Shown here in pieces: positions 1 through 64,000 of a stretch of 64,000 nucleotides of DNA. Positions within the stretch are counted from its first letter, which is position 1, and every line of letters starts with the position of its first letter. The position numbers and the translations under genes were made by a program. This stretch comes from a phage: sequence record PZ445511.1. One strand, 5' to 3'. The notes under the pieces are model-generated. The model ran no database searches. It was not told the origin of the DNA and worked only from the letters and a program-made list of their open reading frames with translations.

Positions 1-62
1 CACATATTTATTATATCTTGTTGTAATTACGGAATAATCACCTTCCTGCTCAATTGATACAA

Positions 63-86
63 ATGCCCGTAAAGCATATACGGGCA
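63..86 (-). terminator. Possible hairpin terminator downstream of DNA polymerase gene
   Basis: Inverted repeat tgcccgta...tacgggca just past the polymerase stop; weak U-tract. Confidence 0.3.
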
Positions 87-94
87 ATTTGAAA

Positions 95-2662
95 TCAAGC
101 ACCTAAAATCCTTTTCACATTATCCAGATCTTTACATACAGCAATAAACTTATCATCCTTGTACTTGCTGTGGTCTGGATGCTCTTTATCCATTGCAGCT
201 AACTTCTTATACTCGAAATCTGCATCGAGTAATACACCCTTAACATAACGAGTATATTCATCATCATCAATACAAGCGATTGATGGGTGTTGCTTCTTCA
301 TTTTACCACAAGAGTAGTCACGAGAACCACCTTTTTCAGAGTCAGAATCAATACCGATTGGGCAGCCAGGGATACTAATACCACGATCCTTCTGGATGTT
401 ACGAATCAGAATCTCGTTATACTGATCGATCAGATCTTCACGTACAATGGCAACCACGGAGTCGTGAACCAACATGACGATCTTCATCTCTTTTCCTAGA
501 CCCAAGGACAGGATTTCTTCATCAGCATCAATAGCCCCTAACAGGAGACTATCAGAAGATGCAGACTGAATGATTGCGTTAAATCCAGAACGGATTTCTT
601 CACCCTGAACACCACGATCTTCGGAATGGATGTTATGCAGACGACGCTTACGACCAAAGTGACTATAGATGAATCCAAAGTTCTTGATCTGATCGTGGCA
701 CTTATCAATCCAACGCTTAAGCTGAGGGAACTGACCGAAGTAAGTTTCGATATAGTCCTTCGCATCTGCAACGGTACATTCAACAAACGGTTCGCCTGTC
801 TTAGCGGCCTGTTCCAGAAGAGCTTCGTTAACAGAGTGAGCTACTTTCGCTGGGCCAGAACCATACAGAATACCGAAGGTAATTGCCTTAGCAGCCTGAC
901 GCAGAGCTGGGAACAGCTTCTTAACATCACGTGGTTCACAAGTCAGTTTAAATACCATGTGCGCGATGTTTGAGTGGAAGTCAGGATATTTATCAGGCTC
1001 ATTCTTCATGTTGATAAATACTTGTTGCATATTTCTGTCACCAGACAGAACAGCAGCATAGTAAACTTCCGCAGTTGTTAAGTCCCATGCGATTACACGG
1101 TATCCAGGAGGAGCTACTACACAACCCTTGATAATAGACTCATCACGTGGTAACTGTTGCAGGTTCAGCTTACCAGAAGAACTCAGACGACCAGAAGTAG
1201 TCATGTGTTCGTGGAAGCCGGTACGAATGCAACCATCTGCATCGATGCTCAGAAGAATCTTCTCAACATAAGTAGAGATCAGCTTAGTCAGCTTACGAAT
1301 CTCTAGCAGAGTTTTAGCAATCGGGTGCTGAGTTGCTAGTTCGTTCAGAGCTTCTGCGTTTGTAGAATCTGCACCTGTATCCGTCAGTTTACCAGTTGGA
1401 GTCAAACCAACATAATCAAACAGAAGAACACGGAGTTGCTTAACAGAGTTCGGGTTAAACGCTTCGTTCTGATCCTTCTCCAGCTGAACGACTTCTGGAT
1501 AAGTATACAGCTTCTCACGAGCCATATTTAATCGATGTGTCAACTGATACTGAGCTTCTTTCAAGCGATCAACGGAAATCGGTACACCACGATCTTCAAC
1601 ACGTTGCAGGAATACACAACCAGGCATCAGAACTTCGTAGTATAGACTGCAAAGCTTTTCGTTCTTCTCAATTTTTGGTAAGAAGAAGTTATGCAGACGC
1701 AGAGTAGCATCGGTATCTTTTGCAGCATATGGCCACATAATATCAAAAGGAATCAGATCATAGCTGAAATCCTCTTTTTTGATCTTATGTGCCTTGCAAT
1801 AATCATCCTTGAACTTATCCAGTTCAAAGTCATAGTCACCCATGTCAGTGTACTTCATAGCCAGAGATTTCAAGCCGTGAGTACCACGACGTTCATCGAG
1901 AACATAGTGTTGTAACATGGTATCGTGAAGTCTACGCTCTTTATGCGCTTTCTCAAAGGAAAGTCCTAGATGATAGGAATAAAAGTGCATATCGAACTTC
2001 AAGTTATGAAAAACGATCTGATGATTCTTGCTATCCAGAATTTTCTGGAGATAATGTACAGCTACTTCGGTGATGCTGTCAGAGTCAATATAGACACCCT
2101 GATACTCTTGGTGAGACATAGAAACACCAAGAAGATAACCATCACGAGCATACAGAGCTGAGGTTTCGGAGTCGAATGCGATAGGTCCGATAACCATGTT
2201 ATACACCATCTTGATGTATTCTTCAGCTTCGTCTGGATCAGTAATAGGACGATAATCACCAGCTTTTGCAATCTTCTCACGACCATTAATAATGTCGTGA
2301 ATACTTTCAACAGTAGCATCGAAAACTGGTTTCATTTCAGGTTTAAAGTGTAGCTGAGCTGGACTAATACTTGCAATCCAGTTGGCATAGCCACCATGCT
2401 CTACACGTTTACCAGTATAATCACCGATACCTTTCTTACCTGCGAAATACAGGAAAGGTTCAGCACCGACTAGCACAACAAAATCGTAATCGTTCGGATC
2501 GAACGGGTTATCTGGAGTTCCGATTGTAATATGCTTTTTCAGCAAACGACCAGATAACTTCTCGTTACACATATGGAATACATCAACTTCCTCACCATAA
2601 AGCTGGAAGTGTTTATCATAACGAGTGTTATTTAGAGCTTTATCAACTACTGCAATTTTCAA
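95..2662 (-). CDS. Family A DNA polymerase with 3'-5' exonuclease domain (T5-type replicative polymerase)
   Basis: 855 aa; Exo I motif FDSETSAL, motif B KAITFGILYGSG, motif C LVHDSVV; strong SD aaggag before ATG. Confidence 0.95.
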   Translation of the reverse strand: MKIAVVDKALNNTRYDKHFQLYGEEVDVFHMCNEKLSGRLLKKHITIGTPDNPFDPNDYDFVVLVGAEPFLYFAGKKGIGDYTGKRVEHGGYANWIASISPAQLHFKPEMKPVFDATVESIHDIINGREKIAKAGDYRPITDPDEAEEYIKMVYNMVIGPIAFDSETSALYARDGYLLGVSMSHQEYQGVYIDSDSITEVAVHYLQKILDSKNHQIVFHNLKFDMHFYSYHLGLSFEKAHKERRLHDTMLQHYVLDERRGTHGLKSLAMKYTDMGDYDFELDKFKDDYCKAHKIKKEDFSYDLIPFDIMWPYAAKDTDATLRLHNFFLPKIEKNEKLCSLYYEVLMPGCVFLQRVEDRGVPISVDRLKEAQYQLTHRLNMAREKLYTYPEVVQLEKDQNEAFNPNSVKQLRVLLFDYVGLTPTGKLTDTGADSTNAEALNELATQHPIAKTLLEIRKLTKLISTYVEKILLSIDADGCIRTGFHEHMTTSGRLSSSGKLNLQQLPRDESIIKGCVVAPPGYRVIAWDLTTAEVYYAAVLSGDRNMQQVFINMKNEPDKYPDFHSNIAHMVFKLTCEPRDVKKLFPALRQAAKAITFGILYGSGPAKVAHSVNEALLEQAAKTGEPFVECTVADAKDYIETYFGQFPQLKRWIDKCHDQIKNFGFIYSHFGRKRRLHNIHSEDRGVQGEEIRSGFNAIIQSASSDSLLLGAIDADEEILSLGLGKEMKIVMLVHDSVVAIVREDLIDQYNEILIRNIQKDRGISIPGCPIGIDSDSEKGGSRDYSCGKMKKQHPSIACIDDDEYTRYVKGVLLDADFEYKKLAAMDKEHPDHSKYKDDKFIAVCKDLDNVKRILGA

Positions 2663-2724
2663 ATTTAGTCTCCTTTTGGTAAGTAAGTATAACTTCAGTG
2701 TTTCTTCTCTAACTTACCAATATA

Positions 2725-3615
2725 TTATACCAAATCTTTGAGCGATTCGGCAACTAAAATTTCAATACGTTGAGCCAACATATCGATCTCTTCTTTATTT
2801 AAATCACCTGGGTCTTTGCCTTCTGGAAGAAGGAAGTTACCAACTATAGGTGTTAAACGTGTTTTTGTACGAATTAGCTTCGCTAGTGCTTGGGCAGCTT
2901 TATTACCAGAGGCATCATTATCTAGCAAGATAACAACTACTCTTACTCCAGCAATAATGTAAGGACTAAACTTATCCGCAATGTTATCAGATGTAAACTG
3001 ATGTGTACCAAAGCAGCAAGAAGCATAATCTACACCATTGTCTTCTAGATTTAACATATCAAAGATACCTTCAACTAGAACAAGAACTGGTGTATTATAT
3101 CGTACAGGGAAAATCGGTGGTGAAACTTGTTTTGGTTTTACTAAGTATTTAGGAGGGGCAGAACTGTTTATAGAACGTCCCAGGAATAGGATATTGCGTC
3201 CAACAGCATCTGTTATTGGGAATACAATTCTGCCTTCCCAGTCTGCTTGATGTTGGAAAGCAAAATATTTCTTCAAGGTCTTAGAACTGATACCTCGGAA
3301 ATCACCTTCGAAAAGGTAAGCAGATTCAGGAATTGCAAGATTCGTAGATCCATTCCTAATCTCTGAAATCTTTTTACGTACTTGTGACAATCTTGGGGAC
3401 TGTCTGTACTGAGTCTCATTAAAATAATGGTAAATGCTCGGTATTCCTCTACCGAAGCCACAGCTCAAGCAATGCATAATACCTGATTCAGGATCAATAC
3501 GCAAGCTTGGGTGTTTATCATCATGATCTGGATTGAGACAACAGATGAGGATGTCCCCACCTGTGTCTTTGTATTCAATGCCTTTCAGATCAAGTAGTTC
3601 TGTTATTCTACTCAT
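2725..3615 (-). CDS. DnaG-like DNA primase
   Basis: 296 aa; N-terminal zinc-binding CxxH...CxxC region, TOPRIM-like EGxxD and DxD motifs (VLVEGIFDML, LLDNDASG). Confidence 0.8.
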   Translation of the reverse strand: MSRITELLDLKGIEYKDTGGDILICCLNPDHDDKHPSLRIDPESGIMHCLSCGFGRGIPSIYHYFNETQYRQSPRLSQVRKKISEIRNGSTNLAIPESAYLFEGDFRGISSKTLKKYFAFQHQADWEGRIVFPITDAVGRNILFLGRSINSSAPPKYLVKPKQVSPPIFPVRYNTPVLVLVEGIFDMLNLEDNGVDYASCCFGTHQFTSDNIADKFSPYIIAGVRVVVILLDNDASGNKAAQALAKLIRTKTRLTPIVGNFLLPEGKDPGDLNKEEIDMLAQRIEILVAESLKDLV

Positions 3616-5135
3616 ATATCGCTGGCCTGTTCACCTGTTGAATTTTCAGCTTTGTCTTTCTTAGCACGTTTAGGTTGAGCTGGTTTATCCTTTTCAATAG
3701 GAATAACGAACTCAGCTTCCATTTGCGCAATATCTTCCATTGCTAGGTTGGTAGTGTTATCCATTCGCAGAGTTTCCCAGTTCATCTTAGGCATAAACTT
3801 CACACTATCAGAGGAACGAGTCTTAACGAAGTCAAACATAATAGCACCTTGACCATTATCAGCTTTTGCAGCATTAAGATTAGCAGCCATATCTGCGGAA
3901 TCAAGAATCCCTTTAGACATACGCGTTCTACCATCTTGGTCAATCTGATAAGGAGCAACACCAGCCACGTTATGTTTCTGGCAGATAGATTTGAAAGACG
4001 AACTAACAACCATCTGTTCTTTCCAGTCATACATGTCAATGGTCTTTGAATCTGGAAGTCTTGTTTGGTTAATATAGTCTAGAAGAGCTACAGTAACCTT
4101 ATCACCATACTTAGCAACTAGTTTATTTAATTCTACGTCAACCGTCGTAATAGACAGTTCAGGATCGTAAACGATGATCATAGGAGTGTGAAGTTCATAG
4201 CTTTCAAGGAGTTTACTTTCCATATCATAGAAGTCACTCATTTTAGCCATAGTGTACTGCTTAACGAAACTATCGAAAAGCTCTTCACCACCATTAAACA
4301 TTCTAGCCCTAGTTCTGGCTAATCTCAACAGAGCAGCACCTTCAAGAGTGTTATTACGCATTGCTAATGCAGATACTCCAGCTAACATAGCCAGATTACG
4401 TCTAAACACTTCGTGCTCTTTCATCTCAATTGAGAAATATGGAGCAATGTCTCCATTCAAATATTGCTGAACCTGTATGTTTGAACAGATAATGGATTTA
4501 CCAGTACCACGCCAACCACCAAGCAGTAACGTTTCTGTGCGAGCTAAACCAATTTGAGCGTCGAACTCATTACAAATACCAAGAGCGATCAAGTTCAGTT
4601 TGGTATCTTCTTCTCTCTGGAAAATACGCATTGTGTCCGCGTTGAATACCTTTCCAGTATTCGTTACTTTCTCTTCTAATTTTAAGTGAAGGGAGGCAAC
4701 TCGATTGAGAATTTCTCCCTGATCCAGCATTGTTAAATCTTGAAGCACGTCTGTTTCTAGAAGTTTCAGGAATAGATCCTGTGTATATTCAGCTTCTAGG
4801 ACTTCAAGTGCCTGTTCCATGCTCACTTCTGGAATTTGAGTGTTAGCTAAGACGACAAGAGCTTGAGAAAGGCGGGCGTTCCTATTGGCCTCAAGCATCA
4901 GTGCGTCAATGGACGGCATTGCGTTATATTTCTTATAATAATTCTGGACGGCTTGGTAAATTGAGGAGAAAGCGTCATTAAAATGATCTTTATGCAGTTT
5001 TGAGAATGTTTCCAATGCTATTTGCTTCTGTTCAGAAGCGAGAAGCATCTTCAACACTACAGCTTGCACGTTAAACAAGGTCATTCTCCTTTGCACGCTT
5101 TCGTGCCTTCTAAATGCAAAAAGGGGAAGGAGCAT
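3612..5135 (-). CDS. DnaB-like replicative DNA helicase
   Basis: 507 aa; Walker A-like GGWRGTGKS; 4-nt overlap (ATGA) with primase gene; start could instead be the internal Met at 5084. Confidence 0.8.
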   Translation of the reverse strand: MLLPLFAFRRHESVQRRMTLFNVQAVVLKMLLASEQKQIALETFSKLHKDHFNDAFSSIYQAVQNYYKKYNAMPSIDALMLEANRNARLSQALVVLANTQIPEVSMEQALEVLEAEYTQDLFLKLLETDVLQDLTMLDQGEILNRVASLHLKLEEKVTNTGKVFNADTMRIFQREEDTKLNLIALGICNEFDAQIGLARTETLLLGGWRGTGKSIICSNIQVQQYLNGDIAPYFSIEMKEHEVFRRNLAMLAGVSALAMRNNTLEGAALLRLARTRARMFNGGEELFDSFVKQYTMAKMSDFYDMESKLLESYELHTPMIIVYDPELSITTVDVELNKLVAKYGDKVTVALLDYINQTRLPDSKTIDMYDWKEQMVVSSSFKSICQKHNVAGVAPYQIDQDGRTRMSKGILDSADMAANLNAAKADNGQGAIMFDFVKTRSSDSVKFMPKMNWETLRMDNTTNLAMEDIAQMEAEFVIPIEKDKPAQPKRAKKDKAENSTGEQASDI

Positions 5136-5148
5136 AGCCCCCTCCCCT
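5118..5148 (-). terminator. Rho-independent terminator after the 255-aa gene; helicase ATG sits in its loop
   Basis: On minus transcript a 9-bp GC-rich stem (aggggaggg/ccttcccct) followed by UUUU. Confidence 0.5.
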
Positions 5149-5166
5149 TAGGTTTAATTTACCAGA

Positions 5167-5934
5167 TTATTCAGCAGCCGCAGCTTTTGCATCCAGTTTA
5201 GCACGCTTAGCGGCACCATCATAGTCCTTAGCAACCAGACCACGACGAGACAGCATAGATTTAACACCGCGCTCAGACTTACCAGTTTTCTCAGCGATCT
5301 CAGCAACAGTCATGTTAGCCAGATCCAGACCTTCTAACAGATCTTCACGAGTTTTAGCACTTGAAGTTTCCTGTACCGGCATAGCAGCGATACGACCTTC
5401 ACGAAGCAGGCTCAGAGCTTTACCACGGATCTGCTTAATATTGCGACCGAAGTGAGCAGCGATAGCTTCAATAGTAGCACCAGCAACAACCTGATTAACG
5501 AAATCAGTTTCTTCGTCAGGAGTGAAGGAACGAACAGCAGCAGTTTTTTCAGTTGGCTTAACAGAAGCAGTCATTTCCAGACTCAGGATCTTACCCTGTA
5601 CCTGCTTAGCACCGAACTGACCACCAGCTACAGCAGCAGCGATTTCAGCGTAAGTATACTGACCAGCATGAGCGTTCAGGAAATCAACCAGTTCAGCTTC
5701 CTGTTCAGGAGTCCACGGGGATTTCTGTACTTCGTTAGCTTTCTGTACTTCGAAACCTTCTTTACGCAGCTTAGAGCCAACAGAGCGAGCGGTAACGTCT
5801 TTACCAGTCTCGGTAGCCAGTTCAGCAGCGATAGCAGCTACTTGTTCTTGAGAGATTACAGCAACACCCAGAGCAGTGGCTTTTGCTTTCAGAGACTCGG
5901 TTACACCTTCTACGTTCCAGTTCAGTTTAGACAT
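5167..5934 (-). CDS. Putative DNA-binding replication protein (possible T5 D5-like)
   Basis: 255 aa, Ala/Lys/Glu-rich with internal repeats; sits between ligase and helicase genes; identity inferred from position only. Confidence 0.4.
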   Translation of the reverse strand: MSKLNWNVEGVTESLKAKATALGVAVISQEQVAAIAAELATETGKDVTARSVGSKLRKEGFEVQKANEVQKSPWTPEQEAELVDFLNAHAGQYTYAEIAAAVAGGQFGAKQVQGKILSLEMTASVKPTEKTAAVRSFTPDEETDFVNQVVAGATIEAIAAHFGRNIKQIRGKALSLLREGRIAAMPVQETSSAKTREDLLEGLDLANMTVAEIAEKTGKSERGVKSMLSRRGLVAKDYDGAAKRAKLDAKAAAAE

Positions 5935-6709
5935 TATTATTTTTCTCCAATAGTTCTTTAATCGACAGGATTTCTATCCCATTCGTTTCGGCTTTCTTAT
6001 AAGATGAGGAAGAACGTTTTGATTCATCCTCACAGATTAGGTATTTGACGTCTTTGGTAACGGACTTCTTGACCGTATATCCTAGACTTTCTAAATAGTT
6101 TGTTGCATCCGTTCGATTTGCAAAATCTTGCAAAGATCCGGTAATACAGATCGTGATTCCATTTGGCTGGGCAACTAAATCATCTGTAATGATGATGTCA
6201 GCTTTAGCACCTCGGATACCAGTTGAGAATTTCCACGGTAATTCAATAACATCCTTGCCTTGTGGGGAATTTAGCCAGGTTTTGTAATTTTCTCCAGCCT
6301 TGCCGTCAGCCTTCACATCGTGGAAGCTAGTGCAATTTTGGGACAGTTTCTTTGCTGCAACCTCTCCAATAAGAGGAATTCCTAAAGAACCGAGAACTGA
6401 ACCAAAGTCAATGTCTCCGCGAACCTTAGTATTTAACTCGCTAATCAATTTAGCGGCAACCTTGCTACCCACAGCTCCGACCAAATCTTCTTCGGTCAGG
6501 TAAAACAGTTCTGAGATCTTAGTCAGCTCCAGCTTCTCAATAGTTTTCGGGCCAAAGCCCTTTAACTTCATTTTTGTGCAGAAGTTCTCGATTAACTTAC
6601 TTGATTGCGCTGGACAGTTGGACTTATTCCTACAGAATAATTGCCCGTTGACAAGATCTAGCTTAGAACCACAAGAGGGACATTGTGTTGGAATTTCGAT
6701 TTTCATCAA
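5927..6709 (-). CDS. ligB: NAD-dependent DNA ligase, C-terminal subunit (Zn finger, HhH, BRCT)
   Basis: 260 aa; zinc-finger CPSCGSKL...CRNKSNC at N-terminus, HhH-like and BRCT-like C-terminus; separate ORF from adenylation domain. Confidence 0.8.
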   Translation of the reverse strand: MMKIEIPTQCPSCGSKLDLVNGQLFCRNKSNCPAQSSKLIENFCTKMKLKGFGPKTIEKLELTKISELFYLTEEDLVGAVGSKVAAKLISELNTKVRGDIDFGSVLGSLGIPLIGEVAAKKLSQNCTSFHDVKADGKAGENYKTWLNSPQGKDVIELPWKFSTGIRGAKADIIITDDLVAQPNGITICITGSLQDFANRTDATNYLESLGYTVKKSVTKDVKYLICEDESKRSSSSYKKAETNGIEILSIKELLEKNNNV

Positions 6710-6736
6710 ATTTCTTCCTTATCAATTTATATAAAT

Positions 6737-6765
6737 ATTATAGCAAGTATTTAAGCATTTAGCAA
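6737..6765 (-). promoter_or_regulatory. Sigma70 promoter for ligB (minus strand)
   Basis: Reverse complement reads ttgcta-17bp-tataat followed by conserved atttatataaattga leader. Confidence 0.6.
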
Positions 6766-6908
6766 CTACAATTTTAACTAACTTTGCTTACCCTCGCCAT
6801 AACTTTCTATCCCTCAACTGAATGATAATAGTATATACCTAAGCGGCGAAAATGTCAATAACCACTTTATAATTCCGACATGGTAAATGGGTAGCAAAGG
6901 GTTACGAA

Positions 6909-7880
6909 TTAGTCGTATACTCGCTCTACTATACAAGGGATTACACCACCAGCACGAATCACTCGAATCTGGCAACCGATCTCTAAATCGAGAGCGTTAA
7001 TATAATCAACGTTATTAAGAGTTGCTTTAACGATTGTGGCATCATCAATAATCACCGGTTCGAAATAACCAACTGGAGTTACTTTACCAGAAGCCCCTAC
7101 TTGCCATTCAACTTTAACAAGTGTGGTAATTTCGCCTTCTTCATCCTCTTTAATAGCAAATGCACCACGAGGAAATTTATTAGTCCAACCTTCACGGAAG
7201 AATTTATTGTTGTCGTTAATGCGAACAACTTTACCATCTGTCGGAATCCATTTAAAGAAGGAACGAACATTAACAACTGTCAAGAAGTTCTCATTCTCTA
7301 GCCAAAGCATATCTTTTAAATAGGCTTCTGTAATACCGACTGTTTCCGCTGAACACTGGATACCATATGCAACGAAGATTAAACCACCTTCACCAATACG
7401 TTGGATGAAATCATCGCTGTCTTTCAGGTTAATAGCACCCGAAGCGTAGTTACGTTTGTTCTCTACTTCTTTAGTAATTAGAACTTCACCAGTGATTTGA
7501 GTTGGTACTTTTTGGGAAATAGTTTTGGGGATGTTCAGCATTTTAACATTATGCGTTACATCATTCCCTAGAATACCGTTACCACGAGTTAACGCTTGAA
7601 CAAACTCACCATTAATATATAATAGAGAAATCGCACAACCATCTAACTTATCAGTTTCAACCTGACCAAGTGGGTTGAATGGAGCTTTATCACCACGATC
7701 GTAATAGACTTTCTGCAAAGAATACATACGATACAAATGAGGGATATCACCTTTCGGTCCGATTTCTTCCTCTAGTGGGAATCTTTTAATCAGACGATCA
7801 TATTCTTCGTCAGAGATTAAAGACATACCTTGATAATATGCTTCTTGACAGCGTTTAATAAATTCTTTTACATTAGTCAT
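6909..7880 (-). CDS. ligA: NAD-dependent DNA ligase, adenylation-domain subunit
   Basis: 323 aa; KxDG adenylation motif (ETDKLDGCAISL); N-terminal Ia-like region. Confidence 0.85.
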   Translation of the reverse strand: MTNVKEFIKRCQEAYYQGMSLISDEEYDRLIKRFPLEEEIGPKGDIPHLYRMYSLQKVYYDRGDKAPFNPLGQVETDKLDGCAISLLYINGEFVQALTRGNGILGNDVTHNVKMLNIPKTISQKVPTQITGEVLITKEVENKRNYASGAINLKDSDDFIQRIGEGGLIFVAYGIQCSAETVGITEAYLKDMLWLENENFLTVVNVRSFFKWIPTDGKVVRINDNNKFFREGWTNKFPRGAFAIKEDEEGEITTLVKVEWQVGASGKVTPVGYFEPVIIDDATIVKATLNNVDYINALDLEIGCQIRVIRAGGVIPCIVERVYD

Positions 7881-7911
7881 TTATTTATATCTCTCATCAA
7901 TTTATATAAAT

Positions 7912-7940
7912 ATTATATAACAAAACTGAGTCGAAAGCAA
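7912..7940 (-). promoter_or_regulatory. Sigma70 promoter for ligA (minus strand)
   Basis: Reverse complement ttgctt-17bp-tataat plus atttatataaattgatgagag leader. Confidence 0.6.
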
Positions 7941-7950
7941 GTACATTTAT

Positions 7951-7985
7951 AAAGAAAAAGCCAAGAATGCCTAGTTCTTGGCTTT
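7951..7985 (-). terminator. Rho-independent terminator (minus strand)
   Basis: Minus transcript hairpin gccaagaa...ttcttggc followed by UUUUU. Confidence 0.6.
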
Positions 7986-8276
7986 GAGTTCTTCAGCTCG
8001 TTTCTGTACTTCATGCAATACCTCGGATTCACTGAGGATTTGCGTAAAAGCGTAAAATAGCTGTGATGTAGTTTCTAGGGTATAAGGAAAAGAGAAGCCG
8101 GATTTCGTTGGAAACCACTCTCCAGTAATATCTTGGAGCCAGTAACGAATTCCCATGTATAGATTCCCACGAAATTCAGATACGGTTAGTCTTACTTGTT
8201 CCCCCTCCTTCTCCCAAAGCATGATGGACTGGTCGTCAACGTGTCCTTCATAGTTTTGATTTACCTGATCGCTCAT
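7971..8276 (-). CDS. Hypothetical protein
   Basis: 101-aa ORF in operon context; no recognisable motif. Confidence 0.5.
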   Translation of the reverse strand: MSDQVNQNYEGHVDDQSIMLWEKEGEQVRLTVSEFRGNLYMGIRYWLQDITGEWFPTKSGFSFPYTLETTSQLFYAFTQILSESEVLHEVQKRAEELKAKN

Positions 8277-8292
8277 TTACATATCCCAAATA

Positions 8293-8318
8293 CACAAAAA
8301 GCCCCATATAGGGGCTAA
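8293..8318 (-). terminator. Rho-independent terminator (minus strand)
   Basis: agcccc-tata-ggggct hairpin followed by U-run on minus transcript. Confidence 0.55.
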
Positions 8319-8326
8319 TTGGTTTC

Positions 8327-8623
8327 TTATCGGCCTACTGGAGAAGCACGATCTAACTCTGACTGGAGGCTCGTCACACGGCGAACTTTCGCAACAGGAA
8401 TAAAACGGAAGCTATCATTAGTACGAGAGAAAACGAGGATTTCATCTTCTTTCGGCTTACGGATGCGCTCACGTTTAATACGCTCAGCCAGGTATTTATC
8501 CTGAGCTGGATCAAATTCCATCGTACCCTGAAGGTACGTGGTTCCTTTCTGACGAAGTTTTTCGTAATGAAGATAAAACTCACCAAATTTTTCGCATTGA
8601 GCAATAATTTCAGCTTTGTTCAT
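8327..8623 (-). CDS. Hypothetical protein
   Basis: 98-aa ORF with SD aggaa upstream. Confidence 0.5.
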   Translation of the reverse strand: MNKAEIIAQCEKFGEFYLHYEKLRQKGTTYLQGTMEFDPAQDKYLAERIKRERIRKPKEDEILVFSRTNDSFRFIPVAKVRRVTSLQSELDRASPVGR

Positions 8624-8659
8624 AACTGTATTCCTTGTATTGGTGGATTTATCTAAGAT

Positions 8660-9070
8660 TTACTTAGTGATAGCTCGGATAGCTTCTGCCAGATGAGCAG
8701 CTGCTTTACCGGTCAGCTTGTCGATGATTGCGTCGTCCAGGAAGTCCGGTGCTAAGCCAGCATCAGAGAATGCAGAGCGAAGATCGGAGTGAGCCTGAGC
8801 TTTGGAAGTACGAGAACCACCAGAAGCTTTTTCTCCAGTAGATGCGCTTGATTTAGAAGTAGAGCCAGCAGCTTTCTTGATATACAGACCTGCTTTGGTC
8901 AGCTTCATACGAAAACCGTTCGGAGTTACACCATTTTCCTGAGCAATTTCGCTAACAATTTCCATGCTAACGCCCGGACGTTCATCTTCTGGGAATTGCT
9001 CCATACGAGCGACGTAGTCGGAAGACATTTTTTCGAACAGTTCATCAGTCCACTGAGTTGGAGTAGTCAT
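8660..9070 (-). CDS. Hypothetical protein
   Basis: 136-aa ORF directly downstream of a minus-strand promoter. Confidence 0.55.
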   Translation of the reverse strand: MTTPTQWTDELFEKMSSDYVARMEQFPEDERPGVSMEIVSEIAQENGVTPNGFRMKLTKAGLYIKKAAGSTSKSSASTGEKASGGSRTSKAQAHSDLRSAFSDAGLAPDFLDDAIIDKLTGKAAAHLAEAIRAITK

Positions 9071-9128
9071 ATTTTTCGATTTCCTTAATTAAGAATTAAA
9101 CAGAATAGTTCTTTCAAACTATGAGAAT

Positions 9129-9157
9129 ATTATATCAAGAATTACAGGATTAAGCAA
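9129..9157 (-). promoter_or_regulatory. Sigma70 promoter (minus strand)
   Basis: Reverse complement ttgctt-17bp-tataat. Confidence 0.55.
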
Positions 9158-9177
9158 CTGAAATTTTTCAGTAACTG

Positions 9178-9411
9178 CTACACATCTAGTTCAACGATCT
9201 CCCAATCGTCGGCCAGAGCTTCTTCTAGACTAAGATTAACTACTGTTACTATCGGGCGTACGCAGTGTATACTAGGCCACTCATATAGCTTAACAGTGTC
9301 ACTATCTACATCAAATTTTAACAAGAATGTAAAGTCTCGGGTGTTCTTCCAGCTATCTCGCTGGAGATATTTTACGTCTCCAGCTTTTAACAGATCAGTT
9401 AGTTTACTCAC
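9178..9411 (-). CDS. Hypothetical protein
   Basis: 77-aa ORF, 8-nt overlap with upstream gene. Confidence 0.45.
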   Translation of the reverse strand: MSKLTDLLKAGDVKYLQRDSWKNTRDFTFLLKFDVDSDTVKLYEWPSIHCVRPIVTVVNLSLEEALADDWEIVELDV

Positions 9412-10108
9412 GGCGTTTTCCTTTCTCTTTATCGAGTTTCAGTGCAGCTTTAACAGCTTCATTAACCAACGTGATAACTTCTTCACGGCCCCATTTAAAG
9501 CCAAGAGCTTTAACATCAACTCCCAGCTTTTCCAGATGTTTAACAGAAGCTAATTCGTAGTGCATATAGTGAACGTTCTGTTGTTTACCTTCTGATAACA
9601 ACCAAACACGATAGCAACCAACTGGGTTAGTCATTGCTTTCTTGATTTCACCAATACACTGATAGCCAGGAACCCAAACAAGTTCACCAACTTCAAATTC
9701 CTCTGCCATTGCATCATCAGGAATCAACGGAGGATTCAATGGATCAACAATATCATTTAAACGAAGCAGAGCACCATAACGTTCCAGAACAGATTTAATC
9801 ATCGCTACAGAACGATAGTTACGATCTGCGATTTCTTCAAAAGAATCACCAGAAAGATACTGTTCAATTACGTTTGCAAGCTCAACACCTTCAATCAGTG
9901 TTCCGCGCTTCTTCTTTTTCATTTCCGCAACCTGAACCTGACGATCCCTCCATTCCTCGATCATTCGTTCCATAGTTGGGTTAGAAGAAACACCGAGCAT
10001 TTCACATGCTGCTTTCTTAGTACCACCGTTCTCCAGATGTTCAATGACCTTTTTAAAGGTTTCATCAGGGATTTCATGGATAAGTTTCTTTCTACGAGAA
10101 CCAGCCAT
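9404..10108 (-). CDS. Putative DNA-binding protein with helix-turn-helix
   Basis: 234 aa; HTH-like segment KKAACEMLGVSSNPTMERMI near N-terminus. Confidence 0.5.
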   Translation of the reverse strand: MAGSRRKKLIHEIPDETFKKVIEHLENGGTKKAACEMLGVSSNPTMERMIEEWRDRQVQVAEMKKKKRGTLIEGVELANVIEQYLSGDSFEEIADRNYRSVAMIKSVLERYGALLRLNDIVDPLNPPLIPDDAMAEEFEVGELVWVPGYQCIGEIKKAMTNPVGCYRVWLLSEGKQQNVHYMHYELASVKHLEKLGVDVKALGFKWGREEVITLVNEAVKAALKLDKEKGKRRE

Positions 10109-10139
10109 ATTTAAACTCCTCTCTCAAATTTATGAATCT

Positions 10140-10168
10140 ATTATACAGAAAATTTTTCCTGAAAGCAA
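10140..10168 (-). promoter_or_regulatory. Sigma70 promoter (minus strand)
   Basis: Reverse complement ttgctt-17bp-tataat plus agattcataaatttgagag leader. Confidence 0.55.
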
Positions 10169-10176
10169 ATAAATTT

Positions 10177-10431
10177 TTACGATTCTTTGAGCAAAGAAGC
10201 AAGTTCAGCATAGACTTTATCTAACTCAAAGCCAATGCGAAGAGACACACGAGTCTTCCGTTGTTTAAGTAACCATATGGAGACGTTAGGGATGCCAGCG
10301 AGACGAGGTGGTACAACCCTACATAGTTTCTCCGCAGTATCGTAAACAGAAGTTTTACGTTCTTTTACGGGAAACTTCCTTGTTTCCCACTTTTTATTCT
10401 TCACTATCATTTCTAGCTCCCAATTCAGCAA
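10177..10431 (-). CDS. Hypothetical protein
   Basis: 84-aa ORF. Confidence 0.4.
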   Translation of the reverse strand: MLNWELEMIVKNKKWETRKFPVKERKTSVYDTAEKLCRVVPPRLAGIPNVSIWLLKQRKTRVSLRIGFELDKVYAELASLLKES

Positions 10432-13306
10432 GAGCTTCCTCGTGCATCTGACGTTCTTCGTCTGTCATAAACTTAACTGGAATCGGCATACATTCGATCT
10501 TACAGTAAGTTCTGTACCAGTCCACAATCTTTTCCGTATCCAGATCTTTACCGATACCCATCATGCCAAGATACATACGAGCATATTTTGGGTTAGCACT
10601 CTGACCTGTCTTAAGGAAGAAATCCTTCTTCTTATTCTTAAGAGCTTCAATAAACGGTTTGATTGTTACGTTTGAACACTTCTTGATATCTTCCCAGAAC
10701 ATATCGTGCATCTTATGGAAAAATGCAGCTCGATCATTCGGTTTATCCTTGATATACTGTTCAACATGTTCCACTGTTACATCTTTAATAGAATCCAGAT
10801 GATAATAGCGAACCAGAAGTAACTTGGCTTCATATGCATCTGCATGACGTGGTGCGCAGTATTCAGGAGTTGAGTGCAAAATAGCTTTGATTCGCTCTTC
10901 TGTATACTCTTTGCCTGCACCTTCGATAGTTCCCCAGCTTTCACTGAAAATATCAATAGTTGCACCTTGATCGAGAAGATAATAACGCAAAGTACTGGTA
11001 TAGTTTCTAGATTCCAGCTCACGACGACGTGCGTACAGTTGCTGAGCTAACTCAATCCAACCCTCGTCAATATTATATTGCTCGGAACCCGCAGAGAATC
11101 CACTCGTAGATTTATCAATAAAATAATAAATGTTCTGAGCACCACGGTCGCGCCTGATTGCTTGGAAACGCATGTTTGGCGCTTGGTTTGAGGTTCTAGT
11201 GATTACGAATACGTTATCAAAATAGTTAAAGTCAACACCACTCGTTACAGATGGACTACATAACAAACAATCAATCTGTTGATCAATTAGCTCATTAGTT
11301 GTATAATCCAGAATACGTCGAATATCTACGTCTGATGTAGAGTTTGAGTGAATTTCTTTAACTAACGCACCAGTATTACGACGTAATGCCATTCCCTTTT
11401 CATTCAGTTCATCCGGTCCACAGTCAGATACTAGGATTGATTTCTCACCCATCTCTAGAGATGTTTGAAGTGCGACCCAAATACTGGATTCATCAGGGAA
11501 TTCATAAGCATGAGCTTTCGCCAGCATTTTACGGTGATGATTATAGAATGCAACTGGTTTATCAAAATCAATCAAAGAACCATAGGCTTCAATCGTTTCT
11601 GCACTGATATCACCATCAGATAAGATCACCGTTTTAGCAGTAATAAGAATATCGCGAAGGACCTGTATACATTCACGACGGTTTTTAACAACCGGAGCGA
11701 ATAACAGATCATTCATTACTGCGTCACATTCATCAATAAAGATCGTATCAATCTGACCCACAAAGCTCTTGAACTTATGGATAGAGTGAATAGTTGAAGA
11801 CATACGATCAATGGCACCACGTTTGAAGTTCAGCATATCAACTGACTTATCATACTGACCAGCACCGAATTTCTTCGCGTTTGAAGATACAAGTGCCCTA
11901 GTATTCGTGATTGCAATAAAGTTTCCTGGAAGAACACCTGCATCTAGCCACTTAGTTACTGCTGTGGTTTTACCTGTACCAAGACTTGCCTTAACAAATG
12001 TTAAATGTCCTTTTGGTGGTACAATGTTAATTTTCAGGTATGGAACTTCTGGCGGTGAATCTGTGTCCAGACGCTTTAGTGGTACACCTTTTAAGTTGGG
12101 TGGAATCTCACGTTTGGAGTTATTCACAAAGGCTTTTAGAGCCTGCTTACGACCGTTATTAAAGTAATCTTGAATATTACGACTATTATCTTTAGTTGCA
12201 ATATATTCAGATAAAGCTGGTTTAATCTCACGTTCTAACCACGTAAAGTCAACACCATCTTCTAACGCTCTGTGATAAAGTTTTGGGATAATACGCAGGT
12301 ACACCCCATCCTCAGCTTCTTCTAGTTCGCTGATGGTTTCTTCCACTTTATCAGATGCAGCTTTCTTGCCTTTAATTTGGTCAAGTAAGGAGTAGAATTC
12401 TTCTTTAAACTCACCTCTAGTTGTTTCAAAGTCAACTAGGTTATTGGGTAGATTCACTTTCGAACCCTTAACATACACAAGACGTGGTTTATTCTCCGCT
12501 TTAAACGGATCGACTATACCATCATCAAACAAGGGATCTGCGAAATAGTGAAGCTGAACAGAAGAATAATAAGCTAAGTCAGCAATATCAAAGCCATACT
12601 TTTGCTTACTACTGTCATTGATAGATGTAAATAAGAACTTTAACTGTCCCTGCGTTACCTTGACATTAGATTCTAGCATTAAGTGCATTCGGATACCTGG
12701 TTTTAATCCAGCCGAAGACGATGCATGGGCAATAAACCCTGCATCAAGAGGAAACATATCCTCACTAATACTATTCAACATCTTAATAATATGACGTGCC
12801 ATGCCAACAAGATTAAACTTGTCATAGCCACCAGTATCTACAATACCATCCACGTCCATAGCGATAATATGACTAGGATTGGATACGTTAAAGTTTCCTC
12901 TGGTACGACGCACATTATCTTTTGGAGCTAGACATTTACCACGAATAGCTACAATATGCGGGTCTTTGGTAAGACGACGCATGATAGGTAACATTTCAGC
13001 AAGGTTTTGCGGGTCAAGTTCTTCAAGTACATCAAATTTGAAGGGCATGGAAGCTGGTTTACCTTCTGGATGCTCTTTAGAGAATCGCTTTGCAAAGGTA
13101 TAATCTTCCACTTTGATCTCTTTCCAGATGCCAGTGGCTTTATCTCTGGAAAATCCTGCGTGACCTTGTAGGATTGAGAACACAACAATACTCCTATGTT
13201 GGTTATTCGAATATCTTTCTTTAGGACTATTCAAAAGAATAGAACAACTATTACTACCATTTACACAAACATTAATCATCATCAAGCAGTATGAATAAGT
13301 TATCAT
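10394..13306 (-). CDS. Large SF2 helicase-domain protein (possible replication-origin-binding / initiator helicase)
   Basis: 970 aa; Walker A ASLGTGKTT and DExD-like FIDECDAV; N-terminal approx 90 aa low complexity, so true start may be the internal Met at 13048. Confidence 0.6.
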   Translation of the reverse strand: MITYSYCLMMINVCVNGSNSCSILLNSPKERYSNNQHRSIVVFSILQGHAGFSRDKATGIWKEIKVEDYTFAKRFSKEHPEGKPASMPFKFDVLEELDPQNLAEMLPIMRRLTKDPHIVAIRGKCLAPKDNVRRTRGNFNVSNPSHIIAMDVDGIVDTGGYDKFNLVGMARHIIKMLNSISEDMFPLDAGFIAHASSSAGLKPGIRMHLMLESNVKVTQGQLKFLFTSINDSSKQKYGFDIADLAYYSSVQLHYFADPLFDDGIVDPFKAENKPRLVYVKGSKVNLPNNLVDFETTRGEFKEEFYSLLDQIKGKKAASDKVEETISELEEAEDGVYLRIIPKLYHRALEDGVDFTWLEREIKPALSEYIATKDNSRNIQDYFNNGRKQALKAFVNNSKREIPPNLKGVPLKRLDTDSPPEVPYLKINIVPPKGHLTFVKASLGTGKTTAVTKWLDAGVLPGNFIAITNTRALVSSNAKKFGAGQYDKSVDMLNFKRGAIDRMSSTIHSIHKFKSFVGQIDTIFIDECDAVMNDLLFAPVVKNRRECIQVLRDILITAKTVILSDGDISAETIEAYGSLIDFDKPVAFYNHHRKMLAKAHAYEFPDESSIWVALQTSLEMGEKSILVSDCGPDELNEKGMALRRNTGALVKEIHSNSTSDVDIRRILDYTTNELIDQQIDCLLCSPSVTSGVDFNYFDNVFVITRTSNQAPNMRFQAIRRDRGAQNIYYFIDKSTSGFSAGSEQYNIDEGWIELAQQLYARRRELESRNYTSTLRYYLLDQGATIDIFSESWGTIEGAGKEYTEERIKAILHSTPEYCAPRHADAYEAKLLLVRYYHLDSIKDVTVEHVEQYIKDKPNDRAAFFHKMHDMFWEDIKKCSNVTIKPFIEALKNKKKDFFLKTGQSANPKYARMYLGMMGIGKDLDTEKIVDWYRTYCKIECMPIPVKFMTDEERQMHEEALAELGARNDSEE

Positions 13307-13678
13307 ACCTCAGTGCTGCGCTCTCTTAACTCTTATCCAGATCAGAACCTAGGTCATTGGCCGCTAAGCCAATTCTGATTGCCCTCACTATCCTATTGGT
13401 AGGTGGCTACTGGACGTGTCACCATTCGCTGCTCTTTTCGTTCGCACCCCCATATAAAGCTCTGCCTATATAACGAGCTAAATATGCACGGTTTGGATTT
13501 ACCTTTCCGAATTCAGGGTACGCAGATCACTTAATTGATAATTAACTAATGCAGTATAAACACTAGTAATAGTTAAAACAACCCTTAATGGGGCAGCCTA
13601 ACTGTTCCGTATTGCGGACTGTAAACAAGAAAAATTAGCAAAATCAATTTTTACTAATGTCTCTCAATTCAATATAAA

Positions 13679-13707
13679 TATTATATCAAGATTTTGAGCA
13701 TCCTGCA
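13679..13707 (-). promoter_or_regulatory. Sigma70 promoter (minus strand) giving approx 365-nt leader before the 970-aa ORF
   Basis: Reverse complement ttgcag-17bp-tataat. Confidence 0.5.
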
Positions 13708-13799
13708 AGTAAAATTTTTCCGAAGGTGCTATCAGTGTCTTTGAGCACAGAGAAAACCGAGCCAAAATGACTCGGTAATCAGGATTGGGCTAACGAAAA

Positions 13800-14195
13800 T
13801 CAATCATCATTTAGACCTGGGACATAGATCCCAATGCGATTTAATTGACCTTTAGCTTCTTCGAGAATATCTTCGGTGTACTCCCAAATATCATCTTCTA
13901 CTTGCAAAAGATAAGGGGATTCACCAGTTTCGGGGTCACGTGTAATGGCTAAGCCACGTGGATGGAATATAGAGAAGTTGAGGGCAACAATCAAGCCCAT
14001 GCTGGACAATTCATTCCAGTCAGCTTCCCAACCATCATCTTCATCTTCGTCCACAAAGACACCTACACTAGGGTCTGTTACAGAAGTAAACGGAAATGTT
14101 ACACTAACCTTGTCAACCCCCAACCAACGTGCAAGGAGCCCCTCAGCACGCTCTACCAAACTAGGATCTATCTGACGCCAAAATACTTGTTCCAT
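13800..14195 (-). CDS. Hypothetical protein, paralog of adjacent 142-aa gene
   Basis: 131 aa; shares GLxxALN, acidic WExxWxEL and C-terminal G(Y/I)xxPGL blocks with neighbour. Confidence 0.55.
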   Translation of the reverse strand: MEQVFWRQIDPSLVERAEGLLARWLGVDKVSVTFPFTSVTDPSVGVFVDEDEDDGWEADWNELSSMGLIVALNFSIFHPRGLAITRDPETGESPYLLQVEDDIWEYTEDILEEAKGQLNRIGIYVPGLNDD

Positions 14196-14204
14196 TCTGC
14201 CTCC

Positions 14205-14633
14205 TTAAGCAGTTAAACCTGGGATCATATACCCGAAACGACGAAGTTTCTGAATCCCCTCATTTACTTCCTCGGGCGAATATGACCAGCCCTCACTTTC
14301 ATTTACCTGGAAAGCAGGAGCTTCACCAGTGCGATAATTTACAATAAGACGGTGATTTGCAGGCATAAACAGCTTATGGTTCAAGGCAAAAACCAGACCC
14401 ATTTCATCGAGTTCTTTCCAGTCTACAATCTCTTCTACTCCCTCCCCTAAATCCACGCTAACTCCAATACACGGAGCTTCCTCTAGTGGGCCTTTAAAAG
14501 ACAGGAAGATATCGTTATTCTCACACCAAATCTTAAGCAGATTGATGGTTTCATTGTACATACCATTAGGGAGAGAACGCCAGAAGTTGAGGAGCATAGG
14601 ATTTACCTCTTTCATGAAAATATTATTGAACAT
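14205..14633 (-). CDS. Hypothetical protein, paralog of adjacent 131-aa gene
   Basis: 142 aa; tandem duplicate pair. Confidence 0.55.
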   Translation of the reverse strand: MFNNIFMKEVNPMLLNFWRSLPNGMYNETINLLKIWCENNDIFLSFKGPLEEAPCIGVSVDLGEGVEEIVDWKELDEMGLVFALNHKLFMPANHRLIVNYRTGEAPAFQVNESEGWSYSPEEVNEGIQKLRRFGYMIPGLTA

Positions 14634-14635
14634 GC

Positions 14636-15176
14636 TTATACCTTAAGTTTCTGAAGAGCCTTACACATTTCAAGATCTGGACTAAATTCCAGCATATAGC
14701 TTATAGCATTTAAATCTTGAAGGTTTATTCCAGTCCTGCCATTTACAATAACAGTAGGAAATTGGTACATCATAGCACCAGCATCATCTAGGACACACCA
14801 ATGCTTGAGCTTATATTTTTTCGACGAAACGTAAAACAGAATTACCCCGAGATAAACCACCTCCAGTAAAATCTGTTGTACCAAGGAAACGATCGATCAA
14901 ACCGAGCCCGGTCATAATCTGAACGTTCTCCATCTCATTTCGTACAGAAAACCATGAAGATACCCCAACAATCATTATTGGGGATGGCTTAAGAAAGTTC
15001 TGAAAAGCCTGGAGTAATGGCTTGTAAACCCAATCACCACCAAAGAATAGCTTCTCACTATCTGGAGCATGATGGTGAGAGATGCTCGAATTGAGCACCC
15101 CATCAATATCCAGGAAAATCACAGGAGTATTACTTATTTCCACCAGTAGCATCCCACGTCCAGACTTTAACTTCAT
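14636..15176 (-). pseudogene. HAD-superfamily hydrolase-like gene split across two frames (frameshift near 14811-14896)
   Basis: N-terminal ORF carries HAD motif I FLDIDGVLN; downstream overlapping ORF in another frame carries K...VLDD (motifs III/IV). Confidence 0.45.
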
Positions 15177-15296
15177 CAGTAAAAGGAACTGGAACCTTCA
15201 ATTCACCCTTACCCCCACATAACAGATAGGAACAGAGAATAAATGGTAATCATACCGATTAGGTTGACAAACCGTACTAGACCTTTCCAGATACCC

Positions 15297-15479
15297 TTAA
15301 AAATCTTCTTCACCATATTCTCCCTCCTTAATAAGGAACTCTTTCCATTCTGCTGTATCCTCATAGATAACGCAGAAATCATCACTCTTCCATGAGAAGT
15401 CATCAGTAGCAAATTCAAAACGGTAGCACCAACTACCGTCTGGCCATACTAAAAGATCACACATGCTTTTCTGGGACAT
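15297..15479 (-). CDS. Hypothetical small protein
   Basis: 60-aa ORF from internal Met (MSQKS...), overlaps end of Sir2-like gene. Confidence 0.3.
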   Translation of the reverse strand: MSQKSMCDLLVWPDGSWCYRFEFATDDFSWKSDDFCVIYEDTAEWKEFLIKEGEYGEEDF

Positions 15480-16308
15480 AAATATTTCCCTCCATAAAAG
15501 CTTCAACTTGATCAATAAAGTGTTTATTACCAAAAACTTCGGCAGCTCCAGCACGCCATACAGTAACACCACGTTTCTCATATTCAAGCTGTTCATCATA
15601 GCGAACTTGAGGGTTAACAACCATCATCTTAGTTCCACGACATACAGCAGGGAATAGTTCCCAGTTGAAGTCAATCACTTGGTTGCTACAACCTACTACA
15701 ATAACCATATCATTGCTAGTAAGTGTATCAAACAGGTTAATCTGACCCATATACCACGGAGCCGTCTCACCAAAGAATGTTACGTTTGGTTTTACCCATT
15801 CGTAATCTTCAGGAACAATTGCAGTGTATCCAACATCTTCGATGATTTGATTGCGACCCCGACGATAGATCACCTCTTTCAAGTACCCGTGAGCGTGAAT
15901 GATTTCATCACGAGGGATACCAGCACGTTCCAGAAGGTCATCAACGTTAGTAGTGAAGTTCTTCACGCTATCCGCACCATAACGCTGGAACCATTCTGCA
16001 ATTCGCAGATGGGCAATGTTAGGCTCAACAGTCTGTAATTCCTGACGACGCATGTTGTAGAACTCATGAGTCTTGAGATACAGATCGTTACCCTCTTCAT
16101 CAATGCCAGGGAAACGAGCACTGAAGTAGTTAGGATCATCTTCACCACAGAAGCGACGGAAGCCAGCTTCAAAGTTAGGCAAGCTACATACTTCCTCTAG
16201 ATCGTACTCATCCCACAAAGATTTTCCACTAGCAGTATCAGTACGGAAAGCACGAACACCACTATCAACACTTAAACCAGCACCACTAACAATGATTAGT
16301 CTACGCAT
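15457..16308 (-). CDS. Sir2-family (sirtuin-like) NAD-dependent protein
   Basis: 283 aa; N-terminal GAGLSxxSGxxxFR sirtuin NAD-binding motif and HG catalytic motif; no CxxC zinc module. Confidence 0.6.
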   Translation of the reverse strand: MRRLIIVSGAGLSVDSGVRAFRTDTASGKSLWDEYDLEEVCSLPNFEAGFRRFCGEDDPNYFSARFPGIDEEGNDLYLKTHEFYNMRRQELQTVEPNIAHLRIAEWFQRYGADSVKNFTTNVDDLLERAGIPRDEIIHAHGYLKEVIYRRGRNQIIEDVGYTAIVPEDYEWVKPNVTFFGETAPWYMGQINLFDTLTSNDMVIVVGCSNQVIDFNWELFPAVCRGTKMMVVNPQVRYDEQLEYEKRGVTVWRAGAAEVFGNKHFIDQVEAFMEGNIYVPEKHV

Positions 16309-16502
16309 TATACGATTCCTTGCTTGAATCCTTCGATGATATTTTGGAGCAGAATTGCTTCTTCTGGGCGAACCTTCTCTTGCTTAATAAGCATATCCAA
16401 ACCAGCAATACAGGTAGCTACTCCAGCATTATACCCAGCATTCCACTGCTCCATGAGCATATTTTCTAAATTACTTTTTAGATTCTGATTCAAGAAGTCC
16501 AT
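16308..16502 (-). CDS. Hypothetical protein
   Basis: 65-aa ORF from Met with SD ggagg; stop overlaps Sir2-like start (TAATG). Confidence 0.4.
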   Translation of the reverse strand: MDFLNQNLKSNLENMLMEQWNAGYNAGVATCIAGLDMLIKQEKVRPEEAILLQNIIEGFKQGIV

Positions 16503-16674
16503 AAAGTTTTTCCTCCAATTCCATAATACGATTTTCGTAAGAAGCACGCAGCTTCTCGATGGACAAAGCACGAACTGTAACTTCATCTGAATTGATCGCT
16601 AGCTGAGCTAGATCTTCTGTTTCCATACGTCCGTTGTAAATTAAGCGATATTTAAGATGTTTTACGTTTTTCAT
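16471..16674 (-). CDS. Hypothetical protein
   Basis: 67-aa ORF. Confidence 0.4.
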   Translation of the reverse strand: MKNVKHLKYRLIYNGRMETEDLAQLAINSDEVTVRALSIEKLRASYENRIMELEEKLYGLLESESKK

Positions 16675-16683
16675 TCTTGTTCC

Positions 16684-16965
16684 TTAGTTCTGTACTGTAA
16701 ATTCATTCTTATCACAGTGAGCATAATAATACCCATACATACGATAAATTTTCACAGCCTTAGTAGACCCCTTCGATTCTTCATAATCAATCCAGAGCCA
16801 CTTGTCTTTACCTACATAATGTACCCGAAACTTCTTAACTTTCTTATCATTCCATGTTGCAACAACACGACGATAATCAAATCCGCCCAACCAATCTAGA
16901 GCCTTACGTTCTTCACTAGGCTCTCCAAGATGGGAAACATCTACTTTCGGAAGCAATTCGCTCAT
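16684..16965 (-). CDS. Hypothetical protein
   Basis: 93-aa ORF directly downstream of minus-strand promoter. Confidence 0.5.
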   Translation of the reverse strand: MSELLPKVDVSHLGEPSEERKALDWLGGFDYRRVVATWNDKKVKKFRVHYVGKDKWLWIDYEESKGSTKAVKIYRMYGYYYAHCDKNEFTVQN

Positions 16966-16993
16966 AGCTTTCTCCTCTCAAATTTATAAATCA

Positions 16994-17022
16994 ATTATAC
17001 ATAAGTTTTAGCTCGAAAGCAA
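16994..17022 (-). promoter_or_regulatory. Sigma70 promoter (minus strand)
   Basis: Reverse complement ttgctt-17bp-tataat plus tgatttataaatttgagag leader. Confidence 0.55.
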
Positions 17023-17025
17023 ATA

Positions 17026-17058
17026 AAATAAAAGCCAGGTCGACTAGCAACCTGGCTG
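17026..17058 (-). terminator. Rho-independent terminator after nrdD
   Basis: Minus transcript hairpin agccaggt...acctggct followed by UUUUAUUUU. Confidence 0.6.
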
Positions 17059-17063
17059 ATTCA

Positions 17064-18938
17064 TTATTTAGCGCGAATGTCTTGATGTTTCACTCGACCC
17101 ATAACCTCATGTTGTTTACCTGGGTTAAACGGACGAGCACCTGGATTTCCAAGATATCCACAAACTCGACGAGTTACCTCAAGAGTCTCAGGATCATGAT
17201 TGCCACAAATTGGGCATTTGAAACCATCCTCAGAAGCTATAGTTTCACCCAAGAACCCACATTCCCCACAAGAGTCTACTGGAGTATTAATACCGAAGTA
17301 ATGAACTTTACTTGCAGCATAGTTAATAACCCATTCCAGTGCATCAGGGAATCGTTTCATATCAGGCAATTCCACATAGGAAATGCACCCACCAGAAGCA
17401 ATTGGGGTAAAGTTAGACTCATAATCGAACTTCACGTTCGGAGCAACCTTACGCTCCACATCAAGGTGATGAGAGTTAGTGTAATATCCTTTAACCAGAA
17501 TATCTTCATGCTCTGGGAAATACTCACGATCTAGACGACAGAAGCGATCACATAGAGATTCAGATGGTGTAGCATACAGACTATACCCTAATTGAGTCTC
17601 TTCCTTCTTCTGATCAGCACGATCACGCATGTATTGTAGCACACGTTGAACGAACTTGATACAGGATTCAGACATTGTATCTACATCTTTACCAAACATG
17701 AACTGTAACATTTCGTGGCAGCCAATATATCCTAGAGATACAGAAGCACGCTTGTAGAAATGATCAAATACATATTCATCTGGCCCCAGACGTAATCCAA
17801 AGGCTCCTGACATATAGAGGATGGGCGCAGCTTTAGCTTGAATGTACTTTAAGCGATCAACCCTCCACTCCAATGCTTTTAACGCGGTATCCACACGCAG
17901 CTCAAGCAGATCGAAGAATAGATCAATATTACCTTCCGCTTCGATAGCAATTCGAGGTAGGTTTACAGAAACAACGCCTAAGTTGTTACGACCAGAAGTT
18001 TCACCATCTTCCGCAGCAGCCAGGAATGAACGACAGCCCATAGAGACTTTGTAGTCTCCCGTAACTTCTACAACCTTATCATAACTGATGTAGTCAGGAT
18101 ACATACGTTCAGCAGTACATTTCATAGCTAACTTCTTGATATCATAGTTAACATCACCAGGTTTCATGTTTACGCCATCACGCAAAACAAATACCAGTTT
18201 AGGGAAGATAGCTGTACGTTTATTGATACCCAAACCATCCATACGCACTTCTAGGATTGCTTTCTGTACAAGACGTGCTTCCCAAGAAGTTCCTAGACCA
18301 AACCCAAAGGTAATAAACGGACTTTGACCATTAGAGTTGAACATCGTATTGATTTCATACTCCAGGCCCTGACAGGCATCGTAAACTTCTTTCTCAGTCA
18401 TTTCCGTAGCCATTACAGATGCTTTAGCTTCATCCTTAGTCCAACGCTTTGCAAACGCATGATTCTTATCATAAGACTTACGAACATAAGGAGCCAATAC
18501 TTCATCTAATCGGTCTACAGAAGTACCCCCATATTGATGTGAACTAACCTGAGTGATAATCTGAGCTGTGATAGCAGCCGCAGTAGTAATAGAGTTTGGT
18601 GTACTGATTTCAGCATTACCAACCTTCATACCATTCTTCAACATATCTTCCAAAGCAACCAGGCAACAGTTAGTCATACCTAACGCAGCGTAATCAGCAT
18701 CATGGAAGTGAATATCACCAATCATGTGAGCATTTCGAATCTGGATTGGCATTTCTTCCAGAATCAGATGTTTACTCAATTCCCCTGCAAGCATGTCCCT
18801 TTGTGTAGGGAAACGTTCGCTTGGTTTGTTCGCATTATTAAAGAGTAGCTCTTCATCTGCTGATCCTTCGATAATTTCTTTGCAGTTTCGAATTAAGGAC
18901 TGCACTCCTTTATACTTTAGTTCTTCATTGAGATTCAT
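17064..18938 (-). CDS. nrdD: Anaerobic ribonucleoside-triphosphate reductase (class III RNR)
   Basis: 624 aa; C-terminal glycyl-radical motif RVCGYLG and Cys-rich zinc ribbon CGECG...CPICG; strong SD AAGGAGG. Confidence 0.9.
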   Translation of the reverse strand: MNLNEELKYKGVQSLIRNCKEIIEGSADEELLFNNANKPSERFPTQRDMLAGELSKHLILEEMPIQIRNAHMIGDIHFHDADYAALGMTNCCLVALEDMLKNGMKVGNAEISTPNSITTAAAITAQIITQVSSHQYGGTSVDRLDEVLAPYVRKSYDKNHAFAKRWTKDEAKASVMATEMTEKEVYDACQGLEYEINTMFNSNGQSPFITFGFGLGTSWEARLVQKAILEVRMDGLGINKRTAIFPKLVFVLRDGVNMKPGDVNYDIKKLAMKCTAERMYPDYISYDKVVEVTGDYKVSMGCRSFLAAAEDGETSGRNNLGVVSVNLPRIAIEAEGNIDLFFDLLELRVDTALKALEWRVDRLKYIQAKAAPILYMSGAFGLRLGPDEYVFDHFYKRASVSLGYIGCHEMLQFMFGKDVDTMSESCIKFVQRVLQYMRDRADQKKEETQLGYSLYATPSESLCDRFCRLDREYFPEHEDILVKGYYTNSHHLDVERKVAPNVKFDYESNFTPIASGGCISYVELPDMKRFPDALEWVINYAASKVHYFGINTPVDSCGECGFLGETIASEDGFKCPICGNHDPETLEVTRRVCGYLGNPGARPFNPGKQHEVMGRVKHQDIRAK

Positions 18939-18967
18939 TACACCCTCCTTCTCTAATTAAGACTACT

Positions 18968-18996
18968 ATTATAACTCATTCGAAGGCGGATGTCAA
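18968..18996 (-). promoter_or_regulatory. Consensus sigma70 promoter for nrdD
   Basis: Reverse complement is exact ttgaca-17bp-tataat. Confidence 0.65.
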
Positions 18997-19188
18997 CAAT
19001 ATTTTACCATAAAGTTCTGTAACATGATCTGAGTCAAAAAATTTTATTTGCCAACCTCTATTAAAAATAGTATAATCACACGCCCGTGTACGCGATATAA
19101 AATGATTATCTAGTACCATACATCTCCCAATAAAAGCAAGTAAATTTTTTATTTAAAAGCAATATCATGGGTTTATTTAAAATTATAC

Positions 19189-19217
19189 TTGCTTTTTGCT
19201 GTAAACCTTGTTATAAT
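19189..19217 (+). promoter_or_regulatory. Sigma70 promoter for phoH operon
   Basis: ttgctt-17bp-tataat with A/T-rich upstream region. Confidence 0.6.
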
Positions 19218-19293
19218 ATATTTGTAAGTTGATAAACAAGATCTCTTTGTTGATCCTCTGTTAGAAGCGAAGTACACTATAGGAGTGTTATTT

Positions 19294-20046
19294 ATGGGAA
19301 AAGCACGTCAAAAAAGAGAGAACCGCAATGGTTCAAGAAAGCGTGGCAACAAGTATGAGAGTAACGTAATTCAAGCAGATTTCTCTGGTGATTACGCCAA
19401 TCCAGTTGCTAAATCCCTAGTTGGTAAAAACCGTGAGCAAAAATCATATATCAATATGATCAAGAACAACACAGTGACTGTGGGTATTGGTGAACCAGGT
19501 ACTGGTAAAACCTTTATTCCGTCCGTTCTTGCAGCTCAGGAACTCGTAGACATTCACTCAGATATTGAGCAAGTGATCCTCGTGCGTCCGAACGAACCTC
19601 TAGGTAAATCTCTTGGTATGCTCCCAGGTGATCTGGCAGAAAAGCTAGAGCCTTGGTTGGAACCAATAGCCGATGGCATGAAATGGGCAATCGGTGATCA
19701 CGCCTACAAAGGATATGTCGAACGTCAGAAAATTAAATTCCTGGCTATCGAACATGCCCGTGGCCGAACTTTCAACAACTCCTATGTAATTGTCGATGAA
19801 GCTCAGAATATCTCCGTTGAAGCAATGATCTGTCTCCTGACTCGTGTAGGACAAGATTGTCGTTTAATTATCTGTGGGGATATAGCGCAGAAAGACATCA
19901 AGGGTGATTCAGGTCTAGCACTTCTTATGGAAGTCTATGAGAAGTATGAAAACTCTCCTTTCTCTATGATCGAACTGATCGACAACGTTCGCTCACCAGA
20001 GTCTAAAGCATTCTACGATATCTTTAAGGATATGGGGAAGGTGTAA
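19294..20046 (+). CDS. phoH: PhoH-like ATPase
   Basis: P-loop GEPGTGKTF and DEAQN motif; start set to ATG 8 nt after aggag (track GTG start overlaps the RBS). Confidence 0.85.
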   Translation: MGKARQKRENRNGSRKRGNKYESNVIQADFSGDYANPVAKSLVGKNREQKSYINMIKNNTVTVGIGEPGTGKTFIPSVLAAQELVDIHSDIEQVILVRPNEPLGKSLGMLPGDLAEKLEPWLEPIADGMKWAIGDHAYKGYVERQKIKFLAIEHARGRTFNNSYVIVDEAQNISVEAMICLLTRVGQDCRLIICGDIAQKDIKGDSGLALLMEVYEKYENSPFSMIELIDNVRSPESKAFYDIFKDMGKV

Positions 20047-20047
20047 T

Positions 20048-20290
20048 ATGGGAAACGTCGTACATCTGCACCGCAAAACTAAGATTCACCGTACTTCACT
20101 GAGTGCTGCTAATATGATTACACGTAAGGAAGGGGAAGAAAGTCCTAAGACTACCCTAGCGTGGAAAATTGTAGCCTCTAATCCAAATCGGCCTTTTAAT
20201 TATAACGAATTGAGTACTTCTATAGACATTCTTATGGCTAAGGAAATACGACAGAAACTAACTGATATGACCGATAAACTTAAATGGTAA
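20048..20290 (+). CDS. Hypothetical protein
   Basis: 80-aa ORF translationally coupled to phoH. Confidence 0.5.
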   Translation: MGNVVHLHRKTKIHRTSLSAANMITRKEGEESPKTTLAWKIVASNPNRPFNYNELSTSIDILMAKEIRQKLTDMTDKLKW

Positions 20291-20297
20291 GACAGAC

Positions 20298-20330
20298 GAG
20301 CCTGGGTATGAAAATATCCGGGCTCTTTTT
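20298..20330 (+). terminator. Rho-independent terminator
   Basis: gagcc...ggctc hairpin followed by TTTTT. Confidence 0.6.
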
Positions 20331-20346
20331 ATCTGTAAAATTGTAC

Positions 20347-20375
20347 TTGCAAAATGACCCAAAACAAAGTAGAAT
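20347..20375 (+). promoter_or_regulatory. Sigma70 promoter for nrdA
   Basis: ttgcaa-17bp-tagaat. Confidence 0.5.
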
Positions 20376-20413
20376 ATTTCCTAAATCCTGATAACTACAA
20401 AAAGGAAAGCCAA

Positions 20414-22744
20414 ATGAGCCATCGCATCGAAAAAGTAATTAAACGTGACGGTACTGTTCAGGACTTTGCTCCTGAAAAACTCAATGATTGGGCTGCATGG
20501 GCATGTAAAGATACTGACGTAAGTTGGTCTGCCGTAGTTATGGCTGCCCTGAAAAATCTACCCAAAGGTGTTGTAGACTCCGATACACTCCAAGATGTGT
20601 TAATTAAAGCCGCTGAAGGTCTTATCAAAGACAACCCAGCATATGATACTGTAGCAAAGGAATTACGTCTTGCGCAGATGCGTAAACGCCTATATGATTC
20701 CTTTGAACCTCCTTCTCTGCGTTTCTTCCACGATCATATGATTCGTGTTGGCGCCTGGGAAGACATGAGTGCATGGATTAGCGATGATCAGTTTGATGCT
20801 CTGAATCAAGTTATTGATCATGATCGCGATCGTTTATTCACCAGTGGTGGACTGAAACAGTTCTTCGACAAGTATTCCCGTCGTAATATTGCAACTGGTG
20901 AAATTTATGAAACCCCGCAGTTTGCCTACATGGGTATGGCAATGGCGATGTTATCTCAACCTAACTGGACAATTCTCGATGCAATCGACCTCTACAACGC
21001 AATGTCACTCCATAAAATCAACGTGCCGACTCCACCTCTCGTGGGTCTTAGGAGCAGCGACCGCGGTTTTGCTTCTTGTTGTCTTGTTGATAGTACTGAT
21101 ACCCTCGATTCAATCGACACAGCCGAGCACATCGTCTTCAAAATGGTCGCAGCCAGAGCGGGAATCGGGTATCATCTTGAAAGCCGATCAATTGCTGATC
21201 CGGTGCGAAATGGGGCATTCCCGCATTCCGGAAAACTGCCATATTATCGACACATTGACCGATCAGTAAAAGCTAACACTCAGCAAACCCGTGGTGGTTC
21301 TGCTACTGTGTCTTACCCATACTTCGATCCTGAAATCATTCAGTTGATGCAGGTTAAGCAGCAACGTGCTACAGACGAGAATAAAATCGATAAGATGGAT
21401 TACTCTCTGAGCTTTAACAACCTTCTGTTAAAACGTTACCTGAAAAATGAAGATATTACGCTAATGTCCTACTTCTACGCACCAGAAGTTCATGAAGCGT
21501 TTTATGGCGAAGATGAGGCTAAGTTTGAAGAAATCTACGTGGCAGCGGAGAAACGTGTGGCATCTCTTACAAAGATCGACCACGAAGGAAAAACAATTCC
21601 AGCAGCTCCTAGAATCTCTGCAAAAGAAATCCTAGATACTTGGTTACGTATCCGTATGGAAACAGGGCGTATGTATGCTCATCACATTGGTGAATCTAAC
21701 CGTCATGGTAACTTCCTTGACCCGATTCGTATGACCAACCTTTGTGTTGAAATTACTCAGCCAACCCGTCCATTCCATCACATTACGGAGCTGTATAAGA
21801 CCCAAGATCAGTTAGACGATATGCGTCCAGAAGATATTGGTGAAGTATCTCTGTGTAACTTAGGTGGTGTTGTACTAGGTCGTATGGAATCTCTGGCTGA
21901 ATGGGAGAAAACTTGCTACATTCTTCTGAAATTCGTTGATACAATCATCGAGATTCAGGATTACCCATTCCCAACTATGGAGTACACGGCTAAGAAACGT
22001 CGTAACGTTGGTATTGGTCTGATGAACGCAGCAGGTGCAATGGCAGCCGAAGGTTTGGCTTACGAAGGTGTTGAAGCCCGTAACTGGATTCACCGTGAAG
22101 CTGAAAAGCTGTCCTACTTCCTACATAAAGCCTCTGTACGTCTGGCTAAAGAACAAGGTGCATGTGACTGGTTTAATCGTACTAAACCATCCAAAGGAAC
22201 TCTGGTAATCGACACGTACAAGAAAACTGTTGATGAACTGGTAACTGTAGGTCTAGAAATGGATTGGGAATCTCTGCGTGCAGATATTCTGAAATATGGT
22301 ATGCGCAACTCTGTTCTGACTGCTCAGATGCCGGGTGAAAGTTCCTCTGTACTGCTAGGTGTTACTAACTCTATCGAGCCGCCTCGTAAGATTGTATCTA
22401 TCAAGGGTAGTGCAGTTAATAAAGTAATTGCAATTGCTCCAGGTGCAACCGATTGGGATACATTAATGAGTTATAAACTGGCTTATGATGTAGATCGTAT
22501 CGAGTGGATCAAATGGGTAGCAACCATGCAGAAATTCTTCAGTCAGTCTATCAGTACGAATATGTACTATGACTACACCAAGTTTGAGAATGAAATCATT
22601 CCTGGTCCAGTAGTAGTTCGTGATTTCATGACTGCTGTTAAGTACGGCTGGAAAACTTGGTACTACGCTAACTTCAACACTGAAAATGGTGGTGGAGCTG
22701 GTGAAGAAGCAGCAGGTTGTGCATCAGGTGGTTGTAACCTATAA
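20414..22744 (+). CDS. nrdA: Ribonucleoside-diphosphate reductase large subunit (class Ia)
   Basis: ATP-cone at N-terminus, catalytic NLCVEI motif, C-terminal Cys pair; start moved to ATG after aaaggaaag RBS (track start lies inside the promoter). Confidence 0.9.
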   Translation: MSHRIEKVIKRDGTVQDFAPEKLNDWAAWACKDTDVSWSAVVMAALKNLPKGVVDSDTLQDVLIKAAEGLIKDNPAYDTVAKELRLAQMRKRLYDSFEPPSLRFFHDHMIRVGAWEDMSAWISDDQFDALNQVIDHDRDRLFTSGGLKQFFDKYSRRNIATGEIYETPQFAYMGMAMAMLSQPNWTILDAIDLYNAMSLHKINVPTPPLVGLRSSDRGFASCCLVDSTDTLDSIDTAEHIVFKMVAARAGIGYHLESRSIADPVRNGAFPHSGKLPYYRHIDRSVKANTQQTRGGSATVSYPYFDPEIIQLMQVKQQRATDENKIDKMDYSLSFNNLLLKRYLKNEDITLMSYFYAPEVHEAFYGEDEAKFEEIYVAAEKRVASLTKIDHEGKTIPAAPRISAKEILDTWLRIRMETGRMYAHHIGESNRHGNFLDPIRMTNLCVEITQPTRPFHHITELYKTQDQLDDMRPEDIGEVSLCNLGGVVLGRMESLAEWEKTCYILLKFVDTIIEIQDYPFPTMEYTAKKRRNVGIGLMNAAGAMAAEGLAYEGVEARNWIHREAEKLSYFLHKASVRLAKEQGACDWFNRTKPSKGTLVIDTYKKTVDELVTVGLEMDWESLRADILKYGMRNSVLTAQMPGESSSVLLGVTNSIEPPRKIVSIKGSAVNKVIAIAPGATDWDTLMSYKLAYDVDRIEWIKWVATMQKFFSQSISTNMYYDYTKFENEIIPGPVVVRDFMTAVKYGWKTWYYANFNTENGGGAGEEAAGCASGGCNL

Positions 22745-22751
22745 TAAAAAC

Positions 22752-22777
22752 AAGGAGATCTTCGGGTCTCCTTTTTT
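22752..22777 (+). terminator. Rho-independent terminator after nrdA
   Basis: ggagatc-UUCG-ggtctcc hairpin followed by TTTTTT. Confidence 0.65.
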
Positions 22778-22791
22778 CTTTGAAATTTTAC

Positions 22792-22820
22792 TTGCTAATC
22801 GCTACCAGATTTGCTATAAT
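22792..22820 (+). promoter_or_regulatory. Sigma70 promoter for nrdB
   Basis: ttgcta-17bp-tataat. Confidence 0.6.
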
Positions 22821-22851
22821 ATTCCTGAAATAGTGAGAAAGAGGAAAATCA

Positions 22852-23997
22852 ATGACTACTTTACTAAACCTGAATTGGGATCATACTAACGCTGACCTTT
22901 TCCTGGGCGATTCTCTTGGTATCGCAGATTACGTTCGTGTAGCACATCCTGAACTTGAGCGTCTAGCACTTCTGCAACGTTCTCAATTTTGGACTGAAAC
23001 TGAAATCAGTCTGGAAGCTGATAAGAAACAATGGCCAAACCTCCCGCGTGATATCCAGGAAATTACTCTCCTGAACTTAGCATGGCAAACTCAAACAGAT
23101 TCTTTCATTAGTCGTGCTCCTGAGGCAGCTATTATGCCACTTGTAAGCCGTCCTGAATTGGAAGGTATGCTCAAGCAGTGGAGCTACTTCGAAGATCTAC
23201 ATAGCCGTGCGTATAGTAACATTATTCGTAACGTTCTGACTGACCCAGCAGAATTTATTGATTCTGTAACTAAAAACCAAGAAGCATTTGCACGTATCGC
23301 AGATTCTGTTGAACTGTTTGATGAATTGTATCTGTTAGGTCAGTATTTCCTTGCAGTACGTGATCATCAGGGTGATAATACTTATCCAGAAACTGAGTTC
23401 CCTGAAGTTAAACGTGAAACTCAGGCTAAACTGTTAGACGCTTACTTTGCAATCTACGGTCTGGAAGCAATGCAGTTCTACGCATCCTTTGCATGTACCT
23501 TTGCTCTAGCAGAGAACGATATTCTGCAAGGTATTGCTAAGAACCTGCAATTAATCGCTAAAGATGAAGCTCTACATACTCAAATGTCTAAAGCTATCAT
23601 CCAGATTATGTTCCAGCAGTTTGATAAAGATCTGGTAGATGAAGCATTAGCTAAAGCACCAGCACAACTCCTAAAAACTCTGAAAACTGAGATTGAATGG
23701 GGCCACTTTATCTTTAAAGGCCGCAGTCTGATTGGTTTGAACGCAGAATTGCTTGAAGAATACCTTTACTTTGTAGGACGTAACGCATTTATGCACATTG
23801 GTGTAGAATGGCCAAGCCACTTACCTGTAATTACTAAGAACCCTATTCCGTGGATTATGAACTGGTTGGATACTACATCTTTACAACCTGCTCCACAAGA
23901 GATTCAGATTGGTGCAGCGTACCGTGTAGGTCAAGTAACTGAAACCTCTGCTGATACTCTGAAAGATCTTGGCAACGAATTTGAGGATATGTTCTAA
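22852..23997 (+). CDS. nrdB: Ribonucleoside-diphosphate reductase small subunit
   Basis: 381 aa; ferritin-like di-iron ligands (E..H pairs) and radical-site Tyr region. Confidence 0.85.
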   Translation: MTTLLNLNWDHTNADLFLGDSLGIADYVRVAHPELERLALLQRSQFWTETEISLEADKKQWPNLPRDIQEITLLNLAWQTQTDSFISRAPEAAIMPLVSRPELEGMLKQWSYFEDLHSRAYSNIIRNVLTDPAEFIDSVTKNQEAFARIADSVELFDELYLLGQYFLAVRDHQGDNTYPETEFPEVKRETQAKLLDAYFAIYGLEAMQFYASFACTFALAENDILQGIAKNLQLIAKDEALHTQMSKAIIQIMFQQFDKDLVDEALAKAPAQLLKTLKTEIEWGHFIFKGRSLIGLNAELLEEYLYFVGRNAFMHIGVEWPSHLPVITKNPIPWIMNWLDTTSLQPAPQEIQIGAAYRVGQVTETSADTLKDLGNEFEDMF

Positions 23998-24527
23998 TGA
24001 TAGCAGCAATCTATGCAACTGGGCCGAATGGGGAGTTCGGCCTCAATGGTAAGCTCCCCTGGGGTTCTTTCAAAGAAGAACTAGATATCTTCTATGCTAC
24101 ATTGGATTCTCTGGCACCTGACAATATTATTGTAGGAGCAGGAACTTGGTTAGCATTCCCTGAGACTCTGCAAAAAAGAATACTAGGAGATTCTGACCTA
24201 TTTATTTATGCAAATAGACCACTACCGAACTCTATAAGATCAGCTACACGCATAAGCAACATTGGATACCGTCTGCCTGATTTTCTCAAGGAAGAGGTAA
24301 CTGTAGTATTAGGGGGAGCAACTCTGCTTCTTGAAATGTATGTCAAAAATCATCTAGATATGGCGTATATCTCTACTGTTACTTCAGCCACACCATTATC
24401 TGCTGATGTACATCTGCATCATCATATTACTTTAACTAATTCAATGGCAACTAGAATGGACTATGTGGCAGGACAGAATGCAGATAAAACGCTTTCATTC
24501 TTACAAGAATTGGTGATATTTAAATGA
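23997..24527 (+). CDS. Dihydrofolate reductase
   Basis: 176 aa; N-terminal [14 protein letters not shown]...LPW motif typical of DHFR; overlaps nrdB stop. Confidence 0.75.
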
Positions 24528-25378
24528 AGCAATATATTGAAACTGGAAAACGTATTCTTGAAGAGGGTGTATGGGTAACGAATCCTAGAACAGGGGTTCG
24601 TTGCCTAACCATTATTGATGCAGACTTTACCTTTAACGTAGGAGCAGGAGAACTGCCGCTAGTAACTACTCGTAAAGCATTTGCTAAACAAGCAATAATG
24701 GAAATGATCGGATATCTACGTGGGTACGACTCAGCAGCACAATTCCGCACTATTGGTGTTAATACATGGAATGCTAATGCAAATGAAAATATTGCCTGGC
24801 TAGGTAATCCATTCCGTAAAGGCGAGGATGATATGGGACGAGTCTATGGTGTTCAAGGACGTCATTGGACTAATTCTGATGGTATGGTATTTGATCAGTT
24901 AGCCAAAGTCTACCATAATTTGAAAAGAGGGATTGACGATCGTGGAGAAATTTTAACTTTTTGGAACCCTGGGGAATTTCGTAAAGGATGCCTACGTCCG
25001 TGTATGCATACCCATCAATTCTCTATTTTAGGTGATACACTATACCTAAACTCTTTCCAGAGGTCTAATGATTTCTTGCTGGGCCAAGTATTTAATATGG
25101 TGCAATGCTATGCACTTCTAGCTATTATGGCACAGATTACAGGTCTTAAGCCAGGTATTGCTCGTCAAAAGATTATTAATCTTCATATCTATGAAGATCA
25201 GTATAATGTTCTGATGGAGCACAAGCAATTCGATCGTGAACCTTTTGCACCTCCTACTTTAGAAATCAATCCAAATATTAGAACTTTGGATGATGTATTA
25301 ACGTGGGTAAGTAAGGATGATTTTACTGTTCGTGGCTATGAACACCATCCTGCTATTGCATATCCATTTACGGTGTAA
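24524..25378 (+). CDS. thyA: Thymidylate synthase
   Basis: 284 aa; catalytic Cys region [10 protein letters not shown] and conserved C-terminal blocks; ATGA overlap with DHFR gene. Confidence 0.85.
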
Positions 25379-25381
25379 CAT

Positions 25382-25735
25382 ATGTTAATTATACTATTAT
25401 TTGTCATATTCTTTCTAAAACATTTTATGGCCGATTATCCACTCCAAACACCATATATGCTAAGAAAGACGCATAAAATAGGGTGGAAACTTCCATTATT
25501 AACCCATTCGCTAGTACATGCTGGATTAACATTTGCAATTCTAATCCTATTCACATCACCAGGAATGTCTATAGCTTTAGCTATTATGGAATTAATTCTA
25601 CACTTTATTATAGATTATTGGAAAGCACAACGCTGTAAATACGCTATAAGCGATGCTAAGTTTTGGATAGCTTTAGGATTTGATCAGTTACTGCATTATC
25701 TGACATACGCCCTAATAATCTTGATTATAATCTAA
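25382..25735 (+). CDS. Hypothetical integral membrane protein
   Basis: 117 aa with multiple hydrophobic helices. Confidence 0.5.
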   Translation: MLIILLFVIFFLKHFMADYPLQTPYMLRKTHKIGWKLPLLTHSLVHAGLTFAILILFTSPGMSIALAIMELILHFIIDYWKAQRCKYAISDAKFWIALGFDQLLHYLTYALIILIII

Positions 25736-25740
25736 TTCAA

Positions 25741-25767
25741 ATAGCCCTTCGGGGCTATTATATTTAA
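25741..25767 (+). terminator. Rho-independent terminator
   Basis: tagccc-TTCG-gggcta hairpin then T-rich run. Confidence 0.55.
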
Positions 25768-25774
25768 ATTTCAT

Positions 25775-25803
25775 TTGCTTACTGAGTGAAATTCAAATAT
25801 AAT
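25775..25803 (+). promoter_or_regulatory. Sigma70 promoter
   Basis: ttgctt-17bp-tataat. Confidence 0.55.
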
Positions 25804-25827
25804 ATATTTTATAAATTGGAGACACTT

Positions 25828-26082
25828 ATGGGACTCTTTAAAAAGAAAGTTTATTTAACACAAAGTCAAGAACGCAGGTTCTTAGCTCTGTCTCAGTATT
25901 ACCATTTACCTTTCGATCATTTCATAGAACGGGCGTTAGAACAATTCCTAGAAAAGGAATTAAGGGCAATTAGACCTGAACCGCCAAGAGCACCAAATGA
26001 TGCACAGAGAGGTCATCCACATATCCCACCTATGCCGCCAGTTCCACCAGCGACTAGGGTCATTATAGAAGGTGAAAAATAA
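25828..26082 (+). CDS. Hypothetical protein
   Basis: 85 aa from ATG after ggagac; Pro-rich C-terminus. Confidence 0.5.
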   Translation: MGLFKKKVYLTQSQERRFLALSQYYHLPFDHFIERALEQFLEKELRAIRPEPPRAPNDAQRGHPHIPPMPPVPPATRVIIEGEK

Positions 26083-26351
26083 TGTCTATTCTTTTATCTG
26101 CTTTAGAAGCAAAACAAAATACTATTGCTAGTATTAAAAAGGAAGTAATTGACTTAGAGTCACTTATTGCCGTAGAGATTGACAAAGCCATCAAAGATAA
26201 AGAATTTAACTGTCACATCCAGGGATTGACTGAATATTCAGAAAATGCTAGAAATAGCGTCATGCAAAAACTTAGCAAACTAGGTTATGTTGTGGAAGCT
26301 AAGTATGAGCAACGTGAAGGTTTTTGGCTTGAAATTGATTGGAGCAAATAA
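26082..26351 (+). CDS. Hypothetical protein
   Basis: 89-aa ORF translationally coupled. Confidence 0.5.
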   Translation: MSILLSALEAKQNTIASIKKEVIDLESLIAVEIDKAIKDKEFNCHIQGLTEYSENARNSVMQKLSKLGYVVEAKYEQREGFWLEIDWSK

Positions 26352-26827
26352 TGTCGGTTTTCCACATATATACAGATGGTGCATGTAAGGGCAATCCTGG
26401 TTTAGGTGCGTGGGGATTCGTTGTCTATAATGATAATGATGATCGTATTGGCTCTAAATCTGGCTTCAGCCATAAAACTACTAATAACGAAATGGAACTT
26501 ACTGCAATTGTTGAAGTTCTTCGTTGGTCTACTAAGAAAGATAATCGTCCAGTAATTATCTACACTGATTCTGCTTACTGCAAAAATGGTATGGAGAGTT
26601 GGGTATTTGCCTGGCAAAAGAAAGGATGGAAAAAAGCAGATGGTGAGGCCCCTCTTAATCTAGAACTATGGAAAGAGGCATTTTCTTTACTACAGAAATA
26701 TATAAACTTCCATGACACTACGCCTACTTTTATAAAAGTCAAAGGTCACTCAGGGGACCCTAGAAATGATGAAGTAGATGCTCTATGTAACACAGTTATA
26801 ACAGAGCAAGAATTAGCTGATATATAA
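26339..26827 (+). CDS. Ribonuclease H
   Basis: 162 aa; RNase H1 motifs YTDGAC...GxGxAxWG and TDSxY. Confidence 0.8.
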   Translation: MEQIMSVFHIYTDGACKGNPGLGAWGFVVYNDNDDRIGSKSGFSHKTTNNEMELTAIVEVLRWSTKKDNRPVIIYTDSAYCKNGMESWVFAWQKKGWKKADGEAPLNLELWKEAFSLLQKYINFHDTTPTFIKVKGHSGDPRNDEVDALCNTVITEQELADI

Positions 26828-26829
26828 TT

Positions 26830-27342
26830 ATGCTAACACAAGAAATTCTCAAGCAATTGCTAGATTATGATCCACTATCCGGTATTTTTACATGGAAAAC
26901 TAGAGATCCCGATAAGGGAGGATTTAATAAGCAATTTGCAGGTAAAGTAGCTGGAACCAAAAAATCTGGATATATCAGAATACAGATTAACGGAAAACCA
27001 TACGATGCCCATAGACTAGCCTTCTTATTTATGGAGGGCTATATACCAGAGCTGATAGACCATAAAGACAGAGTGGGAACAAACAACGCTTGGGACAATC
27101 TTAGAAAAGCTACTGATAGTCAAAATGCTGCAAACCAATCCGTCCGATCTACTAATATTTCTGGATATAAAAATGTATCCTGGGATAAGGCTAGAAATAA
27201 ATGGTTAGTTAATATCATGAAGGATGGTAAAACTATATATGGTGGTAGATTCTCTGAATTAGAGGATGCAGTAAATGCTGCCAATACTCTACGTTTGTCT
27301 TTATTTGGTAGCTTTGCTCTTTACGAAGAATTTATAAAATAA
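26830..27342 (+). CDS. HNH homing endonuclease (HNH_3 plus AP2-like DNA-binding domain)
   Basis: 170 aa; AHRLAFLF...DHKDR...NN..NLR motif followed by SGYKNVSW AP2-like region. Confidence 0.75.
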   Translation: MLTQEILKQLLDYDPLSGIFTWKTRDPDKGGFNKQFAGKVAGTKKSGYIRIQINGKPYDAHRLAFLFMEGYIPELIDHKDRVGTNNAWDNLRKATDSQNAANQSVRSTNISGYKNVSWDKARNKWLVNIMKDGKTIYGGRFSELEDAVNAANTLRLSLFGSFALYEEFIK

Positions 27343-27355
27343 ATTAAAAATTCAC

Positions 27356-27384
27356 TTGCTTAAAGCCCTCGAATTTAGTATAAT
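27356..27384 (+). promoter_or_regulatory. Sigma70 promoter
   Basis: ttgctt-17bp-tataat. Confidence 0.55.
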
Positions 27385-27411
27385 ATTCGTATTGAAAGTG
27401 AGGAGGGCTTT

Positions 27412-27690
27412 ATGCGAATTTACAACTCAAATTCATTAGGATTTAAACCTTTGAGAAAACGCGCACAATCTCCGCGTCAGATCAGAAAGGCAAATATTGG
27501 TGAGCCAGAAACTAGGCTTCCACCACCTCCGGAGCAACGTCTAGTTTACTTAGACGAAGAATTAGCCGAAAGGGAACGTAAAGCTCAAGAAGAAATTGAG
27601 CGCAAGAAACTGTGTACTGCTCCTGCATATAACAAGGGTGGTTATCAGTACGTTTCCAGTGAGGAACAAGCTAAGATGATCGGCAGATAA
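27412..27690 (+). CDS. Hypothetical protein
   Basis: 92-aa ORF after SD gaggagg. Confidence 0.55.
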   Translation: MRIYNSNSLGFKPLRKRAQSPRQIRKANIGEPETRLPPPPEQRLVYLDEELAERERKAQEEIERKKLCTAPAYNKGGYQYVSSEEQAKMIGR

Positions 27691-27706
27691 TTTTTAAAAA
27701 ATTCAT

Positions 27707-27735
27707 TTGCTAAACGCTTCAAAATTTCGTATAAT
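27707..27735 (+). promoter_or_regulatory. Sigma70 promoter
   Basis: ttgcta-17bp-tataat with A-rich UP-like region. Confidence 0.6.
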
Positions 27736-27773
27736 ATATCTCATAAATTGATCAACAAAAAGGAAAACAAATA

Positions 27774-28289
27774 ATGGCTAAGCAGAAAAACGCAAAAACT
27801 CAGGCAGCTCCGGCAGTTAAAACTTTCGCTCAGACCGAAGCCAATCGTAAGGCTCGTCTGGAACGTCATCTGCGTGAGCATCCTACTGATGCTCAGGCTC
27901 AGACTGCCCTGAAGTCTGCGGCTCCGGTTCGCCAGAAGCCGAAGGCCAAGAACTCTACTCGCGCAACTGCTAAGCAGGTTGTGTTCATCAAGGGTGAAGG
28001 TCATAAGTCTGTACCTGTAACTCTGAGCTTTAATGGCGGTGCTGAGATGTTCGCCCGCAACGGTATGGCTCTGAAAGACTACGAAAAAGCAGTCAATCAG
28101 AAGCGTAAGCCAATGGCTGACGTAATGCGTGAATCCCGTGGACAGTTTGGCTCCGTTAAACCGAATATTTTCGGTGTAGAGTATAGCCGTGACAACGTTC
28201 GCGCTCTGTGCTACGGTATAGGTATTAAGTTTACTGGTGCTTCTGATCGTAAATCCGCTAAACCTACTCGTAAGCGTAAAGCGAAGTAA
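27774..28289 (+). CDS. Basic Lys/Ala-rich protein of unknown function
   Basis: 171 aa; codon usage enriched in gct/cgt/ctg unlike neighbours; antisense 190-aa ORF judged spurious. Confidence 0.6.
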   Translation: MAKQKNAKTQAAPAVKTFAQTEANRKARLERHLREHPTDAQAQTALKSAAPVRQKPKAKNSTRATAKQVVFIKGEGHKSVPVTLSFNGGAEMFARNGMALKDYEKAVNQKRKPMADVMRESRGQFGSVKPNIFGVEYSRDNVRALCYGIGIKFTGASDRKSAKPTRKRKAK

Positions 28290-28350
28290 TGATTGATGGG
28301 GCGAAAGCCCCATATACTAACTCTTTCTCTGACTAATCAAGGATATTTTT

Positions 28351-28566
28351 ATGTTCTCTAAGAAACCACGTTCCGTTACTGAAATCGTTGCTTCCTTTAC
28401 CACTATTACTGATGAACTTCAAGCTCGTATTGAAGCTGACCAGAAAACTGCTGCTGATATTCAGAAACAGCAGGAAGAACTCGCTCTGAAACTGGCTGAA
28501 ACCAATAAGAGTGAAAAATCTGCTCAAACTATTAAGGAAAATATCCTTAAACTGCTGGGCAAGTAA
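28351..28566 (+). CDS. Hypothetical coiled-coil protein
   Basis: 71-aa ORF. Confidence 0.5.
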   Translation: MFSKKPRSVTEIVASFTTITDELQARIEADQKTAADIQKQQEELALKLAETNKSEKSAQTIKENILKLLGK

Positions 28567-28607
28567 TTTAAATCAGGGGGCGAAAGCCCCTCTTATTTGG
28601 AGAAACT

Positions 28608-28820
28608 ATGCGTAACTTCGTTGCAAAGAATGATTTTAACCGTGCTAGCACTCACAAGTCTGCTAGAGACTACACTCGTCTTTCTAAACATGAGCTTCTA
28701 GAAGAAATCATGGAAGAAAACTGGGATGTTAGTGAAAATGGAACAGACCTGTTTGAAGAAGAGGAACTTCCTCTGAAAGACCCCAAACAGTGGGAGTCTA
28801 TTAAAGAGACAGCTCTTTAA
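28608..28820 (+). CDS. Hypothetical protein
   Basis: 70-aa ORF with SD ggag. Confidence 0.5.
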   Translation: MRNFVAKNDFNRASTHKSARDYTRLSKHELLEEIMEENWDVSENGTDLFEEEELPLKDPKQWESIKETAL

Positions 28821-28850
28821 TAGTTTTCTACAACAATAAAGGACATAATT

Positions 28851-29552
28851 ATGAAATTCAAGCCCTTTGGTATGCTGGACATTGAATCTCTAGGTACTCC
28901 AGGAAATTGCGGTACTACTCATATTGCAATGCCTTCTTTCGCTTTTGTAGCGATGCACGGAATTGATAAAGATCCTGATCTGGTATTCGTTACTCTAGAC
29001 GTTCAAGATCAGCTTAATGCGGGTGCTAAGGTAACTGCCTCTACTATTGCATTCTGGATGGATCAAGCTAAAAACAGTCCATCTGCGCTCCATATTATGG
29101 AGGCTCTAAATGGTCGTAATCCTAAACTGATTGCCTTCCGTGATGGTAAGCATCACTGCACTAATGACGTAGGCTCTAATTATGCTGCCTTCTCTATGGC
29201 TCAGAACATTATGGAATTGTCTCTAGGAGATAATGCTCTGTATTATGGCAATGGCCCAGAGTTTGATATGACAATCTACTCTGCAAATACGTTCCATGCC
29301 GGAACCCATGAAGAAATAGTTCCGTGGAAATTCTGGAACTTAGGTAACGTTCGATCTTTCCGTAATCAGTGGATGCAAGCTGGTTATAGCTATAAAGATC
29401 TAGAAGCCGAAGGTGCTAGCTGGGCAAAAGCTAAAATGGAAAAGATGGACACCATTCGTTATGGAATCTATCCTGTGAAGCATGATCCAGCATTCGATGC
29501 TTTAGTTGAAAGTTATTGTGTAGCCGTCATGATCGAAAAAATCAAAATTTGA
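28851..29552 (+). CDS. DEDDh-family 3'-5' exonuclease (DnaQ-like)
   Basis: 233 aa; Exo I-like LDIESLG near N-terminus and Exo III-like H..D (VKHDPAFDA) near C-terminus. Confidence 0.55.
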   Translation: MKFKPFGMLDIESLGTPGNCGTTHIAMPSFAFVAMHGIDKDPDLVFVTLDVQDQLNAGAKVTASTIAFWMDQAKNSPSALHIMEALNGRNPKLIAFRDGKHHCTNDVGSNYAAFSMAQNIMELSLGDNALYYGNGPEFDMTIYSANTFHAGTHEEIVPWKFWNLGNVRSFRNQWMQAGYSYKDLEAEGASWAKAKMEKMDTIRYGIYPVKHDPAFDALVESYCVAVMIEKIKI

Positions 29553-29553
29553 T

Positions 29554-29582
29554 TTGCTTTCAGCTCCAAAATTCTGTATAAT
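29554..29582 (+). promoter_or_regulatory. Sigma70 promoter
   Basis: ttgctt-17bp-tataat. Confidence 0.55.
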
Positions 29583-29622
29583 ATATTCATAAATTTGAGA
29601 GAACAACAAAAGGAAAATAATT

Positions 29623-29805
29623 ATGCCAGTATCTAAAAACGTCCGTAAAAATGGTAAAGTAGCAAAACGTAACCTGGGTCTGCGTCGTATGGCTGAGCGT
29701 CAGTCCGGCATCCAGAAAATCTTTAATGTGCTGAATCGCGCCAACCCGAATATTGATAACAGTTCTGATACTGTTCTGCGCACTCTGCTAGCAATCGGTC
29801 TGTAA
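29623..29805 (+). CDS. Hypothetical small basic protein
   Basis: 60-aa ORF with SD aaggaaa. Confidence 0.5.
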   Translation: MPVSKNVRKNGKVAKRNLGLRRMAERQSGIQKIFNVLNRANPNIDNSSDTVLRTLLAIGL

Positions 29806-29858
29806 TAGACCATTTTTAAAACAAATTCAAATCTCAAACTTCATATAAGGAAGAAATA

Positions 29859-30497
29859 ATGACTACTCGTATCTCTAAAACTCGTGCTCTGGCAACTATC
29901 AAGTCTCTAGAAGCTAAAATCCGTAAAGCTACTGAACAACAGCTTTTGATTGCTGTTGGTGAAGGTAAGGATAAGAACCAAGTTGTAGTTGGCGCTGCAA
30001 TCGAAGTAGATGCTCTGTCTACTCGTATTAAGACTGATTTCCAGTCTCTGTTGGATATGATGTCCCAGCGTGATCATCTGAAAGCAGCGCTGATCAAGAG
30101 CAATGCTGAAACTGTTGTAGAGATCGGTTCCCGATCTATGACTGTTGCGGAAGCAATCGAAGCTAAGCGTTCTATGGAACTCAAAGCTCAGTTGCTGGCT
30201 AACATGCGTAAGCAGTTCCATGCTGCTACTGTTAAGTTTAACACTCAGAAGGCTCAGTTTGATAACAAGTATGAGCGTTTGCAGGATACCATGGCTACCC
30301 GCGACAAGAAGACTTCTGAGGATGAAGTTAAGATGCAGCTTAACCTGCTGGAACTCAAGAACACTCCGTTCCTGATCGATCCGCTGGAGCTGGAAAAGCT
30401 GATCAAGCAACACGACGAAGAATACCAGGATTTTGCAACCAACGTTGACTTTGTTCTGTCTGAGTCCAACGCCTCTACTTTTATCGAAGTAGAGTAA
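29859..30497 (+). CDS. Hypothetical protein
   Basis: 212-aa ORF with SD aaggaag; high-expression-like codon usage. Confidence 0.6.
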   Translation: MTTRISKTRALATIKSLEAKIRKATEQQLLIAVGEGKDKNQVVVGAAIEVDALSTRIKTDFQSLLDMMSQRDHLKAALIKSNAETVVEIGSRSMTVAEAIEAKRSMELKAQLLANMRKQFHAATVKFNTQKAQFDNKYERLQDTMATRDKKTSEDEVKMQLNLLELKNTPFLIDPLELEKLIKQHDEEYQDFATNVDFVLSESNASTFIEVE

Positions 30498-30887
30498 TGA
30501 TTTAAAAGACTAGTAAATCGGTAGACGAAAGCCCAAGCATCTTACCTCGCAGCAGCGGTTGAAATACGAGGTTAAATAAGACCGCTGACCATACTATAAA
30601 GTATAATCTATTGGAGATTATCTTAATTTATTTTTCGGCAGATGTTGCATCTGTCAAAATAAAACAAGACGTCGTTGGTAGTACCAACACAACTTCAAAG
30701 ATCAACGCTCAAGTATGAAAGCTGAAAAGTTAAAAGCACTCAAACTTCTAACCTTCTAAAGCTAAAAGATGCAAAGTATTCGTTGATGATTCAAACCCTA
30801 GATCAAAGGTACATGGCTCATAAGATATGGCCTGTGGCGCCTCTAGGCTGTTTATCGGTTTACTAGTTTCACAATTTAAAAATGTAT

Positions 30888-30916
30888 TTGCTAATTAGTT
30901 TAGTTTTCTGTATAAT
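30888..30916 (+). promoter_or_regulatory. Sigma70 promoter
   Basis: ttgcta-17bp-tataat. Confidence 0.55.
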
Positions 30917-30946
30917 ATATTTTTAAATTGATGAGACGAGGCTATT

Positions 30947-31210
30947 ATGATTTTTCATATTCTTATTGATGATGTGCGTAACCTTCATGGAATGGACATT
31001 ATAATTCGAACCCCCGAAGCCGCTGTTGAGTTTCTGAATAAAACCGATACCACAGGTCATTTCGTTTATATGGATAACGATCTGGCTGTAGATGATATGG
31101 AAGGTTATCAAATTCTTCGTTTACTCCTAGAATTTGGTCAGAGACCCAAGAAAGTGGTACTAGTAACCTCGAACCCTTCGTCTAAGAGACCATGCGTAAT
31201 GATCTCTTAG
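30947..31210 (+). CDS. Hypothetical protein
   Basis: 87-aa ORF after promoter and gagacgagg RBS. Confidence 0.5.
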   Translation: MIFHILIDDVRNLHGMDIIIRTPEAAVEFLNKTDTTGHFVYMDNDLAVDDMEGYQILRLLLEFGQRPKKVVLVTSNPSSKRPCVMIS

Positions 31211-31268
31211 ACGAAGGGTATCAAGAAAGCCCTAATCGTATTGAGTACGATTGGCCGGAGTAAATAAA

Positions 31269-31718
31269 ATGAAGGCAGCTTTGCTTTTAATAGCTGCCCT
31301 AACCTATAGCTTCAATAGTCATGCTACCTACGACGCTAAACAGATTGATTGCATTGCAAAAAATGTCTATTTTGAGAGCCGAGGTGAGGGCACGAAGGGA
31401 ATGGTTGCAGTTGCACAGGTCACCAAAAACCGTGTTAACTCTGGTACATTCCCGGATTCTTACTGTAAAGTAGTATATCAGTCTAACCAGTTCTCTTGGG
31501 TATCTAAGAGACCAAAAGTTGATAAAACCGATGCGGCTTGGCAAACTGCTAAGAATGTAGCTAGAGTGATATACTACGTTGATTTACCCCATGATCCAAC
31601 ATATGGAGCGTTATACTTCCATAGTGGTAAAGAAAAGCCGTACTGGACGAAAACGTTCAAGAAAACAACTAAAATTCAAGGCCACACGTTCTATAAGCCT
31701 GTGACTAAGAAAATTTAA
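31269..31718 (+). CDS. Secreted SleB-like cell-wall hydrolase
   Basis: Signal peptide MKAALLLIAALTYSFNSHA; conserved SleB/Hydrolase_2-like block NVYFESRGEG...VTKNRV...FP...C...QFSW. Confidence 0.6.
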   Translation: MKAALLLIAALTYSFNSHATYDAKQIDCIAKNVYFESRGEGTKGMVAVAQVTKNRVNSGTFPDSYCKVVYQSNQFSWVSKRPKVDKTDAAWQTAKNVARVIYYVDLPHDPTYGALYFHSGKEKPYWTKTFKKTTKIQGHTFYKPVTKKI

Positions 31719-31726
31719 AAATTCAA

Positions 31727-31755
31727 TTGCTTTAAGCCTTAAAATTCTGTATAAT
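31727..31755 (+). promoter_or_regulatory. Sigma70 promoter
   Basis: ttgctt-17bp-tataat. Confidence 0.55.
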
Positions 31756-31787
31756 AACTGTATAAATTGATGAGAGGAAAGCGAACA

Positions 31788-31958
31788 ATGAAAACCTTAG
31801 TAATTATTGGTGTTAATACTCATGGTATTCGTACTACGAAAACAGTTAAAACTACTAACATTGCTGAAATTACTACAAATCCTAAGAAGTTTGATTTCGC
31901 CAAAGTCTCAGCAGTTATGACAGAACAATCTTTTAACCAAGCACTGGGAATTAAATAA
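31788..31958 (+). CDS. Hypothetical protein
   Basis: 56 aa from ATG after gagagg RBS. Confidence 0.45.
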   Translation: MKTLVIIGVNTHGIRTTKTVKTTNIAEITTNPKKFDFAKVSAVMTEQSFNQALGIK

Positions 31959-32401
31959 TGGAAGAGAATATTCTAGATGTTTTGCGTAGGGCTTTGCAGG
32001 AATCCAAGTTTGATGGTTCTGATAAAGAAGTAGCTAAAAGCTACCAGACCATAATCGGAGATCTTCAGCGTGTTGATAAAGACTTCATTACTTCTGAACA
32101 GTTTATATCTTATCTAAAAGCTCAACTGAAAAGCATTAATCAGACGAAAGCTAAACTTCACAGTCAAGATCTTGATAATTATAGCTTGCAGTCTGCTCAG
32201 TATGAATATATACTGAACAAATGGTTACAGCAGTATTTGCCTCCTCAGCTATCTGATTCTGAGATTCGCAAATACTTCGCAGAATTAGTTAAGCTGAATC
32301 CTGGGATTACAAAGGGTATGCTGATGAAAGCGATTAAGGAAGAGTTTCCTGGTCGTTACGACGGTGGCATTGCTGCTCAGGTTGCTGGCGAATTTAATTA
32401 A
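31958..32401 (+). CDS. GatB/YqeY-domain protein
   Basis: 147 aa; C-terminal YqeY-like block NPGITKGMLMKAIKEEFPGRYDG. Confidence 0.55.
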   Translation: MEENILDVLRRALQESKFDGSDKEVAKSYQTIIGDLQRVDKDFITSEQFISYLKAQLKSINQTKAKLHSQDLDNYSLQSAQYEYILNKWLQQYLPPQLSDSEIRKYFAELVKLNPGITKGMLMKAIKEEFPGRYDGGIAAQVAGEFN

Positions 32402-32409
32402 AAATTAAT

Positions 32410-32438
32410 TTGCTAAACGCTTCAAAATTCTGTATAAT
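32410..32438 (+). promoter_or_regulatory. Sigma70 promoter; downstream HNH ATG sits 7 nt after the -10
   Basis: ttgcta-17bp-tataat; ATG at 32445 with no Shine-Dalgarno. Confidence 0.5.
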
Positions 32439-32444
32439 ATATTC

Positions 32445-32927
32445 ATGAAAAGGAAAGAATACCCTACTAAAGAAATACTTGAAAAATATTTTGTAGCTGA
32501 TCCTGATAATGGGATACTATATAGGAAAACAAAGAAAGGTTTGAAAGAGTGTTGTGCCAATAATAAGAAATCACATCCAGATGTGGGATTTCAGGGCGAC
32601 ACCTATCAACTGCATGTCTTATTATTTATTATGTACTATGGATATAGGCCTGAAGAAGTAGATCATAAGGATACTAATCCTAGAAATAATAGGAAAAATA
32701 ATCTAAGGGACGCCTCTAGATCGCAAAATAATGCGAATAGAAACCAACAATGCAATAATACTTCTGGGTACAAAGGAGTAAGTTGGGAAGGCTCTTCCTG
32801 GAGATACCAAGTAAGACATGAAGGAAAAAATTACAGTAAAAGAGGGTTTAAAACTGCGGAAGAGGCTTTCGAGGCCTCTAAGATATTAAGAGAATCCTTA
32901 CATAAAGAATTTACTAACTTTGGTTAG
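32445..32927 (+). CDS. HNH homing endonuclease (HNH_3 plus AP2-like domain)
   Basis: 160 aa; VDHKDTNPRNN...NLR and SGYKGVSW motifs; paralog of 26830 and 37805 genes. Confidence 0.7.
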   Translation: MKRKEYPTKEILEKYFVADPDNGILYRKTKKGLKECCANNKKSHPDVGFQGDTYQLHVLLFIMYYGYRPEEVDHKDTNPRNNRKNNLRDASRSQNNANRNQQCNNTSGYKGVSWEGSSWRYQVRHEGKNYSKRGFKTAEEAFEASKILRESLHKEFTNFG

Positions 32928-32965
32928 TAATAGTGGGGTGCCGAAACCACTTATGTAACAACACT

Positions 32966-33037
32966 GCCGTCCTAGTATAATAGGTATTATTAGGGCTTCA
33001 CCGCCTGAAGATGTGGGTTCGAGTCCCACGGTCGGAA
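32966..33037 (+). other. tRNA-like element (canonical T-arm, non-canonical anticodon arm, no CCA)
   Basis: gtgggTTCGAGTcccac T-arm plus 6-of-7 acceptor pairing; 5-nt loop where anticodon loop should be. Confidence 0.3.
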
Positions 33038-33499
33038 AGAGTTGGATAACTGGTGCTTCTAATGGCGAAGCAATCGCAGGCAGTTGCGCACTGCCAAAAC
33101 CACGCGGTAGTTGGTTCCAGGCTAACCAACCACTCTTGAAAAGTATATACTACGGTTTTGCTTGTTCAGGAAGCTTCGCATCGAAAATCGGAGGTGCGAT
33201 TTTATCAGACCGCGTGGAGGACGTCTCTCCGTTAAGTGACGAAAAGTGGGACGATTCAGGTAGAGCTGGATATGGAACACCTATACATATGCGGAGTGCG
33301 CACAAAGCATATTGCGGTGGTACTAAACGAAATTAGGAGTCATGACCTGCACAAGTTTAGTATGTCATAACCGATGTACATTCAGTACAAAAACCACTGA
33401 AGCTAAGATAGATAGTCACCTTGACTTAAACTGGAAGATATTGTCTGACGGAAGGGCTGCAGAGCTTAATCTGAGGGGGCTGACCCTACCTACCGTCGG

Positions 33500-33539
33500 G
33501 TATCTTTAAGAGTTCTTACGAGAACTCTTAAAGATACCT
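33500..33539 (+). other. Perfect 18-bp inverted repeat hairpin with TACG loop
   Basis: ggtatctttaagagttct / agaactcttaaagatacc, exact complement, 18 nt upstream of the next ORF. Confidence 0.8.
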
Positions 33540-33557
33540 AAACATTAAGGAATACTG

Positions 33558-34067
33558 ATGAATCTAGGAACTACTTGTATATTTGATCACAGAGAAATGT
33601 GTTGCCCACATATTCTGTATGTAGTTCACTTTGCAGAACGTCTTACTCTGGATGAAGCTCGTGAGAAAATGGGTGGAATTACTGGATATGATTTCCGTGA
33701 AGGTGAATACTTTAGCATTGCTCTTGATTACATTGACAATACCCGTCTCTATCATCTAGTGCAGCTAGGGGAAGAAACTGATGAAGTGAAAATGGCGAAA
33801 GATACTCTACGTCGTTATCGTCCTCAGATTCTAGAACGTACACTTCGTGGAGAACGTAGTGACCCATTGTTCTTGAAGTGCTATGACGCAGATGTTAATG
33901 AGTATCTAGGACAGCAACGGTTTTACACTGAAATCAAAGAGTTTGTTCGTGAAAAATACGACGCTCTACTAATTGATTCCAGAGCACGACGTGCAGCTAA
34001 AAATGCTGAGAAATCTGCTAAAGCAGCACTAGAAAGCCAAACCAAACTGAACGAAATCGTTAAGTGA
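33558..34067 (+). CDS. Hypothetical protein
   Basis: 169-aa ORF after aaggaa RBS. Confidence 0.55.
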   Translation: MNLGTTCIFDHREMCCPHILYVVHFAERLTLDEAREKMGGITGYDFREGEYFSIALDYIDNTRLYHLVQLGEETDEVKMAKDTLRRYRPQILERTLRGERSDPLFLKCYDADVNEYLGQQRFYTEIKEFVREKYDALLIDSRARRAAKNAEKSAKAALESQTKLNEIVK

Positions 34068-34075
34068 TCTAATTT

Positions 34076-34150
34076 CGGGGTGTAGTCTAAGGGATAGGCA
34101 GGAGTCTTCTAAATTCCTTTATGCAGGTTCGAATCCTGTCACCTCGGCCA
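34076..34150 (+). tRNA. tRNA-Arg (anticodon TCT)
   Basis: Acceptor cggggtg/cacctcg, anticodon loop cttctaa, T-arm gcaggTTCGAATcctgt, CCA encoded. Confidence 0.8.
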
Positions 34151-34176
34151 ATCTTATTACCTGTTAGGAAAATAAA

Positions 34177-34377
34177 ATGAAAACACGATATATAGTAAAA
34201 GTAGTAGGTGAACATTCGCAAGTAAATACCACGGATGTTACAGCACTAGCATTTGAGGTAGTCTCCGGTATAGTCATATTTCATAATGGGGATATCAAAG
34301 CTCCTGAATTTGCTGTGGATGCTGGCCTGTTTATTTCTGCAACTAAAGTAACTGTAGTAGCTAACTCTTCTAAATAA
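34177..34377 (+). CDS. Hypothetical protein
   Basis: 66-aa ORF just upstream of SPFH gene. Confidence 0.45.
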   Translation: MKTRYIVKVVGEHSQVNTTDVTALAFEVVSGIVIFHNGDIKAPEFAVDAGLFISATKVTVVANSSK

Positions 34378-34388
34378 TAAGGAAATAT

Positions 34389-35333
34389 ATGTTTACTAAA
34401 AACACTAAAGAACTGACTTCTGAGCAAAAAGTAATTCGTACTATTAAACGTTGGGGTGTTGGTGCTGCTATTAGTCTTGGTGCTCTTATTCTGGCTCTCA
34501 ATTCCTATACAGTTGTTCAGGATGGTACTGTTAAGACCCAAACCTTCCTGGGTAAAGTTAGCCCTAATCCTGTATTGCCAGGCTTCCATATTGTTAACCC
34601 ATTTGCTTCTTTTGATACTTTTAGTACGAAAGATATTTCCATGAAACTGGATAAACTTCAGGTTCCTAGCCAGGATAAGTTTAAGTCCACTGTTGACATT
34701 ACCGTTATGTTGCAGTTTGATGGTGCTAAAGCTCCTATGAACCGTGTTAACGCAGGTACTCAGGATCAAGCTCTGAACAAGTACGTTGAAGAGAAGATGC
34801 TGTCTACGATTCGTGAGTTTGGTAAGTCTGTACCAAAAGCACAAGATCTGTTCGACGCTAAGATTCAGGCTCAACTGCAAACCGCTATTCAGCAAGAAGT
34901 AGAAGAGTATGCGCGTCCTTATGGTTACACCGTTAAGCAAGTATTCCTTCAGGATATTACTCTGCCACCGGTAATCATGGAACAGGTACAGAACACCAAA
35001 GTTCGTGAAGAACAAGTTAACGCTGCAAAAGCTGAACTGGCTCGTGTTGAACAAGAAGCACAGCAGAAAGTTAAGCAAGCTGAGGCGGATCGTTCCGCTC
35101 GTGAAAACATGGCAGTAGCTAACGAACGTGACGCAGATGCTAAACTGTACGCAGCTAAGAAAGAAGCTGAAGCTAACGCCGCTCTGCAACGTACCATTAC
35201 TCCTGAAATGATTCGTTGGAAGCAGCTGGAAGTTGAAATGCTTCGTGCTGAAAAATACCAAGGTGGTGTACCACAGACTGTTGTCGGTACTGGCTACGAT
35301 GGTCAAATGATCATGGATATGCGTAACAAGTAA
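34389..35333 (+). CDS. SPFH/band-7 (stomatin/prohibitin-like) membrane protein
   Basis: 314 aa; N-terminal TM helix, SPFH core, long Ala/Gln/Glu coiled-coil C-terminus. Confidence 0.7.
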   Translation: MFTKNTKELTSEQKVIRTIKRWGVGAAISLGALILALNSYTVVQDGTVKTQTFLGKVSPNPVLPGFHIVNPFASFDTFSTKDISMKLDKLQVPSQDKFKSTVDITVMLQFDGAKAPMNRVNAGTQDQALNKYVEEKMLSTIREFGKSVPKAQDLFDAKIQAQLQTAIQQEVEEYARPYGYTVKQVFLQDITLPPVIMEQVQNTKVREEQVNAAKAELARVEQEAQQKVKQAEADRSARENMAVANERDADAKLYAAKKEAEANAALQRTITPEMIRWKQLEVEMLRAEKYQGGVPQTVVGTGYDGQMIMDMRNK

Positions 35334-35346
35334 TAGTTACACGTAA

Positions 35347-35383
35347 TCTTCGAACCAAGCCCGCGTTTCCTTCGAGAGCGCGG
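35347..35383 (+). terminator. Rho-independent terminator
   Basis: aagcccgcg...cgcgggctt hairpin then TTTCTATATTT. Confidence 0.6.
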
Positions 35384-35537
35384 GCTTTTCTATATTTAAG
35401 GCAAAAGAAAAAGCCCATAAGTTATTCAACTAAGGTCTTTAGTATTTAATTCTTTAGAATCATATACTATTATTGCAGCAACAACGTGCTAACCTTAAGT
35501 GCCCTGCGATTTTCCTCTAAAAAGTTAAAAAATTCGA

Positions 35538-35566
35538 TTGCTTGAATGCTAAATTCTCTGTATAAT
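35538..35566 (+). promoter_or_regulatory. Sigma70 promoter for nadR-pnuC
   Basis: ttgctt-17bp-tataat; leader identical to the one at 37402-37437. Confidence 0.6.
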
Positions 35567-35596
35567 ATATTTATAAATTTGAGAGAGGAATCAAAT

Positions 35597-36652
35597 ATGA
35601 TTAAGACTGGTCTAGTAATTGGTAAGTTCGCACCATTAACGCGTGGTCATATTAACCTAATAAACACAGCAGCAACTATGTGTGAACGAGTTATTGTTGT
35701 AGTTAGTCATGATAATCGTTGGCTGGATAAGCAGAACACACGTGATAAGGAAGTATTACAGTTAAAGAATCGACTTCGTTGGTTAGAACAAACTTACGCG
35801 GATATTGAGCACATTTCGGTAGAGTACATTATTGAAGATGATATTCCTGAATATCCGAATGGTTGGCCGGAATATGCTAGAATCCTTAATGAAAATTACG
35901 GACATTTGCCTGAGATCACCGTTTTCTCTAGCGAACTAGACTATGATGCAGAATATAAGAAATATCTGCCGAAGTTTGGTCATTATATTGTAGATTCTGA
36001 TCGGACTCGTGTTCCAATCTCAGCTACAATGATTCGTAATGATCTTATGAAGTATTGGGAGTTTCTTCCTAGCGTAGTTCGTAAAGATTACGTGCGTAAG
36101 GTTGTAATCATTGGGACTGAAAGCTCGGGAAAGACTACTTTAACAAAATACCTTGCGAAGCTATACAACACTTCGTGGGTAGAAGAATATGGTCGAACGT
36201 ATTGTGAAGTTGATCTAGTTGGTAACGAAAATCTGCTTACCAGCGAAGATTATAGTAAAATTGCGTTCAGACACAAAGAGCTAGAGTTTGAAGCAGAACG
36301 TACTGCAAATAAGATCATGTTTGTGGATACAAATGCTTTTATTACTGAGTTCTACCACAGACTTTATGAACATAGTAAGAATCCTGTGGTTACAGCAATT
36401 GCAAAAGAAGAACATTATGATTTAGTAATTGTTCTAGCGCCTACTGTCAAGTGGGTAGATGATGGTTTACGTATTAACTCCGATCGTTCAATTACTTCTG
36501 AACTATTCGAGCAGATGAAGAAAGAATTTCCAAATCAGTTCCCTGAAGGGCGTACTGTTTACATCGACTCTCCGGACTACAAAGTTCGTATGGACGAAGC
36601 AGTAAACGCAGTAGACTGGCTGATTCATCACTTTAACGTTGGAGAGTTTTAA
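35597..36652 (+). CDS. nadR: NadR-type bifunctional NMN adenylyltransferase / ribosylnicotinamide kinase
   Basis: N-terminal nucleotidyltransferase GKFAPLTRGH (HxGH-class), C-terminal P-loop GTESSGKTTL kinase; start set after gagagagg RBS. Confidence 0.75.
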   Translation: MIKTGLVIGKFAPLTRGHINLINTAATMCERVIVVVSHDNRWLDKQNTRDKEVLQLKNRLRWLEQTYADIEHISVEYIIEDDIPEYPNGWPEYARILNENYGHLPEITVFSSELDYDAEYKKYLPKFGHYIVDSDRTRVPISATMIRNDLMKYWEFLPSVVRKDYVRKVVIIGTESSGKTTLTKYLAKLYNTSWVEEYGRTYCEVDLVGNENLLTSEDYSKIAFRHKELEFEAERTANKIMFVDTNAFITEFYHRLYEHSKNPVVTAIAKEEHYDLVIVLAPTVKWVDDGLRINSDRSITSELFEQMKKEFPNQFPEGRTVYIDSPDYKVRMDEAVNAVDWLIHHFNVGEF

Positions 36653-36653
36653 T

Positions 36654-37331
36654 ATGACTAACTATCTCGTAAATGACTTTAAAAACTGGAAACCTCTGGA
36701 ATATCTGTGGCTGTTCATAGCGGTTGTCTTCATTAGTTTAGCAAACTATAATGGTACAGCTCTAGATTGGGCTACTGCAATAACCAATGTGGTTTGTGTT
36801 ATTCTGGTTGCAAAAGGACGTATTTCCAACTATATTTGGGGCTTAGTGGGTGTTCTTACATATGGTATTACAGCTTTAAACGCAGATCTTTATGGTAACG
36901 CTGCACTAAACCTGCTATACTACGTTCCTATGCAGTTTTATGGAATGTACTTATGGCATAAAAATAAGCCAAGTAATCTGCCAGATGTTCCAACTAAGGT
37001 TCTGACTAAAGCCCAAGCTCTGCTGACTCTAGGGATTCTAGCAGTAGCCACGTTAGGGTATGGTAGTTTCTTAGCTACTACGGCTGATCCATTTCCAATG
37101 TTGGATGCATTTACTGCTGTAGGTAGTGTGATCGCTATGTGGCTTATGGTTAAGCAATATGCCGAGCAGTGGCTGATCTGGATTGCTATTAACATTGGTA
37201 CTGTGTACATTTGGCTTGTAACTGCTCAATCTACAGGTGCATCTTATGCAATCCTAGCAATGTGGCTAGTATTCTTAGGTAACTCTATTATAGGAGCCTA
37301 TAAAGGATACTTTGTACGCGTTAACAAATAA
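36654..37331 (+). CDS. pnuC: PnuC-like nicotinamide riboside transporter
   Basis: Multi-helix membrane protein with conserved W/Y-rich PnuC-like blocks; coupled to nadR. Confidence 0.65.
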   Translation: MTNYLVNDFKNWKPLEYLWLFIAVVFISLANYNGTALDWATAITNVVCVILVAKGRISNYIWGLVGVLTYGITALNADLYGNAALNLLYYVPMQFYGMYLWHKNKPSNLPDVPTKVLTKAQALLTLGILAVATLGYGSFLATTADPFPMLDAFTAVGSVIAMWLMVKQYAEQWLIWIAINIGTVYIWLVTAQSTGASYAILAMWLVFLGNSIIGAYKGYFVRVNK

Positions 37332-37338
37332 AGTAGTT

Positions 37339-37364
37339 ATAGCCCTCGCTTAGAGGGCTATTAT
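37339..37364 (+). terminator. Hairpin terminator after pnuC
   Basis: atagccctc-gctta-gagggctat, weak U-tract. Confidence 0.45.
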
Positions 37365-37378
37365 ACAGAAATTTTCAC

Positions 37379-37407
37379 TTGCTTAATATAGAAAATTTCT
37401 GTATAAT
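37379..37407 (+). promoter_or_regulatory. Sigma70 promoter
   Basis: ttgctt-17bp-tataat; -10 plus leader plus RBS duplicated from nadR promoter. Confidence 0.6.
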
Positions 37408-37437
37408 ATATTTATAAATTTGAGAGAGGAATCAAAT

Positions 37438-37734
37438 ATGAAACGCATTGTACTTGCATTGACTCTAGTATCTACTTCTGTATTTGCTGCTCCACAACAG
37501 GAACTTTGTCAAGTTCAAGTTTGTAATAAGCTAGAACGATTTACTCTAGACATTTGGTCCCACATTAAAGATAATATGGGTGAACAGTGTTTTGATATTG
37601 TTCTGCCAAAAGAACAAGCTGTTCCTGGGGCTGTTCTCAGCTCAGAATCACGTTGGTGGCAAGGTTCTTCTATCAACCCAACTAAGAAGTCAGTGACACG
37701 TATCAAACAAGTATATCAGTGCAACGTTCAGTAA
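37438..37734 (+). CDS. Secreted Cys-containing protein
   Basis: Signal peptide MKRIVLALTLVSTSVFA then mature domain with 4 Cys. Confidence 0.55.
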   Translation: MKRIVLALTLVSTSVFAAPQQELCQVQVCNKLERFTLDIWSHIKDNMGEQCFDIVLPKEQAVPGAVLSSESRWWQGSSINPTKKSVTRIKQVYQCNVQ

Positions 37735-37742
37735 AATTTCAC

Positions 37743-37771
37743 TTGCTTAATGCCGAAATTTTCTGTATAAT
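37743..37771 (+). promoter_or_regulatory. Sigma70 promoter
   Basis: ttgctt-17bp-tataat. Confidence 0.55.
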
Positions 37772-37804
37772 ATATTCATAAATTTGGAAGATTAGGAACT
37801 ATTT

Positions 37805-38314
37805 ATGTTAGACTATGAGTCTATACTTTATAGATTCCGTTTAGAAGATGGTGTACTGGTGTGGAATCCGCTCTCCGGAAACTCCAGAGAGGAGAAGATA
37901 TTTAATACTAAGTTTGCCAATAAACCTGCGGGATCTTTGCACAAAAGCTCTGGGTATATCAGAGTTAACGTTGATCACCAAGATTACTTAGCTCATATCA
38001 TAGTATTTATACTATGATATGGGTATAGGCCGGAAATGGTTGATCATAAAGACTGCAATAAGTTAAATATACATCCTTTAAATTTAAGAGCAGCGGATAG
38101 TACCACTAATACTCATAATGCTAGTAAATCTTCTAGGAATACTAGCGGATTTAAGGGAGTATCCTACCACAAAGCATCTGGTCAGTGGCAGGGTAGAATA
38201 ATGTTTAAAGGTAAGTCATACTCCGCAGGGCTGCACAGTACTCCTGAAGCAGCAAATGAAGCTCTAATTCAACTGAGAGAGAAACTTCATGGGGAATATG
38301 CCCGAAATAATTAA
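37805..38314 (+). pseudogene. HNH homing endonuclease interrupted by in-frame TGA at 38015-38017
   Basis: Reading continues in the same frame across TGA: ...AHIIVFIL-stop-YGYRPEMVDHKDC..., matching the paralog sequence FIMYYGYRPEEVDHKD. Confidence 0.55.
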
Positions 38315-38403
38315 GGAAGAATAGCATAACGGTATTGCAGCAGATTGCTAATCTGTCGGTTTGAAACATAGCCTTGTGGGTTCGATTCCCACTTCTTCCG
38401 CCA
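38315..38403 (+). tRNA. tRNA-Ser (anticodon GCT), class II
   Basis: Acceptor ggaagaa/ttcttcc, anticodon loop ttgctaa, long variable arm, T-arm gtgggTTCGATTcccac, CCA. Confidence 0.75.
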
Positions 38404-38408
38404 AATTT

Positions 38409-38486
38409 GGTTCTCAAGCTCATTTGGTATGAGCCGTCGCCTCATAAGCGAAAGGTAGGTAGGTTCGAATCCTCCGGGAGCCACCA
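38409..38486 (+). tRNA. tRNA with CAT anticodon (Met or Ile2)
   Basis: Acceptor ggttctc/gggagcc (two G-U), D-arm gctc...gagc, anticodon loop ctcataa, T-loop TTCGAAT, CCA; A at position 8. Confidence 0.65.
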
Positions 38487-38635
38487 GATAACTAGGAGAC
38501 TTTATGTCACGCTTTCACGAAATTAAGCAAGAACTAGAAGAATGTATGTGTACTGAATGTTGGGGTTCTGGCACTTAATGTTCCAGTGACTGGATTCCCT
38601 GATTGGCTGCAAGGTTACGAACTCTAACAAAATTT

Positions 38636-38721
38636 GGATCTGTGGTGGAATTGGCAATACACACCATGCTTAAAACGTGGCGCTTAAATGATTGAGGGTT
38701 CGAGCCCCTCCAGATCCACCA
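38636..38721 (+). tRNA. tRNA-Leu (anticodon TAA), class II
   Basis: Acceptor ggatctg/cagatcc, anticodon loop cttaaaa, 13-nt variable arm, T-arm gagggTTCGAGCccctc, CCA. Confidence 0.75.
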
Positions 38722-38737
38722 AATTAAGGAAGTAAAA

Positions 38738-38860
38738 ATGAAATCTATTAAGAAAGCTATTCGTGAACTTATCCGTTGTCGCTTCCATAACATCAAGGCT
38801 TCAACTAATGGTACTACTTACGATCGCTATGATCCTAAGTTTGGCTTACATTCTAAATAA
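38738..38860 (+). CDS. Hypothetical small protein
   Basis: 40-aa ORF with aaggaag RBS. Confidence 0.35.
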   Translation: MKSIKKAIRELIRCRFHNIKASTNGTTYDRYDPKFGLHSK

Positions 38861-38873
38861 CTGGAGAAAACAA

Positions 38874-39080
38874 ATGGCTAATCCTGAAATTACGGCACAA
38901 CGTTTTATGCTGAAAGGAATTATTGCTGAAGCAGGCGTGACACAAGAAGTGGAAGATTTCCATAAGCAGTTCCTAAATATTCTCACTCAAGCCAAAGAGC
39001 TAGGAGAGAAAGAACATGGCGCGGCTATTATGGCAATCACATTGGTTGGGCTTGATCTGGCAGAAGAATCAGGAGTTTAA
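38874..39080 (+). CDS. Hypothetical protein
   Basis: 68 aa from ATG after ggagaaa RBS. Confidence 0.45.
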   Translation: MANPEITAQRFMLKGIIAEAGVTQEVEDFHKQFLNILTQAKELGEKEHGAAIMAITLVGLDLAEESGV

Positions 39081-39110
39081 CTTCTCCAAGCAGAAATTTT
39101 AAAAATGTAC

Positions 39111-39140
39111 TTGCTTTTTACTTAAGATTTCTGCTATAAT
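39111..39140 (+). promoter_or_regulatory. Sigma70 promoter
   Basis: ttgctt-18bp-tataat. Confidence 0.5.
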
Positions 39141-39169
39141 AGTTATATAAGTTGATGAGAGGAATCAGA

Positions 39170-39445
39170 ATGTTAAAACGTTTTGCAGCAACTGGTATTG
39201 AAAGCTCAGTATGTAAATCCTGGGGTGGTTGGGAAGGTGAGATCGAGTGGCTTTATTTCTACAATGTAGAACTTCTTCCAGAGATCAAAGCTCAATGTAT
39301 TGAGGCTGGTATGGCTCCTGATGCTACGGCTGATGTTGAAATCAGCATGAATAAGCTAGAGGGTCGAGTAGTCACTGTTACTGATGAAGGTGAAGAGGTA
39401 TTCGAACTTCCATTCACTTTGAAAGTCACTCCTTCATTTGATTAA
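39170..39445 (+). CDS. Hypothetical protein
   Basis: 91 aa from ATG after gagagg RBS. Confidence 0.5.
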   Translation: MLKRFAATGIESSVCKSWGGWEGEIEWLYFYNVELLPEIKAQCIEAGMAPDATADVEISMNKLEGRVVTVTDEGEEVFELPFTLKVTPSFD

Positions 39446-39483
39446 CTGATACAGCACTTGAGCAAGTTCTTTAAAATTTGACT

Positions 39484-39512
39484 TGCTCAAGTGCCTTAAA
39501 ACTTGATATAAT
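39484..39512 (+). promoter_or_regulatory. Sigma70 promoter for tRNA transcription unit; -35 lies inside a 13-bp inverted repeat
   Basis: ttgctc-17bp-tataat; approx 124-nt leader before tRNA-Tyr. Confidence 0.55.
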
Positions 39513-39636
39513 AGTTACCTAATTTGGAAACATATCTGAATGAGAAGTAATTAAGCGAGTTGCTTTGAGGGATAAAGTCAGGATAGCCGGAAATATTCCA
39601 CCTTGAGTTTAACCGACTTACTTTTCATTCAAATAT

Positions 39637-39717
39637 GGGGGATTGGCTCAGTGGCGACGGCGCCTGGCTGTAGACCGGGTATATCACGCGGAGGTTCGAG
39701 TCCTCCATCCCCCACCA
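39637..39717 (+). tRNA. tRNA-Tyr (anticodon GTA)
   Basis: Acceptor gggggat/atccccc, anticodon stem cctgg/ccggg with loop ctgtaga, extended variable region, T-arm ggaggTTCGAGTcctcc, CCA. Confidence 0.7.
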
Positions 39718-39725
39718 AAATTAAT

Positions 39726-39800
39726 GCACCTATCGTCTAATGGTTAGGACATCAGGATTTCAATCTGAGAATTGAACTCCGATTCTCCGTGGGTGTGCCA
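39726..39800 (+). tRNA. tRNA-Glu-like (anticodon TTC) with degenerate T-arm
   Basis: Good acceptor, D- and anticodon arms (loop atttcaa); T-arm tgaac/tccgatt/ctccg pairs poorly; CCA encoded. Confidence 0.45.
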
Positions 39801-39809
39801 ATTAATAAT

Positions 39810-39880
39810 TGGGGTACACATAGGTTGCTAGTGGGCCTCCAAAACCCATGAAAAGGTTTCGAATACCTTTACCCCTGCCA
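39810..39880 (+). tRNA. tRNA-Trp-like (anticodon CCA) with truncated D-arm
   Basis: Canonical T-arm aaggtTTCGAATacctt and CCA; anticodon loop ctccaaa with C31-A39 mismatch; U1-U72 mismatch; only 15 nt for the D region. Confidence 0.35.
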
Positions 39881-39886
39881 ATATTT

Positions 39887-39961
39887 GCACCTTTAGCTGA
39901 GATGGATTAGCGCTTGCCTGAAGAGCTTGAGAGGTTCGTTCAATTCGAACAGGGTGCACCA
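39887..39961 (+). tRNA. tRNA-Phe (anticodon GAA), weak anticodon stem
   Basis: Acceptor gcacctt/agggtgc, D-arm gctg...tagc, anticodon loop ctgaaga, T-arm gttcgTTCAATTcgaac, CCA. Confidence 0.55.
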
Positions 39962-39978
39962 ATTTGAAGGAGATGCTG

Positions 39979-40251
39979 ATGCATCCTGAAAACTTCTTTA
40001 TATACTGTACTAGTCCTTTGCTTAAACGCCGGATTAATAAAGTATATCACTACAGAGCTAGTCAACAGCCTTATGTTTATGATTCTAGTGGAGATCATAT
40101 TCCACTTGAGCAACTAGGGACTGATTATATGGTTTTGAAGCACTTTAATGAGGCGAAGATCTCTAGCGTTCATAACCGACAAAACTCTAAAACGTGGTGG
40201 CATAAGAAGCGTAAGAAAGGCATCAAATTTCTTAAAAATGTAGTTGCTTAA
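39979..40251 (+). CDS. Hypothetical protein
   Basis: Track ORF begins at TTG 39964 abutting the tRNA; ATG at 39979 has aggag at proper spacing. Confidence 0.45.
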   Translation: MHPENFFIYCTSPLLKRRINKVYHYRASQQPYVYDSSGDHIPLEQLGTDYMVLKHFNEAKISSVHNRQNSKTWWHKKRKKGIKFLKNVVA

Positions 40252-40272
40252 ATCCTTAAAGTTCTGTATAAT
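40244..40272 (+). promoter_or_regulatory. Sigma70 promoter
   Basis: ttgctt-17bp-tataat overlapping upstream stop codon. Confidence 0.55.
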
Positions 40273-40300
40273 TATTACATAAATTGAACTGGAGAACTAG

Positions 40301-40489
40301 ATGAAAGCACCTAAACCGAAATTAGTTAAGTTCGACTGCTGTGATACTGAAATCTTATTTACTAAGTTTGGTGAATTTAAGATGTGTGAATGTGGAACAT
40401 GTGGTTACGATCATGGTGATGGATATTATTGCAGAACCCTAGGGCCTTCTGAACTAATCCACTTCTCATGGCCGGAAAGTAAAGAATAA
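40301..40489 (+). CDS. Hypothetical Cys-rich small protein
   Basis: 62 aa with CC...CxC...CxxC pattern; ggagaa RBS. Confidence 0.5.
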   Translation: MKAPKPKLVKFDCCDTEILFTKFGEFKMCECGTCGYDHGDGYYCRTLGPSELIHFSWPESKE

Positions 40490-40491
40490 TA

Positions 40492-40567
40492 CGACCGTTG
40501 GCTGAATGGCTTAGGCGGAGGCCTGCAAAACCTCCTTATGTGAGTTCGAATCTCATGCGGTCGTCCA
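40492..40567 (+). tRNA. tRNA-Cys (anticodon GCA)
   Basis: Acceptor cgaccgt/gcggtcg, anticodon loop ctgcaaa (C31-A39), T-arm gtgagTTCGAATctcat, CCA. Confidence 0.65.
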
Positions 40568-40719
40568 ATTTGCTGAAAGAATTGTTAAATCAATTCAGGC
40601 ACGCGTAGGAACACTGCCTCAGTAATTGAAAGATGAGGCACGGTTTGGAGAGGTATGCCGCTACACGCTACGGTGCTAACTCCGTCTAGGTGAAAATCCT
40701 AGTCAGCAATATAAATTTA

Positions 40720-40802
40720 GGGTCGTTAGCCAAGCGGTTTGGCGGTGGACTGTTAATCCATGTCGAAAGACAACGTAGGTTCGAATCCTACACGGCCCGC
40801 CA
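40720..40802 (+). tRNA. tRNA with GTT anticodon (Asn) and unusual 13-nt variable arm
   Basis: Acceptor gggtcgt/acggccc, D-arm gcca...tggc, anticodon loop ctgttaa, variable gtcgaaagacaac, T-arm gtaggTTCGAATcctac, CCA. Confidence 0.65.
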
Positions 40803-40905
40803 TATTCTATGTAGGATTAAGTAAACCGGTAGCCAACCAGCTATCATTACTGATATCGAATTCAGTCACAGATACCATTTTTCACTAACAACTGAGGAAA
40901 TAGAT

Positions 40906-41091
40906 ATGACAACTCGTGCAATTGCTCGACTAGAAGCTGATCGTGATAATCTGATTAATAATATTAAGGTTCGTGGTAATATTATTAAGGCTCTGAAAGC
41001 TGAACTTCTTGAAGAACTTCAAGGTCAAGTAGAGCGTCGTGAAGCTCTAAAAGAGGTTGAGGAAGCTATCGAAAAACTCAAGGCTGAATAA
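40906..41091 (+). CDS. Hypothetical coiled-coil protein
   Basis: 61-aa ORF with gaggaaa RBS. Confidence 0.5.
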   Translation: MTTRAIARLEADRDNLINNIKVRGNIIKALKAELLEELQGQVERREALKEVEEAIEKLKAE

Positions 41092-41094
41092 ATT

Positions 41095-41676
41095 ATGCAC
41101 GGAATATCCTTACCCATTCCAGGGTTTGAGGAGTACTTAGTAAGTTTGGATGGGTTAGTATTTAGTATCAAATCAAACAAAATACTAACCCCAATAACCA
41201 GTAATTATGGATACTTATCTATACGTCTCCATAAAAATGGTCAACAGAGAAATACCGGTGTACATAGGATTTTAGCATGTGCATTTAAGAAATTACCAAG
41301 TCTAGACTCTGAACTAGAAGTTGACCATATTAACACAGACATTACTTATTGGGGTCTTAATAACTTACAAGTGCTCACAAAAGAGCAGCATCTAGAAAAG
41401 ACTTTAAAAGATAAAGGATTTAGTAAACTAAATCATGATAATTGTTGTAAGGATTGTGGTAAAGCTATTTCTTTAAAAGCTGAAAAATGTCAGGAGTGCT
41501 CTTCACATAAACCAAAAGATATCTCTATAACTAAAGAAATAATCGAGGTTACAGTAAGAGAGCTAGGCTGGTCAGGTGCAGGGAGAAAGTTAAATTATTC
41601 AGATAATGGGTTGCGTAAAAGATACACTTCTTTAGGAGGCAATCCTAAAGAACTTAAAAAGTTAAAGGTACTATAG
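41095..41676 (+). CDS. HNH homing endonuclease (NUMOD4-like N-terminus, HNH core, C-terminal zinc ribbon)
   Basis: 193 aa; GFEEYLVSLDG, VHRILA...VDHINTD...NL, CCKDCGK...CQEC. Confidence 0.7.
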   Translation: MHGISLPIPGFEEYLVSLDGLVFSIKSNKILTPITSNYGYLSIRLHKNGQQRNTGVHRILACAFKKLPSLDSELEVDHINTDITYWGLNNLQVLTKEQHLEKTLKDKGFSKLNHDNCCKDCGKAISLKAEKCQECSSHKPKDISITKEIIEVTVRELGWSGAGRKLNYSDNGLRKRYTSLGGNPKELKKLKVL

Positions 41677-41741
41677 TCTAACGGTTAGGATACTCCCCTG
41701 TCACGGGAGAGGTAGGGTTTCGATTACCCTTAGTACCGCCA
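41667..41741 (+). tRNA. tRNA-Asp (anticodon GTC)
   Basis: Acceptor ggtacta/tagtacc, anticodon stem ctccc/gggag loop ctgtcac, T-arm agggtTTCGATTaccct, CCA; 5' end overlaps HNH gene stop. Confidence 0.8.
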
Positions 41742-41747
41742 AATTAT

Positions 41748-41824
41748 ACATCCATAGCTCAACTGGTCAGAGCTACCGCCTCTTAAGCGGAGGGTTGAAG
41801 GTTCAAGTCCTTCTGGGAGTACCA
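41748..41824 (+). tRNA. tRNA-Lys (anticodon CTT)
   Basis: D-arm gctc...gagc, anticodon loop ctcttaa, T-arm gaaggTTCAAGTccttc, CCA; one acceptor mismatch. Confidence 0.65.
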
Positions 41825-42027
41825 AACAAATAGAGTAAAGGCTACAGTAGGTGCACCCTTACGGACTGCTACACCGGACTCTATTCATTAACAAACATTC
41901 TAGCGTGGTGGAGAGGGGACACCAGCTGTGCGAGGGTAGAAGCTTGTTCGATTCAAGTGAAAGAATGGTTCTCGTAAATCCGCAGCAGTGATAGTAGGTT
42001 CAAGTCCTACCTAGATTGACTTATTAT

Positions 42028-42101
42028 GCGTTCGTAGTTAAAAGGTATAATTTTTGGTTGCCAACCAGAAGTTGAGGGTTCGATTCCCTCCGACCGCACC
42101 A
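42028..42101 (+). tRNA. tRNA-Gly (anticodon GCC)
   Basis: Acceptor gcgttcg/cgaccgc (one mismatch), anticodon loop ttgccaa, T-arm gagggTTCGATTccctc, CCA. Confidence 0.7.
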
Positions 42102-42351
42102 AATTTAGGGTTCTGCTTCCTAGAGAACGGACTCCTAGATAAACAAGGCGATGAGTTTCCGGCCGGTTCTAGTCGCTGAAAATCCTCCCGACCAGGTAGG
42201 TGTAGGTAAACGAAAGTTTACTTATTGAGTAGGTTCCGATAGATCGGCGGATCTATTCTGGCATTTAAGAGAAGTCTCGCAAACTTCTTTGTCAGCAGAG
42301 CGTTTGAAGCGTGAGGTGGCCTACACAATAAGTAAATTTATTAAAAACTCA

Positions 42352-42381
42352 TTTGCTATTTCACTTAATTCTCTTTATAAT
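42352..42381 (+). promoter_or_regulatory. Sigma70 promoter for tRNA transcription unit
   Basis: ttgcta-18bp-tataat directly upstream of tRNA-Pro. Confidence 0.55.
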
Positions 42382-42413
42382 ATATCTTATAAAGTGAGTT
42401 AACAAAGAATATT

Positions 42414-42491
42414 CTCCGTGTAGCTCAGTTTGGCCAGAGCGTTCCGTTTGGGGCGGTAGGGTCGGGGGTTCAAATCCTCCCACGGAGACCA
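42414..42491 (+). tRNA. tRNA-Pro (anticodon TGG)
   Basis: Acceptor ctccgtg/cacggag, D-arm gctc...gagc, anticodon loop tttgggg (G37), T-arm gggggTTCAAATcctcc, CCA. Confidence 0.75.
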
Positions 42492-42497
42492 AACAAT

Positions 42498-42575
42498 TGC
42501 GGGTTAGATCTCTGGTAGAGATCGCTAGTCTCATAAGCTAGAAAGAGGTAGGTTCGATTCCTACACCCGCTTCCA
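42498..42575 (+). tRNA. tRNA with CAT anticodon (Met-type; unpaired 1-72, possibly initiator-like)
   Basis: Anticodon stem ctagt/gctag loop ctcataa, T-arm gtaggTTCGATTcctac, CCA; position 1 U opposite U72. Confidence 0.6.
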
Positions 42576-42594
42576 ATTTAATAGAGGATACGAA

Positions 42595-42759
42595 ATGAAA
42601 TTATTTCGATTGGTAGTAAGTGATAGACGGTCTAGCAAAGATCGTTCGAAGTATACCTTAGCCCATTATGGGAAAGATGAAAATGAAGTAATGGCTGAAT
42701 TTGGTATTAATCATCGCTACTTAGAAGTTTACTCTATTAAGGAAGTTTATCCGTATTAA
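42595..42759 (+). CDS. Hypothetical small protein
   Basis: 54-aa ORF with agagga RBS between two tRNAs. Confidence 0.4.
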   Translation: MKLFRLVVSDRRSSKDRSKYTLAHYGKDENEVMAEFGINHRYLEVYSIKEVYPY

Positions 42760-42837
42760 GGGTCGTTAGCTCAATTGGTTAGTAGCACTTGCCTTTTAAG
42801 CAATAGGTTGAAGGTTCGAGTCCTTCACGACCCACCA
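42760..42837 (+). tRNA. tRNA-Lys (anticodon TTT)
   Basis: Acceptor gggtcgt/acgaccc, anticodon loop cttttaa, T-arm gaaggTTCGAGTccttc, CCA. Confidence 0.75.
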
Positions 42838-42846
42838 AATTACTTT

Positions 42847-42920
42847 GCTCGGTTAGTTTAATGGGAGAACCCCGTCTTTACACGGCGGTTGCGATAGTTC
42901 GATTCTATCACCGAGTACCA
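42847..42920 (+). tRNA. tRNA-Val (anticodon TAC)
   Basis: Acceptor gctcggt/accgagt, anticodon stem ccgtc/ggcgg loop tttacac, T-arm gatagTTCGATTctatc, CCA. Confidence 0.75.
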
Positions 42921-42939
42921 ATTAACTCAAAATAAGGAA

Positions 42940-43299
42940 TTGCAAATGCAATTATCAAGCAAGATTCAAGGCTATTTTGGTCATGTAACAATGGAGTTCG
43001 CTATCTCTAAAGGTTGGGATTTCGAGCAAGATCTAGCTGAGTTCTACAAAGATATTGATCTGAACGTACCATACATGGGACTCTCCACTGGTCAAGAGAT
43101 CACAGAAGGCGATGTGTTCAAGGCAAGTCAAGGTGAGGTAACACCTAATTTTGCCAAGTTCTGGTTAGGACTTACTTTGAAGGAAGATGCACCAGAGGAT
43201 GGTGTGGTTATGCAGAGTATGCACTCTGGAAGCTCTGATTACCTTTTCGTTAGCGACGTTAAGGAACTACAAGAAATCGCTAAAAATGTACTTGCTTGA
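42940..43299 (+). CDS. Hypothetical protein
   Basis: 119-aa ORF (TTG start per track; internal ATG 6 nt later) after aaggaa RBS. Confidence 0.5.
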   Translation: MQMQLSSKIQGYFGHVTMEFAISKGWDFEQDLAEFYKDIDLNVPYMGLSTGQEITEGDVFKASQGEVTPNFAKFWLGLTLKEDAPEDGVVMQSMHSGSSDYLFVSDVKELQEIAKNVLA

Positions 43300-43320
43300 T
43301 GCTTAATTTCTTGTTATAAT
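43292..43320 (+). promoter_or_regulatory. Sigma70 promoter overlapping upstream stop codon
   Basis: ttgctt-17bp-tataat then gatgagga-GAAA-tcctcatc hairpin in leader. Confidence 0.55.
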
Positions 43321-43582
43321 ATTTATATAAATTGATGAGGAGAAATCCTCATCAAAGTTCACTAAGGTATTAGCTCGACCTAGGGCTGGCTGCCAAAAAG
43401 CACAATTGCAATTAGACCCCTAATGGCGGGGGATACTTTGCAATAAGTTCTAGATTAGTCCACTAGATTCAGTGGCAACTGAATAGTGTATCGGGTTTGT
43501 GAAGAGCGGTTATCCTCTACTGGCTAATGTCTGAGGGTAATACGCACACCGAGCTAATAGCCTTAGTAAACTTAAAGATTTT

Positions 43583-43661
43583 GGGGAATGGGTCTGCTTG
43601 GAGTGGACACCTCGCTTGCACCGAGGATATCAGAAGAGTTCGAATCTCTTATTCTCCACCA
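43583..43661 (+). tRNA. tRNA-Ala-like (anticodon TGC), G3-U70 present, 7-nt variable loop
   Basis: Acceptor ggggaat/attctcc with G3-U70, anticodon stem cctcg/cgagg loop cttgcac, T-arm aagagTTCGAATctctt, CCA. Confidence 0.55.
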
Positions 43662-43666
43662 AATTC

Positions 43667-43742
43667 GGGGTCATAGGTTATTTGGTTAAACTTACTGCCT
43701 TGCAAGCAGTGGAACTCAGTTCAATTCTGAGTGACTCCACCA
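43667..43742 (+). tRNA. tRNA-Ala (anticodon TGC)
   Basis: Acceptor ggggtca/tgactcc with G3-U70, anticodon stem actgc/gcagt loop cttgcaa, T-arm ctcagTTCAATTctgag, CCA. Confidence 0.7.
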
Positions 43743-43761
43743 AACAAATTAAGGAAATAAT

Positions 43762-43980
43762 ATGGTATTCTTAGCAGCCTCTGTAGTTCTTGCAGCTTTA
43801 GCACTAGCTATCTATTTTAGAACTATTAAAGATTTAGCTAAAGAAAAGAAAACTTTCTTTACTGATTATTCTTGGGGCGCTCCATATAACGTCCGCTTTA
43901 TCAGCTTAGAAGCTATGCTGATAATGGTATTCAGTGGCATAGGTTCCATTGTTGCAGGGTTACTATTTATTTCTAACTAA
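43762..43980 (+). CDS. Hypothetical small membrane protein
   Basis: 72 aa with two hydrophobic helices; aaggaaa RBS. Confidence 0.5.
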   Translation: MVFLAASVVLAALALAIYFRTIKDLAKEKKTFFTDYSWGAPYNVRFISLEAMLIMVFSGIGSIVAGLLFISN

Positions 43981-43987
43981 ATAAAAT

Positions 43988-44068
43988 GGGGATGTGGCGA
44001 AATTGGCAGACGCGCTAGATTTAGGTTCTAGTCTTCGGGTGTGGGTTCGAGTCCCTCCATCCCTACCA
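43988..44068 (+). tRNA. tRNA-Leu (anticodon TAG), class II
   Basis: Acceptor ggggatg/catccct, anticodon stem ctaga/tctag loop tttaggt, long variable arm, T-loop TTCGAGT, CCA. Confidence 0.7.
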
Positions 44069-44084
44069 AACATTGGATTAACTC

Positions 44085-44261
44085 ATGATGAAAACTCCTA
44101 TAACTGATATCTGGTTAGCTGTTAATACATCAACTAAAGAGTATGTGTTTATAGAGTATGGTCAGAGGTATGACCAAAAGATGTATAATCTCATACTTCC
44201 AGTATCTGCTAATGAAGTTTATGATTTAATCCTGAGATCTACGGAAGAGCAAATCGATTAG
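44085..44261 (+). CDS. Hypothetical small protein
   Basis: 58-aa ORF; 3' end overlaps tRNA-Ser(GGA). Confidence 0.35.
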   Translation: MMKTPITDIWLAVNTSTKEYVFIEYGQRYDQKMYNLILPVSANEVYDLILRSTEEQID

Positions 44262-44335
44262 GTGACGAAAACCGCTTGGAAAGTGGCTGACTTGTTAAAG
44301 CAGGCTTGAGAGTTCGAATCTCTCTTCTTCCGCCA
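44243..44335 (+). tRNA. tRNA-Ser (anticodon GGA), class II
   Basis: Acceptor ggaagag/ttcttcc, anticodon loop ttggaaa, approx 20-nt variable arm, T-arm gagagTTCGAATctctc, CCA. Confidence 0.55.
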
Positions 44336-44356
44336 AACAACTAATAGGGAATATAA

Positions 44357-44599
44357 ATGAAAGTCAAGATTATGATGTTGGATTTAGCTAATGATAAGTT
44401 TTTCTTGCGTCATACATTCCCTAGTAAGCAAGCTTTAGAGTTTCATATCAAGTACGCAATGGGCATGAAACTTCCTGAGCGAGAAATATTTGATAAAGCA
44501 TGTGATACTGGAGTTATTTATGTATGGCAAACAACCTATCATGATAATCCAGAAGATCTTCGAAAAGAAGTAGAACAAATACTAGAAGATAGTACGTAG
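44357..44599 (+). CDS. Hypothetical protein
   Basis: 80-aa ORF; 3' end overlaps tRNA-Ser(TGA). Confidence 0.45.
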   Translation: MKVKIMMLDLANDKFFLRHTFPSKQALEFHIKYAMGMKLPEREIFDKACDTGVIYVWQTTYHDNPEDLRKEVEQILEDST

Positions 44600-44673
44600 T
44601 GGTATGTAACCGGTCTTGAAAACCGGCCCGCTGTAGTGATACGGTGATGGTTCGACTCCATTATCTTCTGCCA
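44584..44673 (+). tRNA. tRNA-Ser (anticodon TGA), class II
   Basis: Acceptor agaagat/atcttct, anticodon stem ccggt/accgg loop cttgaaa, long variable arm, T-arm gatggTTCGACTccatt, CCA. Confidence 0.7.
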
Positions 44674-44998
44674 AATCTTGAAGTATGCCGGAATCGGTAG
44701 ACGGGGCTTCCTAAAGGGCGTAAGGGGAACATCCACTCCTCATAAGATACCCGAAAACGAGGCTGAGATAACTGGTCTATCTCGTGAAGGTTCGAGTCCT
44801 TCTGCTTCTTGATATTCATCAATGGCTCAAAGTGTAACGGTGCTATTTGATGCTCTTAGTAAGACTTTCCCGACATGCGTTCGGGAGTAAGCTGCTAAGG
44901 CTAGAGTAGAAGAGTTTCGGAGAGCCGCCACAATTGAAGTCTTTAGAATGGGTATCGCCCTTTAGCCCCTCCGAAAGGGATAACTAGAGATTTCAATT

Positions 44999-45075
44999 GT
45001 GGCTATATCATAATTGGTTAATGATCCTGATTGTGAATCAGGCCTATGTGGATTCGAATTCCACTAGCCACCCCA
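44999..45075 (+). tRNA. tRNA-His (anticodon GTG)
   Basis: Acceptor gtggcta/tagccac, discriminator C, anticodon stem cctga/tcagg loop ttgtgaa, T-arm gtggaTTCGAATtccac, CCA. Confidence 0.75.
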
Positions 45076-45081
45076 AATATT

Positions 45082-45156
45082 GCGTCCTTATTTCAACGGA
45101 AAGAATGTAAAGCTACGAACTTTACGATCGGGGTTCGATTCCCTGAGGATGCACCA
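45082..45156 (+). tRNA. tRNA-Arg (anticodon ACG)
   Basis: Acceptor gcgtcct/aggatgc, anticodon stem taaag/cttta loop ctacgaa, T-arm cggggTTCGATTccctg, CCA. Confidence 0.75.
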
Positions 45157-45180
45157 ATTAACTTAAACAGGAAATAAAAT

Positions 45181-45381
45181 ATGGCTGATTTCTGCAAAGA
45201 ATGCTCTATTGATATGTGGGGCAGAGATACTGGTGATCTTTCTGGTCTGATTACAGAAGCCGAAGTTAAAGAAGGCTATGGTGCTGTTGTAATCTGTGAA
45301 GGTTGTGGCATTATCCGTGTTGATCATAATGGTAAACGTCTAGAAGAACCTGATCCAATCGCCACGGTTCCTGTAGAATAA
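45181..45381 (+). CDS. Hypothetical zinc-ribbon-like small protein
   Basis: 66 aa with CxxC...CxxC; ggaaataaaat upstream. Confidence 0.5.
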   Translation: MADFCKECSIDMWGRDTGDLSGLITEAEVKEGYGAVVICEGCGIIRVDHNGKRLEEPDPIATVPVE

Positions 45382-45388
45382 AAATTAT

Positions 45389-45464
45389 TGGGATGTAGAT
45401 CAATTGGTAGATCGTCGGCCTCTGACTCCGAAGGTTCCACGTTCGATCCGTGGCATCCCAGCCA
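45389..45464 (+). tRNA. tRNA-Gln (anticodon CTG)
   Basis: U1-A72 acceptor tgggatg/catccca, D-arm gatc...gatc, anticodon loop ctctgac, T-arm ccacgTTCGATCcgtgg, CCA. Confidence 0.7.
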
Positions 45465-45470
45465 AACAAT

Positions 45471-45546
45471 TGGAGAGTAGTGTAACGGTTAGCACAACGG
45501 CCTTTGACTCCGTTAATGGTAGGTTCGATTCCTCCTTCTCCAGCCA
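45471..45546 (+). tRNA. tRNA-Gln (anticodon TTG)
   Basis: U1-A72 acceptor tggagag/ttctcca, anticodon loop ctttgac, T-loop TTCGATT, CCA. Confidence 0.7.
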
Positions 45547-45552
45547 ATTTAT

Positions 45553-45627
45553 GCGTGATTAGTTCAGTGGCTAGAATAACTGGCTTCCAACCAGTAGACA
45601 CGAGTTCGACTCTCGTATCCCGCACCA
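45553..45627 (+). tRNA. tRNA-Gly (anticodon TCC)
   Basis: Anticodon stem actgg/ccagt loop cttccaa, T-arm acgagTTCGACTctcgt, CCA; one acceptor mismatch. Confidence 0.7.
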
Positions 45628-45643
45628 AATATAAGGAAACGTT

Positions 45644-45865
45644 ATGGACGTTTTTGAGTTTCGTAATAAAAATCCTAATAGACGAGTTTTAATTATTGGT
45701 GAAACATACCGAGCTTATGAACAGGAAGACGGTTCGGTTTTATTAAATGATGAAAAGCAAGGCTATAGCTTTCATCCAGAAGAAACATATGAAGAATTTC
45801 GTACTAAGTTTCTTTTACCAGACTGGCTAGCAATAGCTGAGCAAAGAGAACCCGAAGAGGGCTGA
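45644..45865 (+). CDS. Hypothetical protein
   Basis: 73-aa ORF with aaggaaa RBS. Confidence 0.5.
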   Translation: MDVFEFRNKNPNRRVLIIGETYRAYEQEDGSVLLNDEKQGYSFHPEETYEEFRTKFLLPDWLAIAEQREPEEG

Positions 45866-46032
45866 TAATCTAAAGCTAAAGGTTGATAAGCAAATGAAGT
45901 GTGTTGAGGTTGAGTTGGGTGAAGAACGTTTAAAACTCTCATTCGAATTTCTACAGCAGTTGGCTATGACAGTAATGTCTGATAAGTCCCTTATATTTGA
46001 AAAAGAAATCCCGTTGAAATAATGGGTTTATT

Positions 46033-46107
46033 GCTCCTAAAGCATTGCTGGCGATGCAGTTGCCTTGTAAGCATCTGAACCGGGTTCGATTCCAGGTGGG
46101 AGCACCA
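46033..46107 (+). tRNA. tRNA-Thr (anticodon TGT)
   Basis: Acceptor gctccta/tgggagc, D-arm gcat...atgc, anticodon loop cttgtaa, T-loop TTCGATT, CCA. Confidence 0.65.
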
Positions 46108-46123
46108 AATTTAAAAAATTCAT

Positions 46124-46152
46124 TTGCCTTCTCTCTTATTTCTTGTTATAAT
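46124..46152 (+). promoter_or_regulatory. Sigma70 promoter
   Basis: ttgcct-17bp-tataat. Confidence 0.5.
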
Positions 46153-46182
46153 ATTTATATAAATTAATTAGAGGGAAACCAA

Positions 46183-46476
46183 ATGAAACGTTATCTTTCT
46201 GTCGTGTTCCAAACTGGTGGTCAACGCTACACTTATGAATTTCCTGAGTCCTGGAAAATTAAAGAAGGTGATCAAGTTGTTGTATTAACACCTCGTGAAG
46301 GCTTCAAAGTAGTAACGGTTAAACAAGTATTTCCAAAAGATCACGAACCATCTAAGTCTATTCAGTACAAGATGATTCACGGTCTGGTACGAAAAGTACC
46401 TAGAACAGAAGTCGAAGTAGATAAAACTGGGGGAGTTAAGTATCAATATACATCCTACTTAGACGAGATGATGTAA
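46183..46476 (+). CDS. Hypothetical protein
   Basis: 97-aa ORF with gagggaaa RBS. Confidence 0.55.
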   Translation: MKRYLSVVFQTGGQRYTYEFPESWKIKEGDQVVVLTPREGFKVVTVKQVFPKDHEPSKSIQYKMIHGLVRKVPRTEVEVDKTGGVKYQYTSYLDEMM

Positions 46477-46676
46477 TGAGAATTACTTTCACAGAAAAGA
46501 TTATGTGTAATGGTGTTATGATCATTACAGCGTGGGACGGTAAATTGTGGTGTAACGTATCTGGTCTAAAGCCAGAAGATCAAACACCTGAAAACATCCG
46601 CAAAGTAAAGCGAAAAATGGCGGAACGTGCCCAACTTCCAGGTGCTCCAAGAAATGGAGGCTATTTTTCAACCTAA
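46476..46676 (+). CDS. Hypothetical protein
   Basis: 66-aa ORF, ATGA-coupled. Confidence 0.45.
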   Translation: MRITFTEKIMCNGVMIITAWDGKLWCNVSGLKPEDQTPENIRKVKRKMAERAQLPGAPRNGGYFST

Positions 46677-46677
46677 T

Positions 46678-46753
46678 GCTCCGATAGTTCAACAGGTTAG
46701 AACAGGCGACCGATAATCGTCAAATCTTGGTTCGATCCCAAGTCGGAGTACCA
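46678..46753 (+). tRNA. tRNA-Ile (anticodon GAT)
   Basis: Acceptor gctccga/tcggagt, D-arm gttc...gaac, anticodon stem ggcga/tcgtc loop ccgataa (C33), T-arm cttggTTCGATCccaag, CCA. Confidence 0.65.
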
Positions 46754-46759
46754 AATTAT

Positions 46760-46835
46760 AGTTAGTTGGCAGAACGGTTATGCACCTCCTTCATACGGAG
46801 CGACTACAGTGGTTCAACTCCACTACTAACTACCA
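46760..46835 (+). tRNA. tRNA with CAT anticodon (Met or Ile2)
   Basis: Acceptor agttagt/actaact, anticodon loop ttcatac, T-arm agtggTTCAACTccact, CCA. Confidence 0.6.
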
Positions 46836-47018
46836 AAGATAAGATCAGGCCTTTGTGCCAGATCTCTGTGTTTATTAAACTGAATGGGACTATCAATCCA
46901 CAAGCCGGACTACGAGCGATTATCGGGTATTCACTTAATAAACAGCCTGCCTCCCAGTTTTTATCTTGCTTCTGGGTTAACAAAAAGCTGAGCCAAATTC
47001 TAACATCAGGGAGATCTA

Positions 47019-47387
47019 ATGAAAGCATATCAAAGTCTTAAGTCTGGCGTAATTAACATTGTTCATAACAATCAGATCATTCAACTATATTCTAAAGATG
47101 GTAAACTTAAACAGAAAGTTCTAGTCGAAGATCTAGAAGGTATCACACCTCACTTTGACCCTGAGGCCTTTCGCATTGTAGATGTGGAAGTGGTTCCTCA
47201 AGTCGAGGGTGGTCAGCACCTAAATGTCAATGTGTTAAGCCGTGATCAGCTTTTGGATGCACAGAAACATCCTGAAAAATATCCTCAGTTGACCATCCGT
47301 GTCTCTGGCTATGCTGTTCGATTTAACGCATTGACGCGTGAACAACAGAACGACGTTATTAGTCGTACATTTACTCAGGCGATATAA
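47019..47387 (+). CDS. grcA: Autonomous glycyl-radical cofactor (GrcA/YfiD-like)
   Basis: 122 aa; C-terminus [12 protein letters not shown]...[28 protein letters not shown] closely resembles the glycyl-radical domain (RVSGY). Confidence 0.75.
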
Positions 47388-47468
47388 TGGGGTTTGGATA
47401 CGATTTCTCCCAGCTACGCAAGGTAGTCGAGCAAACTCCATTTATCTCCCAAGTTTTAGGAGAAATGT

Positions 47469-47768
47469 GTGGATCGAGCATTAAGACGCCATCACCGGCA
47501 ACGTGTGAAAAACAATCGCAAAAAGTATTGGACAGTCTTCCCACATGAAGAAAGTCCTAAGCGGTTAGGCATTATCACTACCACTCCTTGCATCTGTTCT
47601 TGTTGGATGTGTGGGAATCCTCGCAAATACTATAAGAATAGTAAAGCAGGTATGAAAATCTCGGAGATTAAAAAGATGGGTGCAATGATTATGGGCATCA
47701 CCTTTACAGGCGGTATCTCTGATGAATTCGACGGTTTTGTAACTCAGGATATTGTCGAAATTATCTAA
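47469..47768 (+). CDS. Hypothetical Cys-rich basic protein
   Basis: 99 aa (GTG start after aggag); CICSCWMCGNP cluster. Confidence 0.45.
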   Translation: MDRALRRHHRQRVKNNRKKYWTVFPHEESPKRLGIITTTPCICSCWMCGNPRKYYKNSKAGMKISEIKKMGAMIMGITFTGGISDEFDGFVTQDIVEII

Positions 47769-47778
47769 TTAATAATAA

Positions 47779-47815
47779 ACCCCAGCTATTGAATAGGTAG
47801 TCTGGGGTTTTCTTG
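47779..47815 (+). terminator. Rho-independent terminator
   Basis: accccag...ctggggt hairpin followed by TTTCTTGT. Confidence 0.6.
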
Positions 47816-47832
47816 TATGTAGGATTTTCGAA

Positions 47833-48018
47833 ATGAAAATTTTTAAAGTGAACTATAGCGGCCTGTGGTTAGGTGGTAAAGCTATTGTCGTTGCAGAAAC
47901 TGCAGAAGAAGCAATCGAACTGGCTAGAAACCATAGAAGTTCTATAGAATTCGAGGATGTGACAGTAGAAGAACTCCCGAGCAGTGGGGTAGTATACAAC
48001 GACAACGGAGATTACTGA
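47833..48018 (+). CDS. Hypothetical protein
   Basis: 61-aa ORF. Confidence 0.45.
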   Translation: MKIFKVNYSGLWLGGKAIVVAETAEEAIELARNHRSSIEFEDVTVEELPSSGVVYNDNGDY

Positions 48019-48076
48019 TGTTATATTTTGAAGTTCGCCCACATTAAGTTAATTTAAAAGACTTAATGGAGGTAAT

Positions 48077-48472
48077 ATGAGCCGTACATATCGTAAACAA
48101 TCTGGTGATCGTCACTGGCGTGATGCACATCGTTCTACTTATAATTTTCATAGCACTAATATCCGTATTCCGTATATCTACACGGATAGGGATGGTAAGC
48201 AGTGGAAGTATTATCAAGTTCGATCCAATGAAGCATGGGCTAAAACTTGGGATGAAATTGAGAAGGAGATTCAGGAAAATATCATCCGTAACGAGAAGAA
48301 AGATGGGCACTGGTGGGATTCTGTTAGTAGGAATGTTAAGTGGCATTCTAACAAAATGGTTCGTCATGGAAACCGTCGTGAACTTCACCGTGTGATGAAA
48401 GATCCAGAAAATTACGACTATAATCGTGATCATGACCTGCGTAAGCGTGGGTTATGGTGGGTTTACGACTAA
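48077..48472 (+). CDS. Hypothetical Trp/Arg-rich protein
   Basis: 131-aa ORF with ggaggtaat RBS. Confidence 0.55.
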   Translation: MSRTYRKQSGDRHWRDAHRSTYNFHSTNIRIPYIYTDRDGKQWKYYQVRSNEAWAKTWDEIEKEIQENIIRNEKKDGHWWDSVSRNVKWHSNKMVRHGNRRELHRVMKDPENYDYNRDHDLRKRGLWWVYD

Positions 48473-48489
48473 TTTCATAAATAATTCAT

Positions 48490-48518
48490 TTGCTAAAACC
48501 CTCTCCTTTTGATATAAT
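48490..48518 (+). promoter_or_regulatory. Sigma70 promoter
   Basis: ttgcta-17bp-tataat. Confidence 0.55.
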
Positions 48519-48548
48519 ATTTATATAAATTGATGAGAGGGCTTTGAA

Positions 48549-48821
48549 ATGAAAGAAGCAGAAATTAATGAAATGGCTAGAATATTCATCGTTTCCTATA
48601 TGCAAGGCAGTTGCAATAGTTTATTCGAGTCTGCTATAGTATTTCAGGAAATGTTAGCCGAGAAAGGCGTACATATGGAAGATACTGAAATTGAAGATCT
48701 TCTAATGGAAACTTGTAGTAGTGCTGAAGTCTTCCAGTGTGGTAACTGTAATTGGTGGTGTCCAGAGCATGATCGTTCTGAAGAAGGTTCCTACTGTTCC
48801 GATTGTGAAGGAGAAGAATAA
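48549..48821 (+). CDS. Hypothetical Cys-rich acidic protein
   Basis: 90 aa; CGNCNWWCPEH and CSDC motifs. Confidence 0.55.
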   Translation: MKEAEINEMARIFIVSYMQGSCNSLFESAIVFQEMLAEKGVHMEDTEIEDLLMETCSSAEVFQCGNCNWWCPEHDRSEEGSYCSDCEGEE

Positions 48822-49120
48822 TGAATAAGTTTATTATTGCTCTAGTAATTTCAGCAGTTAGTTTCGGTTCTCTGGCATCTACCAAAGTTTCTATGAAAAA
48901 TGGTAATGTTAAAGTTCAGCAGAATGGCATTACCACCGAATATGGTAAAGTACGTGATGTAAAAGAACGTAATGGCAAAGTAGAAATATATACTAATAAA
49001 AACTTCTCTACTCCGGCTGTTACTGTTAGTAAACGTGGTGAAATCACTACTCAACGTACTAATAGTTCTGATTCTTTTACTTGCCGTTATGACTGCGGCT
49101 TTGAAGGTGAAGATGAGTAA
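48821..49120 (+). CDS. Hypothetical secreted protein
   Basis: 99 aa with N-terminal signal peptide MNKFIIALVISAVSFGSLA. Confidence 0.5.
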   Translation: MNKFIIALVISAVSFGSLASTKVSMKNGNVKVQQNGITTEYGKVRDVKERNGKVEIYTNKNFSTPAVTVSKRGEITTQRTNSSDSFTCRYDCGFEGEDE

Positions 49121-49532
49121 TTTAGACCCTAGAATTAAACATGCAGTTGAAGAAATCCAAGATCAAATCGATGAGGATTTCACTGTTTGGTCAAGATTTG
49201 GTAATGGTGAAGGTTGTCAGCTTTATAACATGAAAATGGGTATCTCGATTGAACTTAGTATCAATCCCGAGGGTAACGTAGAAGCCCAACCCATGTTCAG
49301 TGTTCCAGGCTTCTCTGGATTTGTTATGGGCATGAAACTATGTCTACCAAATAAACATCTTTACCGTGTTATCTGTCAGCTAGAAACAATTAAACATTTC
49401 TTGCCAGAAGATAACATTAATGACTACTATCATGAAGTTGTAGCAGCTTACATGATGAAAGAACGCAAACGTCGGAGAGCAGAACGTGAAAGAGCTAAAT
49501 CTCAACAGTCTAGTACAGATTCCAGCAACTGA
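49113..49532 (+). CDS. Hypothetical protein
   Basis: 139 aa from ATG overlapping upstream stop. Confidence 0.45.
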   Translation: MSNLDPRIKHAVEEIQDQIDEDFTVWSRFGNGEGCQLYNMKMGISIELSINPEGNVEAQPMFSVPGFSGFVMGMKLCLPNKHLYRVICQLETIKHFLPEDNINDYYHEVVAAYMMKERKRRRAERERAKSQQSSTDSSN

Positions 49533-49782
49533 TGCTGTACTAGACTTCCCCAAGCAGGAACATATTAAGTTCTGGACTAACTATGCAGAACAGTACGAAG
49601 AAACTTCTAGTGCAATAACATTCGCGGATAAACGAATAGCTGAGTATACAGATCCTAGAGTTAAAAATGGTATGATTACCTTACCACTTTGGGATGTAAT
49701 GGAAAAGTTTGGTAAAGATTTGTGCCCAGGTTGTATACCATTGTTTGTTACTATTCTAATTGACGAAAAGGATCTTAAATGA
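49486..49782 (+). CDS. Hypothetical protein
   Basis: 98-aa ORF, GTG start, overlaps upstream gene; start uncertain. Confidence 0.35.
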   Translation: MKELNLNSLVQIPATDAVLDFPKQEHIKFWTNYAEQYEETSSAITFADKRIAEYTDPRVKNGMITLPLWDVMEKFGKDLCPGCIPLFVTILIDEKDLK

Positions 49783-50063
49783 TTATCTCTCCATTTGCTT
49801 TGTGGTTTGTTATTGGTGCAGTTGTCGCGATTTACAGTCTGATTGATGATCTGTATATCTCTAAAAATAAAGATGTTATTCTTTATGTTATAAACAAATA
49901 TCGTCCGCCAGAATTAACAGAATTTGACGATGAAAAGATGTTCAAATTCATTATGTCAGGTATGCTTATTATGGACACCTTGTTCGGGCCAGTAGCTACT
50001 TATTTCTTCTTACGTAAAACTCGTAAGATGAAAAAGTTCCGTGCTGAAATGCAGAGCAAGTAA
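49779..50063 (+). CDS. Hypothetical membrane protein
   Basis: 94 aa with two hydrophobic segments. Confidence 0.5.
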   Translation: MIISPFALWFVIGAVVAIYSLIDDLYISKNKDVILYVINKYRPPELTEFDDEKMFKFIMSGMLIMDTLFGPVATYFFLRKTRKMKKFRAEMQSK

Positions 50064-50179
50064 AGAACTCGCGTAGGACCGAGTTGCGTCACCTGCAACT
50101 GTTACGGATAAGGGAGTCGTGCCCCTTAGTGCGGTAAGTGGTGAGTTGGTCGCTGACCTCAACTTTAACTGGAGATATC

Positions 50180-50527
50180 ATGAGCTTTATTTTATTCATT
50201 GTAGCAGCATGGTTTATTATTGGTTTAGGCTATGCTATTGCAGTTATTCGTCATCTGGATGAATATTCTGCTGAATGGTTTATTAAGTACCTACGTTTAG
50301 ACGATCAAGAACACGAGTTCGACAGTGCTGAGGAAAGACAGGCTGTCCAGTCAATGACTCCCAAAGAATGCTTGCTTTACATGCGTGTAATTGGTTTCTT
50401 TGGACTGTTGGTAGCGGGGCCGTTAGGTCTTACTATTGCTCCCTACAAAGAAGTTGTTGACGACATTAAACTATGGAGAACCGCTGGATCGCTACGTCGT
50501 GCTAGAGAATTAAGTAAACAAGAGTGA
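50180..50527 (+). CDS. Hypothetical membrane protein
   Basis: Start moved to ATG after ggagat RBS; two TM helices. Confidence 0.5.
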   Translation: MSFILFIVAAWFIIGLGYAIAVIRHLDEYSAEWFIKYLRLDDQEHEFDSAEERQAVQSMTPKECLLYMRVIGFFGLLVAGPLGLTIAPYKEVVDDIKLWRTAGSLRRARELSKQE

Positions 50528-50561
50528 TGATAATCACCTCCTAGCAAGAATAATAATGACA

Positions 50562-50597
50562 AAGCCCAGCCTGCAATTTTGCGACTGGGCTATTTTT
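50562..50597 (+). terminator. Rho-independent terminator
   Basis: gcccag...ctgggc hairpin followed by TATTTTT. Confidence 0.6.
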
Positions 50598-50612
50598 GTA
50601 ATAAAATTTCAG

Positions 50613-50641
50613 TTGCTCAGATGCCACAAGTATTGTATAAT
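50613..50641 (+). promoter_or_regulatory. Sigma70 promoter
   Basis: ttgctc-17bp-tataat. Confidence 0.55.
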
Positions 50642-50672
50642 ATGTTTATAGATTGAGGCAAAAGGATAATTT

Positions 50673-51371
50673 ATGAGAATCATTTCAAAGTTCAATGATG
50701 TATACGATTTGCAGAATAGTTTATTTGATCCAGATCGTGTCTGGGAGCGTAAAACTGAAGAGCTGCTAGTAAAAGTAACTGACGATGTAGAAAAGAATAT
50801 CGTTCATAATCGTCAGGTGTTTCGTGAGGGTTCCTTATCCTTCCGTGGTGACTTCGAATACTCAGTAAATCCACTGTTTATTGCAGGTGAAGTTTACTGG
50901 TTACATGAACTGTCCTGCTGGCATCCAGCATTCAGTTTCAAAACGTTCAACATCGATGCTGTGTTCGATAAAATGGAAGAAATGGGATTACATGCCCGTT
51001 CTTACTTACTAGATAAGAATCGTGGTGATGTTCGTGAAACCATGCGAGATATGTTGGTTGAAGCAAAACCTAAAGCAGAACGTATCTTATCTGAACTGCG
51101 CGTACCAATTGCATATGTGAAAGGTATTAAGAAGAACGATAACGATGATGTTCGTAACTTCGTAATTCAGACAAACATTCGTTTCCATCAGTCAGGTATT
51201 CCGTGGCAGGAAATTGAAAGTAACTTATACCGTTTACACCAAGTTCTCGAACAGTATATTTTCGGTGTACTAGGAACTGGTGAGCCTGATATGATTACCG
51301 TATCAGATAAAGACAGGTTAGCAGCACATGGATTTGATACAAAAACTTCTTTCAGGAATATGGCAAGGTAA
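50673..51371 (+). CDS. Hypothetical protein
   Basis: 232-aa ORF with aaaagga RBS. Confidence 0.6.
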   Translation: MRIISKFNDVYDLQNSLFDPDRVWERKTEELLVKVTDDVEKNIVHNRQVFREGSLSFRGDFEYSVNPLFIAGEVYWLHELSCWHPAFSFKTFNIDAVFDKMEEMGLHARSYLLDKNRGDVRETMRDMLVEAKPKAERILSELRVPIAYVKGIKKNDNDDVRNFVIQTNIRFHQSGIPWQEIESNLYRLHQVLEQYIFGVLGTGEPDMITVSDKDRLAAHGFDTKTSFRNMAR

Positions 51372-51777
51372 GTGGTATATCCTGGGAGCTGGTCTTGCGA
51401 TAGGTATCGGATTCGGTGCTTATCACTTAGTAAATAAGGTTGAAACTCTAGCTGGGGATCTTGCAGTTGCGGCTAAAAAGATCTCCACTCTAGAGACTTC
51501 CCTTAATAAGGTGAAAACTGAAAGTGAACTTCGGGAGACTCGAATGAACCAGTATTTCACAATGAATAATATTTCGCAAGCAGATCTAGACAAAAAGATT
51601 AAGCAGTTAGATAAAGCTCTTAATCGTCAAGATGTTATCGCTGCAAAGCCTGGATTGGTAACATTAATTGCTAAAAAGCAGAATAAAGAGTTCGAGGAAA
51701 GATTAGCGTGTTTAACTGGAAACTTGGAGTACTGCTCGCAGCCGCAATCACAATCACAGGCTGTGCAGAAGAAATAA
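51328..51777 (+). CDS. Putative i-spanin-like type II membrane protein
   Basis: 149 aa; N-terminal TM helix then coiled-coil periplasmic region; next gene starts inside its 3' end. Confidence 0.4.
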   Translation: MDLIQKLLSGIWQGKWYILGAGLAIGIGFGAYHLVNKVETLAGDLAVAAKKISTLETSLNKVKTESELRETRMNQYFTMNNISQADLDKKIKQLDKALNRQDVIAAKPGLVTLIAKKQNKEFEERLACLTGNLEYCSQPQSQSQAVQKK

Positions 51778-52061
51778 AACCAGAGCCATCCCATGAGTTA
51801 AAGCAAGCTCATATCGATTGGCCTAAAGGACTTCAGCCTTGTAGTTTTGATTTCAAATTCGAAAAGAAATTAGCTACAAATGGTGAAGATGGCGTAGTAG
51901 TTGTTGTACCTTACAAAGATTGGAATGCAAAAGCAAAATGCGAGGAAGCAGTTTACTCTTACATTTCACGACTGACCGGTATGGTTTGCTTCTATCGTCA
52001 GGATTTACAAGAAAAACGTTGCTTAGTTTATTATCCACCCATTACAAATAGGAAAGATTAA
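51708..52061 (+). CDS. Putative outer-membrane lipoprotein (o-spanin-like)
   Basis: GTG start after gagga; lipoprotein signal with lipobox ITGC; embedded in another frame in upstream gene. Confidence 0.4.
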   Translation: MFNWKLGVLLAAAITITGCAEEIKPEPSHELKQAHIDWPKGLQPCSFDFKFEKKLATNGEDGVVVVVPYKDWNAKAKCEEAVYSYISRLTGMVCFYRQDLQEKRCLVYYPPITNRKD

Positions 52062-52813
52062 TGTCAGTATTAGTCGGTTTACATGGTGAGGCTGGTGCGG
52101 GAAAAGATACTGTTGCAAAATTAATGATTGACTGGTGTAATGACACGTTCCCAACGTGTTTATCCCGTCGTTATAGTTTTGCTAAACCCGTTTACGAACT
52201 TGCATCCGTAATCCTCGGGGTAACTCCAGAGTTTCTGGGAGAGCGCAGGGGAAAAGAGATTGACCAATGGTTTACGATCACACAATCTCAATTGGAGCGA
52301 GCTAGAGACGTATGGTTTAAGTATGGTATCGATAAGTTTGAGGACTTCTCGTACGTTTGGCCGATTTTTGAAGGAAAATACCTTGATCCTCAGCAGTTAA
52401 TTGGGCAAGCTGATGATGCGCTGTATAGCGTGTTTATCTCCCCAAGAAAAATGCTACAGCTTGTAGGTACTGAGTTAGGAAGGCAGCTGGTGCATGAACG
52501 CATTTGGCTCATAATTCTGGAGCAATCCATCGATAAAGACGACCCAGACGTCGCAATCGTTACCGATGTGCGTTTCCCCAATGAGGGAGAGCTAATCATG
52601 GAAACCAATACTCTAGATATGGATTCCATGCTTATTAAGGTTGAATCTGGTATTACTAATAAGTATCGCATCGAGACAGATCATCCGTCTGAAAGCGGTA
52701 TTCCTGAAAAATACATTTCTCATAAATTTGAGAATACCTTCAACGGACTTGATGCACTTCGTACCGATGTGTACCACTTCTGTGACTTAGAGCTAGAACC
52801 ACTAGTTGGATAA
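52061..52813 (+). CDS. Deoxynucleoside monophosphate kinase
   Basis: 250 aa; P-loop GEAGAGKDT and DVRFPNE block similar to phage dNMP kinases. Confidence 0.6.
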   Translation: MSVLVGLHGEAGAGKDTVAKLMIDWCNDTFPTCLSRRYSFAKPVYELASVILGVTPEFLGERRGKEIDQWFTITQSQLERARDVWFKYGIDKFEDFSYVWPIFEGKYLDPQQLIGQADDALYSVFISPRKMLQLVGTELGRQLVHERIWLIILEQSIDKDDPDVAIVTDVRFPNEGELIMETNTLDMDSMLIKVESGITNKYRIETDHPSESGIPEKYISHKFENTFNGLDALRTDVYHFCDLELEPLVG

Positions 52814-52825
52814 TTAAGGATCACT

Positions 52826-53425
52826 ATGACTAATAAGAAAGAAGAAAAGACTAACTTGTTTCACACTGTTCGCCAATCTAACGAATATACCTTTTTCTTT
52901 GATGAAGAATTAGGCTCACCGGATGAGTATCGTGACCTATCCATGATACTTATGCAGGCTGGTGAAGAAGATGAAATTAATCTGATGATTAATGGGCCTG
53001 GTGGTTACGTTGATACTGCTGCACAACTATCTAACCTAATCGCTAACTGTCGTGGAACGGTTATTGGACACCTGCTCGGTCCTAGTGCTTCTGCTTACTG
53101 TACAATCTTCCTGTCTTGCCACGGTTGGGTTGTACATCCACATGCTACGCTTATGGGACATACGTTCTCTGGCGGATTCTGCGAGAAAGGTCAAGAAATC
53201 AAGAAAGCCTATGAATCCTACAACCAGTTTGTAGAAGATATGATGCTAGATATTTACTTTCCGTTCTTCTCTGTCGACGAAATCGAGGATATGGTAAAAG
53301 AGAATAAGAATATCTATCTCAACAGCAAAGAAATCAATAAGCGTATTGAAATTTTGGCGAATTATCGTAAAGAGCAGTGTAGTAAAGCTCAAGCCCCGCA
53401 TCCAGAAGAACATGGAGAAGTGTAA
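52826..53425 (+). CDS. ClpP-like serine protease
   Basis: 199 aa; INGPGGYV motif resembling ClpP INSPGG. Confidence 0.5.
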   Translation: MTNKKEEKTNLFHTVRQSNEYTFFFDEELGSPDEYRDLSMILMQAGEEDEINLMINGPGGYVDTAAQLSNLIANCRGTVIGHLLGPSASAYCTIFLSCHGWVVHPHATLMGHTFSGGFCEKGQEIKKAYESYNQFVEDMMLDIYFPFFSVDEIEDMVKENKNIYLNSKEINKRIEILANYRKEQCSKAQAPHPEEHGEV

Positions 53426-53434
53426 GTAGTTTTA

Positions 53435-53468
53435 AGCCAGAGTTTAACGACTCTGGCTTTTCTTTTGC
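53435..53468 (+). terminator. Rho-independent terminator
   Basis: agccagag...ctctggct hairpin followed by TTTCTTTT. Confidence 0.6.
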
Positions 53469-53528
53469 CTAAAATTCTTCTTGACAACGACAAAAAATTG
53501 TGCTCCAGAAGTGATCTTAAAAAACACA

Positions 53529-53557
53529 TTGTAATTTTACTCTAGAATTAGTATAAT
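53529..53557 (+). promoter_or_regulatory. Putative sigma70 promoter for lysis genes
   Basis: ttgtaa-17bp-tataat; a ttgaca without matching -10 lies 40 nt upstream. Confidence 0.4.
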
Positions 53558-53581
53558 GGTAGTGGTTAGAGGAGGTTACAA

Positions 53582-54238
53582 GTGGAAAAGTTTATACAAC
53601 TATTAACGATACTGCTACAAGAAGCGAAAGATCCAGCTTCGCTACTAAAACGTCTGCTAACTATCTTAGTTGCTGTCATTATTTTCTTGTTTATAAGTAA
53701 CACTAGCGAGGTGATGTCATTTTTAAAGACTTTCTCCACGTCTTCGGTTTTACAGGATGTTCAAACCCAAAGGATAGATAACTTTCCTAATGTAGCACGA
53801 GAAAAGAGTATGGTTCTTTTCTCCCAGACTGGTGCGGATGCCGTTTTTGTAGTAAAGTATAAACCAGATGCTATAAATGATTATTCAAACATTATTGCAT
53901 GGGAAAGCAATGCGCAATTGGATAGGGCTGACTTGGCCGATAAAGCAGTAAACAAGACGTCTGAACTTTATAGACGTCACCTGGAAGGCTTTAACTATGC
54001 TGCGGATTTAAGTGTAAAAGTAAATAAATATACGGGGTCAAATATACCAGCGTTTAAGAACATTACTTTTAATTACGTCTACACTTGTCCATATTTCAAC
54101 CTAAATAATATCTATGCTGGATACATAGGTATTGCATGGAAGGATAAACCCGTAGATACAGCTGATTCGGAACAATTTAATGAGTACTTAGCAAAGCTCT
54201 GTTCCCCACAACGGAGATCATTAGGTAGATCTATATGA
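53582..54238 (+). CDS. Holin
   Basis: 218 aa; N-terminal TM segment, GTG start with aggagg SD, immediately upstream of and overlapping endolysin gene. Confidence 0.6.
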   Translation: MEKFIQLLTILLQEAKDPASLLKRLLTILVAVIIFLFISNTSEVMSFLKTFSTSSVLQDVQTQRIDNFPNVAREKSMVLFSQTGADAVFVVKYKPDAINDYSNIIAWESNAQLDRADLADKAVNKTSELYRRHLEGFNYAADLSVKVNKYTGSNIPAFKNITFNYVYTCPYFNLNNIYAGYIGIAWKDKPVDTADSEQFNEYLAKLCSPQRRSLGRSI

Positions 54239-54648
54239 GTTTTAAATTTGGTAAAAATAGCGAAAAACAATTAGCAACTGTTAAGCCCGAGCTACAGAAG
54301 GTAGCTCGTAGGGCTTTAGAATTATCTCCATATGATTTCACAATCGTACAGGGTATTCGTACAGTAGCACAAAGTGCCCAAAACATTGCTAATGGTACTT
54401 CATTTTTGAAAGACCCTAGCAAAAGTAAGCATGTAACTGGAGACGCTATCGATTTTGCACCATATATTAATGGTAAGATTGATTGGAAAGATCTGGAAGC
54501 ATTTTGGGCTGTTAAGAAGGCTTTTGAACAAGCTGGTAAGGAACTTGGTGTCAAACTTCGTTTTGGTGCCGACTGGAATAGTTCTGGTGATTATCATGAT
54601 GAGATCGATCGTGGTACTTACGACGGTGGTCACGTAGAATTAGTCTGA
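54235..54648 (+). CDS. Endolysin, zinc-dependent L-alanyl-D-glutamate peptidase (M15-like)
   Basis: 137 aa; H...D...H metal-ligand pattern (SKHVTGDAIDF ... DGGHVE). Confidence 0.75.
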   Translation: MSFKFGKNSEKQLATVKPELQKVARRALELSPYDFTIVQGIRTVAQSAQNIANGTSFLKDPSKSKHVTGDAIDFAPYINGKIDWKDLEAFWAVKKAFEQAGKELGVKLRFGADWNSSGDYHDEIDRGTYDGGHVELV

Positions 54649-54658
54649 TAATAAATCA

Positions 54659-54682
54659 AGGCGGGGTAATTCCCGCCTTTTA
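54659..54682 (+). terminator. Rho-independent terminator after endolysin
   Basis: aggcggg...cccgcct hairpin followed by TTT. Confidence 0.55.
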
Positions 54683-54723
54683 AAGCAAAGGGGGCTTTAA
54701 AAACTTAATGATAGGAGAAAGCC

Positions 54724-55140
54724 ATGTTTGCAGAACTATTCACCATGATATTACTAGGAATATGGAAAATAAGCCTAGTAGTTTTCATCTTAATGATAAT
54801 TCTCACTGTTGTCGCACTAGTTACCCAAAATGATACATTAAAGAAAGTCGTTCATGGGCTAGAGTATATAATTATGGGCACATTCGGCGTTTGCAAATGC
54901 AACTGCCAGAGGAATACGAAATATTGTTGGCTTTGGATGGAGTTAGAGAACTGCATCACAGTAGCCTTGGCTGTCTCATTCGGTATGATTCTTATGGCCC
55001 TTACTCTAGCATTGATACCACTAATGTTAGCTGGGGGAGTCACGGCTTATTTCACCCTTTTCTCCCCTATACTTATGTATTCAATATACCCAATAACTAT
55101 GTACTTAGTTAGGAAGAGATTCCCACATCAAGCACACTAA
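54724..55140 (+). CDS. Hypothetical membrane protein
   Basis: 138 aa with several hydrophobic helices. Confidence 0.5.
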   Translation: MFAELFTMILLGIWKISLVVFILMIILTVVALVTQNDTLKKVVHGLEYIIMGTFGVCKCNCQRNTKYCWLWMELENCITVALAVSFGMILMALTLALIPLMLAGGVTAYFTLFSPILMYSIYPITMYLVRKRFPHQAH

Positions 55141-55153
55141 TATAAAAAAGTAG

Positions 55154-55182
55154 TTGACTTTCCGCTGAAATTTTTATATAAT
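55154..55182 (+). promoter_or_regulatory. Sigma70 promoter
   Basis: ttgact-17bp-tataat. Confidence 0.55.
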
Positions 55183-55215
55183 ATTTGTATAAATTGAATC
55201 AGAGGAGTTTCACAA

Positions 55216-55626
55216 ATGTCAGATCGTTACTATACTCAGATGGCTAACCATTACAATATGGCTCCGTATGAATTGAACATCGCATTACGTGACCTCGATT
55301 CACCAGAGCGTGCAAAACTTGAGAAAAAGGCGGGAATTCGTATGTCTAGCAAGGGCAAGAAACTTACTCGTATTGACTTAAATACCATGCTAATGGAAGA
55401 GCTTGGCGTGAATATTGAAGGTCAGAAGTTGCCTCTCAATGTTCTTGAAACGATGCTGGATAAAGTCAAGAAGAAAACCTATAAGAAAGTACAAGTACCG
55501 GAAGGCAGGCTAAAAGCCCCTTATCAAGCTGCTGTATCCGAGTGCTTAGGTGCTACCTTAGATCTTAGCACTGCAACTGTCAAGGTAATGAAAGGCTTTT
55601 TGGAGGCCATTAATAAACATGAGTAA
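55216..55626 (+). CDS. Hypothetical protein
   Basis: 136-aa ORF with gaggag RBS. Confidence 0.6.
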   Translation: MSDRYYTQMANHYNMAPYELNIALRDLDSPERAKLEKKAGIRMSSKGKKLTRIDLNTMLMEELGVNIEGQKLPLNVLETMLDKVKKKTYKKVQVPEGRLKAPYQAAVSECLGATLDLSTATVKVMKGFLEAINKHE

Positions 55627-55909
55627 ATTAATATATCTATTAAAAGGTTCCACTTGCAACCCATGTAAACTTTTCGAGCCTGTATTCGATAAAGTAGTAC
55701 AGGGCTACAGTCTAGAAGTTCATAAAGAGACTGATAATACAGAACTTATGCAGAAGTTCGGTGTTAGACAAGTTCCTGTAGTAGTTCTAGCAGATCGTCT
55801 ACCGAATGGTCGTGTGGAAGCCAACCACATTCTGATTGGTCGTCAGCTTCGTAAGGAAACTATGCACGATGCAATCAAAAACTTCCTGGAAGATAATCCA
55901 GAAGATTAA
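55619..55909 (+). CDS. Thioredoxin/glutaredoxin-like protein
   Basis: 96 aa; CxxC active site STCNPCK near N-terminus. Confidence 0.55.
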   Translation: MSKLIYLLKGSTCNPCKLFEPVFDKVVQGYSLEVHKETDNTELMQKFGVRQVPVVVLADRLPNGRVEANHILIGRQLRKETMHDAIKNFLEDNPED

Positions 55910-55918
55910 TAAATCCAA

Positions 55919-55946
55919 CCCAGATCTTAGCTGATCTGGGTTTTTC
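55919..55946 (+). terminator. Rho-independent terminator
   Basis: cccagatc-ttagct-gatctggg followed by TTTTT. Confidence 0.65.
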
Positions 55947-55951
55947 TTTAT

Positions 55952-55980
55952 TTGCTAAACGCTTAAAATTTTGATATAAT
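55952..55980 (+). promoter_or_regulatory. Sigma70 promoter
   Basis: ttgcta-17bp-tataat. Confidence 0.6.
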
Positions 55981-56011
55981 ATACCTATAAACTTGAGAAA
56001 GGAACCAGATA

Positions 56012-56875
56012 ATGAAAAAAGAATTTAACCTGCATGAAATGTTAGTAGTACCAGACGATGTTAACCTGTTCTTCGTAGGAGATATTCACGGCTGTAATGA
56101 TATGCTGGAAGATGCTCTTAAACTAGCAGGATATAAAGAGAAGCGTGACTATGTTGTCTGTGTTGGCGACTTAATTGACCGTGGCCCGCAGAACTTACAG
56201 GTTCTAGCCAAATTCTTATATAACCCACGCTTCCGCAGCGTTCGTGGCAACCATGATCAGTTTATGATTGCTGGTGACTACGCCAACTGGATGTATAATG
56301 GTGGAATGTGGGCAATGAATGATCTGGATACCGATACAATTAAAGGTATCGCAGAAGATATGGCAGTTAAAATGCCAGTATTCATGACTGTACTCCATCG
56401 TGGCAAGAAATACGGTGTTGTTCATGGTGGAATACCATTCCAATATAAAGATGCGGGATTCGATGTACATACACCTAATTGGGACGATATTATTGATCAT
56501 ATCGCTGCAAGTGAAAATGATCCTAATGACCATCCTAGTTATTATATTGAACCATATTTGTGGGATCGTGATGTAATTCAGGAAATTGGTTTTCATCTAT
56601 CTAAGCAAGGTGCAGAACATCCTTATTTCCAGCGTTATACAGGCTTTAAAGATGAATTGACGGTGGAAGTACCAGAAGTTGAAAGTGTGGATTTCGTATT
56701 CCACGGCCACACTGGTGTTCCTTACCCGATTCTATATAAGAACCGTGTTTATCTTGATACTGGCGGTGTTTTCAACGGGCAGTTGACGGTTGCGCAAGTT
56801 AATGATGAAGCCGGTAAAATCATGACATTTACCACAGATAAAAATGATAGCTGTGGTGTACAGAGGATTCTATAA
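56012..56875 (+). CDS. Ser/Thr protein phosphatase (calcineurin-like, PPP family)
   Basis: 287 aa; GDIHG, GDLIDRG and RGNHD motifs. Confidence 0.8.
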   Translation: MKKEFNLHEMLVVPDDVNLFFVGDIHGCNDMLEDALKLAGYKEKRDYVVCVGDLIDRGPQNLQVLAKFLYNPRFRSVRGNHDQFMIAGDYANWMYNGGMWAMNDLDTDTIKGIAEDMAVKMPVFMTVLHRGKKYGVVHGGIPFQYKDAGFDVHTPNWDDIIDHIAASENDPNDHPSYYIEPYLWDRDVIQEIGFHLSKQGAEHPYFQRYTGFKDELTVEVPEVESVDFVFHGHTGVPYPILYKNRVYLDTGGVFNGQLTVAQVNDEAGKIMTFTTDKNDSCGVQRIL

Positions 56876-57243
56876 TGGAACGTGAAGAACGTTATGTAGT
56901 AATAAAGTTGTCTGATATTGAGAAAGCCCTAGAATTAGGGCATATCACTCAAAGCAACTTTACCACTTTGGAACATATCTTATCCAAACTGTGGTATAGT
57001 CGAGCACAACGTGGAAAAGAGGATCTCAAAACCGTTGTGGTAGAGCATGACTGGCCAGAGTATGAAGAAGTCTGGAAAATGCTAGAGAATCGTGTTGATT
57101 TTGAGCAAGCACGACAAGAAGAACTTGACAAAGGATATCAAGAAGCAAAAGAACATCATGAGATTCATGATGAAATATTCAAACTTCGTGGTATTAGTAG
57201 TTATTGTCAGGGTTGGAATAAATATGCGGAGGAAGTTCTGTAA
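56875..57243 (+). CDS. Hypothetical protein
   Basis: 122-aa ORF, ATGA-coupled. Confidence 0.5.
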   Translation: MEREERYVVIKLSDIEKALELGHITQSNFTTLEHILSKLWYSRAQRGKEDLKTVVVEHDWPEYEEVWKMLENRVDFEQARQEELDKGYQEAKEHHEIHDEIFKLRGISSYCQGWNKYAEEVL

Positions 57244-57761
57244 TGAAAGTTTATTTTTGGAGCGACCTACACTTAGGGCATGTTAATATCCCTAAGTTTC
57301 GAACTATGTTCTCTAGTATGGAAGAGCACGACGAATTTATCATGGATACTATTACGTCTATGAAGGATAAACGTACTGTATTTTTCATTTTAGGGGACGC
57401 ATTTGTATCTAGAAAGGGTCTGGAGAAGTTTGAAAAACTATTTAGCAATGTTAGGACTACTTTAGTTCTGGGGAACCACGATTTGGAACGAGAAGGCTTA
57501 TCTTTTACAGACTTAGTAGGTGTAGTAGATAATGTGCAGTCTTTAGTTAAATATAAGAACTTCTGGCTTTCTCATGCCCCCGTGCACCCAGGAGAGTTAA
57601 GGGGTAAAAAGAATTTACATGGGCATACTCACTTTGAATTAATGGGAGATCCACGTTACATTAACGTTTGTGTTGAGTATGCAAAGTCGCCTGTACGATT
57701 AGAAGATATTATGAGTGGTAAGTATACTTCTCATGATAAAACTAGCTGGATGTTGGAATGA
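57243..57761 (+). CDS. Calcineurin-like metallophosphoesterase
   Basis: 172 aa; DLHLGH, GDAF and GNHD motifs. Confidence 0.65.
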   Translation: MKVYFWSDLHLGHVNIPKFRTMFSSMEEHDEFIMDTITSMKDKRTVFFILGDAFVSRKGLEKFEKLFSNVRTTLVLGNHDLEREGLSFTDLVGVVDNVQSLVKYKNFWLSHAPVHPGELRGKKNLHGHTHFELMGDPRYINVCVEYAKSPVRLEDIMSGKYTSHDKTSWMLE

Positions 57762-58225
57762 TATGGATACAAATTACAGAATATCCTAACTATGCTGTAT
57801 CAGAAGATGGTGAAGTTAAGAATATATCACGAGGTAGACTTTTAACTCCCCATATAGATAGAGATGGATATGTTATTTATACACTATATAACAAGGGTAA
57901 ACCTAAAAAGTTAAAAGCCCATAGATTAGTCGCGCAATACCATCTAGATTTACCAGATAACTGGGAAAACCTACCTGTTAATCACAAGGATGGGGATAAG
58001 CAGAATAACCATAAATCTAATGTAGAATGGTCTACTATACTGGAAAATAATAGACATGCTAGAATTAATGGGTTAACTACAGATGCGCTTACAGTAGAAC
58101 AAGTATGGGAAATTAGAAGTCTGCTTATACAAGGCAGATCTAATACCGAAATTGCCAAAATCTATAAAGTAGATCAGTCTACTATCAGTAATATAAAGAC
58201 AGGAAGAACGTGGAATTATGTTTGA
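57758..58225 (+). CDS. HNH homing endonuclease with C-terminal HTH
   Basis: 155 aa; NUMOD4-like YPNYAVSEDGEV, HNH AHRLVA...NHKDGDKQNN, C-terminal sigma-r4-like HTH. Confidence 0.7.
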   Translation: MIWIQITEYPNYAVSEDGEVKNISRGRLLTPHIDRDGYVIYTLYNKGKPKKLKAHRLVAQYHLDLPDNWENLPVNHKDGDKQNNHKSNVEWSTILENNRHARINGLTTDALTVEQVWEIRSLLIQGRSNTEIAKIYKVDQSTISNIKTGRTWNYV

Positions 58226-58327
58226 TTTTGATGGCATGGCTCGTGAGATATTTATAGCAATAGGGATAGTAGTTCTTATCTCTTTCTTTACGGGCCTAGG
58301 CTTAGGCCTTTTATTTTAAAACTTCAT

Positions 58328-58356
58328 TTGCTAAAATGCTTAGTTTTCTGTATAAT
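58328..58356 (+). promoter_or_regulatory. Sigma70 promoter
   Basis: ttgcta-17bp-tataat. Confidence 0.55.
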
Positions 58357-58387
58357 TACTTTATAAATTGATGAGAAGGAATCAAAA

Positions 58388-58819
58388 ATGCAAAAGATTG
58401 ATAAAGCACTTTTAATCGCAACAGCAGATAAGTTTGAGCAAGTTAAAACTACTTTTAAGGCAGTCTTTCAGTCCTATGTTCAAGACAAATCGAACCCGAT
58501 TTCTGAGCGTTTGATGATGTGGGAATGTTTTACTTGCAATGCTCTGCTAATTTCCGATTATAGGGGAGAAGTATCTGAGGAATTGCAGGAGATCTTTATT
58601 AATGAAGATACTCCACGCTATCAGTTAGTGAACTTCCAGGATCTAGCCGAGCAAGTTATTCCAGATGATCTTTGGGACAAGTATTACGGTGATCCTGAAG
58701 AAGATGGTATGGAACCTGAGAAGTGCATCGAACTGATCTGTAAGGATTATCCTGAAATTGCTGAGAAATTTGAGTTAGTATTTGCTTCGGAGTTCTCAGG
58801 TTTCGTTAACGATTGGTAA
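58388..58819 (+). CDS. Hypothetical protein
   Basis: 143-aa ORF with gaagga RBS. Confidence 0.55.
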   Translation: MQKIDKALLIATADKFEQVKTTFKAVFQSYVQDKSNPISERLMMWECFTCNALLISDYRGEVSEELQEIFINEDTPRYQLVNFQDLAEQVIPDDLWDKYYGDPEEDGMEPEKCIELICKDYPEIAEKFELVFASEFSGFVNDW

Positions 58820-58832
58820 ATAAATAATTTAC

Positions 58833-58861
58833 TTGCTAAATGTCCAGAAATCTTATATAAT
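58833..58861 (+). promoter_or_regulatory. Sigma70 promoter
   Basis: ttgcta-17bp-tataat. Confidence 0.55.
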
Positions 58862-58893
58862 ATATTTATAAATTAATGAGAGAGGAAGTTCAA

Positions 58894-59154
58894 ATGGAAA
58901 ACATGACTAAAACTGAAATGGCAAACGTATTGGCTATCCTGCTGGACATGCAAGGGTTTGAAGGTCAGCTCATGAAGATGTCTATTCCGGCAATGAAAAA
59001 GATGTATGATTCTCTGAACAAGAATGCTATGGCATTCAACCTAGCAAAACAGGAAGCACGTTTTGCGAAAGAGCATCAGGCAACTGCCGAACGTCGTGCA
59101 GCATCTTTTGAGCGTGAAGTTAAGCAACTGAAAGGTAAGAAAAATGGAAGCTAA
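58894..59154 (+). CDS. Hypothetical protein
   Basis: Start moved to ATG after agaggaag RBS (track start lies in promoter). Confidence 0.5.
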   Translation: MENMTKTEMANVLAILLDMQGFEGQLMKMSIPAMKKMYDSLNKNAMAFNLAKQEARFAKEHQATAERRAASFEREVKQLKGKKNGS

Positions 59155-59286
59155 ACTAGCTATATTAGTAGTATTAGCTTTCCAAGCAATGGTATTAGGA
59201 TTTATTCATGGTAAAGTGTCCCATTTAGAGAATTCAGTGAAGGAATTAAAAGTAGAAATGTGCAAAAATATCCCAGATAATGAAAA

Positions 59287-59583
59287 ATGCAGGAGCACTT
59301 AATGATTACAGAAATTTTAATTGGATTGCTGGTTCTTACTACTTTAGCAGCAATTGGAGGAATCATTGGCATTCTTAATGCTAGTAAAAATATGGAAGCA
59401 ATGAAGGCTACCAACAATGCGCTTTGGGAAAAATATATAGCTGCGGAAAAAGATATCGAGGACACACAAAGACGTTCAGATCTTCTTAAAGAAAAGCTAA
59501 AGAATGTTGAAACTCTTGTTGGTAACACTAAACTTCCTATTAAAGTCCTGCGCGCTCAGGTAATCACGGAGATTAAGAAATGA
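59287..59583 (+). CDS. Hypothetical membrane-anchored coiled-coil protein
   Basis: 98 aa with N-terminal hydrophobic helix. Confidence 0.45.
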   Translation: MQEHLMITEILIGLLVLTTLAAIGGIIGILNASKNMEAMKATNNALWEKYIAAEKDIEDTQRRSDLLKEKLKNVETLVGNTKLPIKVLRAQVITEIKK

Positions 59584-59825
59584 TGTTAATTATCTTAGCT
59601 TTTTATCTGGTTATTGTTGGTGTTCTGGTTACTAAGTATCACACCTGGACTCCGAAGAACGTTGGTAAAGTAGCACTGTTTGTTCTGCCAGTTCCTATCA
59701 TCATCGTTGCAATGCTGTTCACGATGTTGGCCGGTAAAGTGACAAAAACTGACGTTAAACGCATTGTAGACGAACTACAGCAATCTTCTGACATGATCGA
59801 GGATATTCTGAAAGATGAAGCTTAA
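59580..59825 (+). CDS. Hypothetical membrane protein
   Basis: 81 aa, ATGA-coupled. Confidence 0.45.
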   Translation: MMLIILAFYLVIVGVLVTKYHTWTPKNVGKVALFVLPVPIIIVAMLFTMLAGKVTKTDVKRIVDELQQSSDMIEDILKDEA

Positions 59826-60147
59826 TTTTAGTGAATTAACCCTGCTGGACGAGTTTCTAGGTTTTGTTACTGAACGTGGGTTTATTAACGTAGACCACCA
59901 GACACTAGAAGTCCTTCAATCTATCCAGAATAAAACTAAAACAGATCTGGAAGACTTATGGCGACCGCTTTCTGAGTTAACTCCTCTTAATATGAAAGTG
60001 ATTGTTAAAAATATTGAAACTGGTGAAGAACGTGAGATGGTTCGTAAAGAACTGGCTAATAGTTATTCTCCAGAGTCCCTAGTGATGCATCATGACGATG
60101 AACCAGAAACACTTTGGACAGCCCATTATATTTGGCGTCTGCCTTGA
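59815..60147 (+). CDS. Hypothetical protein
   Basis: 110-aa ORF. Confidence 0.45.
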   Translation: MKLNFSELTLLDEFLGFVTERGFINVDHQTLEVLQSIQNKTKTDLEDLWRPLSELTPLNMKVIVKNIETGEEREMVRKELANSYSPESLVMHHDDEPETLWTAHYIWRLP

Positions 60148-60246
60148 TTGATTTAACAACTGTTACGGCAATCTTAATCTTCGGTTTAGTGGTTGCAGTT
60201 TTCATAATCGTTGAGCAGGCCAAAGTAATACGGAGACTTAAAAACA

Positions 60247-60447
60247 ATGCTAAGACTTCTTAGTTCCAAGCTCTCCCAATCCATTTGGGAGTATTTTATA
60301 ATTCTACCAGCTTTTATGTTAAGTTGTGCAATCATTAACATTATGTATCAAGAAGCTGGTTGGACAGTCCAAGATTTCCACATTTCACAAGTTCTTCCCT
60401 TCATGTATGAAGGCGTTATCGCAGCAATAAATGGAGTTCGTAAATGA
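60247..60447 (+). CDS. Hypothetical small membrane protein
   Basis: 66-aa ORF. Confidence 0.4.
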   Translation: MLRLLSSKLSQSIWEYFIILPAFMLSCAIINIMYQEAGWTVQDFHISQVLPFMYEGVIAAINGVRK

Positions 60448-60911
60448 CAGCACTGCAAAGATTACAAAATTACTGGTTTGATGGCCAATTTAATGATTTA
60501 TTCATCCAGTTGTTTGTCGAAACGAATGGACGCTTTAACTACCGCTTCTTTAATACCTTCCATGAAACGAAGTTCTCACATACAGAGATTAATGCGGCGA
60601 TTCAAGATCTCACCGGTTCTAAGGTAGTTCCTTATCGTGATGTAGATTTTGCACCTGACTGTTTTGGTTTTGAACTGTTCAAGAAAGCATATAAGTTCGG
60701 TAAGTTTGAAAATGCACGACATTGGGTTCATGACTTCTGGTATAATACCGATATCGTTCCTAGCCGTGTACTGATCCTCAACTGGATTGCTAAACAACAT
60801 CCGCCGAAAGCACAATCGGCATTCCTTCCAACTGATACAGGAAACCTTTACCATGACACAAAAGAAAAATCCAGTGCTAGAGCAGATGAAGCAGTTGGAG
60901 AAGCAGATTGA
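60444..60911 (+). CDS. Hypothetical protein
   Basis: 155-aa ORF, ATGA-coupled. Confidence 0.5.
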   Translation: MTALQRLQNYWFDGQFNDLFIQLFVETNGRFNYRFFNTFHETKFSHTEINAAIQDLTGSKVVPYRDVDFAPDCFGFELFKKAYKFGKFENARHWVHDFWYNTDIVPSRVLILNWIAKQHPPKAQSAFLPTDTGNLYHDTKEKSSARADEAVGEAD

Positions 60912-61236
60912 GGAAGGAAGCGTTGATGGGCAGTCAATTGTCAATCATGCTTTCGATCTTACAGTAGGATGTGCTAATCCGCTGGTGGCAGGTGAAACAA
61001 CAGATATTCTTGGGCTTTTAATGGCTGTTGGCCAGTTAATTGAGATTACCAAAGAAGAGTTAGACAAGGATGAAGAAGTAACTGTTCATGATGTTCTTGG
61101 TGCTCTAGATCTGATTGTTAATGCTTATGCCTATAAACGCCGCCACTCAATTGATGAATATCTAGTTTCTCGAGAGATTACCGAATCTCTTCTGGAAACT
61201 GCTGATATGGCCTTAAACGGCAAGCAACTTCACTAA
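60853..61236 (+). CDS. Hypothetical protein
   Basis: Overlaps upstream gene; start uncertain (track 60787, internal Met 60853). Confidence 0.35.
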   Translation: MTQKKNPVLEQMKQLEKQIEEGSVDGQSIVNHAFDLTVGCANPLVAGETTDILGLLMAVGQLIEITKEELDKDEEVTVHDVLGALDLIVNAYAYKRRHSIDEYLVSREITESLLETADMALNGKQLH

Positions 61237-61242
61237 TCCTAG

Positions 61243-61272
61243 AGGCCAGGACTTAATTGTTCTGGCCTTTCG
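61243..61272 (+). terminator. Rho-independent terminator
   Basis: ggccag...ctggcc hairpin followed by TTTCGTG. Confidence 0.5.
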
Positions 61273-61290
61273 TGTATACAGGAATATAAC

Positions 61291-61488
61291 ATGAAATCAC
61301 TAGATAATTACTTAAAGGCTAAATACAGTCCTATAGAAGATCAATCTGCTGTAACTTGTGAAATAAGTCGAAATAATACATTACGATTAGCTCAAAAAGG
61401 TGGAGGAGCATCCGCCAGCATTATTTGGCTATCCGAAGAACAAGCAAAAGACTTGTACCATAAGCTAGACAAGTTATTTAATAAGTAA
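61291..61488 (+). CDS. Hypothetical protein
   Basis: 65-aa ORF. Confidence 0.45.
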   Translation: MKSLDNYLKAKYSPIEDQSAVTCEISRNNTLRLAQKGGGASASIIWLSEEQAKDLYHKLDKLFNK

Positions 61489-61489
61489 T

Positions 61490-62008
61490 ATGAGAGATAA
61501 AATAAACGAATTACTTTATGAGGAAGCACTACAATTCCCCATAAATAGATTCACTAAATCAGATGGATCTATTAATAGAACTAAACTCAAACAACTTCAT
61601 CCAGACTTCCAGCAAGATGCACTTAATCTAATCTTTATTAGAAGATCTGTAGAAGCACATGGCAAGTTCTTTGGGTATGAAAGAGTTAAGTATAGAACTA
61701 TGCAACAGCAGGTTGAGATCTATTGTCCAGATCATGACGGTTACTTCCTGCAAACTGCACGATCTCACTTAGAAGGACATGGTTGCCGATTATGTGCTCA
61801 TAAAGTTGTGACACGCTTAACAGAATATGGAGTGTACACCGTACCAGCACCTTTCCACAAATTTGTAGTTGACGGTGAGCATATAATTTGGTATAATAAA
61901 GATCAAAAGTTAAAACAGGAGTTAAAGAAAGATGGAGTACGTAGTCTGGTCAAACCCATTAGCTCTACTCTCCCACAAACTGTTCAAGACGACGTGGGGA
62001 AGGCATGA
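61490..62008 (+). CDS. Hypothetical protein
   Basis: 172 aa; CxxH...CxxC cluster. Confidence 0.5.
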   Translation: MRDKINELLYEEALQFPINRFTKSDGSINRTKLKQLHPDFQQDALNLIFIRRSVEAHGKFFGYERVKYRTMQQQVEIYCPDHDGYFLQTARSHLEGHGCRLCAHKVVTRLTEYGVYTVPAPFHKFVVDGEHIIWYNKDQKLKQELKKDGVRSLVKPISSTLPQTVQDDVGKA

Positions 62009-62217
62009 AGTCTTTATAGATACAAATCCTTATCCAAATAGCCCTCCATTAGTTCCTACATTATTTAAGGTAAAAATTGATGGTAAAGAATATTTACTAG
62101 ATTCTTTTGGGCATGAGTTTGTAATAGAAGCTGTAGAAAATAATAGTATCTCTATGCGTGAAGTAATTAATAGAGCAGCCACCTTTGATAAGAGTTGGAT
62201 GTTAATCTGGGGTTAAT

Positions 62218-62451
62218 ATGGAAATTATAGTAAGTGTCTTAGTAGTTATGTTATTCATCGTAATACTCGTATCTTTCGCTATTATGCGTAGAGCTAGAGA
62301 ACTAGCAGCAGATCTAACAAAGTTACGTGGCGAAGTAGCTGGTTTTAAACTACAACGTGAAGCTCTCAAGTTATTCGTGGCTCAAGGTAGCCTAGAACAT
62401 AAAGCGGAAGACTTTATCGTATATCTTAAACATTACATGGGAATCAAATAA
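62218..62451 (+). CDS. Hypothetical membrane protein
   Basis: 77 aa with N-terminal TM helix. Confidence 0.45.
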   Translation: MEIIVSVLVVMLFIVILVSFAIMRRARELAADLTKLRGEVAGFKLQREALKLFVAQGSLEHKAEDFIVYLKHYMGIK

Positions 62452-62636
62452 TGGAAACATTACTTCTTGTATTACTAGGCGGCTCACTCTTAACCATCCT
62501 AGGCTTGATAATTGTGTGCAGTCGCCTCAATACTAAGAATCTAGAGTTAATCTGTGAGAATGAAATTCTCAATAATGAACTCTTTCAATATAACATCGCA
62601 GCTCATAAACTGTTAGACAAACTGGAGAATATATAA
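62451..62636 (+). CDS. Hypothetical membrane protein
   Basis: 61 aa, ATGA-coupled. Confidence 0.4.
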   Translation: METLLLVLLGGSLLTILGLIIVCSRLNTKNLELICENEILNNELFQYNIAAHKLLDKLENI

Positions 62637-63241
62637 TGTTTACACAACAACCTATTCAAGTAGTACCGGATCATGAACTGAACACATGGGATTATAGCTT
62701 TAAAGATTTAACTGCTACTGTACAATTCAAATCTATGAAGCTAACATTTGCACACAATGACCTTAGAGCATGTAAAGATCTTGAGGGTAAGCTCGAAGAT
62801 GCTCGCAAGATTTTTGGTAAGGCTCGCATCCCGGCGGATAATCTGATTAATGCACTGATCGATGCAGGATACAAACTCGTGAAGACTGAGGTGAACCGCC
62901 CGAGTACTACAACTATTCCTCGTAATGACCCTTGGCATATTACTGCACTGACTAATTCTGATAAAAGATTAATGTCGGATATGCACAATGTTCCTTGTGG
63001 TGGCGTGGTAAGCAATACGCAATCATATAAGTTTGGGGAGGATTGCAGTCCTTCTGTACAATTGAAACATACTCAAGAAGCTCTTGAATCTGATATGCGA
63101 AGCGTAGCACCAGCGGATACTGGAGTTTCTAGGAACTCATACACCATTCATCTGAGTACACCATCTAGTAGAAATGAGAGCTTTGCTGATGCAGTTATGG
63201 AAGCTCTTGTTGATCTGACTAATAGTAAGGGTTTTAATTAA
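62636..63241 (+). CDS. Hypothetical protein
   Basis: 201-aa ORF. Confidence 0.55.
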   Translation: MFTQQPIQVVPDHELNTWDYSFKDLTATVQFKSMKLTFAHNDLRACKDLEGKLEDARKIFGKARIPADNLINALIDAGYKLVKTEVNRPSTTTIPRNDPWHITALTNSDKRLMSDMHNVPCGGVVSNTQSYKFGEDCSPSVQLKHTQEALESDMRSVAPADTGVSRNSYTIHLSTPSSRNESFADAVMEALVDLTNSKGFN

Positions 63242-63591
63242 TGGAACTAGTTACTGAATTTACTATAGGCCACTGCAAGGTGGCTTTTCTTAATGAAAAG
63301 TCTTTTAATAACGAAGAAACTATTGGGATCTTTGAAATTAAGGAGGATGAATATGAACGTGTGGAAAGGCTAGCGTATTTATTCTTTGCTGATGGTCATT
63401 TAATGAATGATCTCAAAGAGCTAGTATTTAGGCTGCCAAAAGATATACCTTTCACAGCTAGAAACATGTCTCATATTGTTGCTCAACTAAATCTAATATG
63501 GATTAAATTAGATCCCGCTATAGATAGAGTCATAACATTAAAAGAAAGACCAGTTAAAAAATTTACAGGTGATCAAGCCTGTGATATCTAG
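63241..63591 (+). CDS. Hypothetical protein
   Basis: 116-aa ORF, ATGA-coupled. Confidence 0.5.
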   Translation: MELVTEFTIGHCKVAFLNEKSFNNEETIGIFEIKEDEYERVERLAYLFFADGHLMNDLKELVFRLPKDIPFTARNMSHIVAQLNLIWIKLDPAIDRVITLKERPVKKFTGDQACDI

Positions 63592-63667
63592 TAATAAAGC
63601 ATGAGCCTCTACGGAGGCTCTAAAATAAAAAGAAGGTCACAATGACCTTAAAAACGAGATATAACTA

Positions 63668-64000
63668 ATGTATAACTTTAAAGATAAACTAAGACAAAAT
63701 GCTGGTAAAGGAAAAGCTAAAGAGAACAATAATATTCCTAGTGCTAAAATATTATCTTTTCCTGAACTAACACAGGAAGAAAAAGATAAACTAGCATTTA
63801 TGTTCGATGCACTTATAGGATTAAGTGGACGCCTATATTCCACTCTTAGTATTAATGAGAAACGTCTAGTAGAGATGTTCTGCAAACGTTATCAAGTTAC
63901 TTCAAAAGGTAACTCTTATAAAGAAGGTGAAAAAGCATTCACAGTCTTAAAAATCAGTGCGTATGCACATCGTTTCTTAGTTTATGGATTACAGATGGAA
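63668..64000 (+). CDS. Hypothetical protein, 3' end beyond window
   Basis: Open frame from ATG 63668 to window end; antisense 82-aa ORF judged less likely. Confidence 0.4.
   Translation, partial: MYNFKDKLRQNAGKGKAKENNNIPSAKILSFPELTQEEKDKLAFMFDALIGLSGRLYSTLSINEKRLVEMFCKRYQVTSKGNSYKEGEKAFTVLKISAYAHRFLVYGLQME

What the first reader, a model, noticed from the sequence alone, without database searches (positions are those of the whole stretch)
39726..39880. Degenerate tRNA-like genes with intact anticodon but defective arms
The Glu(TTC)-like gene has a well-formed 5' half but a T-arm that cannot pair (tgaac/ctccg, loop tccgatt). The adjacent Trp(CCA)-like gene has a canonical T-arm but a truncated D region and a U1-U72 mismatch. 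Further orphan T-arm motifs occur at 41942-41958, 41994-42010 and 44786-44802. These may be decaying pseudo-tRNAs or unusual functional tRNAs.
Basis: seen in the sequence. Interest (0 to 1): 0.5.

Follow-up and report, generated by a model that had tools for sequence, protein, structure and literature searches.

The report
Inversion-broken tRNA-Glu beside atypical tRNA-Trp
In the tRNA gene array of this T5-like Salmonella phage, the only glutamate tRNA gene was recently crippled by a 9-base flip inside its T arm, whereas the odd-looking tryptophan tRNA next to it is the conserved tRNA-Trp already annotated in phage T5, so this is an instructive but ordinary case.

Summary
The window is the tRNA array of a T5-like phage (Epseptimavirus, about 99.9% identical to Salmonella phages S147 and PMBT36).

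1. The Glu(UUC) gene (39726-39800) differs from 77 related records only in that 9 nt (CGGAGTTCA), lying between 6-nt inverted repeats, are reverse-complemented (TGAACTCCG). The flip breaks the T stem, changes U55, and favours an 8-bp hairpin that also opens the anticodon stem. It occurs in 18 near-identical records. No other tRNA-Glu gene exists in this lineage. I read it as a young pseudo-tRNA, probably made by a replication template switch.

2. The Trp(CCA)-like gene (39810-39880) is the ortholog of T5's annotated tRNAW(CCA). Its short D arm (3-bp stem, 5-nt loop) and U1·U72 mismatch are found in 118 records at 94-99% identity, so it is not decaying. The window carries one private G-to-A change that weakens the D stem. 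Whether the RNA is charged is untested.

3. The "orphan" T arms lie inside homologs of T5's stable tRNA-like RNA2 and RNA1, both supported by compensatory base-pair changes. A further orphan (44308) lies in a Ser(GGA)-like gene.

Novelty is low.

The parts
39726..39800 (+). tRNA-Glu(UUC) gene with encoded G73-CCA. The 5' half and the acceptor stem are intact; the T arm is disrupted. This is the only Glu gene in the array.
   Evidence: Rfam tRNA score is 35.2 bits, against 53-57 bits for intact orthologs. ARAGORN does not call it. No tRNA-Glu is found elsewhere in the window or in the rest of the 99.9% relative PMBT36.
39767..39787 (+). 21-nt module GAGAAT-[TGAACTCCG]-ATTCTC: 6-nt inverted-repeat arms at 39767-39772 and 39782-39787 flanking the flipped 9-nt spacer.
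   Evidence: BLAST matches these 21 nt at 100% identity to the opposite strand of the same site in VAH1 and beppo.
39773..39781 (+). Inverted 9-mer TGAACTCCG, the exact reverse complement of the ancestral CGGAGTTCA (5' T-stem strand plus T-loop positions 54-57).
   Evidence: 18 records carry this form and 77 carry the intact form, which differs by exactly the 5 mismatches that the flip predicts.
39810..39880 (+). T5-type tRNA-Trp(CCA) gene, 71 nt: U1·U72, one-nucleotide connector, reduced D arm, extended anticodon stem with C31·A39, canonical T arm, G73-CCA.
   Evidence: 94.4% identical to T5 tRNAW(CCA) T5t20 and in the same Glu-Trp-Phe position. Present in 118 records. ARAGORN calls it at -ps80 and in mitochondrial mode.
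39818..39818 (+). Window-private G-to-A substitution that turns the first D-stem pair (G-C) into A·C.
   Evidence: No record among 118 is identical to the window; the best are 98.8%. PMBT36 and falkor both have G at this position. The predicted minimum free energy weakens from -19.9 to -17.8 kcal/mol and the D stem shifts to UAG/CUA.
39637..39717 (+). tRNA-Tyr(GTA), the first gene of the Tyr-Glu-Trp-Phe cluster. Spacers of 6-9 nt separate the four genes.
   Evidence: T5 annotates promoter P14a upstream of the same cluster.
39887..39961 (+). tRNA-Phe(GAA), the last gene of the cluster, 100% identical to the T5 gene.
41896..42020 (+). Homolog of T5 RNA2 ("tRNA-like stable RNA with unknown functions"). 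It contains the two orphan T arms at 41942-41958 and 41994-42010.
   Evidence: 84% identical to T5 rna2. A 5-phage alignment gives 36 consensus pairs, 5 of them with compensatory changes, and the RNA is conserved as far as Pectobacterium phage My1.
44677..44823 (+). Homolog of T5 RNA1 ("tRNA-like stable RNA with unknown functions"). It contains the orphan T arm at 44786-44802. It has a class-II-like D arm, a long variable arm, a T arm and an acceptor stem, with an enlarged domain in place of the anticodon arm. No CCA is encoded.
   Evidence: 80% identical to T5 rna1. The consensus fold has 38 pairs, 7 with compensatory changes.
44243..44335 (+). Ser(GGA)-like tRNA gene with encoded CCA.
   Evidence: T-arm scan. 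Weak class-II tRNA hit of 23.8 bits. Alignment to T5 tRNAS2(GGA) shows compensatory stem changes. 100% identical in beppo, 86-89% in VAH1 and My1.

Best explanation
The window holds the tRNA gene array of a T5-like Salmonella phage (Demerecviridae, Epseptimavirus).

(i) 39726-39800 is the array's only tRNA-Glu(UUC) gene. In this lineage the 9-nt spacer between two 6-nt inverted repeats (GAGAAT ... ATTCTC) was replaced by its reverse complement. The most likely cause is a DNA-polymerase template switch across the hairpin during replication (inferred). The flip removes the 5' strand of the T stem, including G53, and changes U55 to C. The transcript is predicted to fold instead into an 8-bp hairpin that also consumes two pairs of the anticodon stem. 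Without a T arm there is no tRNA elbow for RNase P, EF-Tu or the ribosome, so the product is most likely dead for translation. That makes it a young pseudo-tRNA, tolerated because phage tRNA genes are dispensable on permissive hosts (inferred).

(ii) 39810-39880 is the ortholog of the tRNA-Trp(CCA) annotated in phage T5. The reduced D arm (1-nt connector, 3-bp stem, 5-nt loop containing GG), the 26-44-extended anticodon stem and the U1·U72 mismatch are conserved traits of this allele. It keeps the bacterial TrpRS identity set: CCA anticodon, G73, and G2-C71 through G5-C68. It sits in register in the Tyr-Glu-Trp-Phe cluster with an encoded CCA. It is probably processed and used as a non-canonical tRNA-Trp (inferred, untested). 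The window's private G-to-A change weakens its D stem.

(iii) The orphan T arms are parts of conserved structured RNAs: homologs of T5's stable tRNA-like RNA2 and RNA1, and a Ser(GGA)-like tRNA.
For: Identity of the phage: 449 phage records match the region, the best at 99.9% (S147, PMBT36 and others).

The inversion:
- The window has TGAACTCCG where VAH1, beppo and My1 have CGGAGTTCA/G.
- The 21-nt module matches the opposite strand of the orthologous site at 100%.
- 18 records (about 11 phages) carry the flipped form. 77 carry the intact form at 89.1% or 87.0% identity. My own count gives 5 of 46 mismatches for the 89.1% class, which is exactly what a flip predicts.

Constraint on the Glu family:
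- The cloverleaf is paired in 98% of cells, and 8 pairs show compensatory changes.
- The window allele breaks two T-stem pairs.
- The Rfam score falls from 53-57 to 35.2 bits.
- ARAGORN calls every intact allele but never the flipped one.

Thermodynamics: T-stem probability is 0.00, anticodon-stem probability is at most 0.06, and the alternative 8-bp hairpin has a probability of about 0.7. The cloverleaf lies 8.2 kcal/mol above the minimum free energy.

No other Glu gene.

Mechanism precedent: spacer inversion between inverted repeats by template switching (PMC8604942, PMC8794818).

Dispensability: T5 deletion mutants lacking 11 or 17 of the 24 tRNA genes remain able to infect E. coli and are used in plaque assays (PMC12409363, PMC11464382).

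Trp-like gene:
- T5 annotates tRNAW(CCA) at the orthologous position, and the window copy is 94.4% identical.
- It occurs in 118 records, all at 93.8-98.8% identity.
- The few variants keep or improve pairing: U1 to G gives G1·U72, C to U gives U·G in the D stem, and C69 to U gives G·U.
- The minimum-free-energy fold is a cloverleaf with a 3-bp D stem.
- An ARAGORN-callable allele occupies the same slot in about 286 records, so nearly all relatives keep a Trp(CCA) gene there.
- Trp identity elements are taken from PMC9976931.
- The C31·A39 anticodon stem also occurs in unrelated canonical tRNA-Trp genes.
- T5 tRNA-Phe, which has two U·U mismatches in its anticodon stem, is a PheRS substrate (PMC9976931). 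Mismatches in T5 tRNAs therefore do not by themselves imply a dead gene.

Orphan T arms.
Against: There are no expression, processing or charging data for either RNA.

Glu gene:
- It still passes Rfam's gathering score.
- It has accumulated no further mutation, although that is expected if the event is recent.
- The allele has spread to about 11 isolates from several laboratories and countries, so it is at least not strongly deleterious. A residual or different role cannot be excluded.

Trp gene:
- Rfam scores are below threshold: 20.8-23.1 bits in T5 and VAH1, and no hit in the window.
- The T5 record notes that a CUA-anticodon version did not act as an amber suppressor. This is weak evidence, because TrpRS reads the anticodon and about half of the T5 tRNAs failed the same test.
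- Sequence diversity is too low for a real covariation test.
- Tight linkage to the 100%-conserved Phe gene could explain the conservation through hitch-hiking.
Confidence: 0.7

Rival explanations
1. The Trp-like gene is also a dead relic. It would be a once-normal tRNA-Trp that lost part of its D arm in the ancestor of the T5-type allele, and that persists only because it is short, harmless and tightly linked to the functional Phe and Tyr genes in a recombining cassette.
For: Rfam tRNA scores are below the gathering threshold (20.8-23.1 bits). ARAGORN misses it by default in every phage. The first pair is a U1·U72 mismatch and position 8 is C rather than U. The T5 record reports no suppressor activity after the anticodon swap. 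The neighbouring Phe gene is 100% identical between T5 and the window, so local conservation could reflect linkage. Some relatives, such as My1, carry no Trp gene at all.
Against: It is near-invariant in 118 records, while the adjacent Glu slot has swapped among at least three allele types. The stem variants seen in relatives all preserve or improve pairing. The full TrpRS identity set, the encoded CCA, the canonical T arm and the exact register in the cluster are all retained. No decayed or truncated versions were seen among the sequences sampled.
Confidence: 0.3
2. Both genes, including the flipped Glu gene, are functional unusual tRNAs, with the new hairpin substituting for a T arm much as in T-arm-lacking mitochondrial tRNAs.
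For: The acceptor stem, D arm, anticodon loop, encoded CCA and the GluRS-relevant D-arm features are untouched. The score of 35.2 bits exceeds Rfam's threshold. The allele is fixed in about 11 isolates.
Against: The change is a single mutational accident relative to 77 intact relatives. It removes G53-C61 and U55. It is predicted to unzip the anticodon stem (pair probability at most 0.06). As established background knowledge, bacterial EF-Tu, RNase P and the ribosome rely on the acceptor/T-arm stack and the elbow. Every other allele maintains the T stem through compensatory changes.
Confidence: 0.08
3. The non-canonical tRNA-like RNAs of the array (the Trp-like gene, RNA1, RNA2 and perhaps the flipped Glu gene) act outside translation. 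Possible roles are decoys or sponges for host tRNA-targeting defence nucleases, or RNase P/E processing punctuation for the polycistronic tRNA transcripts.
For: T5 tRNAs are shown to counter the PARIS AriB nuclease and the retron Eco7 effector (PMC11464382, PMC12409363, PMC11555353). One of those papers raises the possibility that some viral tRNAs act beyond rescuing translation (PMC12409363). RNA1 and RNA2 are conserved and structured, keep an acceptor stem and T arm, and lack a normal anticodon arm and an encoded CCA.
Against: No experiment links any of these RNAs to a defence system. The Trp-like gene has a normal anticodon loop and identity set, which is most simply explained by decoding. 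The Glu lesion looks accidental.
Confidence: 0.12
4. The features are sequencing or assembly artefacts.
For: The single G-to-A at 39818 is seen in no other record and could be a read or consensus error.
Against: The 9-nt flip is identical in 18 records from independent projects. The Trp-like architecture is identical in 118 records and in 3 metagenome contigs.
Confidence: 0.02

Closest known systems
Phage T5 tRNA-Trp, tRNAW(CCA), locus T5t20 (NC_005859 35177-35247)
   Same: Orthologous position between the Glu and Phe genes. 94.4% identity, the same 71-nt length, the same short D arm, U1·U72, C31·A39, canonical T arm and G73-CCA.
   Different: The window has TAG instead of AAA at the junction between the D stem and the anticodon stem, a variant shared with its clade. 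It also has a private G-to-A that breaks the first D-stem pair. T5 has G4·U69 where the window has G4-C69.
Intact GCACC-type tRNA-Glu(UUC) of T5-like phages (VAH1, beppo, bobsandoy, SuperGirl, My1)
   Same: The gene is the same at every position outside the 9-nt segment. The anticodon, D arm and acceptor stem are identical.
   Different: The 9 nt between the GAGAAT and ATTCTC repeats are reverse-complemented, which destroys the T arm. The Rfam score is 18-22 bits lower.
Multinucleotide mutations from template switching between short inverted repeats (inverted-repeat spacer inversion)
   Same: Perfect 6-nt arms and an exact reverse complement of the spacer, with no other change. This is the signature described in PMC8604942 and PMC8794818.
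   Different: Here the event falls inside a tRNA gene of a phage and destroys a functional RNA helix. The mechanism itself is inferred from the footprint and was not observed.
T5 stable tRNA-like RNAs RNA1 and RNA2 (misc_RNA rna1 and rna2 in NC_005859)
   Same: 80% and 84% identity, the same positions in the array, and the same acceptor-stem and T-arm modules.
   Different: Sequence differences are largely compensatory. The function is unknown in T5 as well.
Mitochondrial tRNAs with reduced D arms, for example mammalian mt-tRNA-Ser(UCN) (recalled from memory, not tested)
   Same: One nucleotide between the acceptor and D stems, a small D arm and an extended anticodon stem. ARAGORN's mitochondrial mode calls the window gene as mtRNA-Trp with a 3-bp D stem.
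   Different: There is no evolutionary relationship. The phage RNA would have to work with a bacterial synthetase, EF-Tu and ribosome. This is a resemblance in architecture only.

Membership tests
Canonical elongator tRNA (Rfam RF00005): Glu-like gene 39726-39800 | 7-bp acceptor stem, discriminator base, 3' CCA | tested here: met
   Seven pairs (G1·U72 wobble, U6·G67 wobble), then G73 and CCA encoded.
Canonical elongator tRNA (Rfam RF00005): Glu-like gene 39726-39800 | 5-bp T stem closed by G53-C61, with a T loop UUCRANY | tested here: not met
   The stem reads U·G, G-C, A·C, A-U, C·C and the loop is UCCGAUU (U55 changed to C). T-stem pairing probability is 0.00.
Canonical elongator tRNA (Rfam RF00005): Glu-like gene 39726-39800 | Score at or above the family gathering threshold (29 bits) | tested here: met
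   35.2 bits, against 53-57 bits for intact orthologs.
tRNA pseudogene: Glu-like gene | Clear homology to a functional tRNA gene plus a derived lesion in an essential helix, with no compensation | tested here: met
   Identical to intact alleles apart from the flipped 9-mer. The flipped form is confined to 18 near-identical records while outgroups, including My1, are intact. The family otherwise maintains the stem through compensatory change.
tRNA pseudogene: Glu-like gene | Loss of processing, aminoacylation and decoding | not testable with these tools
   Only folding predictions are available.
Canonical elongator tRNA (Rfam RF00005): Trp-like gene 39810-39880 | Acceptor stem, discriminator base, CCA | tested here: inconclusive
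   Six pairs plus a U1·U72 mismatch, with G73-CCA encoded. Two relatives have G1·U72 instead.
Canonical elongator tRNA (Rfam RF00005): Trp-like gene 39810-39880 | D arm with a 3-4 bp stem, a 7-11 nt loop containing G18G19, and U8 plus N9 as connector | tested here: not met
   The connector is one nucleotide (C), the stem is 3 bp (GCA/UGC in relatives, A·C plus 2 bp in the window), and the loop is 5 nt (UAGGU).
Canonical elongator tRNA (Rfam RF00005): Trp-like gene 39810-39880 | Anticodon arm with a 7-nt loop, U33 and a purine at position 37; canonical T arm | tested here: met
   The loop is C-U-CCA-A-A. The stem has a C31·A39 mismatch, which is also seen in unrelated tRNA-Trp genes. The T arm is AAGGU/UUCGAAU/ACCUU.
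Canonical elongator tRNA (Rfam RF00005): Trp-like gene 39810-39880 | Score at or above the family gathering threshold (29 bits) | tested here: not met
   No tRNA hit in the window at E<=10. 20.8 bits in T5 and 23.1 bits in VAH1.
T5-type tRNA-Trp (ortholog group of T5t20) | Sequence orthology and conserved position between the Glu and Phe genes | tested here: met
   94.4% identity over all 71 nt and the same flanking genes.
T5-type tRNA-Trp (ortholog group of T5t20) | Bacterial TrpRS identity set (C34 C35 A36, G73, G2-C71, G3-C70, G4-C69, G5-C68; A1-U72 minor) | tested here: met
   All elements are present except A1, which is U1 here. The identity set is taken from PMC9976931 and the sequence. 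Charging itself was not tested.
T5 stable tRNA-like RNAs RNA1 and RNA2 | Homology and conserved position relative to T5 rna1 and rna2, plus a conserved secondary structure | tested here: met
   80% and 84% identity at the corresponding positions in the array. 7 of 38 and 5 of 36 consensus pairs show compensatory changes.

The most novel reading that the evidence does not exclude
The T5-type tRNA-Trp is a genuinely functional, charged tRNA that works on bacterial ribosomes with a mitochondria-like minimal D arm and an unpaired 1-72 position. It, together with the conserved tRNA-like RNA1 and RNA2, would have been shaped by pressure to escape or to soak up host tRNA-targeting defence nucleases. 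The flipped Glu gene would then show how readily this array gains and loses members through template-switch mutations.
Probability: 0.2. Interest if true: 0.55.

Novelty: new member of a known kind. Interest (0 to 1): 0.27.

Why it matters
Three practical points follow.

1. A whole clade of S147-like Salmonella phages, several of them candidates for biocontrol, has lost its only tRNA-Glu through one 9-base flip. Annotation pipelines either skip the gene or label it as a normal tRNA-Glu, so tRNA counts and codon-compensation analyses for these phages are wrong by one gene.

2. The T5-type tRNA-Trp is invisible to ARAGORN and falls below Rfam's threshold. In the records examined here only the T5 records label it tRNA-Trp. 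Published statements that a T5-like phage "lacks tRNA-Trp" when tRNAs were predicted with ARAGORN (for example BF23, PMC10644984) may reflect this blind spot.

3. Because T5 tRNAs are now known to be counter-defence tools, natural loss-of-function alleles and non-canonical members are useful handles for testing which tRNAs matter against which host systems.

None of this changes current understanding of tRNA biology.

Tried and rejected
- I looked for more divergent relatives of the Trp-like gene in order to run a real covariation test. An IMG/VR pattern scan gave only 4 T5-like contigs. A metagenome scan gave only 3 more, with identical sequence, plus unrelated canonical tRNA-Trp genes. The diversity is too low and the test was abandoned.

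- I looked for a second Glu or Trp gene that could compensate. No beppo-type Trp or T5-type Glu exists in the window, and there are no tRNAs at all in the rest of the near-identical PMBT36 genome.

- I checked whether the flipped segment creates a real gene on the opposite strand. ARAGORN's low-threshold "tRNA-Asn(att)" on the minus strand is a by-product of the flipped half of the T arm and was rejected.

- The weak Rfam hits to permuted tmRNA, Plastid-ycf2 and snoRNA families are noise or reverse-strand echoes of tRNAs.

- The consensus promoter scan found nothing upstream of the cluster. The transcription context therefore rests only on homology to T5's annotated promoter P14a.

- A literature search found no tRNA-seq or charging data for T5 tRNA-Trp or tRNA-Glu in the held library.

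- Thermodynamic z-scores against shuffled sequences are not informative for any of these tRNAs, including the intact ones.
Full report
WHAT THE WINDOW IS. ARAGORN finds 28 tRNA genes on the + strand between 32.9 and 46.8 kb, and none of them is for Glu or Trp. Rfam finds 27 tRNA matches, including a low one (35.2 bits, gathering score 29) at 39726-39797. The 1-kb surroundings match 449 phage records. The best matches, at 99.9%, are Salmonella phages S147, PMBT36, vaffelhjerte and related isolates. All close relatives are T5-like phages (Demerecviridae, Markadamsvirinae, mostly Epseptimavirus). The finding therefore lies in the well-known tRNA array of a T5-like phage, within a tight Tyr-Glu-Trp-Phe cluster whose genes are separated by 6-9 nt. 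T5 annotates promoter P14a upstream of the same cluster.

CHECK OF THE OBSERVATION.
- The Glu-like gene (39726-39800) has a perfect acceptor stem, D arm and anticodon arm, but its T region reads TGAAC/TCCGATT/CTCCG.
- Strictly, three nominal pairs survive (U·G, G-C, A-U). They are interrupted by A·C and C·C, so no helix can form.
- The Trp-like gene (39810-39880) has a canonical T arm, the anticodon loop CUCCAAA, G73-CCA, a U1·U72 mismatch, and only 15 nt between the acceptor and anticodon stems.
- The three orphan T arms are exact. A scan for 5-bp stems around TTCRANN loops gives 29 on the + strand and 0 on the - strand, against 1.3 per strand in shuffles. It also reveals one more orphan at 44308-44324.

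THE GLU GENE: A 9-NT FLIP. Comparing the window with orthologs shows that the defect is not diffuse decay.
- VAH1, beppo and My1 read ...GAGAAT CGGAGTTCA ATTCTCCG..., which gives the normal T arm CGGAG/TTCAATT/CTCCG. The window, PMBT36 and falkor read ...GAGAAT TGAACTCCG ATTCTCCG....
- TGAACTCCG is the exact reverse complement of CGGAGTTCA, and the segment is bracketed by perfect 6-nt inverted repeats.
- BLAST shows this independently: positions 42-62 of the window gene match the opposite strand of the orthologous site at 100%.
- A 46-nt probe finds the flipped form at 100% in 18 records. These are about 11 phages: S113, S147, vB_SenS-3, vaffelhjerte, polluks, gmork, falkor, MET_P1_137_112, MET_P1-88, RA40 and PMBT36.
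- The same probe finds the intact form in 77 records, at 89.1% or 87.0%. By my count the 89.1% class differs at 5 of 46 positions, exactly the five mismatches a flip produces.
- Intact alleles include the outgroup My1, from another subfamily, so the flipped state is derived. It is confined to one near-identical clade, which is consistent with a single recent event.
- The footprint (short perfect arms, spacer exactly reverse-complemented, nothing else changed) is the one described for DNA-polymerase template switching between inverted repeats (PMC8604942, PMC8794818). That mechanism is inferred here, not shown.

CONSEQUENCE FOR THE RNA.
- Across seven distinct alleles of this Glu gene the cloverleaf is paired in 98% of cells. 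Eight pairs show compensatory double changes, four in the anticodon stem and four in the T stem. The window allele contributes two of the three unpaired cells, both in the T stem. The family is therefore under strong structural selection, and this allele is the only one with more than one broken pair.
- Rfam's tRNA score drops from 53.3-56.9 bits for intact alleles to 35.2 bits.
- ARAGORN calls every intact allele, but never the flipped one, even at a 60% threshold.
- In the folding model the flip lengthens the inverted-repeat hairpin to 8 bp (GAGAAUUG/CGAUUCUC, loop AACUC). That hairpin has a probability of about 0.7. The T stem has probability 0.00 and the anticodon stem at most 0.06. The cloverleaf lies 8.2 kcal/mol above the minimum. 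For the intact allele the cloverleaf is itself the minimum.
- G53-C61 and U55 are lost. Given the established roles of the acceptor/T-arm stack and the elbow in RNase P, EF-Tu and ribosome binding, the product is most likely inactive in translation (inference).
- No other Glu gene exists in the window. The 99.9%-identical PMBT36 has no tRNA at all outside the region equivalent to the window. The lineage has therefore lost its phage tRNA-Glu.
- Such a loss is plausible. T5 deletion mutants lacking 11 or 17 of the 24 tRNA genes still infect and are used in plaque assays (PMC12409363, PMC11464382).

THE TRP-LIKE GENE: NOT DECAY BUT THE T5 tRNA-TRP.
- The T5 RefSeq record annotates tRNAW(CCA) (T5t20, 71 nt) between tRNAE and tRNAF. 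The window element is 94.4% identical to it over its full length.
- The element occurs in 118 phage records, all at 93.8-98.8% identity to the window, and in three metagenomic T5-like contigs.
- In the records examined, only the T5 records label it tRNA-Trp. ARAGORN misses it in T5, IME178, Spc35, VAH1, mar004NP2 and PMBT36. Rfam gives it only 20.8-23.1 bits.
- Its architecture is constant: U1·U72; a single connector nucleotide (C); a 3-bp D stem GCA/UGC with the loop UAGGU; two unpaired nucleotides; an anticodon stem extended by a 26-44 pair and closed by C31·A39; a 4-nt variable loop; a canonical T arm; and G73-CCA.
- The few variants among 17 sequences keep or improve pairing. U1 to G in bastian and mar003J3 gives G1·U72. 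C to U in LmqsSP1 gives U·G in the D stem. C69 to U in T5 gives G·U. A26 to G keeps the pair with U44.
- The gene retains the bacterial TrpRS identity set (CCA anticodon, G73, G2-C71 to G5-C68; PMC9976931).
- C31·A39 also occurs in unrelated, otherwise canonical tRNA-Trp genes.
- A second allele that ARAGORN does call as tRNA-Trp (beppo-type) occupies the same slot in about 286 records. Nearly all relatives therefore keep one Trp(CCA) gene at this position.
- Mismatches are common in this array and do not imply a dead gene. The Phe gene has two U·U mismatches in its anticodon stem, yet T5 tRNA-Phe is a PheRS substrate (PMC9976931).
- Against function stand the sub-threshold scores, the unpaired 1-72 position, C8, the T5 note that a CUA version did not suppress amber (weak, because TrpRS reads the anticodon), and the possibility of hitch-hiking with the 100%-conserved Phe gene.
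- I put the chance that it is a working tRNA-Trp at roughly one half. This cannot be settled from sequence.
- The window has one private change, G to A at 39818, seen in none of the 118 records. It converts the first D-stem pair to A·C, weakens the predicted fold by about 2 kcal/mol, and shifts the stem to UAG/CUA. It may be a slightly deleterious mutation or a sequencing error.

THE ORPHAN T ARMS. The T5 record annotates several stable RNAs within the array.
- The motifs at 41942 and 41994 both lie in the homolog of RNA2 ("tRNA-like stable RNA with unknown functions"; window 41896-42020, 84% identity). The motif at 44786 lies in the homolog of RNA1 (44677-44823, 80% identity).
- Both are real structured RNAs. 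The RNA1 consensus fold has 38 pairs, 7 with compensatory changes, including two in an acceptor-like stem. The RNA2 fold has 36 pairs, 5 with compensatory changes, and is conserved as far as Pectobacterium phage My1.
- The extra orphan at 44308 belongs to a Ser(GGA)-like gene (44243-44335). It is homologous to T5 tRNAS2(GGA), has fully compensated stems and encodes CCA.
- Homologs of T5 rna3, rnaI, rnaIV and part of rna2H are also present.

COMPARISON WITH WHAT IS KNOWN, AND VERDICT. The Trp-like gene, RNA1 and RNA2 are already annotated in phage T5, although their biology is essentially unstudied. The Glu lesion appears to be unremarked: records either skip the gene or call it tRNA-Glu. It is a new instance of two known things, a tRNA pseudogene and a template-switch spacer inversion. 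The broader context, in which T5 tRNAs act as counter-measures to tRNA-cleaving defences (PMC11464382, PMC12409363, PMC11555353), makes natural loss-of-function and non-canonical members mildly useful. Nothing here would surprise a specialist. I rate interest at about 0.27.

Noticed in passing
window 44243-44335: A Ser(GGA)-like tRNA gene with encoded CCA that ARAGORN does not call. It is homologous to T5 tRNAS2(GGA), with fully compensated T, anticodon and acceptor stems. Its 5' end overlaps the stop codon of the upstream small ORF (44085-44261).
   Followed up: partly
window 32965-33038: A low-scoring tRNA-like element called tRNA-SeC(tca) by ARAGORN (Rfam 33 bits). It has acceptor-stem mismatches and no encoded CCA. 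Relatives annotate it as tRNA-OTHER or tRNA-Sec, or cover the stretch with an HNH/homing endonuclease gene.
   Followed up: partly
window 44677-44823 (RNA1 homolog): This RNA has a class-II tRNA-like architecture: a Leu-like D arm, a long variable arm, a T arm and a 6-bp acceptor stem. Its anticodon arm is replaced by a ~60-nt three-helix domain ending in the loop ACAUCC(A/G)C, and it ends in UUGA rather than CCA. Seven pairs show compensatory changes among only four sequences. Function is unknown.
   Followed up: partly
window 41896-42020 (RNA2 homolog): This RNA has two T-arm-like hairpins in a single 125-nt molecule. Its 5' end (CAUUCUAG) can pair either with a nearby AGAAUG or with the 3'-terminal CUAG(A/G)AUG, which suggests alternative folds. 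It is conserved as far as Pectobacterium phage My1 (72% identity).
   Followed up: partly
L008 489-565 (Salmonella phage beppo) and about 286 other records: The alternative Trp allele, which ARAGORN does call, is itself odd. It has U2·U71 and U3·U70 mismatches in the acceptor stem and U27·U43 in the anticodon stem, and scores only 34.1 bits in Rfam. It lacks the G2-C71 and G3-C70 Trp identity pairs that the T5-type allele keeps.
   Followed up: no
window 39887-39961: tRNA-Phe(GAA) has two adjacent U·U mismatches in its anticodon stem, yet it is 100% identical to the T5 gene. Mismatched stems appear to be a general habit of this array.
   Followed up: no
window 40805-40877, 42229-42327, 43368-43502, 44824-44930: Homologs of T5's other annotated stable RNAs: rna3 ("putative tRNA-like", 92%), rnaIV (89%), part of rna2H (77%) and rnaI (92%). 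None is recognised by Rfam.
   Followed up: no
L022 about 12085-12165, minus strand (Pectobacterium phage My1): There is an unannotated tRNA-like gene with a CAU anticodon loop, a T arm and a terminal UCCA in the gap after tRNA-Glu. This is the position where T5-like phages carry the Trp gene.
   Followed up: no
literature: PMC10644984 (phage BF23): BF23 is reported to encode tRNAs for all amino acids except Arg and Trp, on the basis of ARAGORN predictions. Because ARAGORN misses the T5-type tRNA-Trp in every phage tested here, that absence may be an annotation blind spot.
   Followed up: no
L025-L040 (metagenome contigs): The anticodon arm GGGC-CUCCAAA-ACCC, with a C31·A39 mismatch, recurs in unrelated and otherwise canonical tRNA-Trp genes from diverse metagenomes. 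That mismatch is therefore a normal variant of tRNA-Trp and not a defect.
   Followed up: partly

What the first reader, a model, noticed from the sequence alone, without database searches (positions are those of the whole stretch)
40568..40719. Structured inter-tRNA spacers that may encode small RNAs
Several spacers in the array lack ORFs and tRNAs but are rich in stable hairpins: 40568-40719, 42102-42351, 43321-43582 and 44836-44998. The last contains an 11-bp helix whose 3' arm overlaps the tRNA-His 5' end. They may be processed small RNAs or precursor-folding elements.
Basis: inference. Interest (0 to 1): 0.45.

Follow-up and report, generated by a model that had tools for sequence, protein, structure and literature searches.

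The report
Small tRNA-like RNAs in phage tRNA array
The "empty" gaps between tRNA genes of this T5-like Salmonella phage hold genes for small folded RNAs: most are the long-known but unexplained "stable RNAs" of phage T5, and the gap at 40568-40719 holds a previously unannotated tRNA-shaped one.

Summary
The window is a T5-like phage (about 99% identical to Salmonella phages vB_SenS-3, RA40 and S147).

All four flagged spacers are real, lack tRNAs and credible ORFs, and fold better than shuffles (z -3.8, -2.1, -7.4, -3.1).

Three of them are already known. The T5 RefSeq and the BF23 tRNA-region records annotate "stable RNA with unknown functions" at the homologous places:
- RNAIV = 42227-42327
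- RNA2H = 43368-43562
- RNAI = 44824-44930
- Between them lie the "tRNA-like" RNA1, RNA2 and RNA3.

The headline spacer (40568-40719) has no T5 or BF23 counterpart; T5 carries the T5orf172 ORF there.
- It is a 141-nt cloverleaf at 40570-40710: a 7-bp acceptor-like stem, a D-like arm, a 5-bp T-like arm with a 7-nt loop, and a branched ~65-nt insertion where the anticodon loop should be.
- 15 of its 39 pairs show compensatory changes, and 0 of 500 shuffles reach that.
- It occurs in about 220 T5-like phages and in the unrelated Mydovirus tRNA arrays. It is absent from Rfam, E. coli genomes and GTDB genomes.

Function remains unknown. The closest architectural analogues are T5 RNA1/RNA2 and T4 RNAC. 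Verdict: a new member of a known kind, of moderate interest.

The parts
40570..40710 (+). S1: unannotated tRNA-shaped RNA. Acceptor-like stem P1 with a discriminator-like U at 40710; no encoded CCA. It starts 2 nt after the CCA of tRNA-Cys and ends 9 nt before tRNA-Asn.
   Evidence: RNAalifold consensus and pair counts on 11 variants. Relaxed ARAGORN calls 40570-40710 a tRNA with a 63-nt insert. The covariance model R1 aligns true tRNAs end to end at low score.
40570..40576 (+). S1 P1 5' strand (UUGCUGA). Pairs with 40703-40709 (UCAGCAA): 7 bp, acceptor-like.
   Evidence: 4 of 7 pairs have changes on both sides (GC/AU, CG/UA, UA/CG, GC/UA); 100% paired.
40579..40596 (+). S1 P2, D-like hairpin: GAAUUG-UUAAAU-CAAUUC (6 bp, 6-nt loop, no GG).
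   Evidence: 4 of 6 pairs are compensated.
40598..40677 (+). S1 P3 (GGCAC-G-CGUAG with CUACGGUGCU, 10 bp) in the position of the anticodon arm. It encloses a 3-way junction with P4 (40616-40620/40635-40639, loop ..AAUUGAAAGAU) and P5 (40641-40647/40654-40660, purine loop GGAGAGG), plus invariant single-stranded CUACACG (40661-40667).
   Evidence: The outer half of P3 has 2 compensated pairs and its inner half never varies. P4 has 3 compensated pairs and P5 has 1. The competing single-sequence fold breaks in relatives.
40686..40702 (+). S1 P6, T-like arm: CUAGG-UGAAAAU-CCUAG (5 bp, 7-nt loop), directly abutting the 3' strand of P1 as in tRNA.
   Evidence: One compensated pair (AU to UA in Mydovirus); the loop is invariant.
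40805..40877 (+). Homologue of T5/BF23 RNA3 ('putative tRNA-like RNA').
   Evidence: 92% identity to T5 RNA3; annotation.
41896..42021 (+). Homologue of T5/BF23 RNA2 ('tRNA-like stable RNA'). It ends in a canonical T-arm, GUAGGUUCAAGUCCUAC.
   Evidence: 84-86% identity; annotation.
42102..42226 (+). First half of flagged spacer 2: an unassigned structured segment after tRNA-Gly(GCC). 42141-42226 is conserved in BF23 but not annotated there.
   Evidence: 95% identity to the BF23 spacer between tRNA-Gly2 and RNAIV. A few compensated pairs in GSW6, read by eye from the alignment.
42227..42327 (+). Homologue of T5/BF23 RNAIV (103-nt stable RNA). It folds as three hairpins inside a 9-bp stem, itself inside a 13-bp outer stem (42214-42226 / 42327-42339). 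It lies just upstream of the P13a-like promoter at 42353-42381.
   Evidence: 89% identity. Consensus fold of 15 variants, mostly invariant or changed on one side only. Promoter match.
43333..43354 (+). 5' hairpin UUGAUGAGG-AGAAAU-CCUCAUCAA, just after the P13b-like promoter. Absent from phiR2-01 and L008.
43368..43562 (+). Homologue of T5/BF23 RNA2H (172 nt in T5). It is closed by a ~22-bp helix (43356-43377 / 43550-43572), and two internal hairpins are replaced wholesale relative to T5.
   Evidence: With Sugarlandvirus homologues added, 21 of 49 pairs are compensated and the covariation term is -9.68.
44677..44823 (+). Homologue of T5/BF23 RNA1 ('tRNA-like stable RNA'). It looks like a class-II tRNA: a Leu-like D loop GGAAUCGGUAGAC (resemblance to tRNA-Leu is from memory), a variable-arm hairpin, a canonical T-arm, and an extended anticodon arm.
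   Evidence: 80% identity. ARAGORN -i calls 44679-44810 a tRNA with a 41-nt insert. 10 compensated pairs.
44824..44930 (+). Homologue of T5/BF23 RNAI (107-nt stable RNA). It has a terminal stem GGCUC/GAGCC followed by a 3' GCCA (ACCA in one relative).
   Evidence: 91.6% identity. Its internal hairpin is swapped in phiR2-01 and SuperGirl while the ends stay conserved.
44927..45003 (+). 68-nt three-way hairpin occupying the slot of T5 RNAIII but unrelated to it in sequence. Its 20-bp stem joins the 3' tail of RNAI to the 5' end of tRNA-His.
   Evidence: It is nearly invariant in the four relatives examined, so there is no covariation evidence.

Best explanation
The flagged spacers are genes for small non-coding RNAs that belong to the tRNA operons of T5-like phages.

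Biogenesis (inferred). The RNAs are transcribed on the same strand as the tRNAs from the early promoters and are cut out of the polycistronic precursors. The tRNA-shaped ones would be released by the tRNA-processing machinery: RNase P at the 5' side of the acceptor-like stem, then exonucleolytic 3' trimming. These are S1 at 40570-40710, RNA1, RNA2 and RNA3, and probably RNAIV and RNAI, which ends in NCCA. The ones closed by long perfect stems look like RNase III substrates: RNA2H, and the 20-bp stem that bridges RNAI and tRNA-His.

Shown here:
- homology to annotated T5/BF23 stable RNAs for three of the four spacers;
- conserved, compensated secondary structure for S1, RNA2H and RNA1;
- a cloverleaf topology for S1, with a ~65-nt branched insertion replacing the anticodon loop;
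- S1's tRNA-like placement in the arrays of two unrelated phage groups.

Inferred, not shown: which nucleases act, and that S1 accumulates as an RNA.

Function. S1 cannot decode. It has no 7-nt anticodon loop, no encoded CCA, and no G18G19 / T-Psi-C consensus. My favoured reading (about 0.35) is that S1, like RNA1 and RNA2, is a tRNA mimic. Its tRNA body would supply processing and stability, and its conserved inserted arm would be the working part. That arm carries the loops AAUUGAAAGAU and GGAGAGG and the GCUAC-AC-GCUAC repeat, and it would bind a host or phage factor that is still unknown. The function of the whole class has been unknown since the T4 and T5 RNAs were first described.
For: - Identity of the phage and of the array.
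- T5 and BF23 annotations of RNAI, RNAIII, RNAIV, RNA2H, RNA1, RNA2, RNA3 and RNAX. Their mapping onto the window.
- S1 fold: 99% of cells paired; 15 of 39 pairs changed on both sides; 0/500 shuffles reach this; slid controls give 2 or fewer. The alternative fold is worse: 94.2% paired, and its helix 3 breaks in relatives.
- S1 is the only non-tRNA segment shared between the Mydovirus arrays and this window: 71-80% identity against 74-98% for the tRNA segments.
- S1 follows an upstream tRNA CCA by 2 nt in T5-like, Sugarlandvirus and Mydovirus copies.
- RNA2H: helix replacement between window and T5, and 21 of 49 pairs compensated once Sugarlandvirus is added.
- The ends annotated for T5 RNA2H fall in the closing helix and leave a 2-nt 3' overhang. 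This is my reading; it is the geometry known for RNase III.
- RNA1: 10 compensated pairs, with its extension in the anticodon-arm position.
- T4 RNAC has the same plan of a terminal stem, a long arm, an extra hairpin and a T-arm. It is a real RNA confirmed by Northern blot and still of unknown function (PMC9697503; PMC3014915).
Against: - There is no expression data for S1 in any phage. The T5 and BF23 records that document stable RNAs lack S1.
- S1 diversity amounts to three lineages (T5-like, Sugarlandvirus/phiR2-01, Mydovirus), so the compensated pairs represent few independent events. The inner half of P3 and most of P5 and P6 never vary.
- S1 is dispensable. About two thirds of T5-like records lack it (220 against 663 records). 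T5 has an ORF in its place. NR01 carries a truncated copy.
- The T-like loop UGAAAAU and the D-like loop UUAAAU depart from the tRNA consensus, so recognition by RNase P is assumed, not shown.
- The 68-nt hairpin before tRNA-His and the segment 42102-42226 have little or no covariation support.
Confidence: 0.78

Rival explanations
1. Purely cis-acting precursor-folding or processing elements. On this view the structures exist only to direct correct cutting and folding of the neighbouring tRNAs, for example as RNase III or RNase E entry sites or as anti-misfolding clamps. The excised pieces would be by-products without a function of their own.
For: - RNA2H and the leader at 39537-39631 lie between a promoter and the first tRNA and are closed by long stems.
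- The 20-bp stem at 44927-45003 pairs the 3' tail of RNAI with the 5' end of tRNA-His.
- RNAIV sits inside a 13+9 bp stem at the end of a transcription unit.
Against: - Most tRNAs in the same array are separated by only 5-9 nt and need no such elements.
- S1 has invariant loops and junctions, and compensated helices inside its insertion. That is more constraint than a cleavage site needs.
- T5 and BF23 annotate the pieces as stable RNAs, not transient spacers.
- S1 occurs next to different tRNAs in different phages: Cys/Asn, Asn/Cys, Ser/Ser.
Confidence: 0.25
2. Decaying tRNA pseudogenes. On this view they are relics of duplicated tRNA genes that picked up insertions and are drifting without function.
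For: - RNA1 looks like a tRNA-Leu-type gene with an insertion.
- S1 is dispensable, is replaced by an ORF in T5, and is truncated in NR01.
- tRNA arrays turn over quickly; gene order differs between genera.
Against: - The compensatory changes keep every helix paired, including helices in the inserted arm.
- S1 is 96-100% identical among T5-like phages in which the RNA2H core is only 77-80% identical.
- S1 is retained at tRNA-like identity across two unrelated phage groups.
Confidence: 0.12
3. Small protein-coding genes. Several GenBank records lay 'hypothetical protein' CDSs over these spacers, and S1 contains a 12-codon frame: AUG at 40655, UGA in the T-like loop, preceded by GGAGAGG.
For: - CDS annotations lie over S1 in vB_SenS-3 and Roth37, and over RNAI and the hairpin in SuperGirl and AKM_HA2021_32.
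- The 12-codon frame is open in both the T5-like and the Mydovirus copies of S1 (my reading).
Against: - The annotated ORFs are not conserved: the window has no + strand ORF of 30 aa or more over 44830-44990.
- In the 12-codon frame, 3 of the 4 codons that differ between T5-like and Mydovirus change the amino acid, and three of the five base changes are the RNA-compensating ones.
- The spacing from the Shine-Dalgarno-like GGAGAGG to the AUG is 1-4 nt.
- The variation fits base pairing, not codons.
Confidence: 0.03
4. S1 is an intron-containing suppressor tRNA. On this view, removing a ~63-nt insert would give a tRNA with anticodon CUA, as relaxed ARAGORN suggests.
For: ARAGORN at 80% threshold reports 'tRNA-Pyl (cta) i(34,63)' at 40570-40710. 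The CUA is invariant.
Against: - The resulting loop would be CGCUACG, with G at position 33 and C at position 37. Both violate the tRNA rules U33 and purine-37 (established tRNA knowledge).
- The insert would lie at positions 31/32, not 37/38.
- 63 nt is far too short for a group I intron, which is the only tRNA intron type known in bacteria and phages.
- There is no encoded CCA, although every true tRNA in the array has one.
- The same relaxed ARAGORN run gives dozens of false calls.
Confidence: 0.02

Closest known systems
Stable RNAs of the phage T5 / BF23 tRNA region: RNAI, RNAIII, RNAIV, RNA2H, and the tRNA-like RNA1, RNA2 and RNA3 (GenBank NC_005859, AJ604530)
   Same: - Direct sequence homologues in the same order and on the same strand: RNAI at 91.6%, RNAIV at 89%, RNA2H core at 77%, RNA1 at 80%, RNA2 at 84-86%, RNA3 at 92%.
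- The same promoters flank them: P13a after RNAIV and P13b before RNA2H.
   Different: - S1 has no counterpart in T5 or BF23, where T5orf172 occupies the slot.
- T5 RNAIII is replaced here by an unrelated 68-nt hairpin.
- The window's RNA2H has two different, longer hairpins.
- 42102-42226 is unannotated even in BF23.
Phage T4 species 1 RNA (RNAC, 139 nt) and species 2 RNA (RNAD) in the T4 tRNA cluster
   Same: - Small stable RNAs encoded inside a phage tRNA cluster, on the tRNA strand.
- RNAC has a terminal stem directly followed by a canonical T-arm, a long central arm and an extra hairpin. This is the same plan as S1 and RNA1.
- Function still unknown (PMC3014915, PMC9697503).
   Different: - No sequence or covariance-model similarity: R1 finds nothing in the T4 locus.
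- RNAC lacks a D-like arm and has a consensus T-loop, whereas S1 has a D-like arm and a non-consensus T-like loop.
Canonical tRNA (Rfam RF00005)
   Same: - Four-way junction with a 7-bp terminal stem, a 2-nt linker, a hairpin, a 1-nt linker, a 5-bp stem (the outer half of P3), a variable region, a 5-bp stem with a 7-nt loop, and then the 3' strand of the terminal stem.
- Sits in a tRNA slot of the array.
   Different: - The anticodon loop is replaced by a ~65-nt branched insertion.
- The D stem is 6 bp and its loop has no GG.
- The T loop is UGAAAAU, not UUCRANY.
- No CCA is encoded.
- Not reported by the Rfam tRNA model even at E <= 10.
tRNA-mimicking RNAs: tmRNA and bacterial Y-RNA-like YrlA
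   Same: A tRNA-like module joined to a larger functional domain. This is a resemblance from general knowledge.
   Different: - ARAGORN finds no tmRNA.
- There is no Rfam hit to tmRNA or any Y-RNA family.
- S1 has no G3-U70 pair and no CCA.
- In YrlA the RNA ends lie in the Ro-binding stem, not in the acceptor-like stem.
GOLLD / ROOL large phage RNAs found next to tRNA genes
   Same: Structured non-coding RNAs of unknown function that tend to sit beside tRNAs in phage genomes (general knowledge).
   Different: - Those are 500-800 nt and have their own Rfam models, none of which matches this window.
- The RNAs here are 70-200 nt.
- Only the T5 'RNAX' region (window ~32924-33542) is of comparable size, and it was not studied here.

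Membership tests
T5/BF23 stable RNAs (RNAI, RNAIV, RNA2H) | Sequence homology to the annotated T5/BF23 RNA over its whole length | tested here: met
   RNAI 107/107 nt at 91.6%. RNAIV 101/103 nt at 89%. RNA2H: 135 nt by BLAST at 77%, plus a full-length alignment with two hairpins swapped.
T5/BF23 stable RNAs (RNAI, RNAIV, RNA2H) | Same position relative to tRNA genes and early promoters | tested here: met
   RNA2H lies between the P13b-like promoter and tRNA-Ala. RNAIV lies just before the P13a-like promoter. The order RNA1, RNAI, then tRNA-His is kept.
T5/BF23 stable RNAs (RNAI, RNAIV, RNA2H) | Accumulates as a discrete stable RNA in infected cells | not testable with these tools
   Rests only on the depositors' annotation 'stable RNA with unknown functions'.
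T5/BF23 stable RNAs, applied to S1 (40570-40710) | Has a homologue among the annotated T5/BF23 RNAs | tested here: not met
   No BLAST match to any T5 or BF23 RNA. The S1 covariance model hits only S1 copies and, weakly, true tRNAs in the T5 and BF23 loci. T5 has the T5.069 ORF in that slot.
Phage tRNA-like stable RNAs (T5 RNA1/RNA2, T4 RNAC) as an architectural class, applied to S1 | The 5' and 3' ends pair in an acceptor-like stem, and a T-arm-like hairpin directly precedes the 3' strand | tested here: met
   P1 is 7 bp with 4 compensated pairs. P6 is 5 bp with a 7-nt loop and has no nucleotide between it and the P1 3' strand.
Phage tRNA-like stable RNAs (T5 RNA1/RNA2, T4 RNAC) as an architectural class, applied to S1 | Extension or insertion in the anticodon-arm position, so that no decoding loop exists | tested here: met
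   P3 opens into a 3-way junction with P4 and P5. RNA1 shows the same kind of extension. T4 RNAC has a long central arm.
Phage tRNA-like stable RNAs (T5 RNA1/RNA2, T4 RNAC) as an architectural class, applied to S1 | Encoded within a tRNA array on the tRNA strand at tRNA-like spacing | tested here: met
   2 nt after the CCA of the upstream tRNA in all three lineages. 9 nt (this window) and 7 nt (Mydovirus) before the next tRNA.
tRNA (RF00005) | Reaches the Rfam gathering score, or is called by ARAGORN at default settings | tested here: not met
   No tRNA hit for 40560-40725 even at E <= 10. ARAGORN calls it only at an 80% threshold with a 63-nt 'intron'.
tRNA (RF00005) | 7-nt anticodon loop with U33 and purine-37; G18G19 in the D loop; UUCRANY in the T loop; a CCA end, which every tRNA of this array encodes | tested here: not met
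   Read from the sequence: no such anticodon loop; D-like loop UUAAAU; T-like loop UGAAAAU; the 3' end is ...UCAGCAA-U-AUAAAUUUA.
tmRNA | tRNA-Ala-like domain with a G3-U70 pair and CCA, plus a tag reading frame | tested here: not met
   ARAGORN reports no tmRNA. Pair 3:70 of P1 is G-C or A-U. No CCA is present.
Any Rfam 15 family | Covariance-model match | tested here: not met
   Only tRNAs reach gathering score in the window. There is no meaningful sub-threshold hit in any of the four spacers.

The most novel reading that the evidence does not exclude
S1, and by extension RNA1, RNA2 and T4 RNAC, may be an RNA-based counter-defence. It would be a non-decoding tRNA decoy, processed like a tRNA. 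It would soak up or mis-direct host factors that recognise the tRNA shape, such as anticodon nucleases or other tRNA-targeting immune effectors (the PARIS AriB, PrrC/RloC or retron-associated PtuAB type), or tRNA-modifying enzymes. The conserved inserted arm would provide specificity.

This would fit three observations:
- it is an accessory, patchily distributed element;
- it has been exchanged between unrelated phage families that infect the same hosts;
- it is located in arrays whose true tRNAs are already known to counter tRNA-cleaving defences. The T5 tRNA-Lys/PARIS case is the paper PMC11464382 listed; the T5 tRNA-Tyr/retron Eco7 case is described in PMC10644984.
Probability: 0.12. Interest if true: 0.8.

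Novelty: new member of a known kind. Interest (0 to 1): 0.4.

Why it matters
Phage tRNA arrays are now being studied as counter-measures to tRNA-cleaving bacterial immunity. Meanwhile, the non-tRNA RNAs embedded in them have been unexplained for decades, and recent T5-like genome papers ignore them: the 2023 BF23 genome paper does not mention them at all.

This analysis shows three things:
- The 'spacers' of a typical Salmonella T5-like phage are those RNAs.
- Annotation pipelines miss them, or cover them with false CDSs.
- At least one further tRNA-shaped RNA (S1) exists. It has strong covariation support, and it is shared between Demerecviridae and Mydovirus.

That gives a defined, dispensable, about 140-nt target for deletion and pull-down experiments. 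It also gives a covariance model that could be used for annotation.

Tried and rejected
**Known RNA families.** Rfam at gathering score and at permissive E-values found no family for any spacer.

**S1 as an intron-bearing amber-suppressor tRNA.** Rejected: G33 and C37 in the would-be loop, wrong insert position, insert too short for a group I intron, no CCA (plus the sequence).

**S1 as a mini-tmRNA or a 12-codon ORF.** Rejected: no G-U at 3:70, no CCA, and the substitutions follow base pairing rather than codons.

**Single-sequence MFE fold of S1** (long central arm closed by GGCA/UGCC, plus an ACGG/CCGU hairpin). Rejected in favour of the P3 cloverleaf, because the MFE fold breaks in Mydovirus. 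The small ACGG..CCGU hairpin could still be an alternative conformer.

**Shared motif UGAAAAUCC** in S1 and in 42177-42185, as a sign of common origin. Not significant: 2 matches found, 0.8 expected, and 19 of 100 shuffles do as well.

**Paralogy of S1 with RNA1, RNA2 or T4 RNAC.** The covariance model gives no hits.

**Host origin of S1.**
- No match in 5,426 E. coli genomes.
- One pattern match in GTDB genomes, which the covariance model rejects and which has no tRNAs nearby.

**Wider family.** Two pattern scans of IMG/VR and one of metagenomes returned only T5-like and Mydovirus copies.

**Literature.** Searches for the old T5 small-RNA papers or for T5-like transcriptomes covering S1 found nothing usable.

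**Thermodynamic scan.** Sliding 150-nt z-scores depend on register and also flag coding regions, so they were not used as evidence.
Full report
**What the window is**

The region is the tRNA array of a T5-like phage (Demerecviridae, Epseptimavirus). The stretch 38000-47500 is 98-99% identical to Salmonella phages vB_SenS-3, RA40 and S147, and 663 phage records match it. ARAGORN finds 28 tRNAs on the + strand between 32965 and 46835. Rfam adds one more, at 39726-39797. Every tRNA encodes its CCA, and adjacent tRNAs are typically 5-9 nt apart.

**Checking the observation**

None of the four intervals contains a tRNA or a credible ORF. Each folds better than its dinucleotide shuffles:

| Interval | z-score | Shuffles as stable |
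|---|---|---|
| 40568-40719 | -3.79 | 0/200 |
| 42102-42351 | -2.12 | 5/200 |
| 43321-43582 | -7.35 | 0/200 |
| 44836-44998 | -3.09 | 0/200 |

A sliding 150-nt scan shows that such scores depend on register and also occur inside ORFs. I therefore relied on comparative evidence rather than stability.

The helix that reaches into tRNA-His is real. It has 12 perfect pairs (44927-44938 / 44992-45003) and extends to 20 pairs.

**Three of the four spacers are known RNAs**

A BLAST of the spacers against phage genomes brought up two records that annotate RNAs at these very places: the T5 RefSeq NC_005859 and the BF23 tRNA-region record AJ604530. Their features are:
- RNAI (107 nt), RNAIII (106 nt, abutting tRNA-His), RNAIV (103 nt) and RNA2H (172 nt), each labelled "stable RNA with unknown functions";
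- RNA1 (144 nt) and RNA2 (125 nt), labelled "tRNA-like stable RNA", and RNA3 (73 nt), labelled "putative tRNA-like RNA";
- RNAX (719-784 nt).

Mapping them on the window gives:

| T5/BF23 RNA | Window coordinates | Identity |
|---|---|---|
| RNAI | 44824-44930 | 91.6% |
| RNA1 | 44677-44823 | 80% |
| RNA2H | from 43368; by alignment to 43562 | 77% (core) |
| RNAIV | 42227-42327 | 89% |
| RNA2 | 41896-42021 | 84-86% |
| RNA3 | 40805-40877 | 92% |

- Spacer 2 is an unassigned segment (42102-42226) followed by RNAIV. The part 42141-42226 is 95% identical to an unannotated BF23 spacer.
- Spacer 3 is a promoter-proximal hairpin followed by RNA2H.
- Spacer 4 is most of RNAI followed by a 68-nt three-way hairpin. 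That hairpin occupies the slot of T5 RNAIII but is unrelated to it.

**Structure support for the known RNAs**

*RNA2H.* The core and the ~22-bp closing helix are invariant among T5-like phages, while two internal hairpins are replaced wholesale between this window and T5. Adding four Sugarlandvirus homologues, 21 of 49 consensus pairs show changes on both sides, including 7 in the closing helix. The covariation term is -9.68. The ends annotated for T5 RNA2H fall inside that closing helix and leave a 2-nt 3' overhang. That is the geometry of RNase III cleavage; this step is my inference.

*RNAIV.* It folds as three hairpins inside a 9-bp stem, itself inside a 13-bp stem. The relatives are too close for much covariation: only 2 pairs are compensated.

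*RNAI.* It keeps its ends, GGCUC...GAGCC followed by GCCA (ACCA in one relative). Its internal hairpin is swapped in phiR2-01 and SuperGirl.

*RNA1.* It looks like a class-II tRNA with an extended anticodon arm, and 10 of its pairs are compensated.

*The 68-nt hairpin before tRNA-His.* It is nearly invariant in the four relatives examined, so it has no covariation evidence.

**The headline spacer, S1**

T5 and BF23 have nothing homologous here. Between tRNA-Cys and tRNA-Asn they carry ORF T5.069, the founding member of Pfam T5orf172.

Distribution of S1:
- About 220 phage records carry it, at 96-100% identity in most T5-like phages.
- It is 86-90% identical in Sugarlandvirus (Klebsiella phages) and phiR2-01.
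- About 80% identity over 85 nt (71% over about 170 nt) is found in Mydovirus, which belongs to the unrelated Vequintavirinae. There it lies between two tRNA-Ser genes.
- Between the Mydovirus arrays and this window, only tRNAs and S1 are alignable.

Fold of S1, from an alignment of 11 distinct variants including one metagenomic. RNAalifold returns a cloverleaf:
- P1: 40570-40576 / 40703-40709, 7 bp.
- Linker AA.
- P2: 40579-40584 / 40591-40596.
- Linker A.
- P3: 40598-40608 / 40668-40677, 10 bp. It opens into a three-way junction with P4 (40616-40620 / 40635-40639) and P5 (40641-40647 / 40654-40660).
- Invariant single-stranded CUACACG.
- An 8-nt "variable" strand.
- P6: 40686-40690 / 40698-40702, 5 bp with the 7-nt loop UGAAAAU, abutting the 3' strand of P1.

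Pair counts support this fold. 99% of cells are paired, 15 of 39 pairs are changed on both sides, 0 of 500 shuffles reach that, and controls with the partners slid by 1-3 columns give 2 or fewer. The single-sequence MFE alternative is worse: 94.2% paired, and its central helix breaks in Mydovirus.

Several other results fit a tRNA-shaped reading:
- A covariance model of S1 finds only S1 copies, plus true tRNAs aligned end to end at low score. It does not find RNA1, RNA2 or T4 RNAC.
- ARAGORN at a relaxed threshold reads 40570-40710 as a tRNA with a 63-nt insert.
- S1 begins 2 nt after the CCA of the upstream tRNA in all three lineages.

S1 is nevertheless not a tRNA. It has no anticodon loop, no G18G19, no UUCRANY loop and no CCA, and Rfam's tRNA model does not report it.

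S1 is absent from Rfam, from E. coli genomes and from GTDB genomes. Pattern scans of IMG/VR and metagenomes recover only T5-like and Mydovirus copies.

**How it most likely works**

Shown:
- These are conserved, structured, same-strand elements embedded in tRNA operons.
- Three of the four are homologues of RNAs annotated as stable species.
- S1 has tRNA topology with an insertion replacing the anticodon loop.

Inferred:
- The tRNA-shaped ones are released by RNase P and 3' trimming.
- The long-stem ones are released by RNase III.
- S1 accumulates as an RNA of about 141 nt.

The function is unknown for the whole class. T4 RNAC, which has the same plan, has been confirmed by Northern blot yet still has no assigned role (PMC3014915; PMC9697503).

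My favoured reading, at about one chance in three, is a tRNA mimic. The tRNA body would give processing and stability, and the conserved inserted arm would be the working part.

The rivals are:
- cis-only processing elements, which is plausible for RNA2H and for the hairpin before tRNA-His;
- drifting tRNA relics, which the compensated helices and the cross-family retention argue against;
- small ORFs, which the substitution pattern argues against;
- an intron-bearing suppressor tRNA, which is rejected.

**Novelty and verdict**

The general phenomenon and three of the four spacers are already known, although only from GenBank annotation and from old literature that I could not retrieve. Modern T5-like genome papers ignore them.

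S1 is a new, well-supported member of the class of phage tRNA-like stable RNAs, and it has an unusual distribution across phage families. Interest is moderate. It would rise sharply if S1 turned out to be a decoy for tRNA-targeting defences.

Noticed in passing
It has a 15-bp perfect hairpin (39454-39494), then a P14a-like promoter, then a leader closed by a 14-bp helix (39537-39550 / 39618-39631) just before tRNA-Tyr. The z-score is -5.92 (0/200 shuffles). T5 does not annotate it as an RNA.
   Followed up: partly
window 39726-39797, 39810-39880, 44246-44335: Three tRNA genes missed by default ARAGORN. tRNA-Glu(UUC) is found only by Rfam. tRNA-Trp(CCA) and tRNA-Ser(GGA) are found only at a relaxed ARAGORN threshold. 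T5 annotates all three.
   Followed up: partly
window 32924-33542 (with 32965-33038): Partial homologue of T5/BF23 'RNAX', a 719-784-nt stable RNA lying between promoter P16-17 and tRNA-Arg. ARAGORN's odd 'tRNA-SeC(tca)' call lies inside it. This window also has a 169-aa ORF (33558-34067) before tRNA-Arg. A large unexplained phage RNA next to a tRNA is reminiscent of GOLLD/ROOL, but no Rfam model matches.
   Followed up: no
L019 7007-7525 (T5), compared with window 40568-40719: T5 and BF23 carry the T5orf172/MUG113-domain ORF (GIY-YIG-like) exactly where this phage has S1. The two are alternative occupants of the tRNA-Cys/tRNA-Asn slot, which may reflect mobile-element replacement.
   Followed up: partly
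L012 (Salmonella phage NR01), minus strand, around 915-1009: A truncated S1: the 5' half is replaced by a promoter-like sequence and an ORF start. This shows S1 can be lost or disrupted in a sequenced phage genome.
   Followed up: no
L027 246-404 (SuperGirl bas29_0121); L028 197-403; S1 region in vB_SenS-3 and Roth37: GenBank 'hypothetical protein' CDSs are laid over RNAI, over the pre-His hairpin and over S1. They are not conserved as ORFs and are probably annotation artefacts.
   Followed up: partly
window 42227-42327 (RNAIV): RNAIV itself is cloverleaf-shaped. The 7-nt loop of its middle hairpin, CUCGCAA, obeys the anticodon-loop rules U33 and A37. It may be another tRNA derivative, although T5 annotates it only as 'stable RNA'.
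   Followed up: partly
L005 (Klebsiella phage VLCpiM5a) 3342-3698, 3777-3981, 4901-5113, 6555-7140, 7297-7543: The Mydovirus tRNA array also has several 200-590-nt gaps between tRNAs with no annotated genes, besides the gap that holds S1. They may hold further unannotated RNAs.
   Followed up: no
window 41095-41676: A 193-aa ORF with a NUMOD4 motif sits inside the array. By eye and from neighbouring records it appears to be an HNH-type homing endonuclease; only NUMOD4 was confirmed here. T5 carries the comparable endonuclease genes hegA, hegC and hegD among its tRNA genes.
   Followed up: partly
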